From positions 1 through 64,000 of the IMG/VR virus record IMGVR_UViG_3300028361_000020: DNA of 64,000 bases; one strand, written 5' to 3'. Below the pieces are notes generated by a model that was not told the DNA's origin, ran no database searches, and saw nothing but the letters and a program-made list of their open reading frames with translations. Source of the DNA: a virus. Lineage: Duplodnaviria > Heunggongvirae > Uroviricota > Caudoviricetes. This document shows positions 1 through 64,000 of the stretch, in pieces. The position numbers were made by a program, and so were the translations under genes. The number at the start of each line of letters is the position of its first letter. Positions within the stretch are counted from its first letter, which is position 1.

Positions 1-287
1 TAAGCGCGTTGCACCTTGCGTGGACAGCACCTTCAGTTAAATCACTGCTGTGATCGTGCTGTAGGTGAATTGGGTGTTTTAAGAAACCTGGCGGAAACAA
101 TTTGAGATTTATCTTTGTTTCTTTGATAGACTTTGGCGGCGACTTTGCCAGGTTGCTGTTGCACCAGTAACACATATTGCCCTGCTCTGCTGCATACTGT
201 TCGCGTATTTCTCTGCGTTCTTTTGAGTCAGCTTTGCTGTATAACACAGGCAATTTGTAATTGTACATACATACTTTCTTTTAATGT

Positions 288-363
288 TGGCGAGAATGAC
301 GAGATTTGAACTCGCAGCCTTCGGATAGACAATCCACTGCTCTACCAATTGAGCTACATCCCC
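288..363 (-). tRNA. tRNA, anticodon GTC (Asp) likely
   Basis: Cloverleaf folds by hand; T-loop GAGTTCAAATCTC; acceptor pairs with two G-T wobbles; CCA encoded. Confidence 0.65.
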
Positions 364-436
364 ATTTTACGTTGTGCTGCCCATTTCAGGCATGTTGCTA
401 TGCTTACACTAAAGGGTTCACAACGTAGTTTTATCT

Positions 437-528
437 TGGCAGAGAGGCAGGGATTCGAACCCTGGGAACTCGTTAAAGTTCGTCGCATTTCAAGTGCGGT
501 GCCTTAAGCCAGACTCGGCCACCTCTCC
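437..528 (-). tRNA. tRNA-Ser (TGA), class II with long variable arm
   Basis: 92 nt; acceptor GGAGAGG/CCTCTCT; anticodon loop CTTGAAA; T-loop GGTTCGAATCC; CCA encoded. Confidence 0.8.
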
Positions 529-537
529 GTATTACTG

Positions 538-804
538 TTATTTACCAAGAGTTCCTAAAAATTCAAGTCTTTTGAATCTTTTGAATTCTGCTTCTGCTGT
601 AGCGAATATTTTTTCCGAGGCAAGTAACACGCTCTTTTTCTTGGTCTGTCTGTATTCTGTTGTTAATCTAAAGTAATCAAGTTTGTATTTTTCAAAACGC
701 TTTTTAATCAGTGTGGTTGTTCCGGGAGATGTGCCTCTGTGGTACTTGTGCCACTTTGCAATCTCCTGTTCCCATTCTTCAAACTGTTTTAACTTTTGAT
801 CCAT
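538..804 (-). CDS. hypothetical protein, 88 aa
   Basis: ORF between tRNA-Ser and the AOX gene on the same strand. Confidence 0.4.
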   Translation of the reverse strand: MDQKLKQFEEWEQEIAKWHKYHRGTSPGTTTLIKKRFEKYKLDYFRLTTEYRQTKKKSVLLASEKIFATAEAEFKRFKRLEFLGTLGK

Positions 805-835
805 AAAAGCAATTTAACACATTTCTTGTGATGTG

Positions 836-1519
836 TCAACGACTAAGTAATTCATTGGCCATCTGATGGTTTGTTTCTGAGTGACCTTGTTCGTCTGCTC
901 TTACCTTGAGTACAACGTCTCTTAGTGTTGCGGATTGGCTTAACTTGTAATAATCAATTGCAATTTGTGGCGCAGGCACGTTTTCGACTGTGCCCACATC
1001 AATTTCTGCAAGATACTGAGTATAACTTATAACAGCTTCTTCTTCAAAGTATCCTACCAGTCGATGTGCAGTTTTTGGAAACAGAGCGTACATTACAAAA
1101 TAGAAATGCCAAAATAGAAATTGTGCTAGCAACACCAAGCATCTTTCGAAGCGACTAGGCTGTGCAATCTCAATAAAGATCATGAGGTGCATGCGTTCGT
1201 TTTCTGCTTCGTCCAGCAGCACCTTGATCCACTTTCGGTCATCGGGCGCCATGTTTCGTAGACTTCTTAGGTGATTCCACATTCCTGCAACCATTCCAGG
1301 AACACCAGCAACTGTTTCAAGTACAACAGCACGGTGTCCATAACGTTTGGCAAAAAAGGTATCAGCAAACCATCTAAAAACTTTGGTTAACCCTAGCGCA
1401 ATGTGGTCGGAAATGTTTTGTGGTTCTGTATGCTTAAACTCTAACAATTGCTTTTCTCTTCTTCTTCTTGCGTGTCTTATCAAGTTCTCTTTGGAGCTCA
1501 AGGTTGTAGCTATCAACAT
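836..1519 (-). CDS. alternative oxidase / plastoquinol terminal oxidase-like di-iron quinol oxidase
   Basis: Motifs LETVAGVPGMV, NERMHL, FEEEA and RADEQGH, typical of the AOX/PTOX di-iron carboxylate family. Confidence 0.7.
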   Translation of the reverse strand: MLIATTLSSKENLIRHARRRREKQLLEFKHTEPQNISDHIALGLTKVFRWFADTFFAKRYGHRAVVLETVAGVPGMVAGMWNHLRSLRNMAPDDRKWIKVLLDEAENERMHLMIFIEIAQPSRFERCLVLLAQFLFWHFYFVMYALFPKTAHRLVGYFEEEAVISYTQYLAEIDVGTVENVPAPQIAIDYYKLSQSATLRDVVLKVRADEQGHSETNHQMANELLSR

Positions 1520-1633
1520 CGTTCTTGTGTGTTATCCATACAAGGAACAATGCTGGCCAAAATACTAATAACCAAAATACCCACCACGCCCAATGTACTC
1601 CTGGAGTTCTAACTTGCATATTATTTCCTAAAA

Positions 1634-2275
1634 TTAATCTTCGTTGTGTTCGTCTTTAATGGTTCTAGATGATTGATTACAATCACCAAACGGAATGCCA
1701 TCAATGTGAACTAAAACACCCAGCTTGTTAGCAAGGTTCGCTATTTCAATAATTGCAATGTCTGGAAATGCAACAAGTGGAAGGTTGTTTGTATTGTAAC
1801 TTGTTGTCATGTAGTCTTCCTTGGTTTCTGTTGTCCGGTTATCGTACTCGACAAGACCTTTCAAATTAATATCATCTTTCATCAATCGAGCCAACGCCGT
1901 GAGCTCTGTACGGTAACGACGCATAATAGCATTTTGTGCTGTACCATGGTGGTAGCCATTTTTGGCTTCAAGCTGCTTGACTCGACTAATTTCCTCATCT
2001 AAGTCAGTGATCATATCTTTAAGATTTTTCATCGTAGATTCCAATGGTAATTGAGGCAAACTTGCCAATTGTGTCTGAGTGATTGTGATTGAACTTTTTG
2101 CCGCAACTGTCAGAATGCGTTCTTTGTTTGCAAGAGTTTCTAATGCGTTGATTTCATCCTCTAACTCAACAGTAACGTCAAATCCATGTTCACTTAGAAA
2201 TTTGTATAGAAGAGCAGTAACAGTAGTCTTCCCCATTCCAGCGACAGCAGTTACGTTAATGTTAATATCTGACAT
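1634..2275 (-). CDS. P-loop NTPase, kinase-like; start at internal MSDININ (ATG 2273-2275) because the longer ORF overlaps tRNA-Met
   Basis: Walker A AGMGKTT 12 aa from the start; the upstream ORF extension runs into the tRNA. Confidence 0.5.
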   Translation of the reverse strand: MSDININVTAVAGMGKTTVTALLYKFLSEHGFDVTVELEDEINALETLANKERILTVAAKSSITITQTQLASLPQLPLESTMKNLKDMITDLDEEISRVKQLEAKNGYHHGTAQNAIMRRYRTELTALARLMKDDINLKGLVEYDNRTTETKEDYMTTSYNTNNLPLVAFPDIAIIEIANLANKLGVLVHIDGIPFGDCNQSSRTIKDEHNED

Positions 2276-2294
2276 AAAGTTTCCTTTATAAAGT

Positions 2295-2372
2295 TGGTTG
2301 CGCGGGCAGGATTCGAACCTACGACCTTTGAGGTATGAACCCAATGAGCTGACCGGACTGCTCTACCGCGAC
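2295..2372 (-). tRNA. tRNA with anticodon CAT (Met/fMet/Ile2-type); top of acceptor mismatched
   Basis: Anticodon loop TTCATAC; GGG in anticodon stem; T-loop GGTTCGAATCC; CCA encoded; positions 1-72 and 2-71 unpaired (initiator-like?). Confidence 0.6.
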
Positions 2373-2828
2373 ATAAAGACAATTTAAAAAAAACAGTTAC
2401 TGAATATTTCATTACTCTATTTACATATACGAGCAATGTGGGTTAGTGCTTAGTGTGTTAATCAACTGCTTTATTAAAAGTATCAAACTTTGTTTCCTTA
2501 GGTTGAGATTACACCTTAGGATGGAAGTCTTTGGACCTTACCGTAATCCTTGCGAGGTTAGTTAATCCGTTATCCACATACCAGCCGGACAGCTTATGTA
2601 TGTATCTTCCAACGCTGCCTTTTTTAGCGTGTGGCGTTTCACGCATCATATACTGCTACTCGTCTATCGATCCTACGTTAGCCTTGCGAGCTATTTGGAT
2701 CCGCTAAGATCCGACGTTATATTTCCAAACAAACACGTCTGCCTTGCGAGCTTCTGTGCGCCATATTCTACTAGGTAGTATGGCATTAAGCGTCTTTAAC
2801 AGTACACTGGAGCAGACTCTTGCATTTT

Positions 2829-2900
2829 AATCAAAGTTGGATTTGAACCAACACCGATTCCAGAAAAAGAATTGCTCTACCAGAGAGCTATTTGCAACCT
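2829..2900 (-). ncRNA. tRNA-like element (D-arm and T-arm present, acceptor does not pair, 6-nt anticodon-like loop); possible pseudo-tRNA or stable small RNA
   Basis: GCTC-TCTGGTA-GAGC D-arm and GTTGG-TTCAAAT-CCAAC T-arm, but no acceptor helix. Confidence 0.3.
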
Positions 2901-3421
2901 ACTATGATGTGCTACTCCTGTTGCTTCATACCTTGTTAGATACAAAATACAACACATCATCTGTTTTTCACCTTGCGGGCTAATAAACCTTACTTCAAGT
3001 ATTGGGTATATTAATTAACCTTCAACTCTTGTAATGCTGCGTTGCCTTTCCGCGCGAACGGTCAGACTATGCAGCTACCTGTTAGTAATCAGCAATCATT
3101 AGTTTGGTACATCATAGCTAAACCACCACAGTCTATTAACACTCACCGATCGGCTCCGTGTATATCCTTTCGGACTATAATACTAACTTACTGCCTACCG
3201 CCTTTCTACGGACGGACTGCACCTACGAACTAGTCGGTTGCAGTTAACTCAGGCTTGTATAGATGGACAATATAAGAGCAAGCTCTTATAGTGCGGAAGT
3301 TTATAGGAAACCTTCCTTTTATCACATTGCTGTGACTACCCTATCAACAAACACCCGAGGATGCCTGTTGCAAGCGGACTACACTCCGCAAATCTTTTTA
3401 GTACGTTTAGTTCTTACTAGC

Positions 3422-3450
3422 AGCGTAACACATGTTTAACAGCGTGTCAA
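3422..3450 (-). promoter_or_regulatory. sigma70-like early promoter (TTGACA-17-TACGCT) with AT-rich upstream element; copy 1 of a tandem pair
   Basis: Minus strand reads aaattaaagtagTTGACAcgctgttaaacatgtgtTACGCT. Confidence 0.5.
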
Positions 3451-3658
3451 CTACTTTAATTTATGTTCTATGAAACCATTGGTTTCATACTTTAAGTAGG
3501 AAGTTAACCGCTCGAATTTTGTGATTACACAAGAATAAGATTCTTGCCACTCGTCGTTTTGACCTATTTACTCTCCTATGACACTTCCCTGAGACTCTGC
3601 AATCAATAGTTCTGTATGTGTTATACTCTGCAAATAGAGCAGCTTACTTCTTACTAAC

Positions 3659-3687
3659 AGTGTAACACATGTTTAACAGTGTGTCAA
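3659..3687 (-). promoter_or_regulatory. sigma70-like early promoter (TTGACA-17-TACACT); copy 2, near-identical to the copy at 3422-3450
   Basis: Minus strand reads aaattaaagtagTTGACAcactgttaaacatgtgtTACACT; about 55 bp repeated 235 bp apart. Confidence 0.5.
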
Positions 3688-3912
3688 CTACTTTAATTTT
3701 ATTTGTAAAAGCATCATCAACAACGTGTTAACTAACTCTATATAAACACTATAGCACTAGTTAACAACGCTGTCAATAACTTTTTAGAAATAAGCTTATT
3801 TCCAGTCTATGACTGCTTACAACTTACCGCCATTGCTGACTGGGCCACATACTTGATTTCAAGAGTGCCTGATATTTTACAACCCTGGGCCTAAAGTAGG
3901 GTTGACGTGATA

Positions 3913-4224
3913 TTATGGGTTCCAGTATCCCATTTCTCCAGTTGTTGGATTGTAAATAGTGTAGAAGAAACCTGTGGGCAGTGTGCTAGTTGGTGCTGTA
4001 CCTGTGGTGTTTTCTCTAACTGGTTTGATGACTAATATATCTTCAACTGTGTTTTGTAGCACACCACCAGTTGCATTAATGACAATACTATTTGCTGCTT
4101 GAGCGTCCTGTCCAGTAAATGCACCAATTGCTATTGACGCTGCGCCTTGGTTAATTCTGCCTGCTTCAAGAACAGTTGCACCTGTGGCCATAGTGTGTTT
4201 TCCGTATAATACTCTTCCTGACAT
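3913..4224 (-). CDS. hypothetical Gly/Thr/Ala-rich protein, 103 aa
   Basis: ORF; low-complexity GATV-rich sequence. Confidence 0.4.
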   Translation of the reverse strand: MSGRVLYGKHTMATGATVLEAGRINQGAASIAIGAFTGQDAQAANSIVINATGGVLQNTVEDILVIKPVRENTTGTAPTSTLPTGFFYTIYNPTTGEMGYWNP

Positions 4225-4263
4225 GTTCTGATATGTGTTTTATATATTTATCAGAAGCATTAG

Positions 4264-4337
4264 AGATATGTGTTGGTGCCCTCGGGGAGAATCGAAATCC
4301 CGTCGACGGATTACTAAACCGTTGCTAAACCACTCAG
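4264..4337 (-). tRNA. tRNA, anticodon ambiguous (AGT or TAG reading); acceptor GCCCTCG/CGAGGGC perfect
   Basis: Perfect 7-bp acceptor, T-loop TTCGATT, CCA encoded; anticodon stem has a T-T mismatch. Confidence 0.55.
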
Positions 4338-4341
4338 CTAC

Positions 4342-4431
4342 GAGGGCAATTTGGTATCAGTGAGGGAATCGAACCCTGCTTGGATAATTGTGCTATAACG
4401 CCTGTAGTAGCACACACCGGTTAAACCTAAC
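4342..4431 (-). tRNA. tRNA-like, 90 nt class-II-sized; T-arm and acceptor clear, anticodon region aberrant (GTGCTA/TAGCAC helix with 12-nt loop)
   Basis: AGGGTTCGATTCCCT T-arm; acceptor GTCAGTA/CACTGAT (6 of 7 pairs); CCA encoded. Confidence 0.35.
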
Positions 4432-4451
4432 CAATACTGACATAGGTAATT

Positions 4452-4526
4452 TGGAGCGGGTGAAGAGATTCGAACTCTCGACATTTTGATTGGCAACCAA
4501 ATGCTCTACCCCTGAGCTACACCCGC
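4452..4526 (-). tRNA. tRNA-Gly (GCC)
   Basis: Acceptor GCGGGTG/CACCCGC, D-arm GCTCAGGGGTAGAGC, loop TTGCCAA, T-loop AGTTCGAATCT, CCA encoded. Confidence 0.85.
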
Positions 4527-4699
4527 GTTATTTGATAATACTCATATCTGTATCTGATAATGTTAGTAGAAACAAACTATCGTATCTATTAGTATATATG
4601 AACATACGATAAGTATTGGGCAATTTGTGAAACGGTCCATGCCGCATTTTAAATCGCCCAATAACTCCAATAAGAAATTTGAGATGCCGATGTCCTATT

Positions 4700-5227
4700 T
4701 CAATTTTCATAGAAATCATCAAATTCATCATCCAGGTCGATCTCCTGGCTACTGCCACCTGTGTCATATGCTTTGTAGTAATATTCGTTGGGCATCAAAA
4801 CTCTCACATCTGGTAATACCAGTTGTGCCAGCAGCAATGTTCTGTCACTGATTTCAGTTACATGCCAAGCTGTGCCACATCCGCCACCGAAGCAATGAAT
4901 TGAGCCATGGGCCCGACCTTTTAAAAATTCTTTAAGCTTGTAACCAGCTGACGTGATTATGCGGTTGACCCGTTTTTTACCGCTTAGTCTTTCTGCATCA
5001 TCCTCGGTGAGTGTTGTAATCTCAGCACAGTTATCGTTGCCAATGGTAAGTAAACATCTCTTGATTTTGATGCTGCCCTTGGTGCCTGGATTGTCCGGAG
5101 TTTCTTTTGTGCTCCATGGCAATTCACAAGTCACGTGGTCGACGTAAAATGTCTGGCCCTTGGTTTTCACAGCCCACATTGGGATGGTTGGGTCTGTTAG
5201 GTGTCCTTTGTTAAAGTGGAACACCAA
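4700..5227 (-). CDS. hypothetical protein with HCFGGGCGTAWH motif and acidic C-terminus, 175 aa
   Basis: ORF; no family recognised. Confidence 0.45.
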   Translation of the reverse strand: MVFHFNKGHLTDPTIPMWAVKTKGQTFYVDHVTCELPWSTKETPDNPGTKGSIKIKRCLLTIGNDNCAEITTLTEDDAERLSGKKRVNRIITSAGYKLKEFLKGRAHGSIHCFGGGCGTAWHVTEISDRTLLLAQLVLPDVRVLMPNEYYYKAYDTGGSSQEIDLDDEFDDFYEN

Positions 5228-5383
5228 ATCTTTGCATGCTATTTCTACCTATGACATTATTTCTCTCCTGTTATATGTCTTTTAATTATTTATATTATGG
5301 CAACCTAACTGACGATCTTAATGGGTATTGACTTGCGTCGCAGGGTTTCAGGATTGTTGCCTTTACTACAAACCCTTGTTCGA

Positions 5384-5908
5384 TTAGCAGTTGAGCAAGT
5401 TGCACCAGTTTTTAAAATACTGGTGCAACTGCGTTGTTCGTTTGTGTACGCCGTAATGATACAGCATAAAGTCTTTGGAATTTTGCTTCTTGTCAGCAAT
5501 CAACATATCTTTTACTTCGGGCAACAACAGTCCAACAACTCGGCAAATGTCATCAAGTGTAAAATCATCTGTGCCTGGCCTGCATAGGTACGAGTTAGCT
5601 GTACGACGATATTCCATGGTTAGCATAATTACATACGGGTCAAACAGTTTGATCGCTGCAACGTTTTTTGTTAAGTCTGCATCATTTTGAAAAATTGGAT
5701 GCAGACAATATGCTGCAATTGCAGCCGGGGTCGCGCCTAGTTGGTTGAGAATTTCAATACCTTCATCGATGTGGTTCATTAATTTGACGCCGCTTCGATC
5801 AGTGATATCATCTTTATAATAATCGGATATCGCCGAGTATTCTAAGGACCGCATTATGTATATCTCCATTGTTGTTTCGATAGCATTTTTACAACAGGCT
5901 TCAGCCAT
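5384..5908 (-). CDS. hypothetical protein, possible HD-type phosphohydrolase, 174 aa
   Basis: H...HxD...H...D spacing (LMNHIDEGI, CLHPIF, KLFDPY) is only suggestive. Confidence 0.35.
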   Translation of the reverse strand: MAEACCKNAIETTMEIYIMRSLEYSAISDYYKDDITDRSGVKLMNHIDEGIEILNQLGATPAAIAAYCLHPIFQNDADLTKNVAAIKLFDPYVIMLTMEYRRTANSYLCRPGTDDFTLDDICRVVGLLLPEVKDMLIADKKQNSKDFMLYHYGVHKRTTQLHQYFKNWCNLLNC

Positions 5909-6030
5909 ACTGCTAAGGTTGAATACAGTTTTGCGACAAGTCGTTAATAACTACTGTTTAGGTCGAATTGTTATCAACTTAGTTGATTTCTTATCTAGAA
6001 TCAATCAACGGCTCAGAGGTTGTAACAAAT

Positions 6031-6104
6031 TGGTGCCCCCAATGGGATTTGAACCCATATACGCGGGGTTAGAAGCCGATGCATAACCGTCATGCTCCGG
6101 GGGC
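6031..6104 (-). tRNA. tRNA with anticodon CTA (amber-suppressor type) at canonical positions 34-36; anticodon stem weak
   Basis: Standard numbering fits throughout (acceptor GCCCCCG/TGGGGGC, D GCAT/ATGC, T ATGGG-TTCAAAT-CCCAT, CCA encoded); loop TTCTAAC. Confidence 0.55.
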
Positions 6105-6160
6105 GTTGTTTAGCGAAAGAGGAGTCGATTTTTGAGTTCACACTGCACTTCTGTATTTGT

Positions 6161-6232
6161 TGGCATCGGCGGAGATAATCGAAATCTACCTTTTGGGTTT
6201 TGGAGACCCATCTGCGTCCTACGCTCACCGAC
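6161..6232 (-). tRNA. tRNA-Trp (CCA)
   Basis: Anticodon arm TGGGT-CTCCAAA-ACCCA perfect; acceptor pairs with two wobbles; T-loop TTCGATT; CCA encoded; short D-arm. Confidence 0.7.
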
Positions 6233-6269
6233 AATAATTTTCTGTTCCTAATGTCATACTAAGTTGTTT

Positions 6270-6348
6270 TGGTCGGAGTAGAAGGATTCGAACCTTCGAC
6301 CCTCTGCTCCCAAAGCAGATGCGCTAAACCAGACTGCGCTATACTCCG
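6270..6348 (-). tRNA. tRNA-Pro (TGG)
   Basis: Acceptor CGGAGTA/TACTCCG, D GCGC/GCGC, anticodon arm TCTGC-TTTGGGA-GCAGA, T GAAGG-TTCGAAT-CCTTC, CCA encoded. Confidence 0.85.
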
Positions 6349-6422
6349 TATATTTGAAGTTAGCGAACTGCGCCATACTCCGTTATTAATAGCTTCGGCA
6401 CCTAAAACTGTTTTATACATTG

Positions 6423-6451
6423 ACTGTACAGTATTTAGTTGAGCGTGTCAA
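6423..6451 (-). promoter_or_regulatory. sigma70-like promoter TTGACA-17-TACAGT facing the Pro/Trp tRNA group
   Basis: Minus strand reads cttgTTGACAcgctcaactaaatactgTACAGT. Confidence 0.5.
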
Positions 6452-6460
6452 CAAGTATTT

Positions 6461-6528
6461 ACGAGAAGATTCGAACTTCTACCTCCGGTTCCAAATGCTG
6501 CAAGGCGTCCGGCGAACTACCATTATTC
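6461..6528 (-). ncRNA. degenerate tRNA-like element (T-arm AGAAG-TTCGAAT-CTTCT present; no acceptor pairing)
   Basis: T-loop signature only. Confidence 0.3.
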
Positions 6529-6828
6529 TACATAACTACTGCTCGTCCGTTCCTACGTTAGTTTCTTCCGACATCGCTATACAGTAGTGTCCCTGCTTTC
6601 CTGCCAGGTTTACTTCGCTTTGCCAGTGTGCCTGCCTAGCCCTGCCCTAGTTCACGGTTTTTACGCTTTGCAACATGTTACACACTGGTTCCACTCTGCT
6701 CTCCCGGCGCTGCCGCCCGGTCTTTCAGTATGGGTCTTTCGTTGCCCCCTAACGCGGTGACTTTCGATCTCTTAGCGGATAATTTAATCCGCGTTTAACT
6801 TATAGCTTCGACTAACTAAAATGCTGGA

Positions 6829-6900
6829 TGGTCGGGTAGGATTCGAACCTACAACCTTCTGTACCAAAAACAGATGCTCTACCAATTGAGCTACTGACCA
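6829..6900 (-). tRNA. tRNA-Gln (TTG), copy 1
   Basis: Anticodon arm TCTGT-TTTTGGT-ACAGA perfect; D GCTC-AATTGGTA-GAGC; T GTAGG-TTCGAAT-CCTAC. Confidence 0.8.
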
Positions 6901-7027
6901 ATATTCTTATAAAATTCCACAACACAAGGCAGTCCGTATATCTTTAAGATACTGCTCTTCGGTAGGAGTAAAAGCTTGCTGCACCGATTAAATGTTCTTT
7001 CCTTGACTAGCTAAGGAATTCTAGGGC

Positions 7028-7100
7028 TGGAGGAGAAGGAATCGAACCTCCCAAAAATCAGATTCAAAGTCTGATGCATCGCCATTCTGCTACGTCCTCC
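7028..7100 (-). tRNA. tRNA-Gln (TTG), copy 2 with a different backbone
   Basis: Anticodon arm TCAGA-CTTTGAA-TCTGA perfect; acceptor TGGAGGA/TCCTCCA; T GGAGG-TTCGATT-CCTTC; CCA not encoded. Confidence 0.65.
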
Positions 7101-7107
7101 AATGTTC

Positions 7108-7362
7108 TTATAATGTTTCGTGTTGCGTACTTGTGCCAACTGTTGTGTCTGTCATATATCTCAGCACCAAGTTAGCAATGCTTACTGCTAGAATAATACT
7201 TGCGCTTGCGCCAGGCGCAAGTATATCAACTATTCCAACAATTTCGACCAAGCTTGCAACAAATAATGCTATGTTGAAAATAACTGTTCTGTAACCTTTT
7301 AAAAAATTCATAATACCGTCTCCTTGTTGATGGTACTTATATTTATGTGTAGTAAACTTCAT
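7108..7362 (-). CDS. small membrane protein, 84 aa
   Basis: ORF with a hydrophobic segment. Confidence 0.35.
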   Translation of the reverse strand: MKFTTHKYKYHQQGDGIMNFLKGYRTVIFNIALFVASLVEIVGIVDILAPGASASIILAVSIANLVLRYMTDTTVGTSTQHETL

Positions 7363-7384
7363 ACCACGCGGCGCGTATTGTATT

Positions 7385-7469
7385 TGGTACGGGCGGGGAG
7401 ACTCGAACTCCCAAACCTTGCGGTGTCACGACCTAAACGTGATGTGTCTGCCAATTCCACCACGCCCGC
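7385..7469 (-). tRNA. tRNA-Leu (TAG), class II
   Basis: 85 nt; acceptor GCGGGCG/CGCCCGT; anticodon arm TCACG-TTTAGGT-CGTGA perfect; T GGGAG-TTCGAGT-CTCCC; CCA encoded. Confidence 0.85.
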
Positions 7470-7571
7470 ATATTCAAATACTTTCTATTTAAACAAGACT
7501 CGTTTTACTGTATCTCTAGAACCTCAATTCATATTGAGATTTTTTTAATGTAGCATTCGTACTACCGCAAA

Positions 7572-7904
7572 TTATTCAGGAGCGCAAATCCAGCCTGTGC
7601 TACCTGTTTCAAAAGCGTCCATTGTGATTTCATCACCTGCATCGAGCGCGGCTTGATATGCTGCTACATCTGCTTCATATGTGGCAGCATTAATAAGGTA
7701 TCTGTTGCCTGATGCAGACATGAATACAATTGTTGGTGTTGAAGTCAACTTCTTGCCCATTTTTTTGAGCATCTTGTTGATACGTTTGACTTGTTTTTTA
7801 CCCATTTCTTCTTCCATCTCGCACCGATGATCATCAGTGATATAGACATCTTGATCATTGATGTGATTCAGCATGTCTCGAAGTTCTTTGCGTTTGATTT
7901 TCAT
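7572..7904 (-). CDS. hypothetical protein, paralogue A of a tandem pair, 110 aa
   Basis: Shares MKIKRKELRDMLNHIND...GKKQVKRINKMLKKMGKKL with the neighbouring ORF. Confidence 0.45.
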   Translation of the reverse strand: MKIKRKELRDMLNHINDQDVYITDDHRCEMEEEMGKKQVKRINKMLKKMGKKLTSTPTIVFMSASGNRYLINAATYEADVAAYQAALDAGDEITMDAFETGSTGWICAPE

Positions 7905-7944
7905 AATAGCCTCTTGAGTTACAGTTAAAAGTTGATACCGTATT

Positions 7945-8223
7945 TTAATTAATAGTGTATTGCGCGTCGTCGAGCTTGTCAGACATTTTCTTATATAGCC
8001 TACGCATGCGCTTGACTTCTTTTTTGCCTAGGCGTCCCTCTAATTTAGTCATAGCAGCATCATTAATATGATCAGACTGTGTGTCAATGTAGTCCATTAA
8101 GTCAGCAAGTTGATTGTATTTGATTTTCATTGAGCGCCTTTTTGATTGGGTTAGAGTTAAATTAAAAGTAGTAGCTGTTAACAATAGGATTGCTGCTATA
8201 GTCCAATATAGACCGGCAGTCAT
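7945..8223 (-). CDS. hypothetical protein, paralogue B; a start at the internal MKIKYNQL (about 8130) is likely
   Basis: MKIKYNQLADLMDYID...GKKEVKRMRRLYKKMSDKL is paralogous to 7572..7904. Confidence 0.45.
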   Translation of the reverse strand: MTAGLYWTIAAILLLTATTFNLTLTQSKRRSMKIKYNQLADLMDYIDTQSDHINDAAMTKLEGRLGKKEVKRMRRLYKKMSDKLDDAQYTIN

Positions 8224-8355
8224 TCCGTGGCGTTAACAGCCACTACATTTACTATTTGTACCAGGTTCTCATAAAGTCTGGGCTTCCCGCTGCAATTGCC
8301 TACGGAGTGTGCTTTGCGAATTCACGCATGACCGTCTACACTATACAAATTCTTT

Positions 8356-8742
8356 TTAGTCTCCTATGTAATCACCTAAGTGAAGGATACCATTATGATC
8401 TTCTAACACTACAAATGCAACACTGTCTTCGTATGTGTCTGGTGCAAGGCAGAACCCTCTCTCGGATATAAAGTCAGATACATCTCGTTTTGGCATTCTA
8501 TCATATCCCATTCTGGAAATTGTAACGTCTTTGCTAAACATAGAATATTCATCAAACGCTTGTAACCCGCCACCAGGCTTGCATTTATATTCACGTTTCC
8601 ATTTGTTAGGTGCTGTTGCATCCGTGACCAACTTACTAAGAAATTCAGCTTCAAAAACGATGCCGTAAATCGAAAGGACAATGCTAGGATTATCTTTGAT
8701 AATAGTTGCAATAAAACTTTTACAATGTTCTGTGCTGTTCAT
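8356..8742 (-). CDS. hypothetical protein, 128 aa
   Basis: ORF. Confidence 0.45.
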   Translation of the reverse strand: MNSTEHCKSFIATIIKDNPSIVLSIYGIVFEAEFLSKLVTDATAPNKWKREYKCKPGGGLQAFDEYSMFSKDVTISRMGYDRMPKRDVSDFISERGFCLAPDTYEDSVAFVVLEDHNGILHLGDYIGD

Positions 8743-8871
8743 AGTGTGCCTACCTAGTTTGTTGTTTATAGTCGCTTCGGGGATAATGGATACGCATTAA
8801 TCCCATTCCTACCCGAAGCTGGCAAAGGTTTAAAGCAGACAGGTGCACCAGCTGCTTAGCCTTGCGTATTT

Positions 8872-8946
8872 TGGAGTCGCGTTGAGGAATCGAACCACCA
8901 ACTTCTACCTTTGCAGGGCAGCGCATTACCATTTTGCTAACGCGAC
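8872..8946 (-). tRNA. tRNA-Cys (GCA)
   Basis: Acceptor GTCGCGT/ACGCGAC perfect; loop CTGCAAA; T-loop TTCGATT; CCA encoded. Confidence 0.8.
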
Positions 8947-8953
8947 ATATTCT

Positions 8954-9268
8954 TCATGAGTGACGTACACTGCCACCAGCTTTGACCGAACCGCCGACGT
9001 TGTCACATCTAACACTTCCACCAGCTTTAACATTGCCGCCGACATCATCACTTCTAACACTACCGCTGGCTTTAATGTCGCCGTTGACTGTTGTGCAATT
9101 AACAGATGCACTGGATGTTAAATTATTAATAACACCTTCTAGTACTCGTATCTCTACAATTCCAGTTGCGTGAATTTCTTCACCGTTGATTGTAATTACA
9201 TCTCTCGTTACCGACACGTCTCCAGTTTTTGAAGTGTATGTAACGCCGTTAATACTAACCGTATTCAT
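8954..9268 (-). CDS. small repeat protein with tandem VGG(N/S)VKAGGSVR units, 104 aa
   Basis: Three or four tandem peptide repeats near the C-terminus; its own TTGACA promoter upstream. Confidence 0.45.
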   Translation of the reverse strand: MNTVSINGVTYTSKTGDVSVTRDVITINGEEIHATGIVEIRVLEGVINNLTSSASVNCTTVNGDIKASGSVRSDDVGGNVKAGGSVRCDNVGGSVKAGGSVRHS

Positions 9269-9295
9269 TGTAAGCCTCTTTGTTGTTGTTAACTT

Positions 9296-9324
9296 ATACT
9301 AGCATTTCTGCACAGTGTTGTCAA
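9296..9324 (-). promoter_or_regulatory. sigma70-like promoter TTGACA-17-TAGTAT for the repeat-protein gene
   Basis: Minus strand reads aagaggTTGACAacactgtgcagaaatgcTAGTAT. Confidence 0.45.
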
Positions 9325-9474
9325 CCTCTTGTAAGTAGCAAGCTACGGTAACGATCCGTATATAAATGATTGCATTTTCAATGGACTTATAGCTAATATC
9401 CCCACTTACTAATATCACTTGATCAGCCCCTTCCGCGGCCTGCTTCACCTTTAGCTTAACTTGCTGTAATTAGG

Positions 9475-9568
9475 AGCACAGGGCAAGATTCGAACTTGCA
9501 TTTGGCAGTAAAGGATCACCCGCTGCCTCTTATGGATTCAAGGCTTCCAATTGCCTATATCTCCGTGC
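9475..9568 (-). tRNA. tRNA-like, 94 nt class II (long variable hairpin GGCAG...CTGCC); anticodon arm unresolved; no CCA
   Basis: T-arm GCAAG-TTCGAAT-CTTGC; acceptor GCACGGA/CCTGTGC (6 of 7 pairs); D-arm AGGC-AATTGGAA-GCCT. Confidence 0.35.
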
Positions 9569-9574
9569 ATAATC

Positions 9575-9651
9575 TGGTGCCGCAGGAAGGATTTGAACCC
9601 TCGACCTTTTCCTTACAAGGGAACTGCTCTACCGGACTGAGCTACAACGGC
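9575..9651 (-). tRNA. tRNA-Thr (TGT)
   Basis: D GCTC-AGTCCGGTA-GAGC; loop CTTGTAA; T GAGGG-TTCAAAT-CCTTC; CCA encoded. Confidence 0.8.
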
Positions 9652-10059
9652 GTTATTATTAAAGCTAGGCGGTAAGTGTATCCTTGCGGTCCCCATGGAT
9701 TCCGAGGTGACAAACATCGCTCATGCAATGCGTCGCTTTCTTACTCTTTGCTATCCCGTATGCCTATGTTAATTTTGGCAGTCTAACATGCTGTCTCTTC
9801 GTCCACCTGCCCTATGTCATAACATTTGACGCCACGGTGGATACCAAAAATAATACACACTTGCTGGACACCATATACTATCGTTCCAGGTTTACCTTAC
9901 GGCTTAGGTGGTCCAATCTTTGCAGTCTCAGACAAGTGATGTTCAAACAGTGATTGATCACGGAGTCCTTGCATTATATACATTGCCTCACACGGATCAC
10001 TGTAACGCCGTAGTGAATAATTTATTGCTTGATAATAAATCACATACGGTCGGGTTATT

Positions 10060-10135
10060 TGGAGCGGGCGATCGGGATCGAACCGACGACATTTAGTTTG
10101 GAAAACTAACGCTACTACCACTGAGCTACGCCCGC
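10060..10135 (-). tRNA. tRNA-Gly (TCC)
   Basis: Acceptor GCGGGCG/CGCCCGC; anticodon arm TTAGT-TTTCCAA-ACTAA perfect; T-loop TTCGATC; CCA encoded. Confidence 0.85.
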
Positions 10136-10565
10136 ATATAAAATTACAATCCAACATTTACACTACACTGCGCCGAACGCAGCTCGGTCATCCAATTTCC
10201 GATCTTCTTGGGTGTGAGCCAAGCGTGCTTTCTGCGCGACAACGCAATGAACTATGTTGTGTCACTTGATTACAAGTTGTCGCCTGTAATCAAGCTAGGA
10301 TATTCTGTTTGAATAGGACCCAATGCTTAAAACATTATATGTTAAAAGCAAACTTTATCACGTCTATGCCTAGCAATTGACGCCTATTCTTTCCCACCAC
10401 TTGGGTGTTTAGTGCGTAGACTAAACACCTAACTCTAATATTTTGATAGCCGCTGCCTATCGTGTACTACTTGATCTTTACAATCTGGCTGTACTGCGCT
10501 ACGCGGAATGCTTCTGATGTTTAAACAGTGAGGCATCTCAAGCGCACTGTGTCTGGTAGGGGATC

Positions 10566-10640
10566 TGGTAGTCCGAGAGAATTTTGAAATCTCAACCTTT
10601 GGTATGTAACACCAACGCTCTTCCTTTGAGCTACCGAACT
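10566..10640 (-). tRNA. tRNA-Val (TAC)
   Basis: Acceptor AGTTCGG/TCGGACT pairs with wobbles; D GCTC-AAAGGAA-GAGC; anticodon arm TTGGT-GTTACAT-ACCAA; CCA encoded. Confidence 0.75.
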
Positions 10641-10956
10641 ATTTTTAGATAGTTAAAAACTTTGTTACTGTTGACTCAATTGTATATTGTTTTTCTTAAA
10701 CAGTTATTTGCTATAGCAGCATCGTTAGGATTATTAAATACCCCAACTAAGCTAACCCCTAATCTCTCAGGAAGGGCATAACCTTCCTTTCCTCACCAAG
10801 GCAATGTATGCATCCTTTAGTGAGAGTATCTTATGTTAGGCATAAAGTGGTGTCTGCCAGAGCAACCCGAGAAGGGGTGTCTATCCGGCAGTCCAATGCA
10901 GTATCTTAAGTTGTTGTGGCATCAACTATGTTTACATGGCACAAATCTAACGTTGT

Positions 10957-11032
10957 TGGTGGAGAATGTCGGTCCCGACCCGACCACCTCTACATTGCAA
11001 ATGTAGCGCTCTCCCAGATGAGCTAATCCCCC
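10957..11032 (-). tRNA. tRNA-Ala (TGC) with an unusual T-loop (GTCGGGA)
   Basis: Anticodon arm CTACA-TTTGCAA-TGTAG perfect; D GCTC-ATCTGGGA-GAGC; CCA encoded. Confidence 0.7.
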
Positions 11033-11119
11033 GTATTAGTGGATGTATATTACTATACTTCTAAAGGACCTACCTGTTGCACCAGTTTGGTGTGTGGGCC
11101 CATAATAACTTTTAATTTA

Positions 11120-11209
11120 TGGCAGACAGACAGGGATTCGAACCCTGGGTACCGTTTCCGGTACGACGATTTAGCAAACCGTTCCTTTCGGCCTCTCAGG
11201 CACCTGTCC
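11120..11209 (-). tRNA. tRNA-Ser (GCT), class II
   Basis: 90 nt; anticodon arm ACGGT-TTGCTAA-ATCGT; variable hairpin GTACCGGAAACGGTAC; T CAGGG-TTCGAAT-CCCTG; CCA encoded. Confidence 0.8.
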
Positions 11210-11548
11210 TTATTTATAGCAGGTGTCACCGTTGCTACGCAATGAGACTGCCGTGTTTGCACACCTGCTTGCGTTTGCTACCCTTGGGGAACAAACAATA
11301 GTTTAACTTAGCGGATTCGTATTTACAGCCTTAGTGGACTTTGCAATGAATCTCTTATCTAAGTGGTGGGCTCAACCATAGCAGGCGATTTAACTAGATA
11401 ACGACTAATCTAGTACCGTTATTGAATTTGCAATCCAACGTCTCGATTGAGACTTTTATGTATAGCCACTATTACCAACTATTCGGTAAATTGTCGCGGT
11501 CAAATACAACCATATAGGAAAGTCATACATTGCAAAGCTCTTGTTATT

Positions 11549-11623
11549 TGGCTCTCCCCTCTGGAATCGAACCAGACTACAACTGATTAACAGTCAGCTC
11601 GCACACCTTGCGCGCCGGGGAGA
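11549..11623 (-). tRNA. tRNA-Asn (GTT)
   Basis: Acceptor TCTCCCC/GGGGAGA perfect; loop CTGTTAA; T TCTGG-TTCGATT-CCAGA; CCA encoded. Confidence 0.8.
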
Positions 11624-12126
11624 ATATTTCTTTTGTATTGCCTTAGACTCACGTCCTCTCCATCCTTCACGGATAGTGTTTTAAGCTTCGCTGGTGATTA
11701 ACTTGTATGTGTTTCGAACTACATACAACTCATCAACAACCATGCAACTCAATGCCACCGCCGCTAAACAATCGCGCACCAAGTTTCTCTAAACTAGCCA
11801 GCAAACTCTACTTTCATCTGCATATTGTTTAATTATCGTCGACTGGTGTACAATGTGGTTAATCATTGCACTGCTGGTCTATTGTCGTTTGGTGCTCTCC
11901 TGCGTGTTTCACAGAAAAACCACTTTCTGATACTAATCTCGGGTGCTGCCCAATATGCATGTGAAAGTAGAGTTATGAACGCACATTGGTGTGTGCGTTC
12001 CTCTACTTTCTCTCACTATTATCGACTTGAGTCTAAGCGAGTAGTTGTTTTGTGTATCTTTCGATACTAACAACTGCATCTAGTTAGTTTTAAAGAGCGT
12101 GCAAACATTGCTGTTTGCCTTATTAA

Positions 12127-12155
12127 TAATGTAACACTTTTTATAGTGTGTGTCA
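12127..12155 (-). promoter_or_regulatory. sigma70-like promoter TTGACA-17-TACATT heading the 2.3-12 kb tRNA cluster
   Basis: Minus strand reads gtgcTTGACAcacactataaaaagtgtTACATT. Confidence 0.5.
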
Positions 12156-12470
12156 AGCACTTGTTTAGTATTCTAACAAACAAGTTTTGCTTTTAATTTG
12201 CGTCTACGTTGTTTGTTGTCCTACTGTTTAACTGTTGTACGCTATGTTGTGAGCCTTGTCAATGCCTATTTTAGGAGAACATAAAAAAACCTTCCTAAGC
12301 AGTTACGCGTGGAAGGTGTTTCAGAACTTTTAGTTTTTAAAGTAACTATCTAGTTTTTAACACCCTTTACACATAGATTCAAGACAGGATTAGATTGCCC
12401 TGGTGTCCATGAATTGATCGCTGTGGCAAGTATGAGTGTCATTGAAAGTAGTTTCCTTTGTTGTATTTAT

Positions 12471-12689
12471 TTATCTCTTTGAGACAAAAACTGGATCTAA
12501 AGTGGCTGTAGGATCTACGTCGACTGTTGCCCAAACTCCAGGAACAGTAAACACTTGATAACTACCGTTTATTCGTTGGGCAACTTGCTTTCCGTGTTCA
12601 ATGCCATCGCCTTTGTAAGTGCCGAGCCAGGATTGAAAGTATCTTGCGTTACTGTCCCAGACAACTATTACATCTTCTCTGTTGTTCAT
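12471..12689 (-). CDS. hypothetical protein, 72 aa
   Basis: ORF; stop/start overlap with the next gene. Confidence 0.35.
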   Translation of the reverse strand: MNNREDVIVVWDSNARYFQSWLGTYKGDGIEHGKQVAQRINGSYQVFTVPGVWATVDVDPTATLDPVFVSKR

Positions 12690-13054
12690 TTGTCTTCTCC
12701 TTTGAACGGCGCCAGGACCTGTTTGCAGTAATGTGCATCAGCTTTGGCCTGGGCACCCTCTACGGTCTCTGCGGAAACATCGAACCCACCATAAGAAAAT
12801 GATACAACTATTCCATCTTCGGCCGAGGAAGAAATACAATAATTAAATCCAAATTGCGCCTGTGCCTTACAATGAATTACGCCTGCACCGTTTGGAAAGA
12901 CCTGCGCGCAAGTGGTATCCCACACTAGAGGCACAATCATCTTAGGCAAGACAGAGGCTATTGTATCGGCTGCATCTTCGATACCTATCACTGTGCCTTC
13001 GCTGTTATAAATGTTGCTCCACAGTATCTCTGAAATGCGATCTCTAATGTTCAT
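12686..13054 (-). CDS. hypothetical protein, 122 aa
   Basis: ORF. Confidence 0.4.
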   Translation of the reverse strand: MNIRDRISEILWSNIYNSEGTVIGIEDAADTIASVLPKMIVPLVWDTTCAQVFPNGAGVIHCKAQAQFGFNYCISSSAEDGIVVSFSYGGFDVSAETVEGAQAKADAHYCKQVLAPFKGEDK

Positions 13055-13490
13055 GTTGTTTCCTGTGTTAAGTACGAGTGTGTGCCTGCAGCAAGCTTGT
13101 CTAGATCATTGTAGCATGGAAACGCACACCACACCTCCATCGGATGTATCTTTAATACCTGAGCTGCAAACTGTATTGTCTCTGTGGTGCCTAGTGCAAA
13201 GTTACTGTCTCTTCACACTCTAATATAAAGGGCACAAATTGTTTCCTTGTCATGTTTTATTTCAATTCGTACACGCTGCCGCAAAAGGTTAGTACATCTT
13301 CTTTCATCAGTGTTGCTTTAGCTTGTAACGCTTCTTCCTTTGAATAAAAACTTCCAATTTTTTTCCATATTCCGTACCACGTTTTTTTGAACTTTCCAGT
13401 TGTATATTGACATGCTGCTGTTTTTATACCACATTCTCCACCGCTTTGAAACTATGGCTGCTTTTGCTTGCTCGTCATTTAGTATATCCA

Positions 13491-13877
13491 TTAGTACAAC
13501 ATCTCGTATCCAGTTCCTGTAAGCGCGTGCTTTAGTTGAGACCAAACACCAGGTTCCCATTCTCCTGGAATAGTAGATCTGCCTTGCTTTTCACACTCGT
13601 CAATTACGTCCTTTGCTTCTTTGAGTCCATATCCTGTTGAGGCGCGCACTGCTTTAATAGCTTGGATTTTTTGTCGGCTCAAGACACCGGGTACAGCGTG
13701 AATAGTCATTGATCCTGTTACGTTGCCTTTGATCATTGCAAACAACATCTGGCGCTTTATAGCCGGATCCAATGCATCCAGCATTGCATCTGCTTTTTCT
13801 TCTAGCAATCCTATCTCTTGATCCACTGCTCGCATAAATGATATAGTTGCGTAAATAAATTCTCCTGAATACTTCAT
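13491..13877 (-). CDS. protein with a ribosomal L7/L12 (bL12) C-terminal-domain-like module
   Basis: KIQAIKAVRASTGYGLKEAKDVIDE resembles the bL12 CTD signature K(V)IKAVR..TGLGLKEAKDLVE; the N-terminal 60 aa are unrelated. Confidence 0.55.
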   Translation of the reverse strand: MKYSGEFIYATISFMRAVDQEIGLLEEKADAMLDALDPAIKRQMLFAMIKGNVTGSMTIHAVPGVLSRQKIQAIKAVRASTGYGLKEAKDVIDECEKQGRSTIPGEWEPGVWSQLKHALTGTGYEMLY

Positions 13878-14083
13878 TCGTCAATCTCCGCAGCTTCAAG
13901 TAAAAAGTCAATTGAATTGTTGATGAGAAACTCATCAACAATTCCTGGAAATGACCTCCACACTTCTGACGCAACCCAATCCCAGTCTGCACCTTGTCGA
14001 GACCTTAGCACAAGCTCTTTGTTTTTGCCAATGCATTCGACCATCCACATTGCAAGTTCGTTAATGCGATTAAAGTCTTTCAT
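13874..14083 (-). CDS. hypothetical protein, 69 aa
   Basis: ORF. Confidence 0.35.
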   Translation of the reverse strand: MKDFNRINELAMWMVECIGKNKELVLRSRQGADWDWVASEVWRSFPGIVDEFLINNSIDFLLEAAEIDE

Positions 14084-14442
14084 TTATCATGTTCCACATA
14101 TGTTGCGATTCCTAATCGAGAATCTGGTTGCCGGAGGGTAGGACGAACTACAAGTTCATCTCTTTCGTTGTATTTTATCAGCCACGACGGATATCTGTCG
14201 TCGTGCAGCTTGAGCATAGTAAGGCGACGCAGCATAGCGTGAGGATAATTGTACAACGAGTACTGATCAGCAAGGTAAGCTTTGCCTCTGACAGCAGAGT
14301 GAGTTATTCTCTTTTCAAAGTAAGTGCGTGTCAGCGGAGTAAAGATAATAGCTTTGTACCAAGACTTGCTGCGCTTGCTCATCTTTGTGATCTCTGATTC
14401 TCTAATTATTATTCTACGCTTGGGCATTGCGTGTCCTTCCAC
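14080..14442 (-). CDS. hypothetical protein, 120 aa
   Basis: ORF. Confidence 0.4.
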   Translation of the reverse strand: MEGHAMPKRRIIIRESEITKMSKRSKSWYKAIIFTPLTRTYFEKRITHSAVRGKAYLADQYSLYNYPHAMLRRLTMLKLHDDRYPSWLIKYNERDELVVRPTLRQPDSRLGIATYVEHDK

Positions 14443-14741
14443 TTCTTTAGCTTGTGCTGCATCATTACTTGTAAATCTAAGTCAGTAACTTCGGGCGCAT
14501 ATGTGTGGATGATGTCTAGTGCGCAGGCAATAACATCTATTGCTTCGTCTACAGGACCGTTCTTGTGTGCAATTTTGTAGCTCTTGCCGTTCTGTATTTG
14601 GATCTCTAGGGCAAGCTCGCCTACTTCTGTTACAAGGTGTGTCAGTATGTCTTGCAGTGTACGTCCGTTGTTGATCTCGTCGCATGCTGCAAATACAGTT
14701 TCTGCTAATGTTGGGTAAGTTTTGTGTGGTAAAGTTGTCAC
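14409..14741 (-). CDS. MazG-like nucleotide pyrophosphohydrolase
   Basis: LTHLVTEVGELALE ... DEAIDVIACALDI matches the all-alpha NTP-PPase (MazG/HisE) EEXXE/D pattern. Confidence 0.55.
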   Translation of the reverse strand: MTTLPHKTYPTLAETVFAACDEINNGRTLQDILTHLVTEVGELALEIQIQNGKSYKIAHKNGPVDEAIDVIACALDIIHTYAPEVTDLDLQVMMQHKLKKWKDTQCPSVE

Positions 14742-14799
14742 GAATTCTCTCCTCTTGTAAGTTACAGTAGCACATACTTGTACACGTAGTCAAGTGAAA

Positions 14800-14826
14800 A
14801 GGGCCCCAGGGGCCCTTTTCTTTATC
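14800..14826 (-). terminator. intrinsic terminator (GGGCCCC-A-GGGGCCC hairpin plus T-run) after the SPFH gene
   Basis: aaaagggccccaggggcccttttc; GC-rich perfect hairpin flanked by A/T runs (bidirectional). Confidence 0.6.
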
Positions 14827-14835
14827 CGTTAACGC

Positions 14836-16230
14836 TTAGTTGCGAATAGTTGGATCAACTTGCAGATCTTGTGCAGTCTTAATCATAATCATTTGCATGA
14901 ACTGATCAACTGTTCCGAGTGCATTCCCGGTCGTACCACCTTCGCCGCCTGCGCTGCCGCTGTTAAACACTGTGCTCGGAACATTGATCGTTGCTGCTGC
15001 CGCGGCCCATACTGTCTGCGCTTGTACCCAAGCATCAAGTTTTTGAGCAAGTGCTCCGTCAGCAAGTAGAATTGCTTCTTTTGCATATGCTTCAGCGTCG
15101 GCTGCAACTGTTACACTTTCGGCTTCGATTCGTGCTCTTTCTAAGTCGATAACGGCCGTTTCACGTGCAAATTCAGCTTGCTCTAACCGTTGTCCAGCAG
15201 CAATGAGTACCAGCTGCTTTTGAGTTTCGGCACCAGTTGTTTGTTCAATTTGTTCAACTTGTGCCGTGGCCTGGCGACGTGCAATGTCGGTTGCACCAGT
15301 TTGGATGGCCAGCAAACGCTGTTCTTCCTGTTCCAAGCGCTGTTCACGTGCTACAACTCTACGTGACGATGCAGCTTTTCGTGCAATGATCTGATTCTCG
15401 TACTCATCATCCGGGTCAATGCCTTCGAGGATCGCCTGGCTTACTGTAATACCATACTGTGAAGAAACTGTTTCCCTACGAATCGGCTCGCCGTTTTGAT
15501 CTAGGATTTTCTCCATCACTAATTGTCTTACGTCAGTGTCACCAACCTGGTCTAAGTTTTCAGTTGCTTCGTCATCATTGGGTCTTGCTCTACTTGGAAC
15601 AATTCCGCCTGATTGATTAAGACTGATTTGGCGCACCATTGCCCGGCCTTTTGTGATTGTGTCATAAAATTCAGTCTTGAATTGATCACGCTGTCCGCCG
15701 CTGTAGTATTCTTCCATGGTAAACATGTTTGCAACGCTGTCGATACTTGCATTCACATCTGGAATCAGTGTGGAATTAACCAGCTGACTCAATGTTCGGA
15801 AGGTTTTTGACATCTCTACAAACTCTACCGGATCGTTTGGAATTTGAAAGATTGTGCTTTGCGTCACGTCGCCAGTCCAGTTGTCTGCCAATCGCACACG
15901 GTAAGGAGCATTGACTGCGTTTCCAACAGCATCCGGATTGGCAGTGTTTACAACTGTGATAAACTTGGGCCAAGTTGTACTGATGCCCCATCCTGCAAAA
16001 TACCAACCGGTATCCATCACTGCTGATTCTGTACTAAAGATAGTACGCACATGCGTTTGGAATCCTGCATCGTTATAGCCGAATGCGCTGCTGGATAGTA
16101 CCAATGTGCAGGCGCCGAATGCGCCGCCTGCAATGACTTTTTTGATTCGTAAAAGTTCTTTTGGAAAGGGAATGAACAATGCTGCAAGTGCAACAAAGAG
16201 CAAAATTCCCGATAAAATTAGACCACCCAT
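14836..16230 (-). CDS. SPFH/band-7 (stomatin/prohibitin/HflKC-like) membrane protein, 464 aa
   Basis: N-terminal TM helix; coiled-coil-rich EQ/AEA segment (ETAVIDLERARIEAES..AEAYAKEAILLADGALAQ) typical of band-7 proteins. Confidence 0.65.
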   Translation of the reverse strand: MGGLILSGILLFVALAALFIPFPKELLRIKKVIAGGAFGACTLVLSSSAFGYNDAGFQTHVRTIFSTESAVMDTGWYFAGWGISTTWPKFITVVNTANPDAVGNAVNAPYRVRLADNWTGDVTQSTIFQIPNDPVEFVEMSKTFRTLSQLVNSTLIPDVNASIDSVANMFTMEEYYSGGQRDQFKTEFYDTITKGRAMVRQISLNQSGGIVPSRARPNDDEATENLDQVGDTDVRQLVMEKILDQNGEPIRRETVSSQYGITVSQAILEGIDPDDEYENQIIARKAASSRRVVAREQRLEQEEQRLLAIQTGATDIARRQATAQVEQIEQTTGAETQKQLVLIAAGQRLEQAEFARETAVIDLERARIEAESVTVAADAEAYAKEAILLADGALAQKLDAWVQAQTVWAAAAATINVPSTVFNSGSAGGEGGTTGNALGTVDQFMQMIMIKTAQDLQVDPTIRN

Positions 16231-16256
16231 GGTGTGTCTCCTATTGAGGTTAAGTG

Positions 16257-16544
16257 TTAAAGTTTGATTTTTTGTATAACGCCATCAAGCGTTACACGAG
16301 CTTCTTCGTAGTTTTCGATCCAGTACCAGACTGAATTTTCTACGTATTTTGCAAGCAGATAGATGCTGCCAAACAGTGCCACGTTGGGCAAAATGTATTC
16401 CAGAAAGATTTGCATCAGTGTCTCCTCGTTAGGTACATTATAATGTACAGTAGCATTGTCTGTGTATGCTGTCAATGATAAAGGCGGAACTAAATCCGCC
16501 TTTATCTTTATTATCACTGGGTTGTACGAATAGTTACAGAACAA
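16257..16544 (-). CDS. small membrane protein, 95 aa
   Basis: ORF with a hydrophobic segment. Confidence 0.35.
   Translation of the reverse strand: MFCNYSYNPVIIKIKADLVPPLSLTAYTDNATVHYNVPNEETLMQIFLEYILPNVALFGSIYLLAKYVENSVWYWIENYEEARVTLDGVIQKIKL
16468..16495 (-). terminator. intrinsic terminator hairpin GGCGGA-ACTAAA-TCCGCC with flanking T/A runs
   Basis: aaaggcggaactaaatccgcctttat. Confidence 0.5.
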
Positions 16545-16720
16545 TCATCTTCGTTGTTGAATTTCATTGTTTCCTTGACTTTTTCGTCTAAAATGCGTTT
16601 GTGGTTAGCTTTCCAAACGCTTGCAACCCACGCAGTGTATTCCTGTCTGTTAGTATCTTTCAAATTCAACATCAAGGTATTCCTCCTCTTTAAGTGCAGC
16701 ACGTTCGCGCACTTGGTCAA
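16514..16720 (-). CDS. hypothetical protein, 68 aa
   Basis: ORF; overlaps the nadV 3' end. Confidence 0.3.
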   Translation of the reverse strand: MTKCANVLHLKRRNTLMLNLKDTNRQEYTAWVASVWKANHKRILDEKVKETMKFNNEDDCSVTIRTTQ

Positions 16721-18077
16721 AAGTATCTTCGATCAACAGCTTTCCGTTGCGGAAAATAGGGCGTAACAAGTTGCCTTTCTTGTCTGCAACAGATTTAGGA
16801 ACAGTACGGAAACTGCCGCCGCAGACGCCGGTTTGGTATATAAGTCCGAGGCGACCTTTCTTTGAAGTCTTACCTCCGTGGATTGGGTCTTTGAAGACGT
16901 CAGTCCACTCGCCATCTGATGCCATAATTGCGCTTGCTTTCATGGCGTACTTTAAGCTATCGCGGTTGACTAATTGCAGCAATCCCCCGCCCATTCCAAA
17001 TGCAATATTATCAATGCTCAGTCCTGCCCGGATCAAGTTATTGATCAATTGTGGCAAGCTGTGTTCACTGATACCGTCGCCTTGAATTACACGAATGTAG
17101 GACGGCAGTATTCTAAAGCCTTTTGAATTAACAGTAAATCCAAACTCTTCCATTAGAAGTTCTACAACATCAATTGGAACAGTCAACGGATCCCCACTGT
17201 CTGGCCGAACAACCAATGTGCCACCTTTATCGATGATCTTTTCTTTTAGTTCGCCCCACATCTTAATAGCTTCGTAGATGTTGTAGCTGTCGCTCACACA
17301 TGCATAAATTTTGCCTTCGCCACCGAATAGCTCGATCATGTTTTCGTAGGCAGCTTTTTCGTTTTCTCTGCCCCAGCTTGTGATAGTAGAGTGTTCACTT
17401 GCTGGAATTGAAAATCCTGGCATGTCTGCGCCATAGTAACGTCTTGCTCCTACAATTCCTTCAATGGTGTCGCTGCCCATAAAGTTAACAAGGTGACCCA
17501 TTCCACCAAGCTTTGCAGCTTCGTGTGATGTTGCGCCTCGTGCTCCAAAGTCGTGCAGCTTGAACATAATCTGATCCATTACTGGAACATCGCTGGTTGT
17601 TGCCAGCGCACGAGCAATGATAGCTTTCATTTTACGTGATTTTGTTGCAACAGTCGAAGGGTACCAAACACCTCTTAGTGTAAGTGGCTCCAAAAAGCCT
17701 GGCAACCACCAAAAACGCGGATCAGTGTTGATGATCTGCATTTGTACGTTTGAAATAGGCATGTATGTGCCTTCGGCAACTGCTTCGATTTCGATTGGGA
17801 GACGACCGCTGAATTCCTCAACAATAATGTCCCATAGTTCTCTATAGAAAGGTTCACCGTGCTGAGTGATGATCATTTCTGCTTCATCAATCATTTCAAT
17901 GGTAACAACCTCTCCTATTAGATATTCTTTGATCAACGCCTGCGCGCCGAAGAACACTGAGTTCTCCTCGCCTCCTCGACTTTCAATATATGAACTCACA
18001 TACTGTGTGCCTTTTGGAAACTGGTGTGGTTGACTGTACTTGTACGAGTCTGATAGTAGTATAATATTATGTTTCAT
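16650..18077 (-). CDS. nadV: nicotinamide phosphoribosyltransferase (NAMPT/NadV)
   Basis: N-terminus MKHNIILLSDSYKYSQ; 475 aa; family-typical length and motifs throughout. Confidence 0.9.
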   Translation of the reverse strand: MKHNIILLSDSYKYSQPHQFPKGTQYVSSYIESRGGEENSVFFGAQALIKEYLIGEVVTIEMIDEAEMIITQHGEPFYRELWDIIVEEFSGRLPIEIEAVAEGTYMPISNVQMQIINTDPRFWWLPGFLEPLTLRGVWYPSTVATKSRKMKAIIARALATTSDVPVMDQIMFKLHDFGARGATSHEAAKLGGMGHLVNFMGSDTIEGIVGARRYYGADMPGFSIPASEHSTITSWGRENEKAAYENMIELFGGEGKIYACVSDSYNIYEAIKMWGELKEKIIDKGGTLVVRPDSGDPLTVPIDVVELLMEEFGFTVNSKGFRILPSYIRVIQGDGISEHSLPQLINNLIRAGLSIDNIAFGMGGGLLQLVNRDSLKYAMKASAIMASDGEWTDVFKDPIHGGKTSKKGRLGLIYQTGVCGGSFRTVPKSVADKKGNLLRPIFRNGKLLIEDTFDQVRERAALKEEEYLDVEFERY

Positions 18078-18097
18078 TTTAGAAATCCTCTAAGTTG

Positions 18098-18427
18098 TTA
18101 TGCCGATCCTCTTTGAATCGGACTTTCGGGTAAGGTTGATTCAGGAGCAGCGGATTGCCACTCCTTTGTCCATCTTACAAGATCTGTATAACCTGCGGGC
18201 CAATCATCTCGCCCAAGGTCGGTTAATTTTCCACAGCACATGCACTCGAATGAAACTGCACTTTCTTTGCTGCCCCAACTTTCACCAGACACACCAGGAA
18301 AAAATCGTAAATCACTGCGGGTAACTTGTAGAATAGCTTCGCAACCTTTGCCGCCATTTCCCCAGCCAGAACATGTTACTTCAGTAGCCCAGCTGTGTCC
18401 AAACTTTCCTGGTTTAATTACTTTCAT
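18098..18427 (-). CDS. hypothetical Trp/Gly-rich protein, 109 aa
   Basis: ORF. Confidence 0.4.
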   Translation of the reverse strand: MKVIKPGKFGHSWATEVTCSGWGNGGKGCEAILQVTRSDLRFFPGVSGESWGSKESAVSFECMCCGKLTDLGRDDWPAGYTDLVRWTKEWQSAAPESTLPESPIQRGSA

Positions 18428-18438
18428 TGTTGTGTTCC

Positions 18439-19554
18439 TTATCCGATGTTAATGAAGTTGTCAACAATCGCAAAGTGATCCTCAAACATTTGTGTACGGT
18501 CTACTTCGTTAAACGGTACCCATCGTGCTAGTTCTGCATCGTCACTGCCTTTTACTTTTGGCAGAGTTTTATCAAACCCGAGGTCGATGAAAAACGCAGT
18601 TGTAATGGTGCGGCCGCGGGTTGATCGGAATGGATCATCAAAGGTCTTTGATGCCCGGATGCTGCCGCGCAGTACCGGAACTGGAACTTTGATTTTTGTT
18701 TCTTCTTTTAGCTCGCGCAGCGCACCGGCCTCGAGGCGTTCTCCTGGATTAAGGAATCCACCAGGCAGTGCCCAAAGTCCTATACCCGGTGCATGCTTGC
18801 GCTTGACCAATAAAATGTGTCCACTTTGCACTACAACTGCATCAGTTGTTACAAAGGTGGGTGCATATGGTGCGGATTTCCAGGATTCTTTGTATTGTTG
18901 AATCATACTGTATTCAACAAACAGTGTTGCAAATTCTTCGTGTGCCCATTCTCTAACAATGTCGTCCAGTATATCAGCAGATTCTGCTGGCATGGTATCA
19001 CACATAAATAATTCTACACCGCGGTAAGGACCGTGTTCAAAAATAGTTTCACGGATCGGTGTTGCATCAATTCCATCTACATTGGCAACACTTTCGCTGC
19101 CCCATGTAGGGAAGATTTTCAAGTAAAAGCTGGTTCCGTCTTTTTCGTGGCCAATGAGACCAATGCGCAGAGGATCGGGGGAGTATTTCATTGCGCTGAA
19201 CACCACAGATTGTACAGCAGCAACCCATTTGTTGTCGTCGTATGGATAATCACACACTGGCACAACTTTGACATTGTCCTGTGGATACACCGCCTTGATC
19301 ATCGACTTGCGTTCTTCAAACGTGAATGGGTTGCGAGTATTTCTTGCACTAAAGCTGGACCCAAGCACAAGGATCACTTCTTTTGCCAGTTTCAGTGCAG
19401 CGTCAACCACTGCTTTGTGCCCCAGGTGAAATGGCTGGAACCTGCCAATGAACACCAGTGCGTCGTAGCGGATTTCTGTTTTGGAATTTTCCGATAGTGC
19501 AGTAGTGGCTTTTAGTTTGCTATGTATAGTGTCGTTAATTAAGTCGTATTTCAT
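18439..19554 (-). CDS. natV: bifunctional NMN adenylyltransferase / Nudix hydrolase (NatV-type)
   Basis: (H/T)xGH motif FIGRFQPFHLGH plus Nudix box GGFLNPGERLEAGALRELKEETKI. Confidence 0.9.
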   Translation of the reverse strand: MKYDLINDTIHSKLKATTALSENSKTEIRYDALVFIGRFQPFHLGHKAVVDAALKLAKEVILVLGSSFSARNTRNPFTFEERKSMIKAVYPQDNVKVVPVCDYPYDDNKWVAAVQSVVFSAMKYSPDPLRIGLIGHEKDGTSFYLKIFPTWGSESVANVDGIDATPIRETIFEHGPYRGVELFMCDTMPAESADILDDIVREWAHEEFATLFVEYSMIQQYKESWKSAPYAPTFVTTDAVVVQSGHILLVKRKHAPGIGLWALPGGFLNPGERLEAGALRELKEETKIKVPVPVLRGSIRASKTFDDPFRSTRGRTITTAFFIDLGFDKTLPKVKGSDDAELARWVPFNEVDRTQMFEDHFAIVDNFINIG

Positions 19555-19604
19555 TTGCTAAAACTCCTTTAGCGTGTTTAGGCAAAACTCTATGTCTTGC
19601 TTTT

Positions 19605-19633
19605 AGTATACACTCGCAACAAGCGTGTGTCAA
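19605..19633 (-). promoter_or_regulatory. consensus sigma70-like early promoter TTGACA-17-TATACT for the NAD operon
   Basis: Minus strand reads TTGACAcacgcttgttgcgagtgTATACT. Confidence 0.6.
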
Positions 19634-19697
19634 GTATTAGGTGGCAAGATATGTTATTTTGCCCACATCCAACTTCCATTTTCTTTCTGTGTAAACA

Positions 19698-20705
19698 TCA
19701 TATACCCCTGTTAATTAGTTTGAGAACTGAGGCGTGCGCCTGTTCGGTGCGTGTGACAAAGTCGGTGTCACTGATTACAATATAGTTGCGGTTGTTGTCA
19801 ACTAAAAATTTCAACATCTCTTCAAAGAACCATTCACGTTGTTTTTGTTTTTCGACAATTCTGGTTCCGTCCTGTACCCACTTAACAGTAGGCGCCAGAA
19901 CAATATACAAATCAAAGTGTTGCTTCTTTGCGTACTCCAGTGCCATTTCCAACGGCTTGTCCAGGTACAAGTGCGAAAACAAGTAAGTAGTGAACGCTTC
20001 TGTGTCAGTTACTGTAACTGGCATTTCTGCCTTGTACGCATATTCATTAACCCAGTTGTCTTGGATTTTGACAATAGCTTCGAAGTCTTTTTCGTTAACT
20101 TCTTCTTTTACTTCAGTTATCATGCGGCCGTATTCTTGAATAGGAGTTCCGATGTTGCGCAAGCGAAAACTTTCAACTAATATAGACTTGCCTGTTGATT
20201 CCGGTCCAACTACTGCTACTCTCTTGTGAAAACTACGCTTTGCAGGTGCTGACATAAAACTCCAATTTTCTAACAGCGCCTCTCTAATTGCTGTGCTGCT
20301 AATAGGGTGCATTTCACGATGCGGGTCAATTGGTAACCATCGGCAACCGAGCACCTCTGCAGCTTTCTTGCCATACATATCCGAACTTACAAAGTAATCA
20401 AGCTTGGGGAGGTGCAGTTCAAACTCCGCCTTCCATTTGTCCCAAACTGTTGGGTCTATGATTGTGCCATTTTCGTCTACTTCGCTCGACGGGATGTTGT
20501 CTATGTGTTTGATAATGTGTACATTTTGGTTATCAGCAAATAGTTCGCATAACCACTTGTAACGTGTGGACAGCGGAACAACATCAGTTTCATTTCCAGA
20601 GACCATAATATATAGTTGATCTACTACAGATAATGCAGTGATAAACATGTTCAAATGACCCAGGTGTAAGTTTGTAAACTTGCCTATTGTACCGCCGATT
20701 GTCAT
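19698..20705 (-). CDS. NadR-like bifunctional NMN adenylyltransferase / ribosylnicotinamide kinase (no HTH domain)
   Basis: N-terminal GKFTNLHLGH nucleotidyltransferase motif; C-terminal Walker A VVGPESTGKS kinase domain. Confidence 0.75.
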   Translation of the reverse strand: MTIGGTIGKFTNLHLGHLNMFITALSVVDQLYIMVSGNETDVVPLSTRYKWLCELFADNQNVHIIKHIDNIPSSEVDENGTIIDPTVWDKWKAEFELHLPKLDYFVSSDMYGKKAAEVLGCRWLPIDPHREMHPISSTAIREALLENWSFMSAPAKRSFHKRVAVVGPESTGKSILVESFRLRNIGTPIQEYGRMITEVKEEVNEKDFEAIVKIQDNWVNEYAYKAEMPVTVTDTEAFTTYLFSHLYLDKPLEMALEYAKKQHFDLYIVLAPTVKWVQDGTRIVEKQKQREWFFEEMLKFLVDNNRNYIVISDTDFVTRTEQAHASVLKLINRGI

Positions 20706-20706
20706 A

Positions 20707-21330
20707 TCAGGCTTCCTGTGTCTTCATTGCGTTGTACCAAGTAACTGCGCCGTATGTGGCCAGTCCAAGGAACACAACGTACAGTCCAGATATTACATAC
20801 AGCTCTCTGCTATAGTAAAGCGGAATAGCAATCAAGTCCATTGCAATCCAGATGATCCAGTTTTCCCAAACCTTTTTCAACAGCAAGATCGATGCAGCAA
20901 TTGACATGGTTGTGGTTAATGCATCAACATACGGAACGGCTGCATCTGTAAAGGTGGACATTATAAAGCCTACCAGCACCGCTCCAAATAAGATGCCAAT
21001 GGCAATTAAAATTCTTGTAGTATTTGCAATTGTCACAATCTTCATACTGTCAAGAGTGTCACTGGCAACTTCGCCTAGTGTTTTGCCATATTTCCACATC
21101 ACAAAGCCAACAATTTGCAGCGGCGCATAAAACGCCCATTGCAACAGCATGTCGGAGTACAGTTGGACTTCCATAAACACGTATCCCATAACAAGGACAC
21201 CTGCCAATCCAAACCAATAATTGATGAGTTTTTGTTTTGCTAACAAGTATACGTTAGCGATTAATAGCACCGTGGCTAGTAATTCAATCTGACCTAGTGG
21301 GCCAGAGAAGTAGTTAATAATCGTATCCAT
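20707..21330 (-). CDS. pnuC: PnuC nicotinamide riboside transporter
   Basis: 207 aa, about 7 TM helices, Trp-rich PnuC-like pattern; genomic context with a NadR-like gene. Confidence 0.7.
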   Translation of the reverse strand: MDTIINYFSGPLGQIELLATVLLIANVYLLAKQKLINYWFGLAGVLVMGYVFMEVQLYSDMLLQWAFYAPLQIVGFVMWKYGKTLGEVASDTLDSMKIVTIANTTRILIAIGILFGAVLVGFIMSTFTDAAVPYVDALTTTMSIAASILLLKKVWENWIIWIAMDLIAIPLYYSRELYVISGLYVVFLGLATYGAVTWYNAMKTQEA

Positions 21331-21382
21331 TTGCTAAAACTCCTTTAGCAGTTAACGTAGCACTCTTTGTGTCTACATGTTA

Positions 21383-21411
21383 TTTATACTACATGTTGCA
21401 ATACTTGTCAA
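21383..21411 (-). promoter_or_regulatory. promoter TTGACA-17-TATAAA overlapping a T4-late-like TATAAATA box
   Basis: Minus strand reads TTGACAagtattgcaacatgtagTATAAATA. Confidence 0.55.
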
Positions 21412-21454
21412 GTGCTGATTACACGATGTACTCTGATTCAGTAACAGACTTTGC

Positions 21455-22054
21455 TTAGTAATGCAAAGCCTTTTTAAAACCCTCAGAGATATGTATTGTA
21501 AAATCAATGCCGTCTAAAACGTTATTCCAAAACGGATCAAGATCTTTAATTTTAACATTGTTATAAATGGTATCTCGCAGCTTTAACATATAATCTAGAT
21601 TGGCTGCTGCAAACACCTTATCGGGTATTTTGTACAACTTTGTGCTCTCATCTAGCATCTTAACATAGTTTGCAAGTACAAGTGCAGGTGTTGCGAGTTG
21701 ATGCAAGTCGGCTTTGATCATTTCTACACATTGCCAACTTCGGCCTGTGATATTGTGATCTGCTGTTGCTATTATAATATCAAACACACCTGTGCGTTTT
21801 GGGTACATTTTTTCAACCCATTGTGCGCTGCGCAGTTCTTTGCAATCTAGTTCGTCGTATACAATGTCATGGTGCATCACTGCCCAGTCGAGATCCTCAT
21901 CGTAGGGAACGTTGTTGATCTCTAAATAATCATAACAACTTAAAATATGGCGCCAATTATGATAGGCAAGGTTATTACCGTCATACCGATCTTTGGCTAT
22001 AACTTCTATACTTGTGAGGCTGTATAAGGTATCGCCAATTAATTTACTCCACAT
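21455..22054 (-). CDS. putative HD-domain phosphohydrolase, 199 aa
   Basis: H(N)WRH ... MHHD ... D spacing. Confidence 0.4.
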   Translation of the reverse strand: MWSKLIGDTLYSLTSIEVIAKDRYDGNNLAYHNWRHILSCYDYLEINNVPYDEDLDWAVMHHDIVYDELDCKELRSAQWVEKMYPKRTGVFDIIIATADHNITGRSWQCVEMIKADLHQLATPALVLANYVKMLDESTKLYKIPDKVFAAANLDYMLKLRDTIYNNVKIKDLDPFWNNVLDGIDFTIHISEGFKKALHY

Positions 22055-22058
22055 TTTT

Positions 22059-22574
22059 TCATCCTATTTTATATTTTACAATACGATAGCATTTGCCATC
22101 CATAAAGTCTTCCAGCATTTGATTTGCATCTTCTATATATCCTGGGATAAGATATTTCCCAGAAATACACGATACTGAAACATTAGGATCACCATTACTG
22201 TATTCCCCTCTTCCTGCCACGTTGCCACTACAACGGTTTAAAATAACGCTAGTTGGTGTTACTAACTCGTGTCCATTAAAGATTGTTTGTGCTAGAACTA
22301 TAGAATTATCTTGCACTCTTACATGCCCGGGCAAAAAGCTGCCATCGCCTATAATTACATTGTCGCCTAAATGTACCCAATTTCCAAGATGCACATTGTT
22401 ACCAACAACAGTGTTTCTTCCAATTTTAGTCCACAAGCCTATGTCTACATTGTTGCCAATTTTTGACCAACTGCTGATTCTAGTCCATGGACCAAGTGTG
22501 AAGTTTTTGCCAATTGTGACACTCGGTGACAATGATGGGGTATTTTTCCAGAATTTAAGAAATTCAAAGTTCAT
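22059..22574 (-). CDS. left-handed beta-helix (hexapeptide-repeat) acyltransferase-like protein
   Basis: Repeated [LIV]G-x-x-x-x hexads (IGNNVDIGLWTKIGRNTVVGNNVHLGNWVHLGDNVIIGDGS). Confidence 0.6.
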   Translation of the reverse strand: MNFEFLKFWKNTPSLSPSVTIGKNFTLGPWTRISSWSKIGNNVDIGLWTKIGRNTVVGNNVHLGNWVHLGDNVIIGDGSFLPGHVRVQDNSIVLAQTIFNGHELVTPTSVILNRCSGNVAGRGEYSNGDPNVSVSCISGKYLIPGYIEDANQMLEDFMDGKCYRIVKYKIG

Positions 22575-22644
22575 TGTATCGGACTTTCTTTCTGGGAAGG
22601 TAATCCATTGTTAGATTTCTTACCTTCCCAAAAAATAGGATCTG

Positions 22645-23217
22645 TTATTTCTTTTGCTTTTTCAGTTCCGTGTCAATGATGCTGTCTGACACCCTTGCAC
22701 CAACTGCATCGAGCATGCGTCCAGCTAGTGAATACATTGTATTGTAGAACCAACGCGCAGGCTTGTGACACAGGTCCCAAAATACTGCCCAAGGCCATAA
22801 CAACGCCCATGTGCTGATCCGGTCAACATTGTATAGCGGCGTGTAGGGACGGTAATGCTCACTTTGACGAAAATCTGCTCGAGTGCCTGTTACATCCTTT
22901 TTTTGAAATTTTGACCATTCATCTGCAATTTCATAATAGTTACTGCGAAGAAACGCAGCGTATCTATAAAATACTGCATACAGTAGAGCAACCACGGTGT
23001 ATGCTGCAAGTCCAACTACGACCAACAGAGGATTTGCTGCAATCGAAGCTAATATTGGAATATTAAACAACAGCTCGCTGGTTCCTGCTAACAAGGCCAG
23101 TGTTAGTCCTGCGCCCCACAAGTTGTCACATTCGGCTGAGATTATTCCGCCTGCAAGTACTGCAATTGCAATTAAGAAGAACCAAAATCCTCCTATTAGT
23201 GCTACTAATTCAAACAT
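22645..23217 (-). CDS. integral membrane protein, 190 aa
   Basis: 3-4 predicted TM helices. Confidence 0.4.
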   Translation of the reverse strand: MFELVALIGGFWFFLIAIAVLAGGIISAECDNLWGAGLTLALLAGTSELLFNIPILASIAANPLLVVVGLAAYTVVALLYAVFYRYAAFLRSNYYEIADEWSKFQKKDVTGTRADFRQSEHYRPYTPLYNVDRISTWALLWPWAVFWDLCHKPARWFYNTMYSLAGRMLDAVGARVSDSIIDTELKKQKK

Positions 23218-23218
23218 A

Positions 23219-23785
23219 TTACTTTCTTTCCTTTGCTAATGTTGCCAGTTCATCTATATGAACCGGAGTGTAATTAATAGCCTCAACACTTACGTTCTTG
23301 TAAGGGCCTTCTGGGCTGGCGTTTTGGTGAATATGGCCGTGTACATTGAGAAGTAAATCACAATCATCCGGCCATACTCCGTTTCTTTCTTTTAATCTCA
23401 ATAGTCCACTATCATGAATAGGAACATGAGTAAACATCAATCCATGTTCTGGAAACATTCTCCACATGCTGACTTTTTGAAAAAAGCCTCCGCTTGAAAG
23501 AAAAGGAATGTCGTCATGGTTGCCAACAATAAGACGCTTGCTGCCATTTAGTCGAGGCCAGTTCTTTTTAAACCATTCTTTGTCACCCATAACAACGTCG
23601 CCAAGGTGATAAACAATATCGCCGGCTTTCACAACACTGTTCCATTGGGTTATCATGTGCTCGTCCATCTCGTCAACAGATGCAAAGCGATCGCCACGGA
23701 CTAAACCGCCCGTGACTCTATCGCCAAACTTTAAGATGTTTGCGTGTCGAAAATGGGTGTCACTTATGACCCAAATGTCTCTCAT
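23219..23785 (-). CDS. calcineurin-like metallophosphoesterase
   Basis: SDTHF ... GDxxxxG ... GNHD ... HGHIH motifs. Confidence 0.7.
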   Translation of the reverse strand: MRDIWVISDTHFRHANILKFGDRVTGGLVRGDRFASVDEMDEHMITQWNSVVKAGDIVYHLGDVVMGDKEWFKKNWPRLNGSKRLIVGNHDDIPFLSSGGFFQKVSMWRMFPEHGLMFTHVPIHDSGLLRLKERNGVWPDDCDLLLNVHGHIHQNASPEGPYKNVSVEAINYTPVHIDELATLAKERK

Positions 23786-24450
23786 TATTGGTCCAGTGCA
23801 ACTGTTGAGATCTTAACACCCTTGAAGTGCGCTTTGGCACGATCGCTTTTGGTGTCAATCTTTACAACTTGTGCAATGCTGATACCACCCTTGGCATGCT
23901 GACTGTCCATTGCAAGCAATAAATCGCCTACTTCGACCAGTCCGGCTTTTCCACGATACTGATATTCTTGTGGACCAGTGCTGAACTTAACAGAATATGT
24001 GTACGGCATGACAATTTCAATGTCTTTCTTGTCAAAGATAAGGACTCCGCTGCCATCCTTCATCTCTAGAACGTATTTGCCGTTGCTGTCTACTGCAAGA
24101 CCCACACCGAATCGCGCTTCGTTGTCTCCAGTTACTTTAGTTTGAAATAGTTTGTCTTTCATAATATCTTTTCCTTTGCTTTCGATTGCGTGTTCATCGT
24201 CGAGCCTTACAAACTCGTGGTGTCGGCGGGTAATCGATCCGCCGCTTGTCTCGTAACGAGCAGTTACGTGGTACTGATCGGAAAAAGTAACACGCAGAGC
24301 GTTTGATCCGTTAAGAAGGCGTACTCGGTCGTTTTTTTGTAAATATTGTTTGTTCACGTTATCTCCTTTTTTATTTCTTCTCTTGATCGATTCATCACGA
24401 CAACCTCTTTCCCACAGGTTGTCTATATAGTTTTCTGTCCATCCATTCAT
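23785..24450 (-). CDS. hypothetical protein, 221 aa
   Basis: ORF. Confidence 0.4.
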   Translation of the reverse strand: MNGWTENYIDNLWERGCRDESIKRRNKKGDNVNKQYLQKNDRVRLLNGSNALRVTFSDQYHVTARYETSGGSITRRHHEFVRLDDEHAIESKGKDIMKDKLFQTKVTGDNEARFGVGLAVDSNGKYVLEMKDGSGVLIFDKKDIEIVMPYTYSVKFSTGPQEYQYRGKAGLVEVGDLLLAMDSQHAKGGISIAQVVKIDTKSDRAKAHFKGVKISTVALDQ

Positions 24451-24452
24451 TT

Positions 24453-25274
24453 TTAGGATACCTTATTATTGTATTGATATTTTTTTGAAAAGCTTGGCAC
24501 GCTCTGATTTTTAATCACTGTCAACAAGTGTCCTTTGTTGTACTGTATTTCTTCTTCTTCGAATGCTGCTTTGATTACCGGAAAGTCATCAAGGAACAAA
24601 TTAAATTCATAATGGTACATTAAATTACCGCTGCCACCTCCTGAACCAATATGCAATCCAGTATTCTTCATGACGTCACTTGCCCATCCAAGGTTATGAC
24701 TTAGTTGGAATATAATTTTTCCTCGAAATCCGGGATAGCCTCTTGGACGAGGTTTACCGTCAGGAAAGCATTCTCGACCGCCGAAATTGCTTACACCATT
24801 CTTTGGGCAACTATGACTGTTGCTAACTGATTCAGAATAATTAACGTCAAGATTAAATATCTTAATCCAGTAGTCTGCACGCATTTTGTTTACTCGGTCC
24901 TGCTGCCTGTCTTGTTGCCAAGCAGAACTAAGCGCGTTGTCAAAGAAAAACTCTGGATTAATGTGAATCCAATTGATCAGTTTGTCCATAGTAGGTTGGT
25001 TGGCTAAATCGTCAAATCTTTTTTGTTTGATGATTCTGCGTGACCGAGCGTGCATACGAGTTTTGCGCAACTTGCCGAGATGATTAACATATCCGCGCTT
25101 GGTTGAAAACAGATCACTTGTCCAAGGACATACGTATGCTTTGGCAATTTTTGCAGAGTCAACTGGTATCATAGTTGGTCCATCTTTGTAAACTTTAAGG
25201 CTTGGCATTGTTTTATCCGTGATTATGTTTGATCTATTACGTATTATAGCACGGACCTCATAGGGTGTCAACAT
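24453..25274 (-). CDS. hypothetical protein, 273 aa
   Basis: ORF. Confidence 0.4.
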   Translation of the reverse strand: MLTPYEVRAIIRNRSNIITDKTMPSLKVYKDGPTMIPVDSAKIAKAYVCPWTSDLFSTKRGYVNHLGKLRKTRMHARSRRIIKQKRFDDLANQPTMDKLINWIHINPEFFFDNALSSAWQQDRQQDRVNKMRADYWIKIFNLDVNYSESVSNSHSCPKNGVSNFGGRECFPDGKPRPRGYPGFRGKIIFQLSHNLGWASDVMKNTGLHIGSGGGSGNLMYHYEFNLFLDDFPVIKAAFEEEEIQYNKGHLLTVIKNQSVPSFSKKYQYNNKVS

Positions 25275-25276
25275 TT

Positions 25277-25549
25277 TTAATCTACGTGCTTTAGTAGAAA
25301 TAGTGTAAGGCTGCGTTGATCGCCAGAGAATCGCAAGTATCGTTGTTTGTTTTCTTGAATAACATCAAATCCGTTTAAAAATAGCCAATTTTCAAATAGT
25401 TGCTCATTAAACCCGTAACGGTACGAATTGTAACTTCGGCGTGATGCAAATTTACTTGTAGAAAGTGAGCTACCGCTGTCAACTAACCACTTTCTATACA
25501 CCTTGTTTAGCATTTCAGTAGGGAATATAGTTTCAGTTTTAATAGACAT
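25277..25549 (-). CDS. small protein, member of the Y-x-L-F-[VL]-L-K family (ends LTLFLLKHVD)
   Basis: C-terminal motif shared with five other ORFs. Confidence 0.45.
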   Translation of the reverse strand: MSIKTETIFPTEMLNKVYRKWLVDSGSSLSTSKFASRRSYNSYRYGFNEQLFENWLFLNGFDVIQENKQRYLRFSGDQRSLTLFLLKHVD

Positions 25550-25789
25550 TTAACTGTACTTCAACAAAAACCATGTATATGATTTTTGCGTGTTAAATGT
25601 AAGTTCAAACCCATCTTTTTTAGTGCCAGTAACGTCTGCGCCGGACATATCTGCAATGTACGTTTTATATCCTTTATACAGTTTGCTTGGCATTAATTTA
25701 CCGTAGTCAATATCCACATACATCTGCCAGAGTTTTTTATCAATTTTACTGCCGCGATCTAATGTTATAGTTTTTGTGGTCACATCCAT
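25550..25789 (-). CDS. small protein, Y-x-L-F-L-L-K family (ends YTWFLLKYS)
   Basis: C-terminal motif. Confidence 0.45.
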   Translation of the reverse strand: MDVTTKTITLDRGSKIDKKLWQMYVDIDYGKLMPSKLYKGYKTYIADMSGADVTGTKKDGFELTFNTQKSYTWFLLKYS

Positions 25790-26121
25790 GCGTTTAGTCC
25801 ATGCATAAATTCAAACCATTTCAGCGAACCAACAGTACTGAAATAAACAATACAGCCTTGCCCGCGGCGAACTATATAAATCTCGCGATGTTTATCACAC
25901 GTTTCGTATACTTTTTTAATAAGATTTACATCACTTGCATCCTCGTAAAAAATATGCACATAATGTTGTTCAGGTTCGGTAACCATTACCCATACGTCTT
26001 CTTCTTGTTCCTGTGGTTGCTCGCTTTCGGGCCAATATCCGTATTTTACTATCATTAGTTCAACCACTTCAACAAGAAGAGCGTATAATCTTTTTCTTGC
26101 ATGAACCACAAATGAGTCCAT
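25780..26121 (-). CDS. hypothetical protein, 113 aa
   Basis: ORF. Confidence 0.4.
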   Translation of the reverse strand: MDSFVVHARKRLYALLVEVVELMIVKYGYWPESEQPQEQEEDVWVMVTEPEQHYVHIFYEDASDVNLIKKVYETCDKHREIYIVRRGQGCIVYFSTVGSLKWFEFMHGLNAWM

Positions 26122-26375
26122 TGCTCTGACTTGAGGACGCTCGCACCTCGTCGCTTCAGCGGTCGGTTTGCTATAAGTGGATTAATTTTGCCTGCTGGTA
26201 CAGCATGGATATATGTACTCCACCCAGTTGCTAGTGCTCCCCAGTGATTTCTTCGTTGTATAACAGCATCTTTGCCTCCTAGTTTATCGAGCACATGATT
26301 GTGGGCACGGTGAAACTCAAGGACTAAATTATTTATTTCAACACTGAACATTATATTGCCGCCATTGCAAACCAT
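26055..26375 (-). CDS. small protein, Y-x-L-F-L-L-K family (ends YTLFLLKWLN)
   Basis: C-terminal motif. Confidence 0.45.
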   Translation of the reverse strand: MVCNGGNIMFSVEINNLVLEFHRAHNHVLDKLGGKDAVIQRRNHWGALATGWSTYIHAVPAGKINPLIANRPLKRRGASVLKSEQWTHLWFMQEKDYTLFLLKWLN

Positions 26376-26743
26376 GTTGCATCTTTGTCATATGCAAATA
26401 CAAACCTACTATGAAGGTTAACCCACGAACCTTCTTTAAGGTTTTTCTTACACCACGCCTTGGCCTCTCGTACTTTTGTTGGATCAGATTGAATACAGGT
26501 ATAATCGTATACTTTAGAAATTTCAGCAATTTTCTGCTGTTTGCGTCTGTTGGGCAAACGTAAAAAGTGCTGATAGTGTTTCTTTTCCATTATTAAATCC
26601 TTATACGTGTGTTTCATATTAAAAATTTGACCTATAGGGCCAGTCATTGGCTGAACACCAACTATATTATGTGCAATAACACTATGCATAACACGTCTGA
26701 TCACTGGAAGGAGTACTCTGTAATATTCTTTGATATCTGTCAT
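26351..26743 (-). CDS. hypothetical protein, 130 aa
   Basis: ORF. Confidence 0.4.
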   Translation of the reverse strand: MTDIKEYYRVLLPVIRRVMHSVIAHNIVGVQPMTGPIGQIFNMKHTYKDLIMEKKHYQHFLRLPNRRKQQKIAEISKVYDYTCIQSDPTKVREAKAWCKKNLKEGSWVNLHSRFVFAYDKDATWFAMAAI

Positions 26744-27154
26744 TTACACACAACTCAAACTAAACATAATAAAGTCTCTTTCATTTTTAAACCCCATTAT
26801 CAAATCCATGTTGTCTACATATTGTGATTGGTGATCAACTGTGTGATGCAGCCAGCGTTCCTGGAACTGTCCTTTGCAATTTCTACTACACCAATTTGTA
26901 TACTTAGCAGAACTTCGTCCAACTCCCCACATTCCTTGACATTCCATTGGAACATCCTTGGCAAGTATCTGTACTCTATATGGATAGCCGGGCATGGCTT
27001 GAGCGGGCGTTAACATGTCATCACGTGTACTAAAATGTAAACCAGGATCATTGATACACAAGTAGTACTCCCAAGAAGGGTGCCCGCTCTTGGAAAGTAT
27101 GTTTTCCCACTTCCACTCAAGTAATTTATATTTGATGTATTTTACCGGGTTCAT
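26744..27154 (-). CDS. hypothetical protein, 136 aa
   Basis: ORF. Confidence 0.4.
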   Translation of the reverse strand: MNPVKYIKYKLLEWKWENILSKSGHPSWEYYLCINDPGLHFSTRDDMLTPAQAMPGYPYRVQILAKDVPMECQGMWGVGRSSAKYTNWCSRNCKGQFQERWLHHTVDHQSQYVDNMDLIMGFKNERDFIMFSLSCV

Positions 27155-27182
27155 ATTTGTGATCCTTGTGCGCGGCCGTTAT

Positions 27183-27479
27183 TTATTCGTCGTCCCATTG
27201 GTCAATGCTATTCCTGTCAATTCCAGCTTGCAAGTTATCAATAAATTCCTGGACAAATTCGCTGTTATGCTTGATCAACTCAATGTTTGCACAATGTGGC
27301 GATCCGTCGTTCATTACAATTGCGTCGTGGCCGTAAGCATCGCACATGAATCCAATAAGGTGTTGCCTTGCAAGTGGACCATCATAGTACACTGCTAGCA
27401 TATAGCCGGTGATCAAGCACACAATACCAAATGGCACAAAAAGAAATTTCATTAAAACTTTCCTAACTATAGTGAACAA
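27183..27479 (-). CDS. hypothetical membrane protein, 98 aa
   Basis: ORF with an N-terminal TM segment. Confidence 0.4.
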   Translation of the reverse strand: MFTIVRKVLMKFLFVPFGIVCLITGYMLAVYYDGPLARQHLIGFMCDAYGHDAIVMNDGSPHCANIELIKHNSEFVQEFIDNLQAGIDRNSIDQWDDE

Positions 27480-27840
27480 GGTTCACTAGTTTCCAGGGTT
27501 TCTCAGCAAGCCATAAGAATCGATTTGGGTATATCAATTTGAACCGTTGCATATATTCTGCTTCCATTCCGTCAAGTATCTCTTGTGTAAGTTCAACTTC
27601 GTTTGAATGACACATCTCTCCCCAGCGACTATCGCCACTGTCGTAAAGCTGTTGTCCGAACACCATGTAGTTGCAACTCATACCATCTGACAGGTAATCG
27701 CAATCAGAGTCTGCTGGACGGTTTTTATAGCCATATTTTTTGACGTTGTATTCATAAACGTCTTCGGCTGCATCACTGAATTCTTTATTCCACTTGGTGC
27801 GCACTCCCCAATACGAATATACGTTTATATTAATTCCCAT
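27463..27840 (-). CDS. hypothetical protein, 125 aa
   Basis: ORF. Confidence 0.4.
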   Translation of the reverse strand: MGININVYSYWGVRTKWNKEFSDAAEDVYEYNVKKYGYKNRPADSDCDYLSDGMSCNYMVFGQQLYDSGDSRWGEMCHSNEVELTQEILDGMEAEYMQRFKLIYPNRFLWLAEKPWKLVNLVHYS

Positions 27841-28201
27841 TTGTTACAGTCCTTGTGTAGTAGTGTTTCATTTTCTTCCAGGTACGATACTGTCTTTCTG
27901 GCATACTATCGATGTCGTCGGCTGCTAATGTGTCAAGCTTATCAAACAGTTTTTGTTGTTTTTGATGTTTAATGAAATAATCACTGTCATTAACTAAGTG
28001 GTGCAACACCTTAACGTCGACTATCTTAAGTGTTCTTTTGCTCCAATGAGCAACATAATCAAACGAGTGTACCAGCTCTGTCCGAGGCATGTAAAGTTTT
28101 GCTTTTGCAATGTCGGCATCGAATACTTGTTTGAACACGTCTTTTTCAGCAACATAGTATTCGTTGGAATTAACGTCTACAAATGCAATTTTAGTAGTCA
28201 T
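27830..28201 (-). CDS. hypothetical protein, 123 aa
   Basis: ORF with SD AGGAGA upstream. Confidence 0.4.
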   Translation of the reverse strand: MTTKIAFVDVNSNEYYVAEKDVFKQVFDADIAKAKLYMPRTELVHSFDYVAHWSKRTLKIVDVKVLHHLVNDSDYFIKHQKQQKLFDKLDTLAADDIDSMPERQYRTWKKMKHYYTRTVTNGN

Positions 28202-28785
28202 CTAGTTCTCCTATAATATACACTAACAAATACTAACGCACATGTCAAGTTCTTATAAGTCGTAGCTGTCCTTAAATGTATTATACTTTATGATTACTTT
28301 AATGCTGTTTGATTAACTACGTTAATCAGTTAAGTCTTTCATTACATTCAATCCTTAACAGTTATCTTCTTCTAAGATTCTATCTAGATTTAGGATCCAC
28401 ACTTAGCCTTCTTACAGGCTAAGTATAAAAAAAAAGGACTCTATCTGAGTTTCTTTCAACACTTCATATTCAAAAACCTAATATCGTTAGGGAAAGGCGG
28501 TTATGCGGTACCTTTTTACTTTGTGCTTATTAACGCGGACTTGCAAAACAGTAATATGAACAACTGTTTTGCGATCTGTAGGATTCCAATTGTCAGGATT
28601 ACCTACTCATTTTCTCTTGTCAGGAGATACGATTACAGACATACAGAACTGGCTTCGAGCCAGCAAGGAAACGACACCAGATCCGCCCGCCATACTGAAA
28701 TGACAAAGCTCAAGGTGACCACGGGCTGTGGTAACATGCGTTTGTATATAGCCTTGGTTAGCCTAGTATGCCTGGTGTGCCTAAA

Positions 28786-29373
28786 TCAGATAAACTGATT
28801 AACTACTTTTCTTAAAGAAAATTTAGATTTCTTGTCTCTGTATATCTTTGCTAGTTTAAATCCACTAGATTGTGAGTATGATGTTTCCGGTGCGCCCATA
28901 GTTGGATGATATTCATTGTGTTCAAACAGTCTTATTTGCTGAGAATATACTTCAATTGTGGTGCCGCCGAGTTCGTTGAGTGGCCGGTTTGGTACCAATA
29001 ATGGATTTACGCTAACAATTACACTGCTGCCGCTTAGTTGATTCTGGTATACCAATCCATTAATAGGATCTTCTAACTTGCTGCCCCATATCTGTCTTGC
29101 ATAAACCTTTACAGGATTTCCGCGTACATAATTATAAGGTTCATCTTCTCGAAGAATATCAAATGTGTGCTGTCTTGCGCTCAAACACTGTTCAGCAAAG
29201 AATTCGTAATTCTTTTTAGTTCGATATTTGCCGCCAACGTTTTGCAGGATGTTGCATGAAAAAACAGTTTTAGATACTTGTTTTAAATTAACCACAGGGT
29301 GTGCCTTTATAAACCCGCCGTTTTTTCTGCTCATCAAACTCCAAACAACTAGTTCGCCTTTCATGGAGGTCAT
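28786..29373 (-). CDS. hypothetical protein, 195 aa
   Basis: ORF. Confidence 0.4.
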   Translation of the reverse strand: MTSMKGELVVWSLMSRKNGGFIKAHPVVNLKQVSKTVFSCNILQNVGGKYRTKKNYEFFAEQCLSARQHTFDILREDEPYNYVRGNPVKVYARQIWGSKLEDPINGLVYQNQLSGSSVIVSVNPLLVPNRPLNELGGTTIEVYSQQIRLFEHNEYHPTMGAPETSYSQSSGFKLAKIYRDKKSKFSLRKVVNQFI

Positions 29374-29756
29374 AAAGAAGAGGCCTTATATGCAGCCGCT
29401 TCTTTACGTTTGGATTTCCATGTTAGTGAATCACGCATTTTTTCATATGCTGCAATCTTTTCATCATAGAAGTTCATCATACTATCAAGTCTAGCAACCG
29501 CATCAGGAGAGGTGTCGCCTGCGCGGCTGTTTTCACACATCATGTTCATCTTTGCCAGATGACAATGAACAATAGAATCTTGAAACATTTGACCTAACAT
29601 ATTAGAATCTTCATAGTCAATGGTGACTTTAGTCATCTTTGTTAATCTCCGAAACAACTTGTATTCTAGCACGATACATGCCACCCTTGATCTTTTCGCC
29701 ATCGGTTTCACCTTTGGAAAATACCTCAGCAAACTTAACTCTTTTAGCTTGATCAA
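29370..29756 (-). CDS. hypothetical protein, 128 aa (start uncertain; overlaps the cca 3' end)
   Basis: ORF. Confidence 0.3.
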   Translation of the reverse strand: MIKLKELSLLRYFPKVKPMAKRSRVACIVLEYKLFRRLTKMTKVTIDYEDSNMLGQMFQDSIVHCHLAKMNMMCENSRAGDTSPDAVARLDSMMNFYDEKIAAYEKMRDSLTWKSKRKEAAAYKASSL

Positions 29757-30894
29757 ATACTTTCTTTAGTTTCTGCAAATGTTGTACATCTACATTTTCA
29801 CAGCCTAGTCTGCCGCGTTCGTCGCACTCGCCTACTCTTAGCAGCAAGTCTACAACTTCTGGATTTCTCCAAGCATCCATTTCTGTAAACATTTTTACAA
29901 ACGTTTTTGGATTCAACGAGTCTAACTTGTGCATGTGCATGTGAAATCTTGTGGTCTTCATCGCACGGTTGCGCATATTAGAAGGCACAGACAGCCTATT
30001 GGCAAAGCTTTCTACAACAGCAACACCTGTGACTTCATGGCCGTAGTGCTTGGGCAGTGCTGCTCTAGGCGTTAGACCTTTGCCAAAGTCGTGTACCAGT
30101 GCAGCAAATCGCGTTTCTAGGTCGTAGCCAAAATCAACTGCGGCAGTTAGTACCAACATTGTGTGCTCGTACGCATCGCCTTCGGGGTGCCATCGCCGCG
30201 CCTCTAGTGCAGTCTTTAGCTTGTACACTTCGGGAAAAATCACATGCAAGGCATCCGTTTCCAACAGTGTGTCAAAAAACAGGCGCGCATGAGGCTCCAT
30301 TAGTGCTCTTCTTGTTTCTTTCCATACACGCTCACTTACTAGTTCATTAAGAACACCGGACTTGGCCATTTTTGAAACCATTGCAACTGTTTCGGGTGCA
30401 ACTGTCCACTCAGGACCTAGTCTGGCGCGAAATCTCGCCAGACGCAATACTCGTACAGGATCTTCGGCAAATGCATCACTGGTGTGCCGAAGGACTTTTG
30501 CTTCTAAATCTTCCAAGCCACCATATGGATCAAAGAACGCCCAATTGTCGTTGGTGTCAGTGTCTATTGCAAATTCACTTTCGGTCAGTTTCTGCATGGC
30601 CATGCTGTTGACAGTTAAGTCTCGTTGGCCCAAGTCTTCCAACAGTGTAACATCTGTACCAAAATCGCTGGTGAATCCCAAGTAACCTTCGCCAGTTTTA
30701 TGTTCGCGACGTGCAAGTGCATATTCTTCATTGGTCTCAGGATGCAAAAATACAGGAAAATCAGCACCAACTTGTCCAAAACCGTCAGCTAGCATTTGCT
30801 CGGGTGTAGAACCAACTACTACCCAATCTCGGTCTTCGACAGTACGCCCCAGCCGCATATCTCGTACCGGGGCGCCTACTAAATGTCTTTCCAT
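29629..30894 (-). CDS. cca: tRNA nucleotidyltransferase (CCA-adding enzyme, class II with HD domain)
   Basis: N-terminus HLVGAPVRDMRLGRTVEDRDWVVVGSTPEQM..DFPVFLHPETNEEYALAR is close to E. coli Cca; HD motif ALVHDFGKG. Confidence 0.85.
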   Translation of the reverse strand: MERHLVGAPVRDMRLGRTVEDRDWVVVGSTPEQMLADGFGQVGADFPVFLHPETNEEYALARREHKTGEGYLGFTSDFGTDVTLLEDLGQRDLTVNSMAMQKLTESEFAIDTDTNDNWAFFDPYGGLEDLEAKVLRHTSDAFAEDPVRVLRLARFRARLGPEWTVAPETVAMVSKMAKSGVLNELVSERVWKETRRALMEPHARLFFDTLLETDALHVIFPEVYKLKTALEARRWHPEGDAYEHTMLVLTAAVDFGYDLETRFAALVHDFGKGLTPRAALPKHYGHEVTGVAVVESFANRLSVPSNMRNRAMKTTRFHMHMHKLDSLNPKTFVKMFTEMDAWRNPEVVDLLLRVGECDERGRLGCENVDVQHLQKLKKVFDQAKRVKFAEVFSKGETDGEKIKGGMYRARIQVVSEINKDD

Positions 30895-30986
30895 AATAGT
30901 ATCCTTTTGTTACTAGCTAACTCTAACAGACATTAAGTCATCTGTCAACAGTTAATATTTGCTTTATCTAATTATTTCCCCTAACC

Positions 30987-31030
30987 TATTATCCATATTT
31001 AATCCTCAAAAATGTAATTTGTTGATCTGT
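30987..31030. repeat. 44-bp perfect direct repeat, copy A (tattatccatatttaatcctcaaaaatgtaatttgttgatctgt), spanning the 3' end of the MORN-repeat gene
   Basis: Identical to 31327-31370. Confidence 0.85.
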
Positions 31031-31336
31031 GAGAGTGGATCTTTTGCACCACTCATCAAAGCTGCATTGCATGCCCTCTAAATACCAAAACTTTGCACCA
31101 TCTGTGTTTTCAACTGCTGGTCCATTGGTTCTATGTAGTTCACCATTCTCATACCACTGCGTTGCACCATCTGTGTTTTCAACTGCTGGTCCATCGGTTC
31201 TGTGCAGTTGGTCATTCACATACCAATGCTTATCACCATCTGTGTATTCAATTGCTGGTCCATTGGTTCTATGTAGTTCACCATTCTCATACCAAAGCTT
31301 ATCGCCACTTGCATTGATTACTGGGTTATTATCCAT
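30989..31336 (-). CDS. MORN-variant repeat protein (4 x WYxNGxLHRTxGPAxExTDG), 115 aa
   Basis: Four tandem roughly 20-aa repeats encoded by roughly 60-bp DNA repeats. Confidence 0.6.
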   Translation of the reverse strand: MDNNPVINASGDKLWYENGELHRTNGPAIEYTDGDKHWYVNDQLHRTDGPAVENTDGATQWYENGELHRTNGPAVENTDGAKFWYLEGMQCSFDEWCKRSTLTDQQITFLRIKYG

Positions 31337-31370
31337 ATTTAATCCTCAAAAATGTAATTTGTTGATCTGT
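31327..31370. repeat. 44-bp perfect direct repeat, copy B, spanning the start codon and RBS of the MORN-repeat gene
   Basis: Identical to 30987-31030. Confidence 0.85.
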
Positions 31371-31401
31371 AAAAGCCAAATTTTCCACATTCTTACCTTA
31401 G

Positions 31402-31740
31402 TTAAAGATGCCAAGAGGCCCTGAATCGCAATGTCTGGCCAAACAGCTCTTCGTCGCCATACTGATGAGTAACTTCTTCGGTTATAACAGTGATATTGTT
31501 GAGAGAAATATTTCCTGATCCGAGTTGCGCGCAGGCCCAAATAATAATAGTGTCAGTGTACACTCGTAAAGTAAAGCTGACATTGTTGCTACGTAGGACT
31601 GCAATATGATCGTGAAAACTTTTCACCGTCTTGTTAGACATGCATTTACTGTAAAATTTAGCCGGTGCGGCCAGATTTACGTGTCCTACGAAGATAGTCA
31701 GTTTAACATTCATTGTGTAACTTCTTGTTTGTTCTAACAC
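31402..31740 (-). CDS. hypothetical protein, 112 aa
   Basis: ORF. Confidence 0.35.
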   Translation of the reverse strand: MLEQTRSYTMNVKLTIFVGHVNLAAPAKFYSKCMSNKTVKSFHDHIAVLRSNNVSFTLRVYTDTIIIWACAQLGSGNISLNNITVITEEVTHQYGDEELFGQTLRFRASWHL

Positions 31741-31766
31741 TACAAAGCATGTTAGTTATACAAGGT

Positions 31767-32087
31767 TTAGTTCTTATTTTTCTCAAACCATTCATTGAGT
31801 GTAAAGATGTCTGGCAAGTCAATGCCGTAGTGTTCATCTTTTGATTTGTCCCATTTGGGCTTTTCAATGTGATAGACAAAATTTTGCACATCAAATTCCT
31901 TGTTGCCAAACCGAATTGTGCCGCACGGATACGTGTTTGTCTGAATAGCCACTTGTATTTGCTTTGCGGCCCAGTCAGCAAAGTCGCAAATAAGTTCCTC
32001 GGCTGACTGGTATTCAAGTGGTATAATTTCTTCCGATGAGTATGTACATCCGTCTAAAACATGATAAACAACCATTAGCTTTTCCAA
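31767..32087 (-). CDS. hypothetical protein, 106 aa
   Basis: ORF. Confidence 0.4.
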   Translation of the reverse strand: MEKLMVVYHVLDGCTYSSEEIIPLEYQSAEELICDFADWAAKQIQVAIQTNTYPCGTIRFGNKEFDVQNFVYHIEKPKWDKSKDEHYGIDLPDIFTLNEWFEKNKN

Positions 32088-32320
32088 GTAATTACTCCTA
32101 TTTTAATCTAATTTAGGCGTCGCTATACCGAATAGCGTATTCAACTACATCTTCATACATTTCTTCAGGGACAGCCGCCTGCTATCTCTGGATTGTCACC
32201 CATTGCTGACTGCCTTTCGCCTTTTTCATAAAAATCTCTCAATGTATTTCTCCATTGTGTATTGCTATTTTGTTAGTTACAATGTAGCAGCAAAATGTAT
32301 TAGTATCAACTACATTTTCT

Positions 32321-32629
32321 TTATTTAACATTTTTGCTTTCTCTGCCAAGTTTAGCATGGTGGGCAGCAGCAGTGTACAGTTGTACGTTATCTGCTAGAT
32401 CGCCTTTTCCGGTCCCGCGTACTTTGTCCAGGTGAGCCATTATGCATACATCACAAATAGCAACATCGAGATGTGCTGGCGCTGACATTGGATCAAAAAT
32501 AGACGAACCGTAGTGCCCATAAGATCGAAAGTGTAACCCGTCATACGGGTGTACATCAACTTTCGGCGACGCCATATTAGGCAGGTCTACTGCACATACA
32601 ATGCAGGGTATAGTTCCAGTTGCTTTCAT
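32321..32629 (-). CDS. hypothetical Cys/His-rich protein, 102 aa
   Basis: ORF. Confidence 0.4.
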   Translation of the reverse strand: MKATGTIPCIVCAVDLPNMASPKVDVHPYDGLHFRSYGHYGSSIFDPMSAPAHLDVAICDVCIMAHLDKVRGTGKGDLADNVQLYTAAAHHAKLGRESKNVK

Positions 32630-32815
32630 TTAATTTTCTCCAAATCCAGCCGACGGTGTTTCTGCATATTTGCTTAACTCTTGCTCACAATTTGTACACC
32701 TATGGATCTTGTCTTCGTGATTGATACCAGCGGAAATTATTCGTCTGCACCAGTTACACAACAATGCACCGTGTCCGCTGTTGAATTTGACAATTGCATT
32801 TTTATAATTGTACAT
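32630..32815 (-). CDS. small zinc-ribbon-like protein (CNWC ... CTNC), 61 aa
   Basis: Two CxxC pairs. Confidence 0.4.
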   Translation of the reverse strand: MYNYKNAIVKFNSGHGALLCNWCRRIISAGINHEDKIHRCTNCEQELSKYAETPSAGFGEN

Positions 32816-32817
32816 GA

Positions 32818-33075
32818 TTATTTAACAACATCAACTGGGTAGAATCTGTCTGTGCGCGGTGTATAAAATCTGACGTCACTTTGCCTGATCCAGAATGTAC
32901 AAGTCCAAAGCCCCCACAAACGTTTACGCTCAGCTTCGTAGTATTTTACTATTTTGTTCTGGTAAGCAGTCTCGCGGGAAACACCAGTTAGTACAACAGG
33001 CGCCCAAAATGTCCTGCCGGTAAAGATATGGTGTGCCAGCCTGTGGGGATATTTCTTTATGTTTTCTTTGGTCAT
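32818..33075 (-). CDS. hypothetical protein, 85 aa
   Basis: ORF. Confidence 0.4.
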   Translation of the reverse strand: MTKENIKKYPHRLAHHIFTGRTFWAPVVLTGVSRETAYQNKIVKYYEAERKRLWGLWTCTFWIRQSDVRFYTPRTDRFYPVDVVK

Positions 33076-33183
33076 GATATTGTCCTAGAGTACCCGAACA
33101 ACTTTATCTAGTCCGGGTGTTGCATAACATATATTGTAGCACAAGCAAAGAACAACGTCAACCAACACTGCTGCGCAGATGCT

Positions 33184-33411
33184 TTATTTGTGCGGCTCAC
33201 CGCGTCTGTAATTCCAACCTTTGCCACCCAACGCTTCTAGTGTTTTCCATTTATTGTTGGCGTCTTGACAAGACTGCGGTTGACCAACAGATCCGACAAC
33301 AGCATTGCATTGCTGACATCTATAGTCTATTACCAAATCGTGGTCAAAAAACGCATCTGCGCCACATGGTAAAAATATTACATCTAGCCACTGGTGCGGA
33401 TTAGTAGACAT
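33184..33411 (-). CDS. hypothetical Cys-rich protein, 75 aa
   Basis: ORF. Confidence 0.35.
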   Translation of the reverse strand: MSTNPHQWLDVIFLPCGADAFFDHDLVIDYRCQQCNAVVGSVGQPQSCQDANNKWKTLEALGGKGWNYRRGEPHK

Positions 33412-33886
33412 ATATCATTTCACCATTTTTGTACACAACATCTGGCCCATCTAGCTCTTTGTGTAGTTGCTTCCACGCTGCCAACTCTTTTTCCAATTCA
33501 CTGACGTCTGGCTTCCACATCTTAGCAAATTTCAATACATTAGGGCGTTCAAAATCATTACACGGTACTGGTATTGCACAACTCTTAGCGCCGTCTAGTG
33601 TAGTGTTTTCGTGACCTAGCCAGGTGTGTGGAATCAAAGAAATCTTGTCAAATTCTTTTTGATTCACGCGCAGGGTAACTTTGCGAAAGCTGTGTTCAAA
33701 CCAATCAATGTATTCAGGGAATTGGTAAATTTCGTTATAATCGTCCTGATCAACATCATCATCACCAAGTTCACCAAAATCTTTCAACTTTGTGAATGAT
33801 TTATGTGCATTTAGAACTGAGTGCGCGACCAGTGTAGGCACCATGGAGTCAGGAACCTGATCCAGTACTGCAATATACATTTTCAT
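33401..33886 (-). CDS. hypothetical protein, 161 aa
   Basis: ORF. Confidence 0.4.
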   Translation of the reverse strand: MKMYIAVLDQVPDSMVPTLVAHSVLNAHKSFTKLKDFGELGDDDVDQDDYNEIYQFPEYIDWFEHSFRKVTLRVNQKEFDKISLIPHTWLGHENTTLDGAKSCAIPVPCNDFERPNVLKFAKMWKPDVSELEKELAAWKQLHKELDGPDVVYKNGEMIYVY

Positions 33887-33889
33887 ATT

Positions 33890-34219
33890 TTAATCTTCCC
33901 ATTGTCCATGGCCATCATGTAGGCCGCTACTATCATCTTGTTGTACTGCATCGTCATCAAACGGATCGATTAAATCACCAGTTTCCCAATGCACCCAGTC
34001 ACCATGCTTTGGTCTATCATACAGCTTCAATCGTTTAGGGTGTAAATTGCTTACGCCACGTCCGTTTAAATAGGCAGCGTGTTGCCCATTCTTTTTCTCT
34101 TGCACCTTGGCCTTACAACTCTTGCTACAAAATTTCCCCCAGCCGCGATTGAGATCGGCTTGACGAACTGTGTGTCTGTCGCCGCATCTGTTGCATAATT
34201 TATTAACTGTTGCAGCCAT
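33890..34219 (-). CDS. hypothetical zinc-ribbon protein (CNRC ... CSKSC), 109 aa
   Basis: ORF; promoter TTGACA-17-TACAGT at 34247-34275. Confidence 0.4.
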   Translation of the reverse strand: MAATVNKLCNRCGDRHTVRQADLNRGWGKFCSKSCKAKVQEKKNGQHAAYLNGRGVSNLHPKRLKLYDRPKHGDWVHWETGDLIDPFDDDAVQQDDSSGLHDGHGQWED

Positions 34220-34486
34220 CTCGATGCTTCCTTGTGCTATACAATCACTGTAGCAAATTTATAGCACAATGTCAACAACTTTAATGTATCGTTAACAAGT
34301 AGTAGCCAGAGATGCTGGCATCTGGTGCCTGCCACTCGAAGCCTGCTACAGCAAGAACAGCCGTTTCATTTTCATCAACTGTATCTGGACAAGCAATGTC
34401 TTTGGGGATGCCATAATACACTGGTGCTAGATTTTTCTTCTTGCATCGCCCAACTATCATATCCATTGCAGAAATAAATTCATCGT

Positions 34487-35044
34487 TTATGGCATATCTC
34501 CGAAATCATTAATATTGTCTGCTTCCATATCACGCACAACAAAGTTTGCACCCAATGATGTTAGAATTTGCTTAATTGTGTCCAACTGTTCCTGATCGTC
34601 AAAACAGATCATCCATTCTGCACTTCCGTCACTAATGTCGTCTAGTGCACCAAAACCAGCAATATCACCACCCTGATCATTACTGACCATTTTCTTGGTA
34701 AACTTATTGTATGGTTGAGAAAAGACATTTATTCCATAATCTTGTTCTATTTGGATGATTACATTAACTTCATCAATGTTGTATGTGTCACCTTTACCTT
34801 CATCGGTTAGTCCGTCAACCATCTCAACAGTGTAACCATCCGCAAGTGCGCGGTACCAATCATCACTGGTGTAATACAGCGCTAGAATCTCATCATCAGG
34901 CAGCGCAGTTAAACGTGATTTTTCAACCTTAACACGGGCTACGCCAGCGTGGTATCCATCTGGCAAGCCTGAACTTTCATAAACAAAATTAGCTAGTGTA
35001 TCGGTAACTTCGTCTTTACATAGTTTCATAGTATAGTTCTCCAA
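34487..35044 (-). CDS. hypothetical acidic protein, 185 aa
   Basis: ORF. Confidence 0.4.
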   Translation of the reverse strand: MENYTMKLCKDEVTDTLANFVYESSGLPDGYHAGVARVKVEKSRLTALPDDEILALYYTSDDWYRALADGYTVEMVDGLTDEGKGDTYNIDEVNVIIQIEQDYGINVFSQPYNKFTKKMVSNDQGGDIAGFGALDDISDGSAEWMICFDDQEQLDTIKQILTSLGANFVVRDMEADNINDFGDMP

Positions 35045-35388
35045 TGTTTGTTAAATTCTGTCATGAAAGATTCAATGTTTGCTGCTCCAACAGGATTGGC
35101 ACTGTGTACATGCCAGGCAAAGTTTGGATCATATACTGCGTTGTTGTCCATGATGTAGTTGCAGATCCACTTGGCGAAACTCATTCCTGTTTTTTCGCCG
35201 TTGTCTGTGGTGTAATGTATGTCAGCCAAATCGTGATCAAAGCTGACAAATGTGGGCAGGCCGTATTGTTTAACTGCCCACACTGCGTCGTCCATGCTGC
35301 GGCAGATTACTAACTCTTTGTAAGGTCCGTAATCATAGCGCACATCGTCTGGAAAACGTATGTCGTCTAAAAACAGTGTCCAGTTCAT
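35026..35388 (-). CDS. hypothetical protein, 120 aa
   Basis: ORF. Confidence 0.4.
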   Translation of the reverse strand: MNWTLFLDDIRFPDDVRYDYGPYKELVICRSMDDAVWAVKQYGLPTFVSFDHDLADIHYTTDNGEKTGMSFAKWICNYIMDNNAVYDPNFAWHVHSANPVGAANIESFMTEFNKHWRTIL

Positions 35389-35717
35389 TCTAGTACTCCA
35401 AATTTTAATACAAACAGTGTATAATGTTTTTCATCAACAAACTCAACAGTACTAAAATTGTCTTCGCCGCAGTTAATGTAAATTGCATTGTATTTTAGAA
35501 ATTCATTTTCAATTTCAATTACTTTATCTCTATTAGTTTTGCTCGAACTCGACGAGTAACGATTACTTAAAAAGCCTAGACTGTTAATAAGTTTTCTCCA
35601 TCCATCTGGCGTGTTGGGCAAATATGGTGCAATTCTAAAGATCACTATAATACAATCAGTAATACAGCAATTGCACCAGCTGCTGTCGATCCTAGTGCAA
35701 TTGCTGTAATCTGCCAA
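35385..35717 (-). CDS. small protein, Y-x-L-F-V-L-K family (ends HYTLFVLKFGVLE)
   Basis: C-terminal motif. Confidence 0.45.
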   Translation of the reverse strand: MADYSNCTRIDSSWCNCCITDCIIVIFRIAPYLPNTPDGWRKLINSLGFLSNRYSSSSSKTNRDKVIEIENEFLKYNAIYINCGEDNFSTVEFVDEKHYTLFVLKFGVLE

Positions 35718-35995
35718 ATTCTACATTGAGTAAACGCCTTTTGTGCTCTTCTTTTATGGTACGCAACTTTTTCGTCGAGTTGTTCAATGGTTAAGTCCAT
35801 TAAGTCTATTAGTCCTTGCTGCATATTTCTTTCCTTAACCATGCGCTGTTCTCTTGCAGATGGTTTGACATTGTTGTTGATAGTAAGTAGTCGTTCGCCA
35901 TTGGCGTAACGCTTGCGAGCCAAACGAAATGCATTGTCAGCTTCACCTTCGATGGTTGCGTCAAGAGCTACGTTGATTATTTTATCCAGTGACAT
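35645..35995 (-). CDS. hypothetical protein with a C-terminal TM helix, 116 aa
   Basis: ORF. Confidence 0.35.
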   Translation of the reverse strand: MSLDKIINVALDATIEGEADNAFRLARKRYANGERLLTINNNVKPSAREQRMVKERNMQQGLIDLMDLTIEQLDEKVAYHKRRAQKAFTQCRIWQITAIALGSTAAGAIAVLLIVL

Positions 35996-36001
35996 AGTGT
36001 G

Positions 36002-36247
36002 TTATCCATACTTGAGTACAAACAAGTTATAGCGTGCTTCGTCAGAAAAGTCAACTAGGTAACGTTGGCCTTTCTGAAAGAAAGTTGCATGATACATGGT
36101 TAGTTGCTTGTTAATAGTTTTAGTAGAAAATCCGCCGCCTCTGCGATGCTGTTGCTCGGGTATCTCTTCTTCTAATTTTCTAATAAAGGATCGCCAATGT
36201 ATTGGGCAATCAGAAAACCGCCTGCCTAGGTCAATTCTTATTGGCAT
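36002..36247 (-). CDS. small protein, Y-x-L-F-V-L-K family (ends RYNLFVLKYG); shares a DCP..W N-terminal motif with 36231..36554
   Basis: C-terminal motif. Confidence 0.45.
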   Translation of the reverse strand: MPIRIDLGRRFSDCPIHWRSFIRKLEEEIPEQQHRRGGGFSTKTINKQLTMYHATFFQKGQRYLVDFSDEARYNLFVLKYG

Positions 36248-36554
36248 GATAGCCGCTAAATGTTAATACAAACAACGAATACTTTTTAGGATCTTGAAAT
36301 ATAACAACCCCACTTTCTACTGTTGACATCGAAGCATCGTAATACGACAAACCTTGATTGAAAAGAAACAACTGGTCTTCGAGTGTGTCAACCTCTTGCA
36401 GCAAGGATTCGATGCCTGTCCAAACCAAATCCTTCTGGCACCAGTGAACAAAGCCGACCCATGCACTCGGACAGTCTGCCATTCTCCGGTCCAGCTTCAT
36501 CTCTACAGTTGCCATTATTCTGCTACTCGACGGGTTAGTGTAACAACCTTCCAT
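36231..36554 (-). CDS. small protein, Y-x-L-F-V-L-K family (ends KYSLFVLTFSGYHANKN)
   Basis: C-terminal motif. Confidence 0.45.
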   Translation of the reverse strand: MEGCYTNPSSSRIMATVEMKLDRRMADCPSAWVGFVHWCQKDLVWTGIESLLQEVDTLEDQLFLFNQGLSYYDASMSTVESGVVIFQDPKKYSLFVLTFSGYHANKN

Positions 36555-36910
36555 GGTCCGTGGTCTTCATAGAAGTTTGACTTGCGGCGGCACTCTCTTG
36601 CGTCGAAAGTAGAAACTCCTGCACGTTCTGACGAAACTACAACCTGAACTGTGCTACACTCACTCATCATCTGTTGCTGCGCCAAGGCCGGTGACATTGT
36701 AAGAAACAGCACAGGAAAGAATGTAATTATCCCAACTATGCATGCAATCCTGGCGTATCGTCCTACGCGATCCAAAATTAAAATTGGCCATAGCATAATC
36801 AGCACGCCAGCTCCTAGATACACTAGTAACCATGGCGAGTCAAGCAACGGTATTCCGTCCATTAAGTAGAATAAAAGTTCTGCTATTGTTACAACATAAT
36901 CACGTATCAT
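36515..36910 (-). CDS. integral membrane protein, 131 aa
   Basis: 2-3 TM helices. Confidence 0.4.
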   Translation of the reverse strand: MIRDYVVTIAELLFYLMDGIPLLDSPWLLVYLGAGVLIMLWPILILDRVGRYARIACIVGIITFFPVLFLTMSPALAQQQMMSECSTVQVVVSSERAGVSTFDARECRRKSNFYEDHGPWKVVTLTRRVAE

Positions 36911-37067
36911 TGTTTTTCATCCCATTCGATGTTTAATTTGTCAAAAAATGCACGGCGCACCGCTTTCTCTTGTTTTGTTCGAGCTTTCCAAAAAAGGCTG
37001 CGATAACCGTTTACAAACATTATCGCGTCTGCTATTACATAGCCTGCAACAACAATAACAAATGCAA

Positions 37068-37325
37068 TTAGTTCCATAATGATCTCTTCTGGTACATTGT
37101 TGCACCTCTGGTGTTGGGTGTGTATTCTCTTACTAAGATGTCACACAACGCTAATGTACCGGAGTATTTTAAGCAAAATATTGTCATAATTGATTTCTTT
37201 TTATGCGACACTAATTTTAAATTGTAATTCGTTCGCCTTTGTTCCCACGTCAAATCAAATCCTTCGCTTTCTAACAAATGATAGAACTTGCGTGTATACT
37301 TATCATTATTATATTTTGCAAACAC
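37068..37325 (-). CDS. hypothetical protein, 85 aa
   Basis: ORF. Confidence 0.35.
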   Translation of the reverse strand: MFAKYNNDKYTRKFYHLLESEGFDLTWEQRRTNYNLKLVSHKKKSIMTIFCLKYSGTLALCDILVREYTPNTRGATMYQKRSLWN

Positions 37326-37362
37326 AATTTCTCAATATCCAGGAAGAGGAGTTAGGTGATAA

Positions 37363-37650
37363 TCAACACTGTCCACAATGGCCAACCCTTCGGTTACACA
37401 GGTTGCACATTTCAACGATTTTGCATTGTCCTCGAAATGCGTTACGTCTGCGTTTTTGGCTAACACCCTGACGAGTCCCCCATCCTGATCCTCCTAAAAA
37501 GCTACTGTCTGACTTTTCAAAAATCTCTTGAATGTACTTTTCTGCTTCTTCTCTTGTGGTTGATTGAGCAACTTTATGCTGTCGTATATATACAACAAAC
37601 GGCCTGTTGGGTTCAGGCTCGGTAAACCAAGATTTAAACCACGACAGCAT
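37363..37650 (-). CDS. hypothetical protein with a C-terminal Cys cluster (start at internal MLSWFK)
   Basis: ORF; the longer reading overlaps the rnlA C-fragment. Confidence 0.35.
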   Translation of the reverse strand: MLSWFKSWFTEPEPNRPFVVYIRQHKVAQSTTREEAEKYIQEIFEKSDSSFLGGSGWGTRQGVSQKRRRNAFRGQCKIVEMCNLCNRRVGHCGQC

Positions 37651-38566
37651 CAGCAACCTCCATCCATTTAGCACAAGCTTTCCATTGTACATTTGTGTTG
37701 ATGTGCTTTGATACATAATGCAATAACATCTCGCGCATGTCGTCGCCATCCAGCAAGCGAAACACAAAGCTGGCGTCGGTCTTGTTTTGCAACTTAGGAA
37801 TAAACTTTGTAGCAACCGACTTACGATCTGGATATTTTACAGCTTTTTCATAAAGTGCCTTGACACGATCTTCGGTGCGACCAAACGCATCCCAGAATCG
37901 AACTTCGAAATCGCGGATACGATCTGCATCTACTTGTGGCAACTGGCCGATCACATCGTCGAGATCCTCGTTGACAATCAATGCAACAATGTTACGATCG
38001 AACCGCACACGATCCAGTGTTTTATGGATACGCACATACCAGTCGTTCTTGCCTTTGTACATCTCGCCGTTGAAGCTGATGATAAACCCTTCACGACCTT
38101 CGTCGTTGCGGTGCTTGGCAACGTAGTCATCCAGCGTACCATCAACCGAGTCATGTAACACAACTTGTGTAATTGAGTCCGGTGTTGAATTCTGGCGACC
38201 CAAGTAGTTGCCAGTTAGATTATGACGGATTGCCAGCAGCACAAGGTCAGCAGATCGATATCCTAGCACAATCTGGTTATCGGGCGCTACAAACTCAAAC
38301 AATGGAGTAACTCCCATTTTTACAGCTTTTTCTAACCAATGCATTTCTGCTTGGTAGTTAGAACGAGTACGCATGTACCTTTCGGCTTGCTCGCTCACAT
38401 CAGTTACCCCCATCTTAGTAGCAAGACGGACAACGCCATTAATGATCAATGGTCTAATCATTGAGTTATGCACAAGAATGTTATTAGCAAAAAAATTATT
38501 AGTAGATGTCTGGATGTCATATCGGAGAGAATTGTTTCTAATTTTTTTAATATTTGCAATTTTCAC
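37634..38566 (-). CDS. rnlA: RNA ligase 1 (RnlA) C-terminal fragment preceded by a 34-aa split-intein C-half (IntC)
   Basis: MKIANIKKIRNNSLRYDIQTSTNNFFANNILVHN|S resembles DnaE IntC and ends with HN+Ser; the downstream extein SMIRPLIINGVVRL...FEFVAPDNQIVLGYR matches T4 Rnl1 after KEDG. Confidence 0.8.
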   Translation of the reverse strand: MKIANIKKIRNNSLRYDIQTSTNNFFANNILVHNSMIRPLIINGVVRLATKMGVTDVSEQAERYMRTRSNYQAEMHWLEKAVKMGVTPLFEFVAPDNQIVLGYRSADLVLLAIRHNLTGNYLGRQNSTPDSITQVVLHDSVDGTLDDYVAKHRNDEGREGFIISFNGEMYKGKNDWYVRIHKTLDRVRFDRNIVALIVNEDLDDVIGQLPQVDADRIRDFEVRFWDAFGRTEDRVKALYEKAVKYPDRKSVATKFIPKLQNKTDASFVFRLLDGDDMREMLLHYVSKHINTNVQWKACAKWMEVADAVVV

Positions 38567-38602
38567 AAATTTTCCTTTACAAAGTAGGTGTTTGTCTAGT
38601 TT

Positions 38603-38610
38603 TTATATAA
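38603..38610 (+). promoter_or_regulatory. T4-late-type promoter box TATAAATA upstream of the plus-strand homing endonuclease gene
   Basis: tttttaTATAAATAcc, then SD-like aaggat 8 nt before the ATG. Confidence 0.4.
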
Positions 38611-38634
38611 ATACCATACACGAAGAAATAAAGG

Positions 38635-39651
38635 ATGTCAACTATGAAATGTTATGTTTGTGAAGATAAAATAGAAGAAAAGTTCAGTCATTTTTATACA
38701 TGCGCTAACGGCTTATCCAAACCGGAACATTTAATAAATCTTATATGCTATAATTCTAACACAAGCAAGTCAGATTTTAAAAATGACCTAATAAATATGT
38801 ATGTTGTTCAGGATTTTTCAATTAAGGATTTATTAGATCATTTTAACATACAACGGTTATCAAGTAGTACGTTATATAAGATTATATATTACTTAGGTAT
38901 TCCTAAGAAGACTACCACGAGATCAAAACGAACTCAAGAAAAATACAAAAAAACTTGTCTTGAAAAATACGGCACAATAAATGCTCTTTCCAAAGATACA
39001 ATTGCATATCATAAACGAAATGATACTGTAAAACGTAAATATGAGGTCGACAATGTCAGATCGGCGCAAGAAATAAAGGATAAAATTAATATTACTATGC
39101 TTGCCAAATATGGAACACTACGAAGAACAAATATTGAGAAGCAGAAAGAAACAAAAGCAAACTGGTCTAATGAGTACAGAGCTGCGCTTGGTGATAAGAT
39201 TAGTGCTGGCCGTAAAAAGTGGTGGGCTAATTTAACAGATTCAGAAAAATATAATGCTTGTAAAAGATCTGGGCTTAACCAATATTCTGGCAAAATGAAT
39301 TCTATTGAGTCGGTAATTGCCGAGGCGCTAGCTTCATTAGGAATATCGTATATATTTTCATATTTTATTGGGAATAGACAATTTGACTTCAAGATAGGCA
39401 CTATATTGATTGAATGTCAAGGTGATTTCTGGCATGCTAACCCAATATTTTATAACGAAGGAGACGTTGTAACTCATCCAGGTAATAAAAATAAACCAGT
39501 ATCTGATATTTGGGAAAATGATAAAAAGAAACAATTACTTGCCGAAAAGAAAGGATTTACAGTTATTGAAATATGGGAATATGAAATTAATAACTGTACT
39601 GATCTACCCCAACTTATTCTTCAAAAAATAGAAGGTCTTCTTCCCCAGTGA
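38635..39651 (+). CDS. free-standing homing endonuclease-like gene (N-terminal Zn finger, KYGT repeats, C-terminal Vsr/DUF559-like PD-(D/E)xK nuclease domain) lying between the two rnlA fragments
   Basis: Only plus-strand gene in the region; AT-rich; C-terminal ILIECQGDFWH ... KGFTVIEIWEYE resembles Vsr/DUF559 motifs. Confidence 0.6.
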   Translation: MSTMKCYVCEDKIEEKFSHFYTCANGLSKPEHLINLICYNSNTSKSDFKNDLINMYVVQDFSIKDLLDHFNIQRLSSSTLYKIIYYLGIPKKTTTRSKRTQEKYKKTCLEKYGTINALSKDTIAYHKRNDTVKRKYEVDNVRSAQEIKDKINITMLAKYGTLRRTNIEKQKETKANWSNEYRAALGDKISAGRKKWWANLTDSEKYNACKRSGLNQYSGKMNSIESVIAEALASLGISYIFSYFIGNRQFDFKIGTILIECQGDFWHANPIFYNEGDVVTHPGNKNKPVSDIWENDKKKQLLAEKKGFTVIEIWEYEINNCTDLPQLILQKIEGLLPQ

Positions 39652-40303
39652 GCTCATCTGCCCGTATATAATCGCTTATATCGGTGCACCAAATTTTGTG
39701 ATTTCCAGTAAGTTTTAGGATATGCCCATTAGTCAATTCTATTTCATACCAATCATCACATTGGGTTTTAATAGCCGATGCCAATACAGGTGTCCACATT
39801 ATCTGCTTTTTTAAATTCTGCCCTAATACAAGTCCATTATAGTTAGTTTCACATAAAAATTTTATAGTTTTGCCACCATCAGGTGTTGCAATAATACTAT
39901 CTTCATCAAGACACCCGTCCATTTTTTCCATAACAGTGTGCGGACGTGTCATGTCGATGTTTTTTGACAGTGTTTCTTCACGCTCGTTGATGTTAAAAAA
40001 CTTGTGGAACGGACGAGACATAAGTTCTCCGTCTTCACCAAATATCAATCCGCGGCATTCGCGCTTGATCCTGCTGGACAGGCTGCGTTCTTCACGCATC
40101 TTTGCGCTGCCGCCTGCAACTGCAATTGGTGGAAAGGTGTCTGGCATGGACACGGCATAGTTAATTACAGTAAAGCCGTCGCGCTCTGCAACAATAAACT
40201 CGTCACATCCTTTGATATGCGGAAGTACATCGTTGATAGTGCGTATCTCGGGAAATTTGTAAGACATGTTGCCTCCATTAAACTCTAGCACTACTCGGTG
40301 CAT
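39614..40303 (-). CDS. rnlA: RNA ligase 1 (RnlA) N-terminal fragment fused to a split-intein N-half (IntN)
   Basis: RECRGLIFGEDGEL..RPFHKFFNINE..NIDMTRPHTVMEKMDG matches T4 Rnl1 up to the KxDG adenylation motif; it is followed directly by intein block A CLDEDSIIATPDGG and block B TNGHILKLTGNH. Confidence 0.8.
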   Translation of the reverse strand: MHRVVLEFNGGNMSYKFPEIRTINDVLPHIKGCDEFIVAERDGFTVINYAVSMPDTFPPIAVAGGSAKMREERSLSSRIKRECRGLIFGEDGELMSRPFHKFFNINEREETLSKNIDMTRPHTVMEKMDGCLDEDSIIATPDGGKTIKFLCETNYNGLVLGQNLKKQIMWTPVLASAIKTQCDDWYEIELTNGHILKLTGNHKIWCTDISDYIRADELTGEEDLLFFEE

Positions 40304-40354
40304 AATTTATATTACACTATAGCAGTCCTATAGTCAACGGCTAAAAACAATTTT

Positions 40355-40867
40355 TTACAGCAACGCATCGCCGTACATATCAAATATTCGAATATCATCA
40401 AACCCTTCAGTAAAGTCGGGCATCACAAAGCTCTTGGTCATGTTTGCAATAACAAATCCAGGAATTGTTTTACCTGGCCTGCTGACAAGACGATTCTGCC
40501 AATTGGCCCAGTCGTCAACGTCCGCCACGGATGGATGCAAATAGCATTCACAAATTATATCGTATGCATTCTTTTTCATACGTTCAACAATAACGGCTCG
40601 CTTGTTAACACCCATGTTGGTTTGATCCCAGATCACATCATGTTTGTCTTGGAGAGCAAACACCAATCCTTCTTCTGCAATTTTCACAGCATTTTTATAT
40701 TGAGACTCGAACACATCGTTGTAGGTTTTACCCAAAGCGAGTGCAATCAGTTCAAGTTCGGCATCTGTGCTGTACACATATGCATCGCGGTCCATTTCGA
40801 CCATCTGTTTTACGCGAGTGCTTTTTCCTACTGCTGGCGCGCCAACTAATACATAACAAGTTGCCAT
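40355..40867 (-). CDS. P-loop kinase (polynucleotide/nucleoside kinase-like, Pnk-kinase-domain-like)
   Basis: Walker A LVGAPAVGKST at the N-terminus; 170 aa; adjacent to rnlA. Confidence 0.5.
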   Translation of the reverse strand: MATCYVLVGAPAVGKSTRVKQMVEMDRDAYVYSTDAELELIALALGKTYNDVFESQYKNAVKIAEEGLVFALQDKHDVIWDQTNMGVNKRAVIVERMKKNAYDIICECYLHPSVADVDDWANWQNRLVSRPGKTIPGFVIANMTKSFVMPDFTEGFDDIRIFDMYGDALL

Positions 40868-40868
40868 T

Positions 40869-41186
40869 TTATTTCTCCTTGGTTAGCTGTGTTATCGTGT
40901 ATGCTTTAACGTCCCATACGGACGGGTTGTTGTATGTGGCACAGGCCTTGGTAATTGCAGCTTCTGCATCTGCCGTGTACACATATCCTAAATGATTTGT
41001 ACCCGCATGCACAGAAAAGCATCTAATCTTTTCTAAGGTATCTGCATTTTCCATATGTTTACAATGCATATGCAGGGTCAGATGGTAATTGGGTAGATTC
41101 ACACACAACATCAAATTGGTCGGTAGGAAACATTGTAGTTGCAAGCTCGTCAGTGAGTTGCTGGTATGCCGAAGTTGTATCAGCAA
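40869..41186 (-). CDS. hypothetical protein, 105 aa
   Basis: ORF. Confidence 0.35.
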   Translation of the reverse strand: MLIQLRHTSNSLTSLQLQCFLPTNLMLCVNLPNYHLTLHMHCKHMENADTLEKIRCFSVHAGTNHLGYVYTADAEAAITKACATYNNPSVWDVKAYTITQLTKEK

Positions 41187-41258
41187 GTATCATTGCAGAA
41201 AAGACTTCGCATTGTGCCAATGGCATCGCGCCAAATACAATCATTAAAATTAACAATC

Positions 41259-41570
41259 TCATAATACTTTTTCGCAGTCGGTGACATCAAACTCAACACT
41301 TTCAACTGTGCTCTGAAGAATAAATTCACTGTCAAACCCGTCGCGGCTGGCGACGCCTAGTGCAAGTTCCTCGGATGGCCAAAGAGTTGCTCCGGATGAT
41401 CCATCGCCATGATCTGTGATTCTAACCCATGCTGTAACTTTGACTGATTGTCGTTGAGCCCATCCTAAGCGAAATGCATCAGCCAGCTGGCTGGGTTCGT
41501 CTGTTTTCATTCCGTGATTGATTAACGCTTGTGTTAGTTCGACGCCGTCGTCTTGCATATGCATAGACAT
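41259..41570 (-). CDS. hypothetical protein, 103 aa
   Basis: ORF. Confidence 0.4.
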   Translation of the reverse strand: MSMHMQDDGVELTQALINHGMKTDEPSQLADAFRLGWAQRQSVKVTAWVRITDHGDGSSGATLWPSEELALGVASRDGFDSEFILQSTVESVEFDVTDCEKVL

Positions 41571-41707
41571 TGTATCTTTCCGATCTTTGTTTCTATTTGC
41601 CTAAGTAAAATTCAATAAAGCTGATGTTAGGAGTGTCTCTGATGCTGCATGTACACAACGCAAGGCACCCTACTAAGCCAAAGAGTATTGCAATGTTGAG
41701 GATTGTT

Positions 41708-42157
41708 CTACGCGTCATCTATTGGTCCGAGTCCTAGAAGGACTCGACGATTGTTTTCTATACGCCTGGCTTCTAGTTTATCAAGCATACGCTGGGCGTC
41801 ATCGGCTATGTCGTCATCGTCGCCCCAGTCATCGTCATCGTTGTCTCGCTCATCTACTGCACCAGGGTATTCTTCCCATCGGCCCAACTCATAATCCCAA
41901 TGTCGTGAGTCATACATTTTCATATTGAACCAATACCCAAATAAATCAATACACAGTTCTGGACCTGCATGATCCTCGCCAGTCCAGCCAAGATCAAGTG
42001 TCAGCTCAAGTAGGTTTCGCGTACAGGCGAACTTACTGATTTGGACTTCCCAATGTTTGCGTTGCGAAAATGATCCTTGTTTGTAATAATAATCTTTGCT
42101 TGAGGCAGACGACTCTTGAGGTCGCCAATTTCTAATGATCCATGATAAACGTATCAT
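41708..42157 (-). CDS. hypothetical acidic (Asp-rich) protein, 149 aa
   Basis: ORF. Confidence 0.4.
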   Translation of the reverse strand: MIRLSWIIRNWRPQESSASSKDYYYKQGSFSQRKHWEVQISKFACTRNLLELTLDLGWTGEDHAGPELCIDLFGYWFNMKMYDSRHWDYELGRWEEYPGAVDERDNDDDDWGDDDDIADDAQRMLDKLEARRIENNRRVLLGLGPIDDA

Positions 42158-42459
42158 GTTAGTTCCTCTGTGTCGTGTGTGCCAATTATGACTTCGGCTC
42201 GTACATCAGTGAGGTGGAATTCAACAACCTTGTATCCTTGTTGTGCCATGTTGTCCCATTTGCCTTTGGTCATGGCGTCCATAGTGCCGCCATGACAACT
42301 GCCGCCATGATAAAGGCTGTACTTCGACATCCATAGGACGGCATCCTTTGCAGCTTCACGGCTGGCACGGATTGTTTCAGGAATCACAACAGGTGATCCC
42401 CATTCTGGGTCCATGATTGCAAAAAATCTCTGATTCACTTTTACATTAACTGTGGTCAT
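42154..42459 (-). CDS. hypothetical protein, 101 aa
   Basis: ORF. Confidence 0.4.
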   Translation of the reverse strand: MTTVNVKVNQRFFAIMDPEWGSPVVIPETIRASREAAKDAVLWMSKYSLYHGGSCHGGTMDAMTKGKWDNMAQQGYKVVEFHLTDVRAEVIIGTHDTEELT

Positions 42460-42495
42460 TGTCAGTTCCTCTTGATGTGTGTAGTGTATGCTTGC

Positions 42496-42524
42496 ACATT
42501 AGCACAAGCATACACTATTGTCAA
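42496..42524 (-). promoter_or_regulatory. sigma70-like promoter TTGACA-17-TAATGT with a 12-bp perfect inverted repeat embedded in the spacer and -10 region
   Basis: agtgtatgcttg...caagcatacact hairpin between rIIB and the next gene. Confidence 0.45.
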
Positions 42525-42529
42525 GCTAC

Positions 42530-43366
42530 TTACTCGGTTGCAGTATTTGCGTTTTCCTGCACAGCAGCAGTGAATGCATCAGCTGGATCTACACCAAGCT
42601 CGCCAACTACCGTGTAGGAGCATGTACGACCCTTGCTGTCGCGGTAGTCGCTGGGCACACTAACAACGTCCATAGGATTGATCTTTAGGATCATGATACG
42701 CTCTCCGCCGAAGCTGTTGAGGTAATCTTCACTGCAAAAATGCAATCCATCCGAGCAAGTCTGGTCTTTGTCGTCGTTGACCATGTTGCGCGGCATTGTG
42801 ACAACAGTCATGTCGTTTTCAAGTGTGACTTCTACTTCTTTCAAACGTCCAGAAACAGTGTCTGCCATGGCAGTCTTCTCTTCGTCAGTCAGCAAGTATG
42901 CTGGCTTGTTTGATACTGTACCGGAGTAACAGTCTAGGTAGCTGTCTCTTACGCGCTTGTACGCCAAAAAGCAACCGTCTGGAGTAATAGGCAGACAATT
43001 CTTTTCCAAGAAGCCGTACAGCTCTTTTACTGCGCGGTGACTTGGGTTGCTCTGCAAGTTCTCCATGAATAGAACTAATGGCTCGATTGGAAATCCTTCT
43101 TGTAGCATTTCGATCATACGCTTTGACAATGCGTTGTGCATTTCTCTGCCGTCCCAGAACAGTTTCTCGCCTTGGACTTCGACACGACCGTTGCCGTATT
43201 CGAGTACAACCTTTTCTGGATCGATGATCTTCTTCACAGTTTCCCAGTCGCCGGCAATGATAGCATCTTTGACTTTGGTATAGGTCACGTGTGTTTTAGC
43301 AATAGTATGTGGTGTGTTGTTGACAACAACAACAATGTTGTTGCCTTGCATCATATATGGAAGCAT
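42530..43366 (-). CDS. rIIB: rIIB membrane-associated protein
   Basis: C-terminal half (FMENLQSNPSHRAVKELYGFL..DQTCSDGLHFCS..PMDVVSVPSDY) aligns with T4 rIIB. Confidence 0.8.
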   Translation of the reverse strand: MLPYMMQGNNIVVVVNNTPHTIAKTHVTYTKVKDAIIAGDWETVKKIIDPEKVVLEYGNGRVEVQGEKLFWDGREMHNALSKRMIEMLQEGFPIEPLVLFMENLQSNPSHRAVKELYGFLEKNCLPITPDGCFLAYKRVRDSYLDCYSGTVSNKPAYLLTDEEKTAMADTVSGRLKEVEVTLENDMTVVTMPRNMVNDDKDQTCSDGLHFCSEDYLNSFGGERIMILKINPMDVVSVPSDYRDSKGRTCSYTVVGELGVDPADAFTAAVQENANTATE

Positions 43367-43367
43367 A

Positions 43368-45506
43368 TTATGTTAGTCCTTTATGTTGATCGACGAGGTT
43401 AATATATTCTGCAACAATAGTCTCGTCGTAGTACCTACTGCGCTGCATTTGTTGTATCATTGAGTAACGACTGCGGATCCCCTCGATTTCTTTGGTCGCT
43501 GTTTCTTCTAACAGTGTTAAGTTAAGTGAGCTTTCGATTGTGTTTGAAAGCTCAAACAAGCTGCGGTCGCCTCCTACAGGAACTTCAGGAAGCTTTTTGC
43601 AAAACGCTCGCATTGGACTTTTTTCGTCCAACATGTTAACAAGCTTCTTATTATAATAGATTGATTCTCTATCTTTGTCAACCCGTGAAAGCACCATGCT
43701 AAGTAAATTTTCGGATTTAAGTTCGCCCAGTACTTCTTCTACAAGGTCCTCATATCTCACCCAATTAGGCAAAGCTTCTACTGCGGCGACATCAGTCTTG
43801 CGTACCCCATACATTGCAACAGTTGACAGTTTTGGATGACCGCTTGCTTTCATGGCACGGTAAACATTCTTAACATTGATGTCTTTGCCTGCCTTAGAAA
43901 TTCCTTTGAATCCTGTAATAGGGACATAGCAATAGATTTTAGTATTATCCATGTCTCCTGGAGACATTGTGCATTCGCTCCACGTCATGGAATTATTGTA
44001 ATGGCATGTGTCTATTTTAAGCAGTGTGATCTTTTCTGACATTCTTGAAACTGTATCAGGCTTTGTTAAATCAGTAACGTCAATGACCTGATTTTCCGGA
44101 GGATTGTGAATGGCAGCCAAAAACCCTGCAACATCAACTGGCTTGTCTGCATTCTTTGCAAAAATTACAAATGCCGTCTTGCCTTTCTCATAAGCAATTT
44201 TGACATGATATTTGCTGCGTTCCCACATGCGAGCATTGTCGGTGTTTTTAATAAACAACACATCTTTGCAGCATTCCACTAACCAAAGACCCCCATACCC
44301 GGCCTTCTTCTCGGTTGCAATTTTGCTCAGTCCGCCGCTGGCGTAAGACCCTTTGGCTGTTGAGAATGATCGCAACACAACATTGAATTTTTTGGCAATG
44401 TCTTCTACATTTAATTTTATGGATGAGTTGTAATAGTATCTATTTCCGAATAAGAACGGAATCTTGTTGTTGTCAATATAGTGCTGGACCACTCCGCTCC
44501 ATAATTGGTTTTTTGCCTTGTTCCTCAAAAATTGTACTCGGTCCCACGTGTTTTCAATTGATTTCATTTCCGCAATCAGTGTTACTTCTAATGCATCAGC
44601 AATTTCTTTGTATTTTGCTTTGATTTTAGTAATAGTGCATTCAGTGTACTGAAGTCCTTCTCGGCTTGCCTGGAATTCAATTTCGCCTAATTCAAATTTG
44701 ATATCAAGTCCAGTGTTGCTGACAAAATTCAAGTCACCTAATTTTCGGTCACTGCTTGGAATTTCAATCGGATAGGCAATGTTGCCCATGATTGCATTGT
44801 TAGTAGACTTGGCGTAGGCCATCTGGCTATTACGCGAAAACACGTTGGCAACAATACATTTGCCTTCATATTCAACCGTGTTAAACTCTATTTCGGTGCC
44901 GGTTAGATTTGGCACAAGATCGAAATATGTAAACACAGACTTGGCTTCTGTACTAAAGCGCCAGAAATCATCAGCGTCAGTTACTGCAAATTTTACTTCA
45001 ACACCAGACGGCTCGTCTGTTTTCTCCACACCCATCTCAGCAACACTCGGAACACCGTCGTCGTTGATAAAAGCACTAAAAATGCCCTTGACGCCGTCTT
45101 TAATAGCAATAACGGTGAAGCTGTCAGTGTAGCTAAATGGCGACTTTGATCCAAGACCTAGTGCGCCGATAAAGTCATTACTGTCGGCTTTGGTGCTTTC
45201 GAAGTAAGTGGTGTAGATGTGTGTAACATCATCGAGGTTCAAGCCAATACCATAATCGCGAATTGCAAAGTACGGCTGGAGCCTTGTCGGTAAGTGCAAA
45301 TCAAATGGTGTGTTGCGCTTTCCAGCTGCAACATGACTGTCGACTGCGTTGCAGCTAAGTTCTCGGATGATTGCTCGAATTTTGTTTGCATACAAACCAC
45401 TTGACAGAATACCAAATGCCTTTGCGCTATTTTTGATCTTGAATTCACTAACCTTAGTGATTCCGCCAAAGACTGCCTTGTCTGCTGGCGCTGAGTTAAT
45501 AATCAT
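43368..45506 (-). CDS. rIIA: rIIA protein (GHKL-ATPase-like N-terminus)
   Basis: KAFGILSSGLYANKIRAIIRELSCNAVDSH and IGALGLGSKSPFSYTDSFTV nearly match T4 rIIA. Confidence 0.85.
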   Translation of the reverse strand: MIINSAPADKAVFGGITKVSEFKIKNSAKAFGILSSGLYANKIRAIIRELSCNAVDSHVAAGKRNTPFDLHLPTRLQPYFAIRDYGIGLNLDDVTHIYTTYFESTKADSNDFIGALGLGSKSPFSYTDSFTVIAIKDGVKGIFSAFINDDGVPSVAEMGVEKTDEPSGVEVKFAVTDADDFWRFSTEAKSVFTYFDLVPNLTGTEIEFNTVEYEGKCIVANVFSRNSQMAYAKSTNNAIMGNIAYPIEIPSSDRKLGDLNFVSNTGLDIKFELGEIEFQASREGLQYTECTITKIKAKYKEIADALEVTLIAEMKSIENTWDRVQFLRNKAKNQLWSGVVQHYIDNNKIPFLFGNRYYYNSSIKLNVEDIAKKFNVVLRSFSTAKGSYASGGLSKIATEKKAGYGGLWLVECCKDVLFIKNTDNARMWERSKYHVKIAYEKGKTAFVIFAKNADKPVDVAGFLAAIHNPPENQVIDVTDLTKPDTVSRMSEKITLLKIDTCHYNNSMTWSECTMSPGDMDNTKIYCYVPITGFKGISKAGKDINVKNVYRAMKASGHPKLSTVAMYGVRKTDVAAVEALPNWVRYEDLVEEVLGELKSENLLSMVLSRVDKDRESIYYNKKLVNMLDEKSPMRAFCKKLPEVPVGGDRSLFELSNTIESSLNLTLLEETATKEIEGIRSRYSMIQQMQRSRYYDETIVAEYINLVDQHKGLT

Positions 45507-45590
45507 GTTTGCTGTGCCTTTGTTGGGTTGTGCCTAATAAACATAGCACAATAATAATGCTATGTCTAGTTTATTCATTGAACGTCTGGG

Positions 45591-46160
45591 TTATCGAAGT
45601 TCAATTGCTTCTTCTACGCCTGTGTCAAACGCTTCTTCTGTGCGAAAGTTTGTTACAATAACAAATTCGTCTAGATCAGTCTTTGGATATCCTGCAATCC
45701 GCATCCACGTGCCGCCCCAGAATGAACCAAGCGCAGTTTCGTACACACGTTTTTGGTCAATTAACCGAGTCTGCGCTAGACGAAAGTCTTCACGTCCACC
45801 GGTGATAATACGCTGCAATTCTACATACACTTGGCTGTCAAGGGTTGGGTTCTGTTCCTGAATAAACTGGAACATTGCCTGCGATCCCTCGTCGCCATAA
45901 CGTGCATCGAGTGCTGCTGTTACCACGTCTCTGAGATCATCTCGTTGCATTGTTGGAATTTGCGCAGCTTCGGCAATGGTGTTGCTATAGTTGGCTAGCA
46001 CGTTCTTGTTGTCTTGAAATGTTGCAATGATAACATTTTCAAGTCTGTTGCCAGTGTCGAAAGCTGAAATATAACTTCCTGCTGTGATTACAGCAATTCC
46101 GCCAATTACAATAGTTGTGGCTATTAAACTCTTCATAGTACTTCCTTTAAAATACTTCAT
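45591..46160 (-). CDS. LemA-like membrane protein, 189 aa
   Basis: N-terminal TM plus a LemA-like helical body; tentative. Confidence 0.4.
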   Translation of the reverse strand: MKYFKGSTMKSLIATTIVIGGIAVITAGSYISAFDTGNRLENVIIATFQDNKNVLANYSNTIAEAAQIPTMQRDDLRDVVTAALDARYGDEGSQAMFQFIQEQNPTLDSQVYVELQRIITGGREDFRLAQTRLIDQKRVYETALGSFWGGTWMRIAGYPKTDLDEFVIVTNFRTEEAFDTGVEEAIELR

Positions 46161-47256
46161 GCTTATGGAACATGTAAGTTATAACTGGTGTTACAACTAG
46201 CAACGTCATTGCTGCTAGTACAAGCGCCCAGATCGGTGGTGCAATTTCTTCTGCTAGATACTCAAACTCGTCCATGGATCTTAGTTGGAAGTTTTCTAAC
46301 ACTGCATCTTCTATTATAGCATCAATTGCCTGAGTGTCAAGTGAATCCAGCGCAAGAATGTTATTTTCTATGGCCAACCCAACAATACTGTTGCTGCTCC
46401 AGTGTCGCACGTCTACCCAACTAATCGCATCCCCGTCCATTCCGATCACAGTAACCACATCGTTAATGTTGTGAGCTTCCCACGCTTGTGCTAGTGCTAG
46501 TGCAAAGCTCGGCGGACCGCCAGTTACCACTACAATAGCATTTGCGCCGGTTTTGCGTATGTTGGCATTTACAACTGCAAAGTCTTTGTTCCATTGAGTG
46601 TGCAGCGCACTGGATGTCTTGTAGCCAGTGAATATCACACGGTTTGCAATGTAATAGTCTCGAACGCGCGGATATGCAATGGGCAACACCTCAACTGGCT
46701 CGTCTTCTGCAAACAAGCTGTCAACTGCGCCACGGATATAATTGGTGTACCTTTGCGATGTAGTGACAGGATCTCCAAGTGCAACTTGTGCAAACCTTGC
46801 TGGTGTTGTGCTGCCTTGCTTGTCTTCTCTTGCAATTTCAAAGCGTATGTCAAGATCAGAGTCTAGGAAGTATCTGCGTTCCCATTCAAAAATAGATTTG
46901 TATTCTGTTCTATAATTAGTAGTACAAGAGCGCTGCCCGTTGCTGTTTGTCGAGCAGGTTTGCCCGTCGGGTACAAACCGAGTGCGATATTCTGTGCAGA
47001 AATTGTCAGATGATCTTTGCCAACCTCTCTGACATGATTCCTGTATCGTATCTAGCTTGGTTACTACTCCGTTGATCAACTGTGTGTCAGAGGTTTGTCC
47101 AAAGCTGCCAGCAGCAAAGATAAGCACAAGGACCAGCAGCGTTCCGCCAGCTTGCACTCCAAACTCTTTCCATGTGTATTCCCAGTTGAAATACAGTTTT
47201 ACAATACCCATCACTACAAGTGCAGGAATAAGGAAGAACAGAATACTAAGTCCCAT
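46147..47256 (-). CDS. membrane protein with N- and C-terminal TM helices, 369 aa (possible partner of the LemA-like protein)
   Basis: ORF; TM at both ends. Confidence 0.4.
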   Translation of the reverse strand: MGLSILFFLIPALVVMGIVKLYFNWEYTWKEFGVQAGGTLLVLVLIFAAGSFGQTSDTQLINGVVTKLDTIQESCQRGWQRSSDNFCTEYRTRFVPDGQTCSTNSNGQRSCTTNYRTEYKSIFEWERRYFLDSDLDIRFEIAREDKQGSTTPARFAQVALGDPVTTSQRYTNYIRGAVDSLFAEDEPVEVLPIAYPRVRDYYIANRVIFTGYKTSSALHTQWNKDFAVVNANIRKTGANAIVVVTGGPPSFALALAQAWEAHNINDVVTVIGMDGDAISWVDVRHWSSNSIVGLAIENNILALDSLDTQAIDAIIEDAVLENFQLRSMDEFEYLAEEIAPPIWALVLAAMTLLVVTPVITYMFHKHEVF

Positions 47257-47322
47257 TAGGTGATCCTTTTGTTATTTTAGTCATAGTAAATTACTAACAT
47301 GCTAATTCAACAATGTCAACAA

Positions 47323-47745
47323 CTATTCGTGAAGTTTGTATGCGTGCATGGCCTTGATTTCGTCTGGCTCCCAAACAAACGCCCACATGCAAGTAACCTC
47401 ATGGGTAAGAAACACCATGCCATCCTCCATGCACCACGGATAGGCTGGATCACAAGTGTATCCAGAATGCCCAGCAATTTTTGAGATATTTTTAAACTCA
47501 ATGATAGGCGCAGACAGTACCAAAGTTGTGCCAAAATCTCGGTTGCTGCCTGTTCATGCAACAAATGCATTGTGCAAGTCAGTTTCGCTAACCTCGTCGA
47601 TTTCGGCCATGTGCGCCAGCATTTCGGCTTGTGCGTGAGCAGCTTGCGCCATGCCTTTTCCAGGATTCATGTCTTGTAGATCTTCTCTCATAATGATATA
47701 CAGTCGTGGATCGATTACTTTTTGATTCATGTTATATTCTTTCAT
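47323..47745 (-). pseudogene. peptidyl-tRNA hydrolase PTH2-like gene interrupted by an in-frame TGA (two same-frame ORFs, 47554..47745 and 47323..47523)
   Basis: LYIIMREDLQDMNPGKGMAQAAHA matches the PTH2 core; downstream same-frame ORF continues ..NRIFGTT..LSAPI after the stop at 47554-47556. Confidence 0.5.
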
Positions 47746-48099
47746 TGATAGATGTCCATTCTCTGGTTATTACTGTAACTCGACAAATCGATCCTATTTC
47801 AACTGTTGAATTCTGGGCTGCGACTGCCGCGCCTTGAATTTTAGTACTTATTATTTGTGTCAACCACTAACTTATACAATCTCCATGGATTTTTAAAAGT
47901 TATCAATGATACTACACGACGTTTAAAATCAACTTTATCCATTGAATTAAGTGTAATCTATTGATTATCGAGTATTGACTGGGCCAGCATTGTTTTTCGC
48001 TGTTGCAATGTTCGTCTACTGCAAATACTGCTCCAAACGGATAGCATAATTATCAACAGATTGATACCATTAAGTATAGCCATTTCTAACGACATTGAA

Positions 48100-48750
48100 C
48101 TATAATTCAATGTCTACAAAGTCGTTGATGTCAATGCACTGAAATTGGGTGCCCAGAATGTTTTGATTGACTGAGTGGTGCCAGTGCCCAAACAACCAAT
48201 GATCGGGCTTGTGAAATGCAAACATTTGCTCAAACGCTTCTGCTGTTCTAGTTTTGAATTGAAATGTTCCGCTCATTGAACGATTTTTAGAAATAAACAT
48301 CTCGTATGCAACACTGGTAGGACAGTCGTGAGTAATAATCACTCGCGGACGGACTTTATTGTACAACACTATCATGTTAGATAATTCTTCATAGCTGAGT
48401 TCTTCGTCTTCCCACCAATCTAGACCCCTGGTGCGCTGTTGGTAGTCGATGCTCCATGCACCACCTACGTACATCACGTCGCCTTCTACTGTGCCGTCAT
48501 TGATGTAACCCAGCATATCGTTCTTGCACATATCAGGATCGTCATGATTGCCTCGAATAAAGCGATGCTGCGGGTTTTCTGTGTGATACCCGTTGACACT
48601 GTCGTGCCAGCTAGCTCCAGCAAAGCCAATGCCAAAGTCCCCTATTTGAACACTAGGTCCTTTCCAGTTCTCCAGGATTGTTTTGTATGCATGCACGTTC
48701 CCATGAATGTCCCCTATGATTCTTGTTTTGGTCATTTTTGATTCCACCAT
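48100..48750 (-). CDS. calcineurin-like metallophosphoesterase (PP-lambda / ApaH-like)
   Basis: GDIHG ... GDxxD ... GNHD motifs. Confidence 0.7.
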   Translation of the reverse strand: MVESKMTKTRIIGDIHGNVHAYKTILENWKGPSVQIGDFGIGFAGASWHDSVNGYHTENPQHRFIRGNHDDPDMCKNDMLGYINDGTVEGDVMYVGGAWSIDYQQRTRGLDWWEDEELSYEELSNMIVLYNKVRPRVIITHDCPTSVAYEMFISKNRSMSGTFQFKTRTAEAFEQMFAFHKPDHWLFGHWHHSVNQNILGTQFQCIDINDFVDIEL

Positions 48751-49295
48751 TCACGCCATTTTTTTCTCGATACAGATTCGTACAAGTCTTCTGCACCTAC
48801 TTCTACGCTTTCAGCATTTCCACCTTTTTTGATGTGGAAGAAAGCAGGTGCGCCTTTGTTGTACTGGCAAAGATTTTCTACAGGTTCCAAGCTGTCTGCA
48901 ATTTTAAACAGTGTCTCGGACCCCAAAAAGAAGTTGCCTTGCCAGTCCAGCTTTAGTCCATAACAGTACACGTTGATATCCCAGTTGTCAACCAAGTTGG
49001 CTAGGTCCCATATTTGTTCTTCGGTAAAGAATTGGGCTTCGTCAACTAACACAAATTGTGGTTTGTTGTTTGCACTCTTTAGTATTCTACTACTGGGTAA
49101 TTCATCAGATAAGATTGTTATACAGTCTTTTTCGATGCCTAGTCTTGTAGAAATGCTGCCTGTGGTTCTAGTATCTACGCTTGGCTTTAAGAGAACTGTT
49201 TTAAATCCTTTCTCCTCCAGCATGTAGTTTTTAGTTAGAACAGCAAGACTCTTTCCAGAGTTCATGGATGAATAGTAGAATATTAGTTTACACAT
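48732..49295 (-). CDS. tdk: thymidine kinase (start at the internal MCKLIFYYSSMNSGKS)
   Basis: Tdk N-terminus xxIFYYSSMNSGKS; the upstream ORF extension overlaps the preceding gene. Confidence 0.8.
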   Translation of the reverse strand: MCKLIFYYSSMNSGKSLAVLTKNYMLEEKGFKTVLLKPSVDTRTTGSISTRLGIEKDCITILSDELPSSRILKSANNKPQFVLVDEAQFFTEEQIWDLANLVDNWDINVYCYGLKLDWQGNFFLGSETLFKIADSLEPVENLCQYNKGAPAFFHIKKGGNAESVEVGAEDLYESVSRKKWREWWNQK

Positions 49296-49500
49296 TATTT
49301 TCCTTAGTTGGGGTTGTTTCGTACTTTCCTCTGGCTCTAAGATATCCTGCCTCAAATGATAGATGTACCAATCGAGCAACTTTATCAGGCGTATCAAACT
49401 TGCCACTGTATATTTGTTCGTCTAAACAGTTTTGATTGCGCTCTTCTTTGGACATAAATAAATATGTGTCCAACATTTGCTCCATGGTTGCTTTGGTCAT
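49288..49500 (-). CDS. hypothetical protein, 70 aa
   Basis: ORF. Confidence 0.35.
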   Translation of the reverse strand: MTKATMEQMLDTYLFMSKEERNQNCLDEQIYSGKFDTPDKVARLVHLSFEAGYLRARGKYETTPTKENNV

Positions 49501-49505
49501 TTATC

Positions 49506-49757
49506 CTACTTCTTTTGTTCGTTGAGTTGTTGCTTGCGCTTGTTCATCATTTTTATCATAACTTCTAAGTCTTCTTGTAGGTTTGCTACGCCGCCTGCGT
49601 TGGCGATCATAGTACCGGACTGATCAGACAACGAAGTGTTTGATGGAATTACTTCAGTAAGTTCGCCCTGGGCAATACGTTCTGTTAATTCAGCAATGGT
49701 ATTTTCCATAGTAGCAATTTGTTGGATTAATTTTTCGTTTGTCATTTCTTTTCCCAT
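49506..49757 (-). CDS. hypothetical coiled-coil protein, 83 aa
   Basis: ORF. Confidence 0.35.
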   Translation of the reverse strand: MGKEMTNEKLIQQIATMENTIAELTERIAQGELTEVIPSNTSLSDQSGTMIANAGGVANLQEDLEVMIKMMNKRKQQLNEQKK

Positions 49758-50260
49758 GTTCCCATTAGTGATTGTGCTACCAACATATGCTTGTACAACA
49801 GACCCTCATCAGAGTCTGTCCACACGTGACGACCTTTTCCTAGTGCTTCTTTGAAGTTGTACCGGTTGTCGTCAAAAAGGATAAAGTCAGCGATATCAGC
49901 ACCGTACTCTTCTAAGTACATTCTCACTTCGTCGCCACGCTGCATTCCTTTGTTGTTAATCCACGATTCTTTTGGATCTGTCTTCCATGGATTTGCAATT
50001 GTACCTCTGAAGCCCGAGTTACCAAATGCAGCCTTTACCCAGTGCTCTGCTTGGTTGCTAGTTGCATCAATGAAGTTCTTCCATGTTGACATTAGAACAA
50101 ATTCTACAGGATACTTGTCGTGTATTTTGTTCATAAAGTCCACAGCAACTGGGTCAAACCGGTGCCACATGTCATACGAAGCATTGTGCGCATAATTTAC
50201 CCGCGCAGATGTAAACACGCCGTCAATGTCTAAGAATACCAAGTATTTGCGTGTCATCAT
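49742..50260 (-). CDS. HAD-superfamily phosphatase (Pnk-phosphatase-domain-like)
   Basis: Motif I LVFLDIDGVF at the N-terminus; 172 aa. Confidence 0.55.
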   Translation of the reverse strand: MMTRKYLVFLDIDGVFTSARVNYAHNASYDMWHRFDPVAVDFMNKIHDKYPVEFVLMSTWKNFIDATSNQAEHWVKAAFGNSGFRGTIANPWKTDPKESWINNKGMQRGDEVRMYLEEYGADIADFILFDDNRYNFKEALGKGRHVWTDSDEGLLYKHMLVAQSLMGTWEKK

Positions 50261-50423
50261 CTTCTCTGTCCTTTATTGCTTCATTAATGTCTTTTGTATG
50301 TTCAGTGTACAGTACTTTTTCTCTAAAGTCAATACAATCACAACAGCCACATGCCATTCTTTTGGACTTTTTGCCCTTCATGTTGATGTTGCCTGCTCCT
50401 CTTGGCACTGGGGATCTTGGCAT
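50223..50423 (-). CDS. hypothetical Cys-containing protein, 66 aa
   Basis: ORF. Confidence 0.3.
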   Translation of the reverse strand: MPRSPVPRGAGNINMKGKKSKRMACGCCDCIDFREKVLYTEHTKDINEAIKDREDDDTQILGILRH

Positions 50424-50439
50424 GTTAGTCTCCTTATAG

Positions 50440-50514
50440 TGGTGCGCCCGGAAGGACTTGAACCCCCGACCACTGATTAAACTTCAGCTGCTCTACCTAC
50501 TAAGCTACGGGCCA
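50440..50514 (-). tRNA. tRNA-like with irregular acceptor (bulged G); anticodon loop AGTTTAA (TTT?)
   Basis: D GCTT-AGTAGGTA-GAGC; T GGGGG-TTCAAGT-CCTTC; CCA encoded. Confidence 0.4.
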
Positions 50515-50673
50515 CACATTATTGGTCGCAGGGCGTAGACGATAATGAGCCGTCCCCTCGAGGTTTCTGACGCCGCCCTGCTAAGTCCAACAAGTTACAA
50601 CTGCACTGTGATCGGCAGATTTATTATAACTCGACGCAGACTATTCTTATTCGGTGTATAGTATTATTTTCCA

Positions 50674-50922
50674 TTATAAGCCTTTCAAAAATTCGTATAC
50701 TGCATCAGCGGATGCAAACATTTTAGTACCTTGTTGTCTACTTGTTACCATAATCTGCTTGTCGTAACAGCGGATCAGGCCAAAGCCTTTGAACCTACCG
50801 TTACCCAGTAACCTTGTGTTCCATCGTGTTCTACGCGGAACTGGATCGTTCCACTCATGTTCAATGCCAAGTATTTCACTACATTGCACATAAAACGTTT
50901 TTTGTTCATCATTTGTCATCAT
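50674..50922 (-). CDS. hypothetical protein, 82 aa
   Basis: ORF. Confidence 0.4.
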   Translation of the reverse strand: MMTNDEQKTFYVQCSEILGIEHEWNDPVPRRTRWNTRLLGNGRFKGFGLIRCYDKQIMVTSRQQGTKMFASADAVYEFLKGL

Positions 50923-50983
50923 ATTGCTATACTACATTATTTTGTATGCTGTGTCGACCAGTAATTTATCATCTTTCCTAATG

Positions 50984-52540
50984 TTACGGATTTAATTCTT
51001 CATACGCTGCTTTGCAGGTTGCATAAAAGTTTGTCATTTCTGGAAATGTATTGAGGAAATCCTTGCCGCGTCTGCGGTCGTATTCATTTACAAACTGGTA
51101 GAACGAACTTCTTCCGTGGGTAATTTTTTTAGTTTTGATATCTGTAGGATGAAGGTCACATGCAGTCATTACATCCAATAAGATTCTTTTTAATTTAAGC
51201 GATTCGTTGCTTAAAAACCCTGTATTACCGTTCCACTCGTCGGCAGCATTTGCGTACATAAAATTCACAGAAGGCAGCAAGAATTCAGCAACCAGTTCCT
51301 TGGTTGACAACGCCACATCCAAAAACTCTGGGTGTCTAACATAAGGAATATCAATGCCAATCCGATTGTATGAACGATGCGTGTTGGTATACCCGGATGT
51401 TTTGTATTTTGTCAACCCGAGGTTTACTGTGTTGTCTAAGTTGACTCCACTTTGGTCTAATTGCTGAAATATGTGGTGTTTGTTGTACGTCTTCTTCAAT
51501 GACAGCACATATTCTAAAAAGTCTAGGAAGGTTGGGAGACTGAACAAGTTAAACGCTGCCATAAATGTAACGCGAGTATCGGTTGTGTTCCCAAGAAAGT
51601 ATGTTAAATTTTCTTTGAGCATGTTCCAATTCATACCGTCTCGGCTGTATTCGGCCTGACCCTCGACACTTTCGGCACTGAGGAATAACGTAACTCGCTT
51701 GACACATTTTTCATCAACCAATTGATTTGACAACTTGGTAAACTGTTTCCACAACTTGTCGGGCGGGCAACCGTTGCTGTTGATGGCAAACTCCATGTTG
51801 GGATTTGGATGTTCCAGCATGTATTCCATTAGTTTGACAGTGTGTTTGCTCATCAACGGTTCTCCGCCTGTGACACGCAATGTGTGCAGATGCGGCAGTG
51901 CTTCGGGCAACCATTTCCAGAATGCATCAGTGTATGGATTGTCTTCTCGATTTTTAATTTGCTCTGCTGGATTGCCGTTGTACTGTACGCCCGGGAATAA
52001 ATAGGCACCGTGTTCTGTTATTTCATCTACCCATTTGCTGCTGAAGCTTGGCCCACAATATGCACATTTAAAATTGCATACATTACTGAAACTAATTTCC
52101 ATATATTTTGGAAATACATTCTCGTCGCCCTTTAGTGCAGCAATTTCATCAAAGTTATGCACACTGTACGGATCCAAACTTTTTAACGTGCGATCGCTGG
52201 TCTCATTGGTGTTGTCCTCGATGCGCCAACAGAAGTCACATTCTGATGGTCTTTTGCCGTTGAGCATTTGCTTGCGGGCTGTCTTTTTATGCTCTGTGTT
52301 GTGCAATGCACTAGGATTGACTTCGAGTTCGTTCAACGGAATTTTATGTGCAGTGGGATGGTGACAACTGTGTGTTAACCCTGATCCCAAGTGCATAGTA
52401 ACTTGTGTCCATTTTGCCAAACAAAAGCCCGGACCAGTTTCGTTGAGTAATTCTTGCATCTTGTCGCAGTTGTTTTTACTATGCTCGATATAGCCACTGG
52501 GCTGTTTGTCCCATTCAACATCATCAAATTTCTTGGTCAT
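50984..52540 (-). CDS. radical SAM enzyme (MoaA/PqqE/SPASM-like CxxxCxxC) with a roughly 140-aa Cys/His-rich N-terminal extension, 518 aa
   Basis: EISFSNVCNFKCAYCG cluster at about residue 150; GGEPLM SAM-binding motif. Confidence 0.65.
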   Translation of the reverse strand: MTKKFDDVEWDKQPSGYIEHSKNNCDKMQELLNETGPGFCLAKWTQVTMHLGSGLTHSCHHPTAHKIPLNELEVNPSALHNTEHKKTARKQMLNGKRPSECDFCWRIEDNTNETSDRTLKSLDPYSVHNFDEIAALKGDENVFPKYMEISFSNVCNFKCAYCGPSFSSKWVDEITEHGAYLFPGVQYNGNPAEQIKNREDNPYTDAFWKWLPEALPHLHTLRVTGGEPLMSKHTVKLMEYMLEHPNPNMEFAINSNGCPPDKLWKQFTKLSNQLVDEKCVKRVTLFLSAESVEGQAEYSRDGMNWNMLKENLTYFLGNTTDTRVTFMAAFNLFSLPTFLDFLEYVLSLKKTYNKHHIFQQLDQSGVNLDNTVNLGLTKYKTSGYTNTHRSYNRIGIDIPYVRHPEFLDVALSTKELVAEFLLPSVNFMYANAADEWNGNTGFLSNESLKLKRILLDVMTACDLHPTDIKTKKITHGRSSFYQFVNEYDRRRGKDFLNTFPEMTNFYATCKAAYEELNP

Positions 52541-52810
52541 TGTTTATTTTTACCACTTCTTACTGCAACTATAACACAAAAGTTTATATGTGCAACGTAT
52601 TTATTATAACTAATAGTGTGCTGTTACGCCAAAGGAAAACCAGGTCTATAACGCAGGCTACTATCCATATTTTTCCCTTGGCGCTCTAGCCTTGCCACTA
52701 TTGCTAGCCCGACAAGGTTTCTCTCGCGTCTAGGGTACTTCGTTCCACTCATTATAAGATGGCTGCCTCGAAGCCAACTTCCTAATAGTTTTTCTTAATA
52801 TCCTTGTCTA

Positions 52811-53017
52811 CTAAGTGTTATTTATATGCGGCGTTACATCAGACATCTTGCGGCGAACTGTAATGCCCTTGCCAGACGGTGTTGTACGAACAAATACACC
52901 AATATCTTCGCCGCCATTTTGCAAAATATCTCCGTGCATATCGAAAGTCGGCTTTGATTTTTCAACTACGCTAAGAATAAAAGGCAGGGGCTTTCCTGGC
53001 ACAAAGTAAAGGTTCAT
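52811..53017 (-). CDS. hypothetical small protein, 68 aa
   Basis: ORF upstream of the rSAM gene. Confidence 0.3.
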   Translation of the reverse strand: MNLYFVPGKPLPFILSVVEKSKPTFDMHGDILQNGGEDIGVFVRTTPSGKGITVRRKMSDVTPHINNT

Positions 53018-53020
53018 GGT

Positions 53021-53203
53021 TTATTCCTTTTGCGCATTTAAGAGTGCATCTTTGTCGGATAGCGCAATACCAGTGTATTTAATGTGCGCCTCCTGATTCA
53101 TTCCGCAAAGATGACACTCTGCTGGGCGATAATAATCTGCTTCAAATTTATGGTATGTTACCACGCAACACCAACAGCCGTCTATCTTGGCAAACGTTGT
53201 CAT
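53021..53203 (-). CDS. Cys-rich micro-protein (DGCWCCVV ... ECHLCG), 60 aa
   Basis: ORF, 7 Cys in 60 aa, immediately upstream of the rSAM gene on the same strand. Confidence 0.35.
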   Translation of the reverse strand: MTTFAKIDGCWCCVVTYHKFEADYYRPAECHLCGMNQEAHIKYTGIALSDKDALLNAQKE

Positions 53204-53402
53204 GGTTTATTCCTTCTTATTTCGTAGTCAAGTCTACGCTGGGCTTGTTACGGCCTGCCTTGCTGTTGAAAGTGATACTAATCTCATCCACTTGTGATAA
53301 GAAGTTGATTCAGTGTGAACGTGGCCCCATTCGCGTGCCTTGCGTTGTTTTTCATATTCTGCACACGCAATCGCCTCTGGTTCGTCGTACTCGTTTACAA
53401 CT

Positions 53403-53669
53403 TTACTCATTTTGTGCCAGTGCCTTGAGAATTAATATTACCATATCCTCTACAACATCCTCTTCGTTGGCTGGCACAAAGTCATTGGCTGACATAGTAC
53501 CGACACTCCATGCGCTCCAGCACCGTGTGCAATACATTGCGCCGTCAAGCTCTTCTGCAACGGCATCCTTGAGTTGGTCTAGTGCAGACTCAGATAACAA
53601 TGCAAGCAACGCTTTGTTGGAAATACTACTCATTGCCGACCTTCTTGTCGTCGTTGAAGATTTTGACAC
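53403..53669 (-). CDS. hypothetical protein, 88 aa
   Basis: ORF. Confidence 0.35.
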   Translation of the reverse strand: MSKSSTTTRRSAMSSISNKALLALLSESALDQLKDAVAEELDGAMYCTRCWSAWSVGTMSANDFVPANEEDVVEDMVILILKALAQNE

Positions 53670-54048
53670 TCACACCTTCGGAGTAATAACCGTTGCTGCT
53701 TCCATAGAACCTAACATCGACTGATCCTTTGATGGTGCGGAATCTGTAGTAGGTCCATGTATGGCTGTCGTTGCTATGTGTAGTTGGACCCGGGTCGTAG
53801 TTTGAAACTTCTTCAACCAACAACAAAGGAGTACCGACTAGATCTTCTAAGTCTCCGACGATGTCTTCGATGTACACACTTTCGCAACAATCTTGATCAT
53901 GTTCTAGTGTAACAAAGTTGTTTTCTGTAACGTACAATGTCAGAGAATCGTCGTCGGCGGTTACAGCACTCAACACACGGCCCAGCAGACCTTCAAATGT
54001 TTTGACTGGCCCTACCAATCTGTTGTATGTTATATGCTTGCTTTCCAT
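53626..54048 (-). CDS. hypothetical protein, 140 aa
   Basis: ORF. Confidence 0.4.
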   Translation of the reverse strand: MESKHITYNRLVGPVKTFEGLLGRVLSAVTADDDSLTLYVTENNFVTLEHDQDCCESVYIEDIVGDLEDLVGTPLLLVEEVSNYDPGPTTHSNDSHTWTYYRFRTIKGSVDVRFYGSSNGYYSEGVSVKIFNDDKKVGNE

Positions 54049-54074
54049 AACTTTATCCTTTGATTTTTATATTT

Positions 54075-54150
54075 GGTACCGGCTCTTGGGATTGAACCAA
54101 GGACCTCCAGTTCCACAAACTAGCGCTCTAACCAACTGAGCTAAACCGGC
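54075..54150 (-). tRNA. tRNA-His (GTG)
   Basis: Acceptor GCCGGTT/AGCCGGT; D GCTC-AGTTGGTTA-GAGC; loop TTGTGGA; T CTTGG-TTCAATC-CCAAG; CCA encoded. Confidence 0.8.
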
Positions 54151-54455
54151 ATATTTTCTCTTTTAATAGTGTCTAGCACACGTTCTCTTTCATGTGCTAG
54201 ACGACCAATTTCGTTTGCTAGCGTTACTAACTCGTCATTGGAGTAATCCATATTGAAGATTAGTTCGGCTACAAATTCCTTGCGATTGTGTGCAGACCAG
54301 TATTTGCGCACACGACGGACAATCTCGTTACTGTTCTTAGAGTCTTGATTGTTCATCCACTGTTCAAGAAGCTTTTGCATGTTAGTCAAGTGTGCTGGTT
54401 TGGCCAGCCGCACGCGCTGCTCGCGTTTCGCCACGTTCCAGCGCATCGGGATCAA
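54141..54455 (-). CDS. hypothetical protein, 104 aa
   Basis: ORF; its stop overlaps the tRNA-His 5' end. Confidence 0.4.
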   Translation of the reverse strand: MIPMRWNVAKREQRVRLAKPAHLTNMQKLLEQWMNNQDSKNSNEIVRRVRKYWSAHNRKEFVAELIFNMDYSNDELVTLANEIGRLAHERERVLDTIKRENMPV

Positions 54456-54606
54456 GGTTCAGTGCATCGGCAGTGCGTTGTGCTTTTTCTTGCCCTACCA
54501 CAGTGGTATATTGCTTGCCGCCAACTATGACATTCCACAAGTTTGTTTGCACTCGTTCGGATTGTGTGTTTGGAGTGATGGTAAAGTCATTGCATTTACG
54601 CTTCAT
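54382..54606 (-). CDS. hypothetical protein, 74 aa
   Basis: ORF; promoter TTGACA-17-TACATT at 54657-54685. Confidence 0.35.
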   Translation of the reverse strand: MKRKCNDFTITPNTQSERVQTNLWNVIVGGKQYTTVVGQEKAQRTADALNLDPDALERGETRAARAAGQTSTLD

Positions 54607-54694
54607 GTTAGTTCCTATCCTGTGTGTCTATGCATTGTGCATCGTGTCTATATGTAAATGTAGCAGAGTGTTGCTGACATGTCAACGTGTATTT

Positions 54695-54769
54695 TGGTGT
54701 GCCGGATGGGATTCGAACCCATGACCTTCGGTTTAAGAGACCGCTGCTCTACCGCTGAGCTACCGGCGC
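54695..54769 (-). tRNA. tRNA-Lys (CTT)
   Basis: Same backbone as the Lys(TTT) at 60239; loop CTCTTAA; T ATGGG-TTCGAAT-CCCAT; CCA encoded. Confidence 0.7.
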
Positions 54770-54773
54770 ATAT

Positions 54774-54877
54774 TGGTGGAGAGAAATGGAATCGAACCAC
54801 TGACACCAGGCTCTTGCCCGTGCTCTACCTCAACAAATTCGTTCTGCAGAACTCCTTCGTCTCTGAGCTACCTCTCC
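54774..54877 (-). ncRNA. tRNA-like RNA (104 nt) with about 29-nt insertion (palindrome GTTCTGCAGAAC) in the D-loop and a tetraloop in place of the anticodon loop
   Basis: Acceptor GGAGAGG/TCTCTCC, T-arm AGTGG-TTCGATT-CCATT and CCA are canonical; the body is aberrant. Confidence 0.35.
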
Positions 54878-54894
54878 GTAATTTCTATCCAACG

Positions 54895-54975
54895 TCATTA
54901 CTGCAACAGGAATCGAACCCGTTTTTCTAGCTGACTGCTAGCGTCCTATCCAGTAGACGATACAGAATCTGCATA
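54895..54975 (-). ncRNA. degenerate tRNA-like element (T-arm ACGGG-TTCGATT-CCTGT and D-arm-like hairpin; no acceptor)
   Basis: Signature hairpins only. Confidence 0.25.
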
Positions 54976-55094
54976 CAACCTCTCAACGAAGTGGTTGTAT
55001 GCAGGACCTTGGATAAGGCAGTCGTTGCTGCCTAAGCTTGCTATCCTAGTCTTTAAACCAGGAAGGAAGTTAATCTTTCTCGCAAGCTATTGTT

Positions 55095-55171
55095 GGACTA
55101 GGATGGACTTGAACCAACGACCTCCCACGCGACAAAGCATAGGCGCTCTTCCAATCTGAGCTACGTAGTCC
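55095..55171 (-). tRNA. tRNA-like; D-arm and T-arm canonical, anticodon arm unresolved, no CCA
   Basis: GCTC-AGATTGGAA-GAGC; GTTGG-TTCAAGT-CCATC; acceptor GGACTAC/CTAGTCC (6 of 7 pairs). Confidence 0.35.
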
Positions 55172-55181
55172 GTAATAAAAT

Positions 55182-55400
55182 TTACTGTTCCTTATCGCAT
55201 TCGCCAACCCATGCAAGCTCTCCGGTATTAGGGCAAAACAATGCATAGCCTCGGCTAATGGATTCTTGCGTCATTGTTTCCAAAGTTTCTGTCGCTGTTT
55301 TCAAGAATTCTTGATGTACTACTGCAACAACAAAAAAGATCATCGCAACTGACAAGAGTATAAACATCACAGCTAGTAGGGCTCCGTCGTGTTTTGGCAA
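55182..55400 (-). CDS. small membrane protein, 72 aa
   Basis: TM helix. Confidence 0.35.
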   Translation of the reverse strand: MPKHDGALLAVMFILLSVAMIFFVVAVVHQEFLKTATETLETMTQESISRGYALFCPNTGELAWVGECDKEQ

Positions 55401-55412
55401 TATTTTATTCCT

Positions 55413-55862
55413 TTAATAAATGTACACAACCGGTTTTACATTGGTGAATTCACTCTCAATAATGGTAGCAATAACATTCCAATTGCCGCCACCCAGGCCA
55501 GCGCCAATCTGCGGCATTGCAACATGAGAATGGCCCCTGCATTCGCAAAATTCATTGATGTTGCGCATTGCATCGGATACTGCATCGTAGCTAACGTATC
55601 GCTTTTTTTCGCCGCCATAGAACTGCTGTGTAATTGCATTGATCAAAACTTTGTCGTTTTCTTCTACAGGAATAATACAGCCCATTGCAAGACCAATAGT
55701 AATTGCAGCATACTGGTTTAAATATGCATTGTACGCCAACGGAAAGTCGTCTCGTACAATCTTTGCCACGCCACTACCCATAACACCTTGTGCATTGCAG
55801 CCGTGTGCAAGCACTTTGATATCAGTTTTAAACATGTCGCCGTTTCGATATTCAATCTTCAT
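55413..55862 (-). CDS. macro-domain protein (ADP-ribose binding/processing)
   Basis: VLAHGCNAQGVMGSGVAKIV fits the macro-domain Gly-rich loop; 149 aa. Confidence 0.65.
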   Translation of the reverse strand: MKIEYRNGDMFKTDIKVLAHGCNAQGVMGSGVAKIVRDDFPLAYNAYLNQYAAITIGLAMGCIIPVEENDKVLINAITQQFYGGEKKRYVSYDAVSDAMRNINEFCECRGHSHVAMPQIGAGLGGGNWNVIATIIESEFTNVKPVVYIY

Positions 55863-56057
55863 TGTTGATCTCTTTTATAATTTTGGTGACTTTATTCCAA
55901 GATTCGATTGTTGGGAGGCCAACTGGCAATTCATCCAATCCTAATTTTGCAAGGCTCTCTGAAGATGTTTTATCCCATGCTCTGAGCTGTTCTGAAAATT
56001 CTTCTGAAATAACAATCTTAGCCATTGTAACGTCCCTGTTTGTTGTGTTGTGTAACT

Positions 56058-56086
56058 ATATTAGCAGACTAATACAGTACTGTCAA
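56058..56086 (-). promoter_or_regulatory. sigma70-like promoter TTGACA-17-TAATAT upstream of the macro-domain gene and a 53-aa micro-ORF
   Basis: Minus strand reads atgcTTGACAgtactgtattagtctgcTAATAT. Confidence 0.5.
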
Positions 56087-56091
56087 GCATG

Positions 56092-57093
56092 TTAATGATG
56101 TTCAACCTCGTATTCGTCAATAATCTTGGTGATTCCGTTAACCAAGAACCGATACGCATCATGATCTTGACCTTGACTTCCTTCGTGAAGCCCTGGGATC
56201 CATGCTTTTCGGGTACTATCCATAAATCTTTCAATGCAATTTCCTACCAACGCCAGTTGCAACAATTCAAGTACCCGGTTGGTATCGCCTGCTGCATATG
56301 CATCACTTACTTTAGATCGTAGACGAAATATGTCAAGCTCGGTGCCGGCACCATAGCGACGAAATGTGTTTTTAAGTGGGTGCGAAGAATTTTGGTCTAG
56401 TACTATACCATCACTAAATCCACCATTATCCACGGTCCTAAGAATACTTTTTACCTTGGCAATTTTTTCTACATCGACTGTTTTGTCAGTAACCCATTTT
56501 TCTACAAATTCTTCATCTGTGAGATTTTCATCTGACCAACACTTATTTTCAAAATAACTTTCAATAAAGCTGGGTAATGTTTCTGCTAGCTGTGCATAGG
56601 TTACATCACGATCATAATCTTCAGTGGGATCAAGTCCTTTTCCCTTGCCGGTGTATTGATCAAATTTATAGTTAGACCACAGATCGTCTACAAAGTCTTT
56701 GCGCATCATTACATAGTTGATTTCACAAGGCGGCATTGATCCGTATTCTTTGGCAAAAAGTCTGCGTTCGTGCGTGGCCTCAAAGAACAAGTCGATGTCA
56801 AAATTATCACGTTTGACTGCAATATCATGAACCTCATTGTCGCCAACCTCAGTTTCGACTAGTATCTCTTTGATTCCAGCAAGAATTAGAGGCAGTGCCA
56901 CGCCAGAGGCATTGGTGCCACCACCGTAGTCGTCGTATTCTGCTACAAACGGAGTAAGCACAGGTTTCCATAATGCTGAACTTTTGCAGAAACTGGAATC
57001 AGTGCCGTTTTCCATAAGCGGAAATACGTAGACTTCTTCGCCTTCGAAAATTGGTAGATTGGTTAGTCCGCATGTTTTATTCCAGCATCCCAT
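56092..57093 (-). CDS. hypothetical protein, 333 aa
   Basis: ORF. Confidence 0.45.
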   Translation of the reverse strand: MGCWNKTCGLTNLPIFEGEEVYVFPLMENGTDSSFCKSSALWKPVLTPFVAEYDDYGGGTNASGVALPLILAGIKEILVETEVGDNEVHDIAVKRDNFDIDLFFEATHERRLFAKEYGSMPPCEINYVMMRKDFVDDLWSNYKFDQYTGKGKGLDPTEDYDRDVTYAQLAETLPSFIESYFENKCWSDENLTDEEFVEKWVTDKTVDVEKIAKVKSILRTVDNGGFSDGIVLDQNSSHPLKNTFRRYGAGTELDIFRLRSKVSDAYAAGDTNRVLELLQLALVGNCIERFMDSTRKAWIPGLHEGSQGQDHDAYRFLVNGITKIIDEYEVEHH

Positions 57094-57220
57094 ATTATAA
57101 CTCTTTTTCCTGTTTCAATGTTTTTGCAGTTTCTAGCATTTCGATGGTTTCTGTAATAAACTCTTTGATTATTAATAAACAATGTGCCGCCTTGTGGATG
57201 TACAAATACTCTTCCCTGTG

Positions 57221-57592
57221 TTAGCAAAGTGTGCGAACCAATGCCATATCAGCACTGGTACCAAACTCTGATTTTACAGCTTTCATCACTTGTCCGATGT
57301 TGCCGCCGGATTGCAGAATTGGCTCAATCACAGCTCGCAGTTGTAGCTCAGTTGCCATAGCAGGAAGATACTTGGAAAGGATTGCGATCTCTTGTGGATC
57401 AGCAAACTTGTTCTCCTTTAGCTTCTGCACAGCTTTCTTGACATACTGGACTGCTTCGTCAGCGGAGGTTTCTCGGGTATTATCATTCTTGCCAATTTTC
57501 TGAATTTCATCTAAGTGAAACACCATTACACTTGCAAGTGGATTCTTTTCCTTGCGCATTACAAGTACATCAGTTTTGAATAGTTCGAGCAT
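57221..57592 (-). CDS. GatB/YqeY-domain protein
   Basis: C-terminal GNIGQVMKAVKSEFGTSADMALVRTL matches the YqeY/GatB C-terminal helical domain signature. Confidence 0.6.
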   Translation of the reverse strand: MLELFKTDVLVMRKEKNPLASVMVFHLDEIQKIGKNDNTRETSADEAVQYVKKAVQKLKENKFADPQEIAILSKYLPAMATELQLRAVIEPILQSGGNIGQVMKAVKSEFGTSADMALVRTLC

Positions 57593-57656
57593 TGTATTTC
57601 TTTCTAAATAATGTTTAATAAGCTGGCAGCATTTGCTGACTGCATTTCCTCAGTCT

Positions 57657-57740
57657 TGGTGTCCTTCCAGATTAGACGACTAGTAGGATTTGAACCCAAT
57701 TTCCAACGTCAAGGTGTCCTTCTATTAGACGACAGCTTAC
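57657..57740 (-). ncRNA. tRNA T-arm-like hairpin (GGGTTCAAATCC) flanked by imperfect 22-bp direct repeats (ggtgtccttc(cag/t)attagacgac); tRNA remnant or small RNA
   Basis: Direct repeats at 57658-57680 and 57711-57731; promoter-like TTGACA at 57770. Confidence 0.3.
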
Positions 57741-57771
57741 TAAAACAACGTACTATGTCTATACTAGTATG

Positions 57772-58554
57772 TCAACTAATTTTTATGCCTCGTTGTATTA
57801 AATCCTCAGCAATTTTTTCTGCGGCAGCAGCGTTGGTCTTGATCCCTGGGTGTGCTAGGTCTCTTGCGTGATCAACGTTTTTAAATGGAGTAATTCCAGC
57901 ATGGTCACTGAAGAAACTCCCTTCGCAATATAACGTTTTGTTTCTCCATAATGCTCGATCGGCCATCATATAAAATTCCGACGTACCTTGCCAATTGTGC
58001 CTAGCACAATACCCAGGAGACTGAGGCAAGTAACAGCATATAAATCCAGGTTTGGAGATATTGCTATATCGATGTGGCCCAGTCCAAATTTGCACGATTG
58101 CTTTTGGGTGCGGATAGTGTTCGTGCAGAATAAGAGAATTCCAAGAACTAACGTCAATTGCACTTCCTGCAATTCCTAGATTAACTGTAGGAATGTTTAG
58201 AAGTTTTTCCAGCTGCGAACAAACAGTATCCTCGTTGGCCAGGCCAATTCCGTACACATTTGAACATCCTAGCACAACTATGGAATTTTTCCAATCTGTG
58301 CTGGCAAACTCGCCGTGTCGAAATCCTTCCTGATTTTGACTATATGAGATTTTTTTGTTTTGATAAACCCAGTCTTTTCCTAGTCTTTTCTTATTTTTTT
58401 TAAAAAGTTTTTCGGTGTCGGTTGGACTGAAATTTTTAGAAATTGCCTGTTCGAGGCCCCGATTTGATATTAATCTTTGCATAACAGTATTTATTATATT
58501 ATCTATGCAGGACACTAGTCTGCTTACCATCCGGTGCCTATCCGGTGCATCCAT
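57772..58554 (-). CDS. hypothetical protein, possible SGNH/GDSL-type hydrolase, 260 aa
   Basis: IVVLGCSNVYG near the N-terminus is GDSL-like; weak. Confidence 0.35.
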   Translation of the reverse strand: MDAPDRHRMVSRLVSCIDNIINTVMQRLISNRGLEQAISKNFSPTDTEKLFKKNKKRLGKDWVYQNKKISYSQNQEGFRHGEFASTDWKNSIVVLGCSNVYGIGLANEDTVCSQLEKLLNIPTVNLGIAGSAIDVSSWNSLILHEHYPHPKAIVQIWTGPHRYSNISKPGFICCYLPQSPGYCARHNWQGTSEFYMMADRALWRNKTLYCEGSFFSDHAGITPFKNVDHARDLAHPGIKTNAAAAEKIAEDLIQRGIKIS

Positions 58555-58606
58555 TCACAGTGGGAAGTTACCCGGTCTGCTTCACAGCTTATGCTAATAG
58601 ACAATT

Positions 58607-58683
58607 TGGTGCACACGGAAGGATTTGAACCTCCGACACCTGGTTCTTCAAACCAGTGCTCCACCAGACTGAGCTACGTGTGC
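58607..58683 (-). tRNA. tRNA-Phe (GAA)
   Basis: All stems perfect: GCACACG/CGTGTGC, CTGGT-TTGAAGA-ACCAG, GGAGG-TTCAAAT-CCTTC; CCA encoded. Confidence 0.9.
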
Positions 58684-58689
58684 GTTATT

Positions 58690-58766
58690 TGGTGCTCTTG
58701 GTAGGACTCGAACCTACAACCAACGGATTCGAAATCCGGTACTCTATCCAATTGAGCTACAAAAGC
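58690..58766 (-). tRNA. tRNA-Arg (TCG)
   Basis: D GCTC-AATTGGATA-GAGT; loop TTTCGAA; T GTAGG-TTCGAGT-CCTAC; CCA encoded. Confidence 0.75.
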
Positions 58767-58772
58767 AGTATT

Positions 58773-58858
58773 TGGTGAGTCGCCTTGGAATCGAACCAAG
58801 CATGGGCTCTCACCCGGAGGATTTACAATCCCCTGCCCCACCTTAGAGCATGCGACAC
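58773..58858 (-). tRNA. tRNA-Tyr (GTA), class II
   Basis: 86 nt; anticodon arm GGGGA-TTGTAAA-TCCTC; variable hairpin; T CTTGG-TTCGATT-CCAAG; CCA encoded. Confidence 0.8.
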
Positions 58859-58878
58859 ATTATTCTGTGTAATTATTA

Positions 58879-59127
58879 TTAAATGTAAACGTTTACGTCG
58901 CCTATCAGGGTTAAACAAGAAACTGGAAAAGTCTTATATTCAACAGTTTTGTTAGAAATCCATACGCACTCGCAAATGTTGTTAACGATGTTTTGCACAA
59001 GCATATTAGGACCTCCGCTGTTTAACATGACCGCTGCACCCGCTATAATAGGCAAACTAGGCTCTATTCGTTTGCGTACTAGTCTAAGGTCGTTTTTGTT
59101 AAATTCCATTTTAATCCTATTACACAA
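58879..59127 (-). CDS. hypothetical protein, 82 aa
   Basis: ORF. Confidence 0.35.
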   Translation of the reverse strand: MCNRIKMEFNKNDLRLVRKRIEPSLPIIAGAAVMLNSGGPNMLVQNIVNNICECVWISNKTVEYKTFPVSCLTLIGDVNVYI

Positions 59128-59324
59128 ATTGGGTGTGTGGTTGGCTCAACGCTACAGCGGCGCGATTTAACCAGTCAGCCATAACTGGTACCGTTATTCA
59201 GCCGGAAAATTCTTGGATGCGCCCGGATTCGCATATCTTTGGTAGTCGAGGTGGGTCATTTGCATTAGCCCCAACCATTCCACATTTTCGTGTTGACGTT
59301 GATATCATTTTCAACACAATATAC

Positions 59325-59420
59325 CGAAACTTGGTAGTCGCGGTGGGTATTGAACCCACTACCTCTCTTTATTGGTGCTACAGGAAGGTAACGCTCCTTC
59401 TACCACTCAGTTATCAGCTG
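59325..59420 (-). ncRNA. tRNA 3'-half-like element (T-arm GTGGG-TTCAATA-CCCAC, acceptor 3' strand CGCGACT-A-CCA) without a matching 5' acceptor strand; its 3'-terminal 18 bp are duplicated at 59235-59259
   Basis: cttggtagtcg(a/c)ggtgggt occurs twice; the upstream part overlaps the C-terminus of homing endonuclease 2. Confidence 0.3.
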
Positions 59421-60061
59421 AGGCCCTCACTTTTCGGACTCTGTAACGATTTTATATATTCTTCATTTAGTTTGTCTTCTGTTAATATCAATACTATTAC
59501 ATTATTCTGTTCACAAACACAAGTTATTTTTTCTTCGTCTTGAATTGCTAAAAAATTGTTTTTTGGATCTAAATAAATGTCGTAATCTACAAGATAGAAA
59601 TCAGGAAAGTATTTTTTATTTATATTATACTTAATGTACTTGGGTCTAATCCATTTAATCCCTAGTGTATCTAATATCTCAGCACATCTTAATTCGTACG
59701 TTGATTGCAAGCAAACTTGCTTACCAAAAGAATCGTTATAATAAAATTTTTTACTTCTGCCTGCGCCTTCGCGGTAGCCTCCAAATCCTTGCTTTTTTGC
59801 TAGTCTTGACCTTTCTTCAACTGTTAACGTCGCCGCTCTTCCTGTAACTTTTCTTTTTCCTAATTTAAAGTCTTTTTTAGATTGCATCGACTGTTTTTTA
59901 GTCACTTCGCAAGTAAGTAGTGTTTTACCTTTATTCCATGCTGTTTTACCAGTCATTCCATTTTTGTATATTCTGTTAATATTTGAAGGACAGGTTCTTT
60001 CATGGTTTGTATGACTATTTTTATTTTTGCATTCTTTACTACAGTGTTGGCATATAAGCAT
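59414..60061 (-). CDS. homing endonuclease-like gene 2 (Zn finger plus Vsr/DUF559-like nuclease domain), paralogue of 38635..39651, embedded in the tRNA cluster
   Basis: N-terminal CQHCSKEC...HERTC; C-terminal GIKWIRPKY..FPDFYLVDYDIYLD..VIVLILTEDKL; AT-rich; SD GGAGA before the second ATG (the longer ORF runs to 60088). Confidence 0.5.
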   Translation of the reverse strand: MLICQHCSKECKNKNSHTNHERTCPSNINRIYKNGMTGKTAWNKGKTLLTCEVTKKQSMQSKKDFKLGKRKVTGRAATLTVEERSRLAKKQGFGGYREGAGRSKKFYYNDSFGKQVCLQSTYELRCAEILDTLGIKWIRPKYIKYNINKKYFPDFYLVDYDIYLDPKNNFLAIQDEEKITCVCEQNNVIVLILTEDKLNEEYIKSLQSPKSEGLS

Positions 60062-60087
60062 AATAGTTCTCCTATGCTTATTTAGCA

Positions 60088-60128
60088 TTAAGCTCGGCTC
60101 GGTGCTCTACTATTGAGCTAATTGACCA
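60088..60128 (-). ncRNA. tRNA 5'-half fragment (GGTCAAT-TA-GCTC-AATAGTA-GAGC-A-CCGAG) abutting the start of homing endonuclease 2
   Basis: Canonical acceptor 5' strand, D-arm and anticodon 5' stem, then the sequence runs into the endonuclease gene. Confidence 0.4.
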
Positions 60129-60238
60129 TATTCATTGTTTAAAAGATGTACTATCTGGCCAGTACGAGCAAACCTGCAGGCAACGTCTGGCGCGCCTTGT
60201 GAAATCGAATCACATCTAGTACATCACTAAAACAATGT

Positions 60239-60313
60239 TGGTGTGCCGGGAGGGGATCGAACCCACGACCTTGGAATTAAAAGTTCCTTGCTCTACCTCT
60301 GAGCTACCGGCGC
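60239..60313 (-). tRNA. tRNA-Lys (TTT)
   Basis: Acceptor GCGCCGG/CCGGCAC; D GCTC-AGAGGTA-GAGC; loop CTTTTAA; T-loop TTCGATC; CCA encoded. Confidence 0.75.
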
Positions 60314-60386
60314 ATTTGTTTATCACGATGCTTGTGTTTGTGTTTTTGTTTCATTGTATTCTCTTTCTGCTTGTGTGTAAGCTTAT

Positions 60387-60415
60387 GTTGTAACATGCAT
60401 ACACGATGTTGTCAA
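60387..60415 (-). promoter_or_regulatory. sigma70-like promoter TTGACA-17-TACAAC between tRNA-Glu and tRNA-Lys
   Basis: Minus strand reads aactaTTGACAacatcgtgtatgcatgtTACAAC. Confidence 0.35.
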
Positions 60416-60430
60416 TAGTTATAGTGGAAG

Positions 60431-60506
60431 TGGAAGCGCCAACAGGAGTTGAACCCGTCTCTCCAGGGCGAAAACCTAGTATCCTAAACCGATAGACGAT
60501 GGCGCC
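60431..60506 (-). tRNA. tRNA-Glu (TTC)
   Basis: Acceptor GGCGCCA/TGGCGCT; anticodon arm CTAGG-TTTTCGC-CCTGG; T ACGGG-TTCAACT-CCTGT; CCA encoded. Confidence 0.75.
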
Positions 60507-60511
60507 TTATT

Positions 60512-60588
60512 TGGTGGTGCATCGTGGATTCGAACCACGCACCTTACCGTTATGAGCGGTATACTCTAACCCAATGAGCTAATGCACC
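60512..60588 (-). tRNA. tRNA-Met (CAT), elongator-like
   Basis: All stems perfect: GGTGCAT/ATGCACC, TACCG-CTCATAA-CGGTA, CGTGG-TTCGAAT-CCACG; CCA encoded. Confidence 0.85.
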
Positions 60589-60593
60589 AAAAT

Positions 60594-60682
60594 TGGAATT
60601 CAAGGTCGGAATCGAACCGACGTAAGACTAACTACTGTCCACGGATTTGCAATCCGTTGCATAACCATTCTGCCACTTGAAT
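60594..60682 (-). tRNA. class II tRNA (89 nt, long variable arm) with anticodon GCA at canonical positions; identity unclear
   Basis: Acceptor ATTCAAG/CTTGAAT perfect; anticodon arm ACGGA-TTGCAAA-TCCGT perfect; T GTCGG-TTCGATT-CCGAC; CCA encoded. Confidence 0.6.
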
Positions 60683-60683
60683 A

Positions 60684-60789
60684 AATCTATTTTAGAAGAT
60701 TGTCCAAGGAATCAACCCTTGCTTCACCATCTGATAACGCCTGTCTTTGTGTAATCAGCACGTAAACATTTGTGACCATCGACAATCTT
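60684..60789. repeat. 21-bp perfect inverted repeat (aatctattttagaagattgtc / gacaatcttctaaaatagatt) enclosing a roughly 64-nt loop
   Basis: Seen directly; lies between the tRNA cluster and the GIY-YIG gene. Confidence 0.8.
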
Positions 60790-61350
60790 CTAAAATAGAT
60801 TTAAAATAGTTTCTTTGTTTTTACAAGAAAACCATTCTTTAGTTATAGAAATAGCAGAAAGTTCTTTGATTAGTTTTGTTTCTTCTTCATTATGAAAAGG
60901 TAATAGGTTTAAAGCTAATATAACTGCATCTATTCCATTATGAGTTTTATAATTACCCAATCTATTTGTTATGTTTGTAGTTTTTCCTATCTTTATTTTG
61001 TCATGTACTTCAATGCAATAAAGATATCCTAGATTTAATGTTTCGTTTATCTTAGAAAGATTTATAAATCGATCCAATACCTTTAGAGAATCTTTATCTA
61101 AAAAATCTATGTTTCCATTGAATCTTCTTAAAAATTCATTCAACAGTAATATTTGTATATCTTTCTTGTGCTTTTTTGCTACTGCATGATCTTGTAAAAT
61201 CTTATCTATAGTTTTACCGTTACTAAAATTTTCATAACTGTTTTTTGCTAATTCTTGTAATTGAAAAATTCCTAATGTTCTCATTAACACTTTTTTGTTT
61301 GCCTTATTTCTTTTTATTTGTGTATTTACAAATTTTTTACGTATAAACAT
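60790..61350 (-). CDS. GIY-YIG homing endonuclease (Seg-like)
   Basis: GYLYCIEVHDKIKIGKTTNITNRLGNYKTH matches GIY-x10-YIG-x-T...R...H; AT-rich gene flanking the tRNA cluster, as segB does in T4. Confidence 0.65.
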   Translation of the reverse strand: MFIRKKFVNTQIKRNKANKKVLMRTLGIFQLQELAKNSYENFSNGKTIDKILQDHAVAKKHKKDIQILLLNEFLRRFNGNIDFLDKDSLKVLDRFINLSKINETLNLGYLYCIEVHDKIKIGKTTNITNRLGNYKTHNGIDAVILALNLLPFHNEEETKLIKELSAISITKEWFSCKNKETILNLF

Positions 61351-61886
61351 TAGTATAATCCTTTATAGTTAGTCTTTTGTTCTTGCGAGATATGTTTTCT
61401 GACATTTCAGAATTTCCCGCAAGTAAGCCTTCACTTACTCATGTCTTCTCTTTGATGTTGTCTCCATCAAAGTATATCCACATGCTCAATATACAATTAC
61501 CACAACTAAATGTCAGCTACTTTTTTCTCTATATGAGACATTGTTTTCACAATACCTGAATCAGGTTGGGAGTATATTTCCCAACAACGCTATAAACTAA
61601 AAGCCTCTTAGTATTGCTACTGGAGGCTGTTTAATTAGATGTTTGTATTAAGGAAACTGTTTAATTTCCTCCACCCCAACCTTCAGAAAATCCAAAGCGA
61701 TACTCATAGCATTCTTTAATGCTTTCTATCATAATATACATATGTTTAAAAATGTGAGTCATTCTTTTAATCGTCCTGTTTATGTTGTTGTGTTTAACTT
61801 AACACATACTTATTTATCTGTCAACTAGTTTTATTTATCTCTTTTGAAATAATTAAGCTAGTTGTTTAATTTGTCTACTTGTTTAT

Positions 61887-61915
61887 ATAGTACAGTAGTT
61901 AAACCACTGTGTCAA
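61887..61915 (-). promoter_or_regulatory. sigma70-like promoter TTGACA-17-TACTAT
   Basis: Minus strand reads agaggTTGACAcagtggtttaactactgTACTAT; a second TTGACA box lies about 90 bp downstream at 61818. Confidence 0.5.
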
Positions 61916-61923
61916 CCTCTAAT

Positions 61924-62322
61924 TTACATAAGTCCTGCAAGTATTTTGTAATTTTCATATGACTTCTTGATAGCAGGATTGTCTTCGTGTGTTTCGGCTG
62001 TGAGAATCAAGTCGTACCAATATTCGAGTTGGCGAGATGCAAATGCACCAAACTGGCGCGGCTGATGAAGCTTGCCAGAAACTTTTAACCAGACACAAGT
62101 TTCTCGAAATTTTTCTTCCTGGTCGGCGTAACCAAACCATTCGGGCATGGAAGTGTGGCCATGCTGCCCGATGCCGCAATATGCTGCCCAAATGTTACTC
62201 CACTGGCTGTCGTCTTCTGGATCAAAATTAGTACGGGCCACAACGACCATTACATCATCTCTATTTATAGTACCGTCGACGATATCTCTTACGCAACGAC
62301 TTAAACTTGTTCCTACCTTCAT
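61924..62322 (-). CDS. hypothetical protein, 132 aa
   Basis: ORF. Confidence 0.4.
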   Translation of the reverse strand: MKVGTSLSRCVRDIVDGTINRDDVMVVVARTNFDPEDDSQWSNIWAAYCGIGQHGHTSMPEWFGYADQEEKFRETCVWLKVSGKLHQPRQFGAFASRQLEYWYDLILTAETHEDNPAIKKSYENYKILAGLM

Positions 62323-62567
62323 TTGTTACTTTCCAGCCTAATATTTAATACAAAGTTTTCAACGAGCAACTTTGTAATTGTTCCTTGTGCAATCAACATT
62401 TTTTCATCTTCTTTTAGTCCTGCAAATTGCTCAACTACGCTAGACGCCATCAATTGGTATGCAGTTTCTTTGTTAACTGCCATCTTTGTCCAGTCAATTG
62501 GATCCTTGAGTTCTACCTCTTGCGCAATACTTGCTAGTTGGTCAACTGTTAACATCTGTGATTTCAT
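62319..62567 (-). CDS. hypothetical protein, 82 aa
   Basis: ORF; stop/start overlap. Confidence 0.35.
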   Translation of the reverse strand: MKSQMLTVDQLASIAQEVELKDPIDWTKMAVNKETAYQLMASSVVEQFAGLKEDEKMLIAQGTITKLLVENFVLNIRLESNK

Positions 62568-63306
62568 ATTCGTATCCTAATTTGTAAAAGACTGTATCGT
62601 AGCCTGGTTGTGACGACACTATGGCCTGTCCTGTTATGCGGAACTTGTCTTTTTTTGAAATATAGTTCCACAGTGGTTGTGTTTGCGTAAAGTTCTTAAC
62701 AAACACTGAAAGTATAGCATTGTCTTGAGTTACAAAGTAAAAGCGTCTTTCTTTTTCATTTTTACTTGCCCGCTTAACAGTTCCGGCAAATGTTAGTATC
62801 TCGTCGATTATAACCGTCTCTCCGTACTGATCCTCAGGGAGGCTCTTTCGTCCCTTAAGAATTGCTTCGGTTTGCAAAAATTCATCGTAGAATGCTGGTA
62901 GCTTAACTAACATTTTAATGTGTTCTTGATTGACAGGTGTAGCAATGTCCAACGCTTCTTCGAGATCGGTCATAAACTGGCTTATGTGCATGTCTTTGAT
63001 TCGACGCATCAGAATAGTGTTGATAAAATGCGACCTAATTTTGTCAGCTAACGCCTGATCATCCATTGAAATATCAACATCATGTTGATGAGAATCTGGC
63101 GATGTTTTACCAATTAACTCCAGTTTCTGGTGTATTTTGTATAGGTCAGGTTGCTTTGCAGTGCGCAGTATTGAACAAATTAAAGCTATCGGATCCTCTG
63201 CAAATTCAAATAACTTTGGCTCGGGGTTTTGTGGTTGTAATTTGGCCTCCGGTGTGCAAGTCACATCAGCAACCGGATTATAAAAATCTTTATTTAAATG
63301 TGGCAT
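62542..63306 (-). CDS. hypothetical protein, 254 aa
   Basis: ORF. Confidence 0.4.
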   Translation of the reverse strand: MPHLNKDFYNPVADVTCTPEAKLQPQNPEPKLFEFAEDPIALICSILRTAKQPDLYKIHQKLELIGKTSPDSHQHDVDISMDDQALADKIRSHFINTILMRRIKDMHISQFMTDLEEALDIATPVNQEHIKMLVKLPAFYDEFLQTEAILKGRKSLPEDQYGETVIIDEILTFAGTVKRASKNEKERRFYFVTQDNAILSVFVKNFTQTQPLWNYISKKDKFRITGQAIVSSQPGYDTVFYKLGYEYEITDVNS

Positions 63307-63312
63307 ATTATA

Positions 63313-63981
63313 TTAAGACCACAAATTTTCGTAGTAGCGGCCAAACAATCTAAAGCCGTTGGTGATGCGGGCCTGGAATGCATCTCTGCCCACTGTGTCA
63401 ATTTTAAAAGTGTCGCGGGGCCCTTTGATCATCTCACTGTTTCCGGATTCTAACTTTTCCAAATAGGTGTCATGCTCGCCACTGTAGAATTGGTTTTCCC
63501 AATTGTCGTCTTGCTTGGTTTGAAAGGCAAAGATCATTTCATCCAGCACCCAGTCCCAGCGTTTAAAGTGGTTGCTGTCGATGTCCCATTTGTCCTCTTT
63601 GGGTTCTGCATTTGTACTCCAAAGATTTTCTGGAACATCACTGTCATCAACAAGACATGCGCCTTGTTGATGTTCTTTGAGATGTTCTAGCATAGGAAGA
63701 ATCACATAAGAAAGTGTGTGATCCATGCTCCAGGTGTCGCTGTGGTCAATGCGAACGTCGATCTTTCGGTGTTGCTTGCTGTGTATCCAGCTTAGAAATT
63801 TGGACAACACAGTGTTATGACGAGTATGGTCACTAAACTTTTTTCTTTCTCCAACTTGGGTTTCTGGCTCAATACTGCCGTGTGCAAGTAATTCACCAAA
63901 TTTGTGGACCCAGTTGGGCTTGCAAGTCATTCCATCTTCGTCTTTGACTTCCTTGACCCAGAAGCAAATAGCATCAGCCAA
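63313..63981 (-). CDS. hypothetical protein, 222 aa
   Basis: ORF near the window edge. Confidence 0.4.
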   Translation of the reverse strand: MADAICFWVKEVKDEDGMTCKPNWVHKFGELLAHGSIEPETQVGERKKFSDHTRHNTVLSKFLSWIHSKQHRKIDVRIDHSDTWSMDHTLSYVILPMLEHLKEHQQGACLVDDSDVPENLWSTNAEPKEDKWDIDSNHFKRWDWVLDEMIFAFQTKQDDNWENQFYSGEHDTYLEKLESGNSEMIKGPRDTFKIDTVGRDAFQARITNGFRLFGRYYENLWS

Positions 63982-64000
63982 TTGGTATGGACCGAACCAC

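Follow-up and report, generated by a model that had tools for sequence, protein, structure and literature searches.

Xanthomonas phage XacN1 encodes two CUA suppressor tRNAs in a genome that follows the standard genetic code, and in-silico read-through did not reveal any targets (PMC5852040). Among the gut phages in which TAG has been recoded (code 15), 40–52% carry a suppressor tRNA with the anticodon CUA (Sup-CUA). The recoding is concentrated in genes for late functions and lysis, with early genes remaining in the standard code, and it has been linked to very low GC content; standard-code relatives carrying suppressor tRNAs have been proposed as precursors of recoding (Borges et al. preprint 10.1101/2021.08.26.457843; PMC11210395). 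The psu1+ amber suppressor of T4 is a mutant of the T4 tRNA-Ser (McClain 1970, as cited in PMC8386662).

We have analyzed a stretch of 64,000 nucleotides (the window) from an uncultured T4-like phage with a GC content of 42%. The gene at 6031..6104 on its minus strand is a genuine tRNA gene with a CUA anticodon that has been maintained in evolution. As in XacN1, the CUA tRNA is located in a very large phage tRNA array, in a genome that reads well in the standard code, and in-silico read-through of TAG gives no target. However, the window tRNA belongs to another sequence family, for which blastn finds no match among 50,697 cultured-phage records, and it comes from a T4-like aquatic phage, has invariant G8, G14 and U21 residues, and shows conservation and covariation across relatives. 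With the suppressor tRNAs of the code-15 crAss-like and Lak phages it shares the CUA anticodon, the location on a phage genome and, presumably, charging by a host synthetase. In contrast to those phages, the phage studied here has no in-frame TAG and no "code-change module" of RF2 or synthetase genes in about 103 kb, TAG is not depleted, and there is no Rfam match beside the tRNA at E≤1. Like psu1+, as this suppressor is presented in the citing article, the window tRNA would be a UAG-reading tRNA from the tRNA cluster of a T4-type phage. psu1+ arose in the laboratory by mutation of the anticodon of tRNA-Ser, a class II tRNA whose variable arm is long, whereas the window tRNA is natural, has a variable loop of 4 nt, and belongs to a family that keeps CUA across diverged phages.

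The only feature in common between the window tRNA and tRNA-Pyl is the anticodon CUA. In tRNA-Pyl, the anticodon stem has 6 bp and the variable loop 3 nt, a single nucleotide separates the acceptor stem from the D stem, and the D loop is small and lacks GG. In the window tRNA, two nucleotides (G8 and A9) separate these stems, the anticodon stem has 5 bp, G18G19 is present, the T-loop reads UUCAAAU and the variable loop has 4 nt (4–5 nt in the family). Thus, the hallmarks of tRNA-Pyl are absent and the window tRNA is not a tRNA-Pyl; no pyl genes were seen. The label "Pyl" that ARAGORN attaches to the orthologues is given to any tRNA with the anticodon cta and reflects the anticodon only.

The longest contig listed for the protein cluster of the 174-aa ORF next to the tRNA is 251,140 bp, which was taken as the approximate genome size. 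Several samples in JGI, ENA and Logan contain contigs of the same phage (at least 99.86% nucleotide identity). The tRNA is identical in every same-phage locus covering 6031..6104, and seven other fetched loci, from at least six samples, agree with it base for base. The best cultured-phage matches to its rIIA protein are T4-like myoviruses with at most 42% identity. Searches of the region by megablast and blastn against the 50,697 cultured-phage records gave a match to the tRNA-Pro only, or none, and no nucleotide-level relative. Genes on the minus strand fill the window densely and follow the standard code, including genes for rIIA, nicotinamide phosphoribosyltransferase, NadR-like and NMNAT-Nudix enzymes, a radical-SAM protein, thymidine kinase, a metallophosphoesterase, a T4-type RNA ligase 1 and a Macro-domain protein. 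The Sup-CUA tRNA is part of a co-oriented array of about 30 tRNA genes. The features of relevance for the analysis are:

6031..6104, minus strand: Sup-CUA (amber-suppressor-type) tRNA gene of 74 nt, supported by a full-length match to Rfam RF00005, orthologues and covariation
6031..6033, minus strand: encoded CCA of the Sup-CUA tRNA
6070..6072, minus strand: anticodon CUA, tRNA positions 34-36, from the Infernal alignment (TAG on the plus strand); invariant in 10 of 10 family copies
6063..6079, minus strand: anticodon arm UCGGC-UUCUAAC-CCCGC, with three G-C/C-G pairs flanked by U27·C43 and C31·C39
5384..5908, minus strand: 174-aa ORF, the conserved syntenic neighbour downstream; Pfam HD_4 (PF13328) in 2 of 120 listed homologues
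6105..6269, minus strand: spacer between tRNA-Pro and the suppressor with decayed tRNA-Trp(CCA) remnants, from the alignment with L016 and L025
6270..6348, minus strand: tRNA-Pro(UGG), the upstream neighbour, syntenic with the suppressor, from ARAGORN and Rfam calls and relatives
6423..6451, minus strand: candidate sigma-70-like promoter TTGACA-17-TACAGT (10/12) from a consensus scan, upstream of tRNA-Pro and the suppressor
29629..30894, minus strand: tRNA nucleotidyltransferase (CCA-adding enzyme), Pfam PolyA_pol, PolyA_pol_RNAbd and HD; phrog_2244

The set of translation-related genes is unusually rich. In addition to the CCA-adding enzyme (29629-30894), which could be used to maintain the 3' termini of phage tRNAs, among them the Sup-CUA tRNA, the window encodes a bL12-like protein (13491-13877) and a YqeY/GatB-tail-like protein (57221-57592). 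Beyond its high end, the same phage encodes bS21, ClpS, an IF1-like protein and a PP-loop protein of the TilS type (L032, 1680-1907, 1917-2216, 4450-4665 and 7335-7928, respectively). Genes for a heme oxygenase and a ferredoxin-dependent bilin reductase are located just past the high end of the window (L032, 2216-3425), and a gene for an alternative oxidase (AOX/PTOX-like) is located at 836-1519 in the window. Pigment and redox auxiliary genes of this kind are known from cyanophages and other marine phages.

Several unusual elements were observed in the window. A full-length GOLLD RNA (RF02032, 179 bits vs 150) lies inside the tRNA array at 2500-2960 on the minus strand, with a tRNA-like element embedded at 2832-2894, and the relative L018 also has a GOLLD RNA (4836-5301, 205 bits). 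The tRNA at 6456-6537 (minus strand, Rfam 42.6 bits) was missed by ARAGORN and has 20 nt at the bottom of the anticodon arm, as compared to 9 in the model (CCGG-ACGCCUUGCAGCAUUUGGAA-CCGG), which could be an insertion, a mini-intron or an aberrant anticodon arm. The tRNA-like sequence at 54777-54877 (minus strand, 35.8 bits) has a 36-nt insertion in the D-loop and an anticodon loop of 4 nt, and thus no normal decoding is to be expected from it. At 55094-55171 (minus strand) there is an aberrant tRNA-like sequence of 27 bits, below the Rfam threshold, to which ARAGORN assigns the 4-base anticodon ttgt. The RNA ligase 1 region at 37634-40303 looks like a split-intein "fractured gene" arrangement: an N-terminal piece with an intein N-splicing/Hint domain (39614-40303, minus strand) is separated by a homing-endonuclease-like ORF on the opposite strand (38635-39651, plus strand) from a second piece (37634-38566, minus strand), which starts with a weak match to the terminal part of the intein splicing domain (17 bits, below the Pfam cut-off of 35.8). 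About 28–29 kb past the low end of the window, in the same phage, three small adjacent ORFs of 82, 86 and 90 aa (L036, 21415-22192), each in a frame of its own, are located at a distance from the tail genes, with thymidylate synthase on one side and PhoH on the other. Matches to the T4 major capsid family Gp23 were obtained for the first ORF, only weakly, and for the second, and the ORFs could be fragments of a capsid gene or small Gp23-like proteins.

The sequence of the tRNA gene, read on the minus strand from 6104 to 6031, is GCCCCCGGAGCAUGACGGUUAUGCAUCGGCUUCUAACCCCGCGUAUAUGGGUUCAAAUCCCAUUGGGGGCACCA. It has an acceptor stem of seven pairs (GCCCCCG/UGGGGGC), the last of which is G·U, a D stem GCAU/AUGC, a T arm AUGGG-UUCAAAU-CCCAU, a variable loop of 4 nt (GUAU), and a 3' end with discriminator A followed by the encoded CCA. 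The Rfam model RF00005 aligned to 6034..6104 on the minus strand over its full length (model positions 1-71 of 71) with 44.8 bits, as compared to a gathering score of 29, and with E = 2.6e-06 in a search of the whole window against all Rfam families; this score is within the lower third of the array. The Infernal alignment divides the anticodon arm into UCGGC, UUCUAAC and CCCGC, and the only non-standard pairs in the stem are 27:43 (U·C) and 31:39 (C·C). The loop UUCUAAC places U33, C34-U35-A36 and A37 in their canonical positions, so the anticodon is CUA. The loop thus has the 7 nt, the U33, the CUA at 34-36 and the purine at 37 (A37) of a Sup-CUA tRNA. A preliminary description of this locus had proposed the same arms, the same CUA anticodon and a stem of three central G-C pairs with two mismatches, and the Infernal alignment agrees with it on each point. 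An alternative fold with another anticodon, which would have contradicted it, did not emerge: Infernal and ARAGORN, the latter on the orthologues, both give CUA. None of the 28 tRNAs that ARAGORN called in the window, each of them on the minus strand, is the CUA tRNA at 6031..6104, which was missed because of its anticodon-stem mismatches; the check by this program that had been proposed gave the anticodon cta for the orthologues with at most one such mismatch. A minimum-free-energy fold of the single sequence gave no cloverleaf and was no better than for shuffled sequences (z = -0.69).

Scans of IMG/VR with exact anticodon-arm and T-arm/acceptor patterns gave no orthologue. Two orthologues, L016 and L018, were found by synteny, via homologues of the 174-aa ORF directly downstream (5384..5908). 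The neighbour ORF is 78% identical in L016, with DNA about 80% identical, and 70% identical in L018. Both loci carry a tRNA at the same site, after tRNA-Pro and before the ORF, and ARAGORN assigned the anticodon cta in both. G8, A9, the D arm GCAU-GACGGUU-AUGC and A26 are common to the window, L016 and L018, while paired changes relative to the window copy are seen in the acceptor, anticodon and T stems. A second search over metagenome contigs, using a pattern of the D arm and GGGTTC from which the anticodon was excluded, yielded seven more copies (L019-L025). Five of these were called as cta by ARAGORN, and the two that it missed are those with two anticodon-stem mismatches; members with at most one such mismatch are called as cta. 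The family thus consists of 10 copies including the window (8 distinct sequences), of which the 9 others represent 7 distinct sequences. The search pattern forced an identical D arm in 7 of the 10 copies, so that only the three copies linked by synteny speak for the invariance of the D arm. As the D stem does not vary, it gives no covariation test.

U33-CUA-A37, G8/A9 and the encoded CCA were invariant in all 10 copies. In the family alignment, 97.5% of the cells in the cloverleaf stems are standard pairs, and changes on both sides were observed in 12 of the 20 pairs. None of 500 shuffled controls reached the observed values for pairing and covariation, and slid partners were paired in 33–44% only. 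The cloverleaf was recovered unaided by RNAalifold from the eight family members. The covariation across diverged phages indicates that the CUA tRNA family is demonstrably under selection, and the alignment identifies the window tRNA as a member of a CUA-anticodon family conserved among related aquatic phages. The suppressor-type tRNA of the preliminary description is thus borne out by the conservation of CUA and the covariation of the stems in relatives.

The three inner pairs of the anticodon stem, 28:42, 29:41 and 30:40, covary within the family (CGG/CCG, UGG/CUG, UCG/CGA, GCG/CGC and GAA/UUC). At the two outer positions the copies differ as follows:

Pair 31:39, window and L025: C·C
Pair 31:39, L018 and L020: C·U
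Pair 31:39, L016, L019, L021/L024 and L022/L023: A-U or U-A
Pair 27:43, window, L025 and L021/L024: U·C
Pair 27:43, L020: G·A
Pair 27:43, remaining loci: paired

The C31·Y39 mismatch is found in 4 of the 8 distinct members and U27·C43 in 3 of 8, while the anticodon stems of L016, L019 and L022 are fully paired. The anticodon arm of L025 is that of the window, with both mismatches, and the two copies differ by compensatory changes at 6:67 (C-G to U-A) and 49:65 (A-U to C-G), which implies that structural selection continued after the mismatches had arisen. The comparison thus indicates that both mismatches are variants tolerated in the family and inherited, with no sign of decay. The anticodon stem of the window tRNA has only three Watson-Crick pairs, and the decoding efficiency of the tRNA may be lowered by this. 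We also considered a slipped register in which the tRNA would be a tRNA-Arg(UCU), as suggested by a syntenic tRNA-Arg(UCU) in L002 and by a slip in the C-run at 38-41 that gives the loop CUUCUAA. This register was rejected because the fully paired orthologues L016, L019 and L022 fix CUA at positions 34-36. L002 is a distant relative (a 172-kb IMG/VR contig), and its tRNA-Arg(UCU) at the syntenic site (5904-5979) has a C31·U39 mismatch. The same contig carries a tRNA with the anticodon UCA (101-177, 72.8 bits), which is of the opal-suppressor type and is labelled "SeC" by ARAGORN.

The neighbourhood offers a direct contrast in the same phage. L016 and L025 have an intact tRNA-Trp(CCA) at the spot corresponding to window 6105..6269, where the window has only remnants, namely GGGUCUCCAAAACCC from the anticodon arm and ...CUCUUUCGCUA from the acceptor/3' end, the latter carrying an internal deletion. 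This spacer has no Rfam match even at E≤1, and no tRNA-Trp was called by ARAGORN anywhere in the window. The adjacent tRNA-Trp has thus decayed by deletion, whereas the Sup-CUA tRNA is intact.

The core of the window tRNA has G18G19 and the T-loop UUCAAAU, but it departs from the canonical core (U8, A14, A21, G18G19, UUCNANU) at positions 8, 14 and 21, where G8, G14 and U21 replace the near-universal U8, A14 and A21. In a comparison with 166 other distinct tRNAs of the fetched phage loci, 131 had U8 together with A14 and only one had G8 together with G14. L016 and L018, which were found independently, have the same G8, A9 and D arm as the window copy, so that these are conserved features and not damage. 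In silico, the D arm could be extended to six pairs via G14·U21 and A15-U20. The acceptor end is variable, with the variants GCCCCCG, GCCCUUG, ACCCCUA, GACCCUA, GCGCGUA and CACUCUA in the family, and the discriminator is A, G or U. Since the 1:72 pair is also variable, no single synthetase identity is evident. Pairwise similarity to the 166 labelled phage tRNAs showed no consistent nearest isotype; the ties, to Lys-CUU, Cys and Gly, were weak. Family members that differ in the acceptor end may even differ in amino-acid identity.

Stop-codon usage was analyzed in about 103 kb of the genome of about 251 kb (about 41%), which comprises the window, 9 kb past its high end and 30 kb past its low end; the other about 148 kb (59%) include the major capsid, portal, terminase and lysis genes. 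The 86 curated minus-strand genes of the window end with TAA in 56 cases, TGA in 23 and TAG in 7, and the corresponding counts for the two extension sets were 16, 15 and 5, and 17, 9 and 1. In total, TAG terminates 13 of 149 genes (about 9%) in the about 103 kb and is a minor but undepleted stop. The largest ORFs of the window were essentially unchanged under TAG read-through, and read-through of its seven TAG-ending genes adds 0–26 codons only, with no UAG target found. No in-frame TAG was found within genes in the about 103 kb, including the late tail genes. Four late tail and baseplate genes, of 81 to 1884 aa, were without in-frame TAG, and the low-end late genes (a 1884-aa tail fibre, two gp9/10-like baseplate connectors and a 1022-aa He_PIG protein) are uninterrupted and all end with TAA. 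Two apparent TAG-fused ORFs were rejected: for the window pair 8954..9469, the one candidate in the same frame, L016 has several stops in the upstream frame, and L021 1001..1843 consists of two genes, each with its own start. Domains of release factors, RF2 included, or of aminoacyl-tRNA synthetases were absent from the Pfam annotations of the about 103 kb, and no TAG-split genes were seen in the loci of relatives. Hence, the signs of code 15 (in-frame TAG in conserved genes, depletion of TAG, and RF2 or synthetase genes) were not seen in this part of the genome. The preliminary description had associated the tRNA with stop-codon recoding and had pointed to TAG counts and in-frame TAG in late genes as the place to look, and both speak against such a link in the about 103 kb.

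A looser anticodon-arm pattern retrieved 10 otherwise dissimilar phage Sup-CUA tRNAs from IMG/VR (L006-L015), with the arm GCGGC-UUCUAAC-CCCGN, C31·C39 included. This arm was imposed by the search pattern, and the result therefore shows only that the C·C arrangement recurs. The local genes of these 10 unrelated tRNAs read well in the standard code. The contigs include one of 161 kb with a tmRNA and 23 tRNAs and another of 318 kb, and the D stem GCAU/AUGC of L011 and L014 is common to the window family. These tRNAs and the window family may form a wider suppressor superfamily.

Taken together, we consider it probable that the window tRNA is a functional amber suppressor that works as a UAG reader in a standard-code T4-like phage, and our confidence that the gene is maintained is higher still. 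The Sup-CUA tRNA would be transcribed together with the neighbouring tRNA-Pro, perhaps from the candidate sigma-70-like promoter at 6423..6451, matured by the host RNase P and by 3' trimming to the encoded CCA, for which the phage CCA-adding enzyme would be at hand for 3'-end repair, and charged by a host aminoacyl-tRNA synthetase. The charged tRNA would then pair with UAG in competition with release factor 1. In a genome with an otherwise standard code, the expected outcome is that UAG is partially read through and that amber mutations are rescued. Besides this rescue, candidate purposes are interference with termination in the host, C-terminal extension of proteins at a low level, and a pre-adaptation to recoding, which has been proposed for gut phages.

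Of the other explanations, a tRNA pseudogene that is decaying or already non-functional was raised in the preliminary description. It would be consistent with two mismatches among the five pairs of the anticodon stem, with the replacement of U8, A14 and A21 by G8, G14 and U21, with the missing ARAGORN call and with the low rank of the Rfam score, as well as with the presence of aberrant tRNA-like genes and tRNA remnants in the same array. However, G8, A9 and the D arm are the same in the two orthologues found by synteny, 12 of the 20 stem pairs show compensatory double changes, and L025 combines the same arm with compensatory change in other stems. CUA, CCA, U33 and A37 are invariant, and the truly dead tRNA neighbours in this phage, such as the tRNA-Trp, have lost whole arms. 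The marks of a pseudogene, namely uncompensated loss of pairing and of conserved positions and a lack of conservation in relatives, were not observed. Decay is therefore contradicted by the family, and we regard a pseudogene as unlikely. A role that does not involve decoding seems more remote still, be it as a sink or decoy for an anticodon nuclease of the host or some other defence directed at tRNAs, or as a processing or structural element of the array; there is no pointer to the decoy of the preliminary description. The phage does encode genes of the tRNA-repair type (RNA ligase 1, metallophosphoesterase and CCA-adding enzyme) and several tRNA-like genes that are unable to decode, for example 54777..54877, and the acceptor stem and discriminator vary freely in the family. 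However, the features that are conserved, namely the 7-nt loop, U33, CUA, A37, CCA and the T-loop, are those needed for decoding, and we know of no defence that targets a CUA tRNA, which counts against a decoy.

It is also improbable that the tRNA decodes a reassigned UAG in late genes outside the examined DNA (capsid, portal, terminase and lysis), as in crAss-like and Lak phages. Such a role would agree with the strong association of Sup-CUA tRNAs with code-15 phages (carried by 40–52%), with the concentration of their recoding in late and lysis genes while early genes keep the standard code, and with the strictly conserved anticodon of the family; about 59% of the genome lies outside the recoding test. 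Against it stand the absence of in-frame TAG from the about 103 kb, four late tail and baseplate genes included, the use of TAG as stop in 13 of 149 genes (about 9%), the lack of an RF2 or aminoacyl-tRNA synthetase gene among the Pfam-annotated genes, the loci of relatives without TAG-split genes, and a GC content of 42% as compared to the very low GC linked to recoding. In a related and equally doubtful scenario, the family would be a phage-controlled system for decoding UAG rather than an incidental suppressor, with in-frame or regulatory UAG in the remaining 148 kb as targets. The invariant non-canonical body (G8, G14, U21 and the possible 6-bp D stem), together with the conserved CUA and the variable acceptor and discriminator, would fit with such a system. 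The tRNA would then be recognized via its body or its anticodon, perhaps aided by phage translation factors, for which the YqeY/GatB-tail-like protein at 57221..57592 and the bL12-like, bS21 and IF1-like proteins are candidates. If true, partial recoding of TAG or programmed read-through would be seen here for the first time in a lineage of T4-like aquatic phages.

The functional amber suppressor that we consider probable belongs to a new sequence family within a known kind, the phage Sup-CUA tRNAs, and by itself the window tRNA reveals no new mechanism. Its family provides a natural set of variants, with 0, 1 or 2 anticodon-stem mismatches and with A, G or U as discriminator, for the study of how positions 27:43 and 31:39 tune suppression. 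It is also a reminder that ARAGORN misses Sup-CUA genes with mismatched anticodon stems. Phage suppressor tRNAs have been proposed as the first step to stop-codon reassignment, while their role in standard-code phages is unexplained. The family adds a clean example from a T4-like aquatic lineage that has an exceptionally rich translation toolkit and in which TAG is still an ordinary stop, and thereby a concrete genome for asking whether the acquisition of a suppressor precedes recoding.

Follow-up and report, generated by a model that had tools for sequence, protein, structure and literature searches.

A NAD+ salvage cluster with a shared two-hairpin RNA leader in a large uncultured phage

The early region of a large uncultured phage (at least 251 kb) contains a NAD+ salvage cluster, which in all likelihood (a probability of about 80%) joins two routes to NAD+ under a shared cis-acting RNA leader. 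This leader RNA is apparently an undescribed element and the new part of the cluster, as no paper or family describing it was found in the literature and Rfam. The cluster is located in a 64,000-nucleotide stretch of viral DNA (the window) that also contains rIIA, rIIB, a CCA-adding enzyme and a homing endonuclease, together with 28 tRNAs, and an identical copy of one of its small genes, orf109, is present on a contig of 251,140 bp. The NAD genes pnuC, nadR-like, natV and nadV are found on the minus strand at the coordinates given by a sequence-only reading of this DNA (Table 1), which described them as a four-gene operon at 16650-21411. The genes and their coordinates hold, the gene count does not, as 4.8 kb accommodates six ORFs (the four NAD genes, orf109 and an ORF of ~52 aa), and the end of the unit has to be moved because the terminator-like hairpin (16506..16477) falls outside that range. 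In addition, that reading had missed the shared leader as well as both of the conserved small ORFs. All four genes occur in one neighbourhood in only 2 of 50,697 phage records, both of them looser than here, and tight clustering of the four is rare.

Table 1. Features of the NAD+ salvage cluster and the macro gene, with positions in the window
Feature	Positions	Strand	Basis
promoter TTGACA-17-TACTGT, after the terminator-like hairpin	16475..16447	-	TTGACA-N16-18-TAnnnT scan
terminator-like hairpin closing the cluster, 12-bp stem	16477..16506		terminator scan
orf52, conserved ~52-aa ORF overlapping the nadV end, motif VWKAN..KRI	16514..16672	-	homologues after nadV
nadV, nicotinamide phosphoribosyltransferase (NAMPT), 475 aa	16650..18077	-	Pfam, NF006629, PDB 7yqo
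nadV leader: H1 18121..18103 (loop AAAGA), H2 18092..18080 (loop GGAUU), AUG 18077	18077..18122	-	model R2
orf109, conserved Cys-rich (zinc-ribbon-like) small protein	18098..18427	-	family of 11 clusters
natV, NadM-type NMN adenylyltransferase fused to Nudix ADP-ribose pyrophosphatase, 371 aa	18439..19554	-	NF003786, PDB 2qjo
natV leader: H1 19600..19582 (loop AUAGA), H2 19573..19557 (loop GGAGU), AUG 19554	19554..19601	-	model R2
promoter P2: TTGACA-17-TATACT	19605..19633	-	10-kb promoter scan
nadR-like, bifunctional NMN adenylyltransferase / ribosylnicotinamide kinase without HTH, 335 aa	19698..20705	-	Pfam, NCBIfam, PDB
pnuC, nicotinamide riboside transporter, 207 aa	20707..21330	-	PF04973, TIGR01528, PDB 4qtn
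pnuC leader: H1 21378..21355 (loop AAAGA), H2 21350..21332 (loop GGAGU), AUG 21330	21330..21377	-	model R2
promoter P1: TTGACA (21411..21406), 17-nt spacer, TATAAATA (21388..21381)	21381..21411	-	read from sequence
macro gene, DarG/TARG1 type	55413..55862	-	PF01661, 31.8 bits

NatV carries the Pfam domains CTP_transf_like and NUDIX, including a Nudix box, scores 438.4 bits against NCBIfam NF003786 (cut-off 397), and is matched over its full length by PDB 2qjo (E 2.5e-87). Similarly, NadV contains NAMPT_N and NAPRTase, reaches 555.9 bits against NF006629 (cut-off 405), and is matched by the NAMPT structure 7yqo (E 8.3e-126). With these Pfam domains and scores above the NCBIfam cut-offs, the assignment of the two proteins as NAMPT and NMNAT-Nudix is confirmed, and the phage pair that they were said to represent is the published NARP2 pair (bioRxiv 10.1101/2024.02.11.579819). 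PnuC belongs to the NMN_transporter family (PF04973, E 6.6e-46), as predicted, with 96.4 bits against TIGR01528 (cut-off 42.45) and a match to the solved PnuC 4qtn (E 4.1e-19). The nadR-like protein consists of an NMNAT half (CTP_transf_like) with HxGH and ISSTxxR motifs and a kinase half (AAA_28) with the Walker A sequence GPESTGKS, all of which align with its closest solved relative, 9x6f (deposited as a nicotinamide-nucleotide adenylyltransferase, E 2.5e-31, and presumably the structure of Bas30_86, introduced below), and with the next solved match, H. influenzae NadR 1lw7 (E 9.6e-30). It scores under the NCBIfam equivalog cut-offs (189 versus 341.15 bits, and 143 versus 201), and only positions 66-407 of the 411 in the NadR model are covered, therefore the HTH domain is absent. 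Thus, the proposed HTH-less fusion of NMNAT and ribosylnicotinamide kinase matches both profiles, and every family named for the HMM searches (NAPRTase, CTP_transf_like, Nudix, AAA_28, NMN_transporter and Macro) is matched in the window. The claimed extension by the nicotinamide riboside route is also right, although it is no longer novel, as PnuC paired with an HTH-less NadR-like protein is NARP3. The pnuC stop at 20707 and the nadR-like start at 20705 leave a single base between these co-directional neighbours, which would be translationally coupled.

While the gene identities come from homology, the activities and the anti-defence role described here are extrapolated from characterised homologues. 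In the NARP3-like route, PnuC would import nicotinamide riboside, which the HTH-less NadR-like enzyme would phosphorylate to NMN and then adenylate to NAD+. In the NARP2-like route, NadV would make NMN from nicotinamide and PRPP, the latter presumably supplied by the host, and NatV would adenylate this NMN to NAD+; the Nudix domain of NatV may additionally convert ADP-ribose into AMP and ribose-5-phosphate. Both routes would restore NAD+ after its cleavage by host defences, such as SIR2, TIR and similar effectors. It is less probable that the cluster serves as a general metabolic booster, that is, a set of auxiliary metabolic genes for NAD-poor hosts, rather than as a counter-defence. The corresponding genes of Vibrio phage KVP40 were reportedly first read as a salvage pathway (in work ascribed to Miller, 2003, and Lee, 2017), which would suit such a role, as would the homologous nadM-nadV operons of free-living bacteria, which bear the same leader, and the finding that NAD+ rose with NARP2 even where no defence system was present (2024 preprint, bioRxiv 10.1101/2024.02.11.579819). 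However, a booster is compatible with counter-defence, both homologous pairs overcame NAD-depleting systems, and the window also holds a DarG/TARG1-like macro gene. The latter has a true Macro domain (PF01661), as the sequence-only reading stated, but the link to the cluster that was suggested for it is unsupported, as the gene is 34 kb away in a context of its own and its nearest relatives are de-ADP-ribosylases of the DarG/TARG1 type.

Of the two small ORFs, orf109 recurs at the same place, between natV and nadV, in several further contigs with different flanks, and C19, C29, C62, C64 and C65 are invariant across the 11 clusters of its family. It has no match in Pfam or NCBIfam, and its predicted structure (pLDDT 62.8) returned no fold match. 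Homologous small ORFs occupy the place of orf52 after nadV in three loci (L011, L012 and L014), and public contigs with an identical nadR-like protein also have orf52 called; a Pfam search with it gave no match.

The same leader of ~48 nt stands before each of pnuC, natV and nadV. It comprises a variable hairpin (H1), whose pentaloop is A-N-(A/U)-G-A, then a spacer poor in G, and lastly a weak, A/U-rich hairpin (H2), whose loop exposes the Shine-Dalgarno (SD) sequence GGAG a few bases upstream of the AUG. Model R2 recognises the leaders of pnuC (51.5 bits, E 2.1e-8; MFE -14.2 kcal/mol, z -3.18), natV (59.2 bits, E 3.5e-10; MFE -12.2 kcal/mol, z -2.66) and nadV (46.6 bits, E 2.9e-7). H1 of the nadV leader falls inside the 3' end of orf109, its centroid fold has both hairpins, and it was already detected at E 2e-4 by model R1, which was built without nadV leaders. 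The last 22 nt are identical in the pnuC and natV leaders, with no other site in the window within 3 mismatches, and when the whole window was scanned on both strands with a relaxed descriptor, the three leaders and nothing else were returned. An Rfam cmscan of positions 16000..22500 at E<=10 gave 0 matches, and in seven motif-bearing bacterial loci no Rfam match at E<=1 overlaps the leader.

Covariation supports the two hairpins. Across 74 distinct sequences, 94.3% of cells are paired compared to 57.7% in shuffles, and the covariation score is 0.825 compared to 0.200 (0 of 500 shuffles reach it, and slid controls attain at most 0.11), although these shuffle-based statistics are inflated because the CM alignments were fitted to the model structure and the sequences share descent. 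RNAalifold arrives at the same pair of hairpins, and 12 of their 13 base pairs show compensatory changes. Furthermore, the three innermost H1 pairs include G-U cells and no unpaired ones, as expected for pairing of the sense-strand RNA. The H1 loop is almost fixed (A1 72/72, G4 72/72, A5 71/71), while the stems vary freely.

The leader is also widespread. In 80 natV-centred IMG/VR viral loci, 104 model matches at E<=1, all on the gene strand, precede nadV (51), natV (42), pnuC (4) and other genes (7), giving an association with NAD genes of Fisher p 2e-91 (157 NAD genes among 1200 ORFs), in which the natV component is partly built in since both the viral and the bacterial samples were centred on natV homologues. 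An independent descriptor finds the motif in 28 of 80 bacterial nadM loci, with 34 of 35 matches on the gene strand and none in shuffled controls. The leader is present in the isolates Synechococcus phage B23, Roseobacter phage DSS3P8, Rhodobacter phage RcXuper and Vibrio phage 2.275.O, and its range comprises bacterial chromosomes as well as phages of cyanobacteria, alpha- and gammaproteobacteria. It is linked to at least four unrelated families (natV, nadV, pnuC and a NadA-like gene), and is thus a conserved structured element tied to one metabolic pathway across distant lineages. A few unannotated genes bear it as well, namely a 117-120-aa GEDPNCDL..HYQP family, a 213-aa GWHSDG family and proteins of 81-99 aa.

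We infer that the leader is a cis-regulatory RNA, possibly a riboswitch, which would respond to a trans-acting factor by opening or closing the SD to ribosomes and in this way coordinate how the NAD salvage genes are translated. A small molecule of the NAD pathway, as in a riboswitch, is a tentative candidate for this factor, a protein such as NatV/NadM itself only a slightly weaker one, and a constitutive structure that presents the SD or has a stabilising role is less likely still. A new riboswitch class for an NAD-pathway metabolite, controlling the translation of nadM/natV, nadV, pnuC and occasionally nadA in bacterial chromosomes as well as in phages, is likewise a speculative assignment; its ligand would be NAD+, NMN, nicotinamide, ADP-ribose or PRPP. 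If the riboswitch reading were true, phages would be able to match their rebuilding of NAD+ to the NAD state of the cell that they infect, and the unannotated leader-bearing genes would be new members of an NAD/ADP-ribose conflict toolkit.

Alternatively, the hairpins might be non-regulatory, with H1 as a generic stabilising or processing element and H2 presenting the SD, inherited together with the natV-nadV cassette and copied to pnuC, which we regard as improbable. The motif is indeed very simple, without internal loops or junctions and with two loops unable to pair together, and its H2 loop amounts to no more than a strong SD, which could by itself account for the conservation of H2. The natV and nadV genes that carry the motif are homologous (45-73% identity), so that common descent explains part of the association between leader and genes. 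Moreover, the motif is missing at the natV locus of the KVP40-like ValKK3, closely related to the NARP2 prototype, as well as at RB16 natV and at a T5-like, NARP3-type pnuC/nadR locus, and is therefore not required for these pathways. On the other hand, a stabiliser needs no fixed loop, whereas the pentaloop is near-invariant at three positions with the stems free to change, and the motif accompanies the unrelated NAD-metabolism families but almost none of ~1000 neighbouring genes, in bacteria and phages of three host groups alike. Very improbably, the inverted repeats could be DNA operators for an NAD transcription factor such as the Nudix-related NrtR. This regulator acts through 21-bp palindromes (PMC2330246), similar in size to H1 (19-23 nt), and its targets are nadM-nadV in Synechocystis and prs-nadV in Shewanella. 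However, NrtR sites hold a core GT-N7-AC where H1 stems vary with compensation, the conserved leader loops are asymmetric, the sense strand bears 104/104 viral and 34/35 bacterial matches, the innermost pairs tolerate G-U, and the sites lie inside operons, around the SD and directly before each start codon.

Transcription of the cluster would start from two host-type (sigma-70-like) promoters and end at one hairpin. Both promoters are present as the sequence-only reading described them, although they are not distinctive of the cluster: TTGACA-N16-18-TAnnnT occurs 26 times in the window (3.35 expected), 24 times on the minus strand, so that promoters of this kind characterise the early region as a whole. 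P2 is the top promoter-like site of a 10-kb scan, with 11/12 matches. The TATAAA of P1 is missing the final T that is usual in a -10 hexamer, and TTGACA-17-TATAAATA is likewise found ahead of natV leaders in relatives. TATAAATA is also the T4-type late-promoter consensus.

Among known regulatory elements, the NAD+ riboswitches of class I (nadA motif) and class II (pnuC motif) are likewise structured 5' leaders before NAD biosynthesis or transport genes, and in class II the SD belongs to the element, but the present leader is unmatched by the Rfam models and consists of two plain hairpins with conserved loops. Guanidine-II (mini-ykkC) RNAs have a comparable architecture, with two small tandem hairpins of variable stems and linker and conserved short loops near the SD; their loop sequences are unrelated, however, and pair mutually, which A-N-W-G-A and GGAGU cannot do. 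NrtR operators share the regulated genes and the approximate length of the inverted repeats, but they are DNA palindromes with a conserved core (PMC2330246), whereas the leader behaves as a sense-strand RNA structure.

With regard to the proteins, NARP2 consists of the Nampt NadV and the Nmnat-Nudix NatV of Vibrio phage KVP40, and this pair has been demonstrated to defeat NAD-depleting defences (Osterman et al., bioRxiv 10.1101/2024.02.11.579819). The same two families are neighbouring and co-directional here, and NatV has the same NadM-Nudix architecture, but it is only ~37% identical to the KVP40-like NatV (ValKK3), the module embeds two conserved small ORFs, and natV and nadV each possess a two-hairpin leader that the KVP40-like locus lacks. 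NARP3, a third route established experimentally and reported mainly in Enterobacteriaceae phages, comprises the PnuC-like Bas30_87 and the HTH-less NadR-like Bas30_86 of Escherichia phage TrudiRoth, which mediate nicotinamide riboside uptake, its conversion to NAD+ and rescue from Sir2-HerA (Sci Adv 2026, PMC13464706). Here too, a PnuC transporter adjoins a NadR-like NMNAT/RNK enzyme without HTH; however, the order is pnuC-nadR instead of the nadR-pnuC of the T5-like phage examined, the proteins are ~29-31% identical to those of T5-like phages, and the pair is joined to the NARP2 module and to a leader, which the examined T5-like locus is without. Phage genomes in which NadR occurs along with NadM and NadV had already been noted. 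The only records with all four genes together are the jumbo Vibrio phages 2.275.O._10N.286.54.E11 and BONAISHI, the former also with the leader before natV and nadV, but in both the genes extend over 6.7-8.6 kb in another order, with hypothetical ORFs between them. Judged by its protein families, the present cluster would functionally be NARP3 and NARP2 combined, two already characterised systems with ordinary enzymes.

The four NAD proteins of the window are what the sequence-only reading had taken them to be, since all the identity tests it had named were run and every one was passed. In Pfam, PnuC matches NMN_transporter (E 6.6e-46), NatV matches CTP_transf_like and NUDIX, and NadV matches NAMPT_N and NAPRTase, while the curated NCBIfam cut-offs are exceeded by NadV (555.9 bits vs 405), NatV (438.4 vs 397) and PnuC (96.4 vs 42.45). 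Their solved relatives are the Synechocystis NadM-Nudix protein 2qjo for NatV (E 2.5e-87), PnuC 4qtn, and NAMPTs for NadV (up to E 8e-126). The NadR-like protein matches CTP_transf_like and AAA_28 and covers positions 66-407 of the 411-position NCBIfam NadR model with a score below the equivalog cut-off; the DNA-binding HTH is therefore missing, and the proposed NMNAT/kinase fusion without HTH holds. Its HxGH, ISSTxxR and Walker A motifs align with those of the solved relatives 9x6f and Haemophilus influenzae NadR 1lw7. The former is deposited as a nicotinamide-nucleotide adenylyltransferase and probably represents the phage protein studied in the paper on NARP3, the pathway of PnuC and an HTH-less NadR-like protein.

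Every gene of this region is encoded by the minus strand. The four genes of the operon first proposed are present, but two extra ORFs accompany them, and the unit therefore comprises six ORFs with two promoters and one terminator-like hairpin, reaching about 170 bases beyond the range originally assigned to it.

Features of the NAD cluster and the separate macro gene
Feature	Position	Strand	Remark
promoter P1, TTGACA-17-TATAAATA	21411..21381	minus	
pnuC	21330..20707	minus	
nadR-like gene	20705..19698	minus	one base past pnuC stop
promoter P2, TTGACA-17-TATACT	19633..19605	minus	within the 143-nt spacer between nadR-like gene and natV
natV	19554..18439	minus	
orf109	18427..18098	minus	
nadV	18077..16650	minus	
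orf52 (~52-aa ORF)	16672..16514	minus	overlaps nadV end
terminator-like hairpin, 12-bp	16506..16477		closes cluster
macro gene	55862..55413	minus	genuine Macro domain

The part of the cluster that deserves specialist attention is an RNA leader. Ahead of their start codons, pnuC and natV share one and the same stretch of 22 bases (GCTAAAGGAGTTTTAGCAAATG), and no other site in the whole window comes within three mismatches of this block. It folds into GCUAAA[GGAGU]UUUAGC with the Shine-Dalgarno sequence (SD) in the loop, and distant relatives carry a compensated change in the same hairpin, GCAAAA[GGAGU]UUUUGC. Scanning IMG/VR for the exact pattern gave 12 contigs; where a start codon followed the site, the gene behind it was natV, nadV, a PnuC-like gene or a small ORF beside pnuC. 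Upstream of the SD hairpin, every example has a second hairpin with an unrelated stem sequence and the loop A-N-A/U-G-A. A first covariance model built from five natV leaders found sites that had not been supplied to it, including the nadV leader of the window, the first hairpin of which lies inside the end of orf109. A second model scores the three window sites at 59.2, 51.5 and 46.6 bits, and no other site in the 64 kb reaches E 0.01; a relaxed, hand-written descriptor run on both strands returns exactly the same three sites. SD display in a hairpin loop as a general habit of this phage was considered and rejected (12 sites vs 9.4 expected, only the NAD leaders being strong).

In the consensus, the first hairpin (H1) has a 7-9-bp stem with a C:G or G:C closing pair and a loop 1 of A (72/72), N, A/U, G (72/72) and A (71/71), and is followed by a nearly G-free spacer of 7-14 nt. 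The second hairpin (H2) has a 5-7-bp A/U-rich stem with an invariant A:U closing pair and a loop of GGAG plus one base; an A comes next, with the AUG at most 5 bases further on. Among 74 distinct leader sequences, standard pairs fill 94.3% of the pair cells vs 57.7% after shuffling, and the covariation score is 0.825 vs 0.200, a value reached by 0/500 shuffles, although fitting of the alignment to the model and the kinship of the sequences make these shuffle figures too favourable. Two results are independent of model fitting and kinship: sliding the partners by 1-3 columns lowers the covariation score to 0.11 or less, and stem 1 is highly diverse, with four to six kinds of pair at its positions. 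Double changes occur at 13 of the 14 pairs, and RNAalifold predicts the same two hairpins. The leader is a conserved sense-strand RNA structure in which the SD is embedded.

The leader also marks genes of NAD salvage. Applied to 80 IMG/VR loci with NatV homologues of 45-65% identity at their centre, the covariance model gave 104 matches at E<=1, every one of which lies on the gene strand: 51 precede nadV, 42 natV, 4 pnuC, and the remaining 7 other genes. Of the ~1200 ORFs on that strand, 157 are NAD genes, which gives a Fisher p of 2e-91 for the association. Among isolates, Synechococcus phage B23, Roseobacter phage DSS3P8, Rhodobacter phage RcXuper and Vibrio phage 2.275.O have the motif before both natV and nadV; no motif, or at best a weak one, is seen in KVP40-like ValKK3, RB16, Aeh1, a T5-like pnuC/nadR locus, phiRSL1, DLP_6, ACP17, BONAISHI and RHph_I1_18. 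For bacteria, 80 genomic loci that encode NadM-Nudix homologues were covered: the phage-trained model yields only weak though rightly placed matches, and the descriptor finds 35 sites in 28 loci, 34 of them on the gene strand, with 25 before nadM and 9 before nadV; five shuffles of these loci returned no site. The bacteria include Thiothrix, Marinicella, Hahella, Neptuniibacter, Marinobacter, Microbulbifer, one Kordiimonadaceae and one Rhodocyclaceae genome. The leader thus occurs on several unrelated gene families of one pathway, in phages of different host phyla and in bacteria.

The descriptor scan also adds a 307-aa protein, a candidate quinolinate synthase NadA by its N-terminus as read by eye, and recurrent unannotated families behind the leader, which are candidates for new NAD-related functions. 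The latter comprise 213-aa proteins with GWHSDG, 117-120-aa proteins with GEDPNCDL..HYQP and 81-99-aa proteins; such unannotated or NadA-like genes lie on the comparison contigs L042 (4268..), L045 (3970..), L046 (1497..), L058 (8476..) and L082 (1663..). Separately, in Thiothrix caldifontis nadM and the nadV leader are separated by a long near-perfect hairpin (L148 4016..4121), which draws spurious miRNA-family matches in Rfam and is probably a terminator or REP-like element. At the leaders themselves, permissive Rfam searches of window positions 16000..22500 (E<=10) and of seven bacterial loci with the motif (E<=1) gave no family, and blastn of one leader against phage isolates gave noise only. 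The literature searched gives no description of the leader, of a nadV/nadM RNA motif or of a third NAD riboswitch. That neither Rfam nor this literature has the leader does not prove its novelty.

We infer that the leader is a post-transcriptional control element. It may be a riboswitch: its distribution is the classical signature of one, and two hairpins with conserved loops recall guanidine-II. Unlike in guanidine-II, however, loops 1 and 2 of the leader cannot pair with each other, and there is no internal loop or junction; a pseudoknot that joins loop 1 to the 3' strand of H2 is at most a candidate, the test for it giving 75.9% vs 72.9% paired (7/500 shuffles). The leader may instead be a protein operator, which is as simple to imagine; NatV/NadM are, by the design of the natV-centred sample, the only proteins seen with the motif at every such locus, and NadV accompanies it at most of these loci. 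A purely structural role, an SD display with a protective hairpin, is somewhat less likely; it leaves both the invariant loop positions and the pathway specificity unexplained. Action as an operator at the DNA level, for instance as an NrtR site (PMC2330246), is unlikely; at the three innermost stem-1 pairs, G-U cells are seen but no unpaired cell, which fits pairing in a sense-strand RNA.

Both the structure of the leader and its tie to NAD salvage genes are well supported. The comparative evidence for it is strong, it accompanies these genes in phages of unrelated hosts and in bacteria, and as a short RNA it is easy to synthesise. Were it a sensor, a third type of NAD-related riboswitch would be added to those known, and phage NAD+ reconstitution would have its first described regulatory layer; if it acts only in translation or stability, it would still be a compact, portable expression signal working across hosts. 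Further NAD-related phage genes of unknown function could be sought with it, in the form either of a covariance model or of a simple descriptor.

The two small ORFs of the cluster are treated as conserved accessories. For neither was a usable structure or a match by fold obtained. The orf109 protein has no family match in Pfam or NCBIfam, and its family forms 11 clusters with five invariant cysteines. Homologues of 54-61% identity lie between natV and nadV in several other metagenomic contigs with differing flanks, and the only one found among sequenced phages, in Sphingobium phage Lacusarx, is ~9 kb from natV-nadV. Its structure model has a pLDDT of 62.8, and Foldseek against the PDB gave nothing at E<=0.001. 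The ~52-aa ORF has positional homologues directly after nadV with the common motif VWK-N-ERNKRI; Pfam has no match for it, for a 199-aa upstream ORF or for the other leader-associated proteins. Either ORF as a universal trans-factor of the leader was rejected, in the case of orf109 because homologues occur in only 10 of the 80 viral natV loci, the Lacusarx copy is distant and the motif-bearing isolates have no match at E<=0.01.

The window is phage DNA, with rIIA, rIIB, a CCA-adding enzyme, a homing endonuclease and 28 tRNA genes, and one strand carries nearly all of its genes. Both consensus promoters of the cluster exist, but they are not peculiar to it: TTGACA-N16-18-TAnnnT occurs at 26 sites, 24 on the minus strand, vs 3.35 expected. 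The window as a whole therefore resembles an early region transcribed by host RNAP. Minus-strand sites with N17 include 3450, 3687, 12156, 25271, 46340 and 61915, often with a TG two or three bases ahead of the -10 hexamer, resembling an extended -10.

When the cluster was compared by megablast with 50,697 phage records, just a 52-nt nadV fragment matched, so the cluster is without a sequenced close relative; similarly, rIIA reaches at most ~42% identity over half its length, with no close sequenced isolate. A 251,140-bp contig carries an identical orf109 copy, and 33 blocks of ENA metagenome assemblies contain the NadR-like protein without any change; an IMG/VR scan with this single protein as query gave no match.

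Several further genes were observed. A 128-aa ORF (13491..13877, minus; L003 16820..17206 on a comparison contig) matches Ribosomal_L12 (PF00542) in precomputed Pfam results, which suggests that a protein like ribosomal L7/L12 is encoded by the phage. Just downstream of the cluster lies a 464-aa Band_7/SPFH protein (phrog_11908, 14836..16230, minus), and in RB16 an SPFH/band-7 gene directly adjoins natV (L198 899..1813), which may be a recurring neighbourhood. The biggest plus-strand ORF (38635..39651, 338 aa, homing-endonuclease-like) lies in the lowest-GC stretch (38001-40000, GC 0.354) and is therefore probably a mobile insertion. One tRNA with a four-base anticodon (ttgt; 55094..55171, minus), to which ARAGORN assigns no identity, could be frameshift-suppressor-like or degenerate, and a 518-aa protein (50984..52540, minus) has weak radical-SAM matches in PHROGs.

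The macro protein had been suggested to process ADP-ribose-derived products. Its Macro domain is real, but among profiles it matches the DarG antitoxin macro domain best, and its solved relatives are BT1257, DarG macrodomains and TARG1, a kinship that points to ADP-ribose removal from DNA or protein rather than to salvage feeding; the gene is 34 kb from the cluster and is not counted in the system. It is better predicted as a de-ADP-ribosylation counter-defence in its own right, and may be an orphan anti-DarT factor acting on DNA.

The gene set itself is ordinary. NadV and NatV are the same pair as in NARP2, the KVP40 pathway, and PnuC with the HTH-less NadR-like protein is a pair of the same kind as in NARP3, which was predicted as another route in the NARP2 work (bioRxiv 10.1101/2024.02.11.579819) and shown in August 2026 by transport, kinase and adenylyltransferase activities, crystal structures and Sir2-HerA rescue (PMC13464706). 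The proposed use of both nicotinamide and nicotinamide riboside as inputs is thus supported, as NARP3 plus NARP2, both already characterised, and a survey of viral proteomes had already pointed out that a genome may have NadR together with NadM and NadV. In KVP40-like phages the NadR/PnuC genes lie at a locus apart from natV. The enzymes otherwise add little, apart from showing that one phage can join both pathways, and so both inputs, in one compact early operon, here with two conserved small ORFs. It is the packing that stands out. A tblastn search with the four NAD proteins concatenated gave some match in 2,619 phage records, only 2 of which, Vibrio phages 2.275.O and BONAISHI, have all four genes in one neighbourhood; there they are spread over 6.7-8.6 kb in another order with hypothetical ORFs between them, in contrast to the compact cluster of the window.

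Follow-up and report, generated by a model that had tools for sequence, protein, structure and literature searches.

In the stretch of phage DNA analysed here (the window, 64,000 nucleotides), the rnlA gene of a large T4-like phage, which encodes RNA ligase 1 (Rnl1), is present in two pieces, broken directly after the KxDG motif by a cassette of a split intein and a homing endonuclease gene. The cassette has 1,449 bp (window positions 38465-39913) and is made up of the N-terminal intein half (IntN), an antisense gene for an EDxHD homing endonuclease, and the C-terminal intein half (IntC). The best explanation for the whole, to which we give a probability of about 0.8, is a selfish cassette resident in rnlA: the gene would be expressed as two polypeptides, these would be joined into Rnl1 by protein trans-splicing, and the cassette would spread by endonuclease-driven homing.

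The two halves of rnlA and the split intein

The N-half ORF (39614..40303, minus strand, 229 aa) reads PHTVMEKMDG, then CLDEDSIIATPDGG, farther on TNGHILKLTGNH, and finally FFEE before the stop codon. ATG 40303 is the start of the longest ORF; a shorter Rnl1 N-extein of 118 aa (39914..40267, minus strand), ending in PHTVMEKMDG, begins at ATG 40267. The latter is probably the true start of the N half, as a GGAGG is located 4 nt upstream of it (40276-40272) and homologues begin with MxYxFP at the corresponding Met. At its end the N-extein has motif I of the nucleotidyltransferases, which includes the catalytic Lys, and it also contains the ECRG and HKFFN elements. The C-half ORF (37634..38566, minus strand, 310 aa) has a GTG start and reads (M)KIANIKKIRNNSLRYDIQTSTNNFFANNILVHN, followed by SMIRPLIINGVVRL and, at its end, FEFVAPDNQIVLGYR. 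The C-extein in it (37634..38464, minus strand, 276 aa plus stop) begins with Ser+1 (SMIRPL) and carries motifs III (FEFVAP), IV (EGFII) and V (KGKNDWY), followed by the putative C-terminal domain. The first-pass annotation had read the N-half ORF as the Rnl1 N-terminus up to VMEKMDG, followed by intein blocks A and B and a stop; it had placed the cut exactly at the catalytic lysine motif and had the ligase sequence resume after HN and Ser in the second ORF. All of this holds, with the break right after the Gly of KxDG.

Profile searches agree with this assignment, with matches well above chance level. In the PHROG family of Rnl1 (phrog_562), the N half covers profile positions 30-108 (E=1e-17) and the C half positions 107-368 of 377 (E=2e-46), so that the two halves abut exactly. 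Both fragments also align to T4 Rnl1, as had been suggested as a check: LTKEDGSL of the T4 enzyme (2c5u) aligns with MEKMDG and the C that follows it, which makes the catalytic Lys the equivalent of K99, and the C-extein aligns to T4 residues 146-279. The C-extein matches TIGR02308 with E=1e-28. The product spliced in silico covers PF09511 completely (positions 1-227 of 227, E=2e-26, 93.7 bits, cutoff 28.3); the Rnl1-specific C-terminal domain PF20819 gave E=0.013 and 16.3 bits, under its cutoff of 27. The exteins have a GC content of 45.5-47.2%, against 31.6% in the AT-rich cassette.

IntN (39614..39913, minus strand) has 99 aa (39617-39913) and a TAA stop codon (39614-39616). It begins with Cys1 (C131) in block A (CLDEDS), contains the Thr and His of block B (LTGNH), and has a net charge of -10. 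IntC (38465..38566, minus strand) is the 34-aa leader of the C half, with blocks F and G, a His-Asn end and a net charge of +4. The intein polypeptide is thus broken between blocks B and F. The charges of its halves complement each other, and the polarity is the same in the other lineages. The NCBIfam model of intein N-termini (TIGR01445) scores 27.4 bits on IntN (cutoff 24.5); IntN and IntC joined in silico match the NrdJ-1 intein (8ubs) with E=6.7e-14, and the leader alone matches the NrdJ-1 IntC with E=5e-5. The earlier reading of this leader as an IntC ending in HN is borne out by that match, while its assignment to the DnaE type is replaced by an NrdJ-1-like one. The hallmarks of class 1 (Cys1, LTGNH in block B, ILVHN at the end, Ser+1) are all found and are invariant in an alignment of seven IntN sequences and in five IntC sequences; Cys1, T-x-x-H, YDIQT...HN and Ser+1 are conserved in five divergent lineages. 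By motif and profile criteria, the element in rnlA is confirmed as a class-1 split HINT intein.

Since the cassette sits between the Gly of motif I and the next Ser, rnlA would be expressed as an N-extein-IntN protein of about 217 aa and an IntC-C-extein protein of 310 aa, the latter from its own ribosome-binding site and GTG start. Neither half can work as a ligase by itself: one carries motif I, the other motifs III-V. The acidic IntN and the basic IntC would associate into a HINT domain, in which an acyl shift at Cys1, attack by Ser+1 and cyclisation of the terminal Asn would leave a peptide bond between the exteins. The predicted product is a 394-aa Rnl1 reading EKMDG-SMIRPL across the junction, somewhat longer than the roughly 370 aa first proposed.

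The endonuclease gene and the divergent spacer

Between the two halves, a free-standing endonuclease gene of 335 aa (38644..39651, plus strand) runs antisense to rnlA. The longest plus-strand ORF is 38635..39651, with an alternative ATG at 38635; ATG 38644, as used by gene callers, is probably the start. The protein combines a CxxC..H..C motif at its N-terminus with a helical DUF7487 region and, C-terminally, an EDxHD/Vsr-like nuclease domain, whose residues D248, E257, D261, H264 and D293 show no variation across 21 homologues. I-Bth0305I (3r3p) is its top PDB match by sequence and also by fold (TM 0.76); for Vsr, the profile TIGR00632 gave E=4e-4 and the fold match TM 0.62. The earlier description of an AT-rich opposite-strand ORF with a Zn finger and a Vsr-like nuclease is therefore supported. 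The 3′ end of the gene converges on the N half and overlaps the last 12 codons of IntN by 38 bp (39614..39651), and an overlap of 38-53 bp is kept in related cassettes.

The late-type box claimed to precede the gene is also present. A T4-late-promoter-type box, TATAAATA, is located at 38606..38613 on the plus strand, 30 nt upstream of ATG 38644, and is the sole plus-strand copy in the window; the enrichment of the box across the window is not significant (7 found against 3.8 expected). In loci L007 and L014, this box is again located ahead of the endonuclease ATG, at a distance of 22 nt, while L008 and L011 have near-matches (CTAAATA). The divergent spacer from the IntC start to the endonuclease start has 77 bp (38567..38643). 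It contains the ribosome-binding site of the C half (AAAGGA, 38573-38578, minus strand, 6 nt before the GTG) and a consensus match to a sigma-70-like promoter, TTGACA-17-TATGGT (38641..38613, minus strand). This site is a plausible promoter for the C half and no more than that, because the scan for promoters and terminators gave counts not above shuffled expectation. No hairpin sequestering the ribosome-binding site, as known in other fractured genes, was found in the 5′-UTR of the endonuclease gene, where folding was like that of shuffled sequences (z = -0.5).

Expressed from the late-type promoter, the endonuclease would target rnlA alleles that lack the intein in co-infecting phages and cleave them near the motif I site, and repair of the cut allele would copy the whole cassette in. 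An intein-less allele with EKMDG-SMIRPL uninterrupted exists in the syntenic relative L015; the search for an intact rnlA in a related phage, proposed earlier, thus defines the insertion point.

Conservation, mobility and rival explanations

Six independent assemblies contain the window locus, with 100% identity over 3.5 kb and zero nucleotide variation among the six contigs. The stop codon at 39614, whose absence on resequencing would have pointed to a continuous intein, is found in all six and in divergent lineages. The same layout of rnlA, intein and endonuclease occurs in at least five divergent lineages, which share just 29-60% identity in IntN. Values of pN fall far short of pS in the exteins, both intein halves and the endonuclease. 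As dS is saturated in comparisons with the window sequence as one partner, the conclusions on selection rest on pN<<pS and on the pairs L007/L014 and L008/L011; the comparison of L007 with L014 gives a dN/dS of 0.10-0.20 for the exteins and of 0.145 for the endonuclease. These substitution patterns indicate that exteins, intein halves and endonuclease are under purifying selection and that the fractured rnlA is not a pseudogene.

The cassettes of L007 and L014 are 96-99% identical while their rnlA exteins are 65-72% identical, and therefore the cassette moves as a unit. The plateau of identity extends from IntN codon 1 to 50-100 bp inside the C-extein. This pair cleanly illustrates how a cassette was transferred along with a short tract of co-conversion. 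No near-identical copy of the window cassette was found in a different extein background, so recent mobility is demonstrated only for the sister lineage L007/L014.

Against trans-splicing, it could be argued that the halves work as a non-covalent heterodimer, with the intein halves as a dimerisation clamp and splicing slow, partial or absent. Fractured genes without inteins can stay functional, as in Aeh1 nrdA/mobE and an SbcD-like locus (Dassa et al., PMC2677866), and the rnlA of L016 is fractured at codon ~206 without an intein. A mere clamp, however, has no need for conserved splicing residues, and Cys1, the block-B Thr and His, the terminal His-Asn and Ser+1 are strictly kept across lineages despite the divergence of IntN; an unspliced HINT domain of 133 aa in the active-site loop of motif I would also be sterically awkward. 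We therefore regard this arrangement as improbable. Less probable still is that the invasion inactivated rnlA and that both ORFs are useless, decaying remnants. In its favour, T4 does not need Rnl1 on hosts without anticodon nuclease; against decay, both ORFs are intact, each with a ribosome-binding site and its catalytic motifs, the arrangement is kept in at least five lineages with extein dN/dS of 0.1-0.2, and the neighbouring RNA-repair genes are retained.

An artefact of assembly or sequencing, or a group I/II intron acting at the RNA level instead of an intein, is very hard to reconcile with the data and has a negligible probability. The source is metagenomic and EDxHD endonucleases occur in group I introns too, but JGI, ENA and Logan assemblies of different samples give the same sequence, the Rfam scan of 37300-40600 returned no intron or other family (one sub-threshold sRNA hit), and intein profiles match in frame on both sides.

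Relatives, known systems and biological meaning

The intein family comprises 348 clusters at 50% identity and is almost entirely split; in nearly all of the top 150 relatives of IntN, the match ends at the C-terminus of the protein. The N-exteins of these relatives terminate in KxDG in 83 of 137 cases, and judged by such exteins the family is placed mostly at the KxDG of RNA or DNA ligases of several families. The alleles collected include empty ones, ones with a same-strand endonuclease gene (as in the sister loci L019-L022 and L031-L033), ones in which the endonuclease is antisense, degraded or absent, a contiguous mini-intein, and the intein-less fracture of L016 by an antisense GIY-YIG-like ORF. 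Megablast of 36500-41500 gave no match in 50,697 phage records, and tblastn with the junction and IntN against the same records gave distant IntN-like segments alone (28-36% identity). Of these 11 segments, 10 belong to genes for DNA or UvsW helicases in Salmonella and Proteus phages, and the remaining one comes from an uncultured phage that lacks annotation. An rnlA intein of this type is thus carried by no cultured phage among these records. An affinity to KVP40-like phages is not supported, since the nearest Rnl1 proteins of cultured phages are just 30-35% identical.

Fractured genes were described by Dassa, London, Stoddard, Schueler-Furman & Pietrokovski (2009, NAR 37:2560, PMC2677866), including the NrdJ-1, gp41-1 and IMPDH-1 loci. 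As in those loci, an enzyme gene of phage origin is divided into two ORFs, fused in frame to an IntN of about 100 aa and an IntC of about 35 aa, with a Vsr-like endonuclease between them (GIY-YIG or Vsr-like in the published cases), TATAAATA upstream of it and a short overlap of the endonuclease ORF with an intein half. In the 26 published loci, all three ORFs are on the same strand, a spacer of 27-51 nt follows IntN, and the 3′ end of the endonuclease gene overlaps the 5′ end of IntC; many of them, not all, have the TATAAATA box in a hairpin that sequesters the ribosome-binding site (PMC2677866). Here, in contrast, the endonuclease gene runs antisense and its overlap is with the 3′ end of IntN, no such hairpin was detected, the insertion site is motif I, between KxDG and S, and the host is Rnl1, which is absent from the eight published host types (the closest is a Felix-01-like DNA ligase). 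The first-pass annotation was thus right about the class of architecture, which differs in this locus from the same-strand layout known before. RtcB-type ligase inteins and the split intein of the Felix-01-like DNA ligase have been reported, and no intein in a T4-type RNA ligase 1 is described in the open-access papers searched. What is new with respect to Dassa et al. is the host gene, the insertion site and the inverted endonuclease; this kind of selfish element was already known.

The naturally split NrdJ-1 intein resides at another insertion site in another host protein, a class II ribonucleotide reductase, and its IntN is far more divergent from the present one than its IntC. Its +1 residue is Ser. 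NrdJ-1 (8ubs, 9omb) is the best match among solved structures, with nearly identical blocks F and G (YDIQTST(H/N)NFFAN(D/N)ILVH), the same Cys1/Ser+1 nucleophile pair, and an acidic IntN and basic IntC (polarity per PMC2677866). The EDxHD prototype I-Bth0305I (Taylor et al. 2011, PMC3239194) shares the Vsr-like C-terminal E, D, H, D and an N-terminal multi-helix DNA-binding region; it sits in a recA group I intron, whereas the endonuclease in the window is free-standing inside a split intein, has CxxC..H..C and DUF7487 at its N-terminus, and is an enzyme of predicted activity. Aeh1 nrdA/mobE and the GIY-YIG-split rnlA of L016 and L017 are likewise useful or essential phage genes fractured by a free-standing endonuclease gene; having no intein, they need non-covalent assembly to function, unlike the window locus with its full splicing motifs.

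T4 RNA ligase 1 (gp63, RnlA; 2c5u, 5tt6) shares PF09511, TIGR02308, phrog_562 and motifs I, III, IV and V with the window enzyme, but T4 rnlA is one uninterrupted gene and the identity is low. As in the Pnkp-Rnl1 tRNA repair of T4, the ligase is linked to kinase and phosphoesterase genes. The neighbour of rnlA, outside the mobile cassette, encodes a P-loop kinase (AAA_33; 40355..40867, minus strand, 170 aa), a separate small protein, and is probably the 5′-kinase (healing) partner of the ligase; in L007, L008 and L014, too, the fractured rnlA has AAA_33 kinases and phosphoesterases on its flanks. The context genes are an AAA_33 kinase, cREC_REC, HAD_SAK_2, Metallophos, a CCA-adding-type enzyme and 28 tRNA genes (on RNA-repair context in phages, see PMC7824862). 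Most likely, the ligase acts with the kinase and phosphoesterases encoded nearby to seal tRNAs that have been broken; its counter-defence role here is suggested by what is known of T4 and by the local gene context.

A further reading, which we consider doubtful, is that the inversion of the endonuclease goes beyond a neutral rearrangement and makes the assembly of active ligase conditional, with trans-splicing as the switch that sets the timing or dosage of RNA repair. It draws on the convergent endonuclease overlapping IntN, the late promoter and the start signals of the C half in the 77-bp spacer. If it were true, the timing of expression would differ between the halves, or antisense or convergent transcription would damp the N half, and the specialisation of the intein family on ligase motif I would be domestication, beyond mere parasitism.

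With a selfish cassette and trans-splicing, the reading preferred here, fractured genes extend from enzymes of DNA metabolism to a probable enzyme of RNA repair and counter-defence, and tRNA sealing in these phages would depend on protein trans-splicing. The family is a large, apparently unexploited group of natural split inteins with Cys1/Ser+1 nucleophiles and NrdJ-1 as the nearest solved relative, from which new orthogonal pairs for trans-splicing can readily be drawn. The set of alleles, in turn, offers a nearly complete natural series for the origin and spread of split inteins.

Organization of the interrupted RNA ligase gene

The T4-type RNA ligase 1 (Rnl1) gene, rnlA, is divided between two ORFs with an endonuclease gene between them, and all three ORFs are present as described in the first-pass annotation. 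The N half (39614..40303, minus strand) encodes the Rnl1 N-terminus up to ...PHTVMEKMDG and then, in the same frame, CLDEDSIIATPDGG...LTGNH...FFEE before it ends at a TAA. The C half (37634..38566, minus strand) starts at a GTG, with its own AAAGGA 6 nt ahead, and encodes a 34-residue peptide ending in ...NNILVHN, after which the sequence continues as SMIRPLIINGVVRL...FEFVAPDNQIVLGYR. The endonuclease ORF (38635 or 38644 to 39651, plus strand; 338 or 335 aa) probably starts at ATG 38644, which has AAAGGA 8 nt upstream.

Both halves were matched by Pfam RNA_lig_T4_1 and NCBIfam TIGR02308, and on phrog_562, the PHROG Rnl1 family, the N half covers profile positions 30-108 and the C half 107-368. 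Residues 131-204 of the N half scored above the curated cutoff of NCBIfam intein_Nterm. In a search against solved structures, '...TVMEKMDG|CLD' of the N half aligned to '...YILTKEDGSLV' of T4 Rnl1, so that the break falls three residues past the catalytic lysine, with the Gly of KxDG on one side and the next Ser on the other; the cut had been claimed at this catalytic motif, and the alignment places it within KxDG|S. The C half aligned to T4 Rnl1 residues 146-279, including FEFVAP (motif III), EG (motif IV) and K-x-K-x-DWY (motif V). Exteins joined in silico covered PF09511 completely (positions 1-227 of 227, 93.7 bits).

The true start of the N half is likely ATG 40267, because this codon is preceded by GGAGG and homologues start at the same Met. 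From this start the N half would be 217 aa long, and splicing would give a product of about 394 aa instead of the earlier estimate of about 370 aa. The 51-bp gap between rnlA and the neighbouring kinase gene presents a sigma-70-like TTGACT-17-TAATAT and a near-late box, TATAAATT (40288-40345, minus strand), both just upstream of ATG 40303. Their position fits a transcription start there and a translation start at ATG 40267.

An uninterrupted rnlA, of the kind that the first-pass annotation proposed to look for in relatives, was found in L015, a related contig that has a downstream cREC_REC gene in common with the window. It reads EKMDGSMIRPL and thereby defines the empty site (...ATGGAAAAGATGGACGGCAGTATGATTCGACCG...), with the insertion point between KMDG and SMIRPL.

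The endonuclease and mobility of the cassette in relatives

The ORF between the halves had been described as a Zn-finger protein with a Vsr-like nuclease domain, which agrees with its C..C..H..C motif, its EDxHD residues and its structural matches. An invariant N-terminal C..C..H..C, a helical middle (DUF7487) and a C-terminal FDF...IE.QGD.WHANP...W..D are common to five cassette endonucleases; D248, E257, D261, H264 and D293 are invariant across 21 homologues. With the profile of these five proteins, the best PDB match was I-Bth0305I (3r3p), the EDxHD prototype, and then E. coli Vsr. The AlphaFold model of the endonuclease (mean pLDDT 82; above 90 in the nuclease domain) superposed on 3r3p with a TM of 0.76 and on Vsr with a TM of 0.62. 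Residues ~1-210 of the model (m0426a1b6edf5), comprising the helical N-terminal part and DUF7487, gave high-rmsd Foldseek matches to Toxoplasma mitoribosome helical-repeat proteins, probably a generic helical-repeat similarity. The only plus-strand copy of the TATAAATA box in the window is found 30 nt ahead of ATG 38644; in two relative loci, L007 and L014, the same box precedes the endonuclease ATG by 22 nt. No RBS-sequestering hairpin like that of published loci was detectable upstream of the window endonuclease.

Measured from the first codon of IntN to the end of IntC, the cassette of both intein halves and the endonuclease (38465-39913) comprises 1,449 bp with a GC content of 31.6%, versus 45.5-47.2% in the exteins. 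In L007 and L014, a nearly identical cassette is located inside far more diverged rnlA genes: DNA identity is 98.7% for IntN, 96.4% for the endonuclease, 93.4% for the spacer and 99.0% for IntC, against 71.6% for the N-extein and 65.0% for the C-extein. The sharp plateau of about 96-100% identity over these four cassette parts (L007 4305-6004) begins at IntN codon 1 and fades 50-100 bp into the C-extein, a footprint that homing accompanied by a short tract of co-conversion would leave. On the best-supported reading, rnlA was invaded by an EDxHD homing endonuclease that moves together with both intein halves, and in relatives this combination is still spreading.

The arrangement is that of a fractured gene, as had been noted, in the sense of Dassa et al. 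2009 (PMC2677866), but it departs from the published layout, where all three ORFs are on one strand. The published hosts are gp41, IMPDH, DnaE, NrdA, NrdJ, a DNA ligase, terminase and one unknown protein (PMC2677866). In comparison with those loci, new features here are the host, a T4-type RNA ligase 1 that is an RNA-repair and not a DNA-metabolism enzyme, the insertion site KxDG|S, and an antisense endonuclease with a conserved convergent overlap with IntN. Inteins have been reported in RtcB-type ligases; no report of one in an Rnl1-type ligase was found in the open-access literature searched. A second, intein-less rnlA break occurs after codon ~206 (...LLAVRHNITGEYLNIK*) in the relative loci L016 (4001-5982) and L017, where an antisense 221-aa GIY-YIG-like ORF is followed by a separate 187-aa C-terminal ORF. 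The GC content of this insert is 29%, versus 41% in the flanks, and other N halves of 206-212 aa (metagenomic proteins P0051, P0064, P0074 and P0088) have the same end point.

Conservation, alternative explanations and genomic context

The N-half protein is present on 12 contigs. Six of them, which come from separate samples assembled by JGI, ENA and Logan, have all three genes and match the window at 100% identity over as much as 3.5 kb, which answers the earlier concern that the stop at 39614 might disappear on resequencing. The layout of a forward N half, an antisense DUF7487/Vsr-like endonuclease and a forward C half is shared by at least five further lineages (L007, L008/L036, L011-L013, L014 and L037), with different neighbour genes and N halves 42-62% identical to that of the window; in each, the endonuclease overlaps the IntN end by 38-53 bp. 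The break is thus not an artefact, and an intron is also a less likely reading, since Rfam finds none. The locus is not a relic either. Non-synonymous change is much rarer than synonymous in every part, with dN/dS of 0.10 and 0.20 for the exteins and 0.145 for the endonuclease (L007 versus L014), and 0.09 for IntN (L008 versus L011), and a pseudogene is the less likely explanation.

The N half includes motif I and the ECRG/KFFN elements, and the C half motifs III-V. The essential residues of T4 Rnl1, reportedly listed by Wang, Schwer and Shuman in 2006, are divided over both halves, so each half alone should be inactive as a ligase. Non-covalent complementation between the halves is less likely than splicing; the splicing residues (Cys1, block-B Thr and His, YDIQT...HN and Ser+1) are kept throughout. 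The best-supported interpretation is that rnlA is a functional fractured gene whose product would be restored by protein trans-splicing. We infer this splicing, the cleavage specificity of the endonuclease and a role in tRNA repair.

Almost every gene of the window is encoded on the minus strand; among plus-strand ORFs, that of the endonuclease is the largest. RNA-repair and tRNA-maintenance genes occur around rnlA (29629-30894, 35026-35388 and 40355-40867) and elsewhere: an AAA_33 kinase immediately upstream of rnlA (40355..40867, minus strand), cREC_REC, HAD_SAK_2, two Metallophos proteins, a Macro domain and a CCA-adding-type nucleotidyltransferase with an HD domain. A phage RNA-repair system has been described in which ATP-dependent RNA ligases are linked with cRec, kinases and phosphoesterases (PMC7824862), and the fractured rnlA of L007, L008 and L014 is likewise flanked by kinase and phosphoesterase genes. 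The window has 28 tRNA genes, all minus, in two blocks (288-11623 and 50440-60682), including three tRNA-Lys and duplicated Gln, Cys, Asp, Met, Thr, Gly and Ser. In one ARAGORN call, 'tRNA-???' at 55094-55171, the anticodon loop has 8 nt (ttgt), which may point to a frameshift-suppressor-like tRNA or to a miscall. Also encoded are NAD-salvage functions (NAMPT, NMNAT-like, NUDIX and an NMN transporter), a Gp23-type capsid protein, rIIA and rIIB, besides an alternative oxidase (AOX), thymidine kinase and a radical-SAM protein. The longest contig with the broken locus has 251 kb, and the phage collection searched held no close cultured relative.

A split intein family at ligase motif I

IntN and IntC joined matched the naturally split NrdJ-1 intein (8ubs, E=6.7e-14), and blocks F and G are nearly identical between the two. 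NrdJ-1 belongs to the fractured-gene inteins that Dassa et al. 2009 (PMC2677866) described. The window IntN is acidic (-10) and IntC basic (+4), the same charge polarity as reported for NrdJ-1.

With IntN alone as the query, an exhaustive phmmer search recovered representatives of 348 clusters (E<=1e-3). For almost all of the 150 best-scoring ones, the match reaches the protein C-terminus, which indicates that the intein family as a whole is split. Among 137 IntN-family proteins, 49 have the PHA02142 OB-fold domain, a part of a phage/Naegleria-type RNA ligase, 23 have RNA_lig_T4_1, and two an NAD-dependent DNA ligase adenylation domain. The N-extein ends in KxDG in 83 of the 137 and in K..G in 17 more; the remainder include neighbouring insertion sites (KMDGEN|C, KTDEER|C). 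P0237, a 520-aa metagenomic protein, has a contiguous mini-intein of the same family (…FLLREGG-MKLKSIRK…MLVHN|S) at the KIDG of an RNA-ligase-like host, and is the predicted cis-splicing counterpart of the split form.

In IMG/VR loci L018-L035, a divergent clade of PF09511 ligases carries the same intein family at EKxDG|S, with the C-extein junction HN|SMIQVYWDW. There, the EDxHD gene shares the strand of the host (L019-L022, L031-L033), is degraded or is absent; the other loci have no endonuclease ORF of at least 150 aa between the halves, and the gap is about 400 nt in L023-L028 and 120-150 nt in L018 and L029. Every stage of the homing cycle therefore has a representative, and the rnlA intein belongs to a large natural split-intein family specialised on ligase motif I.
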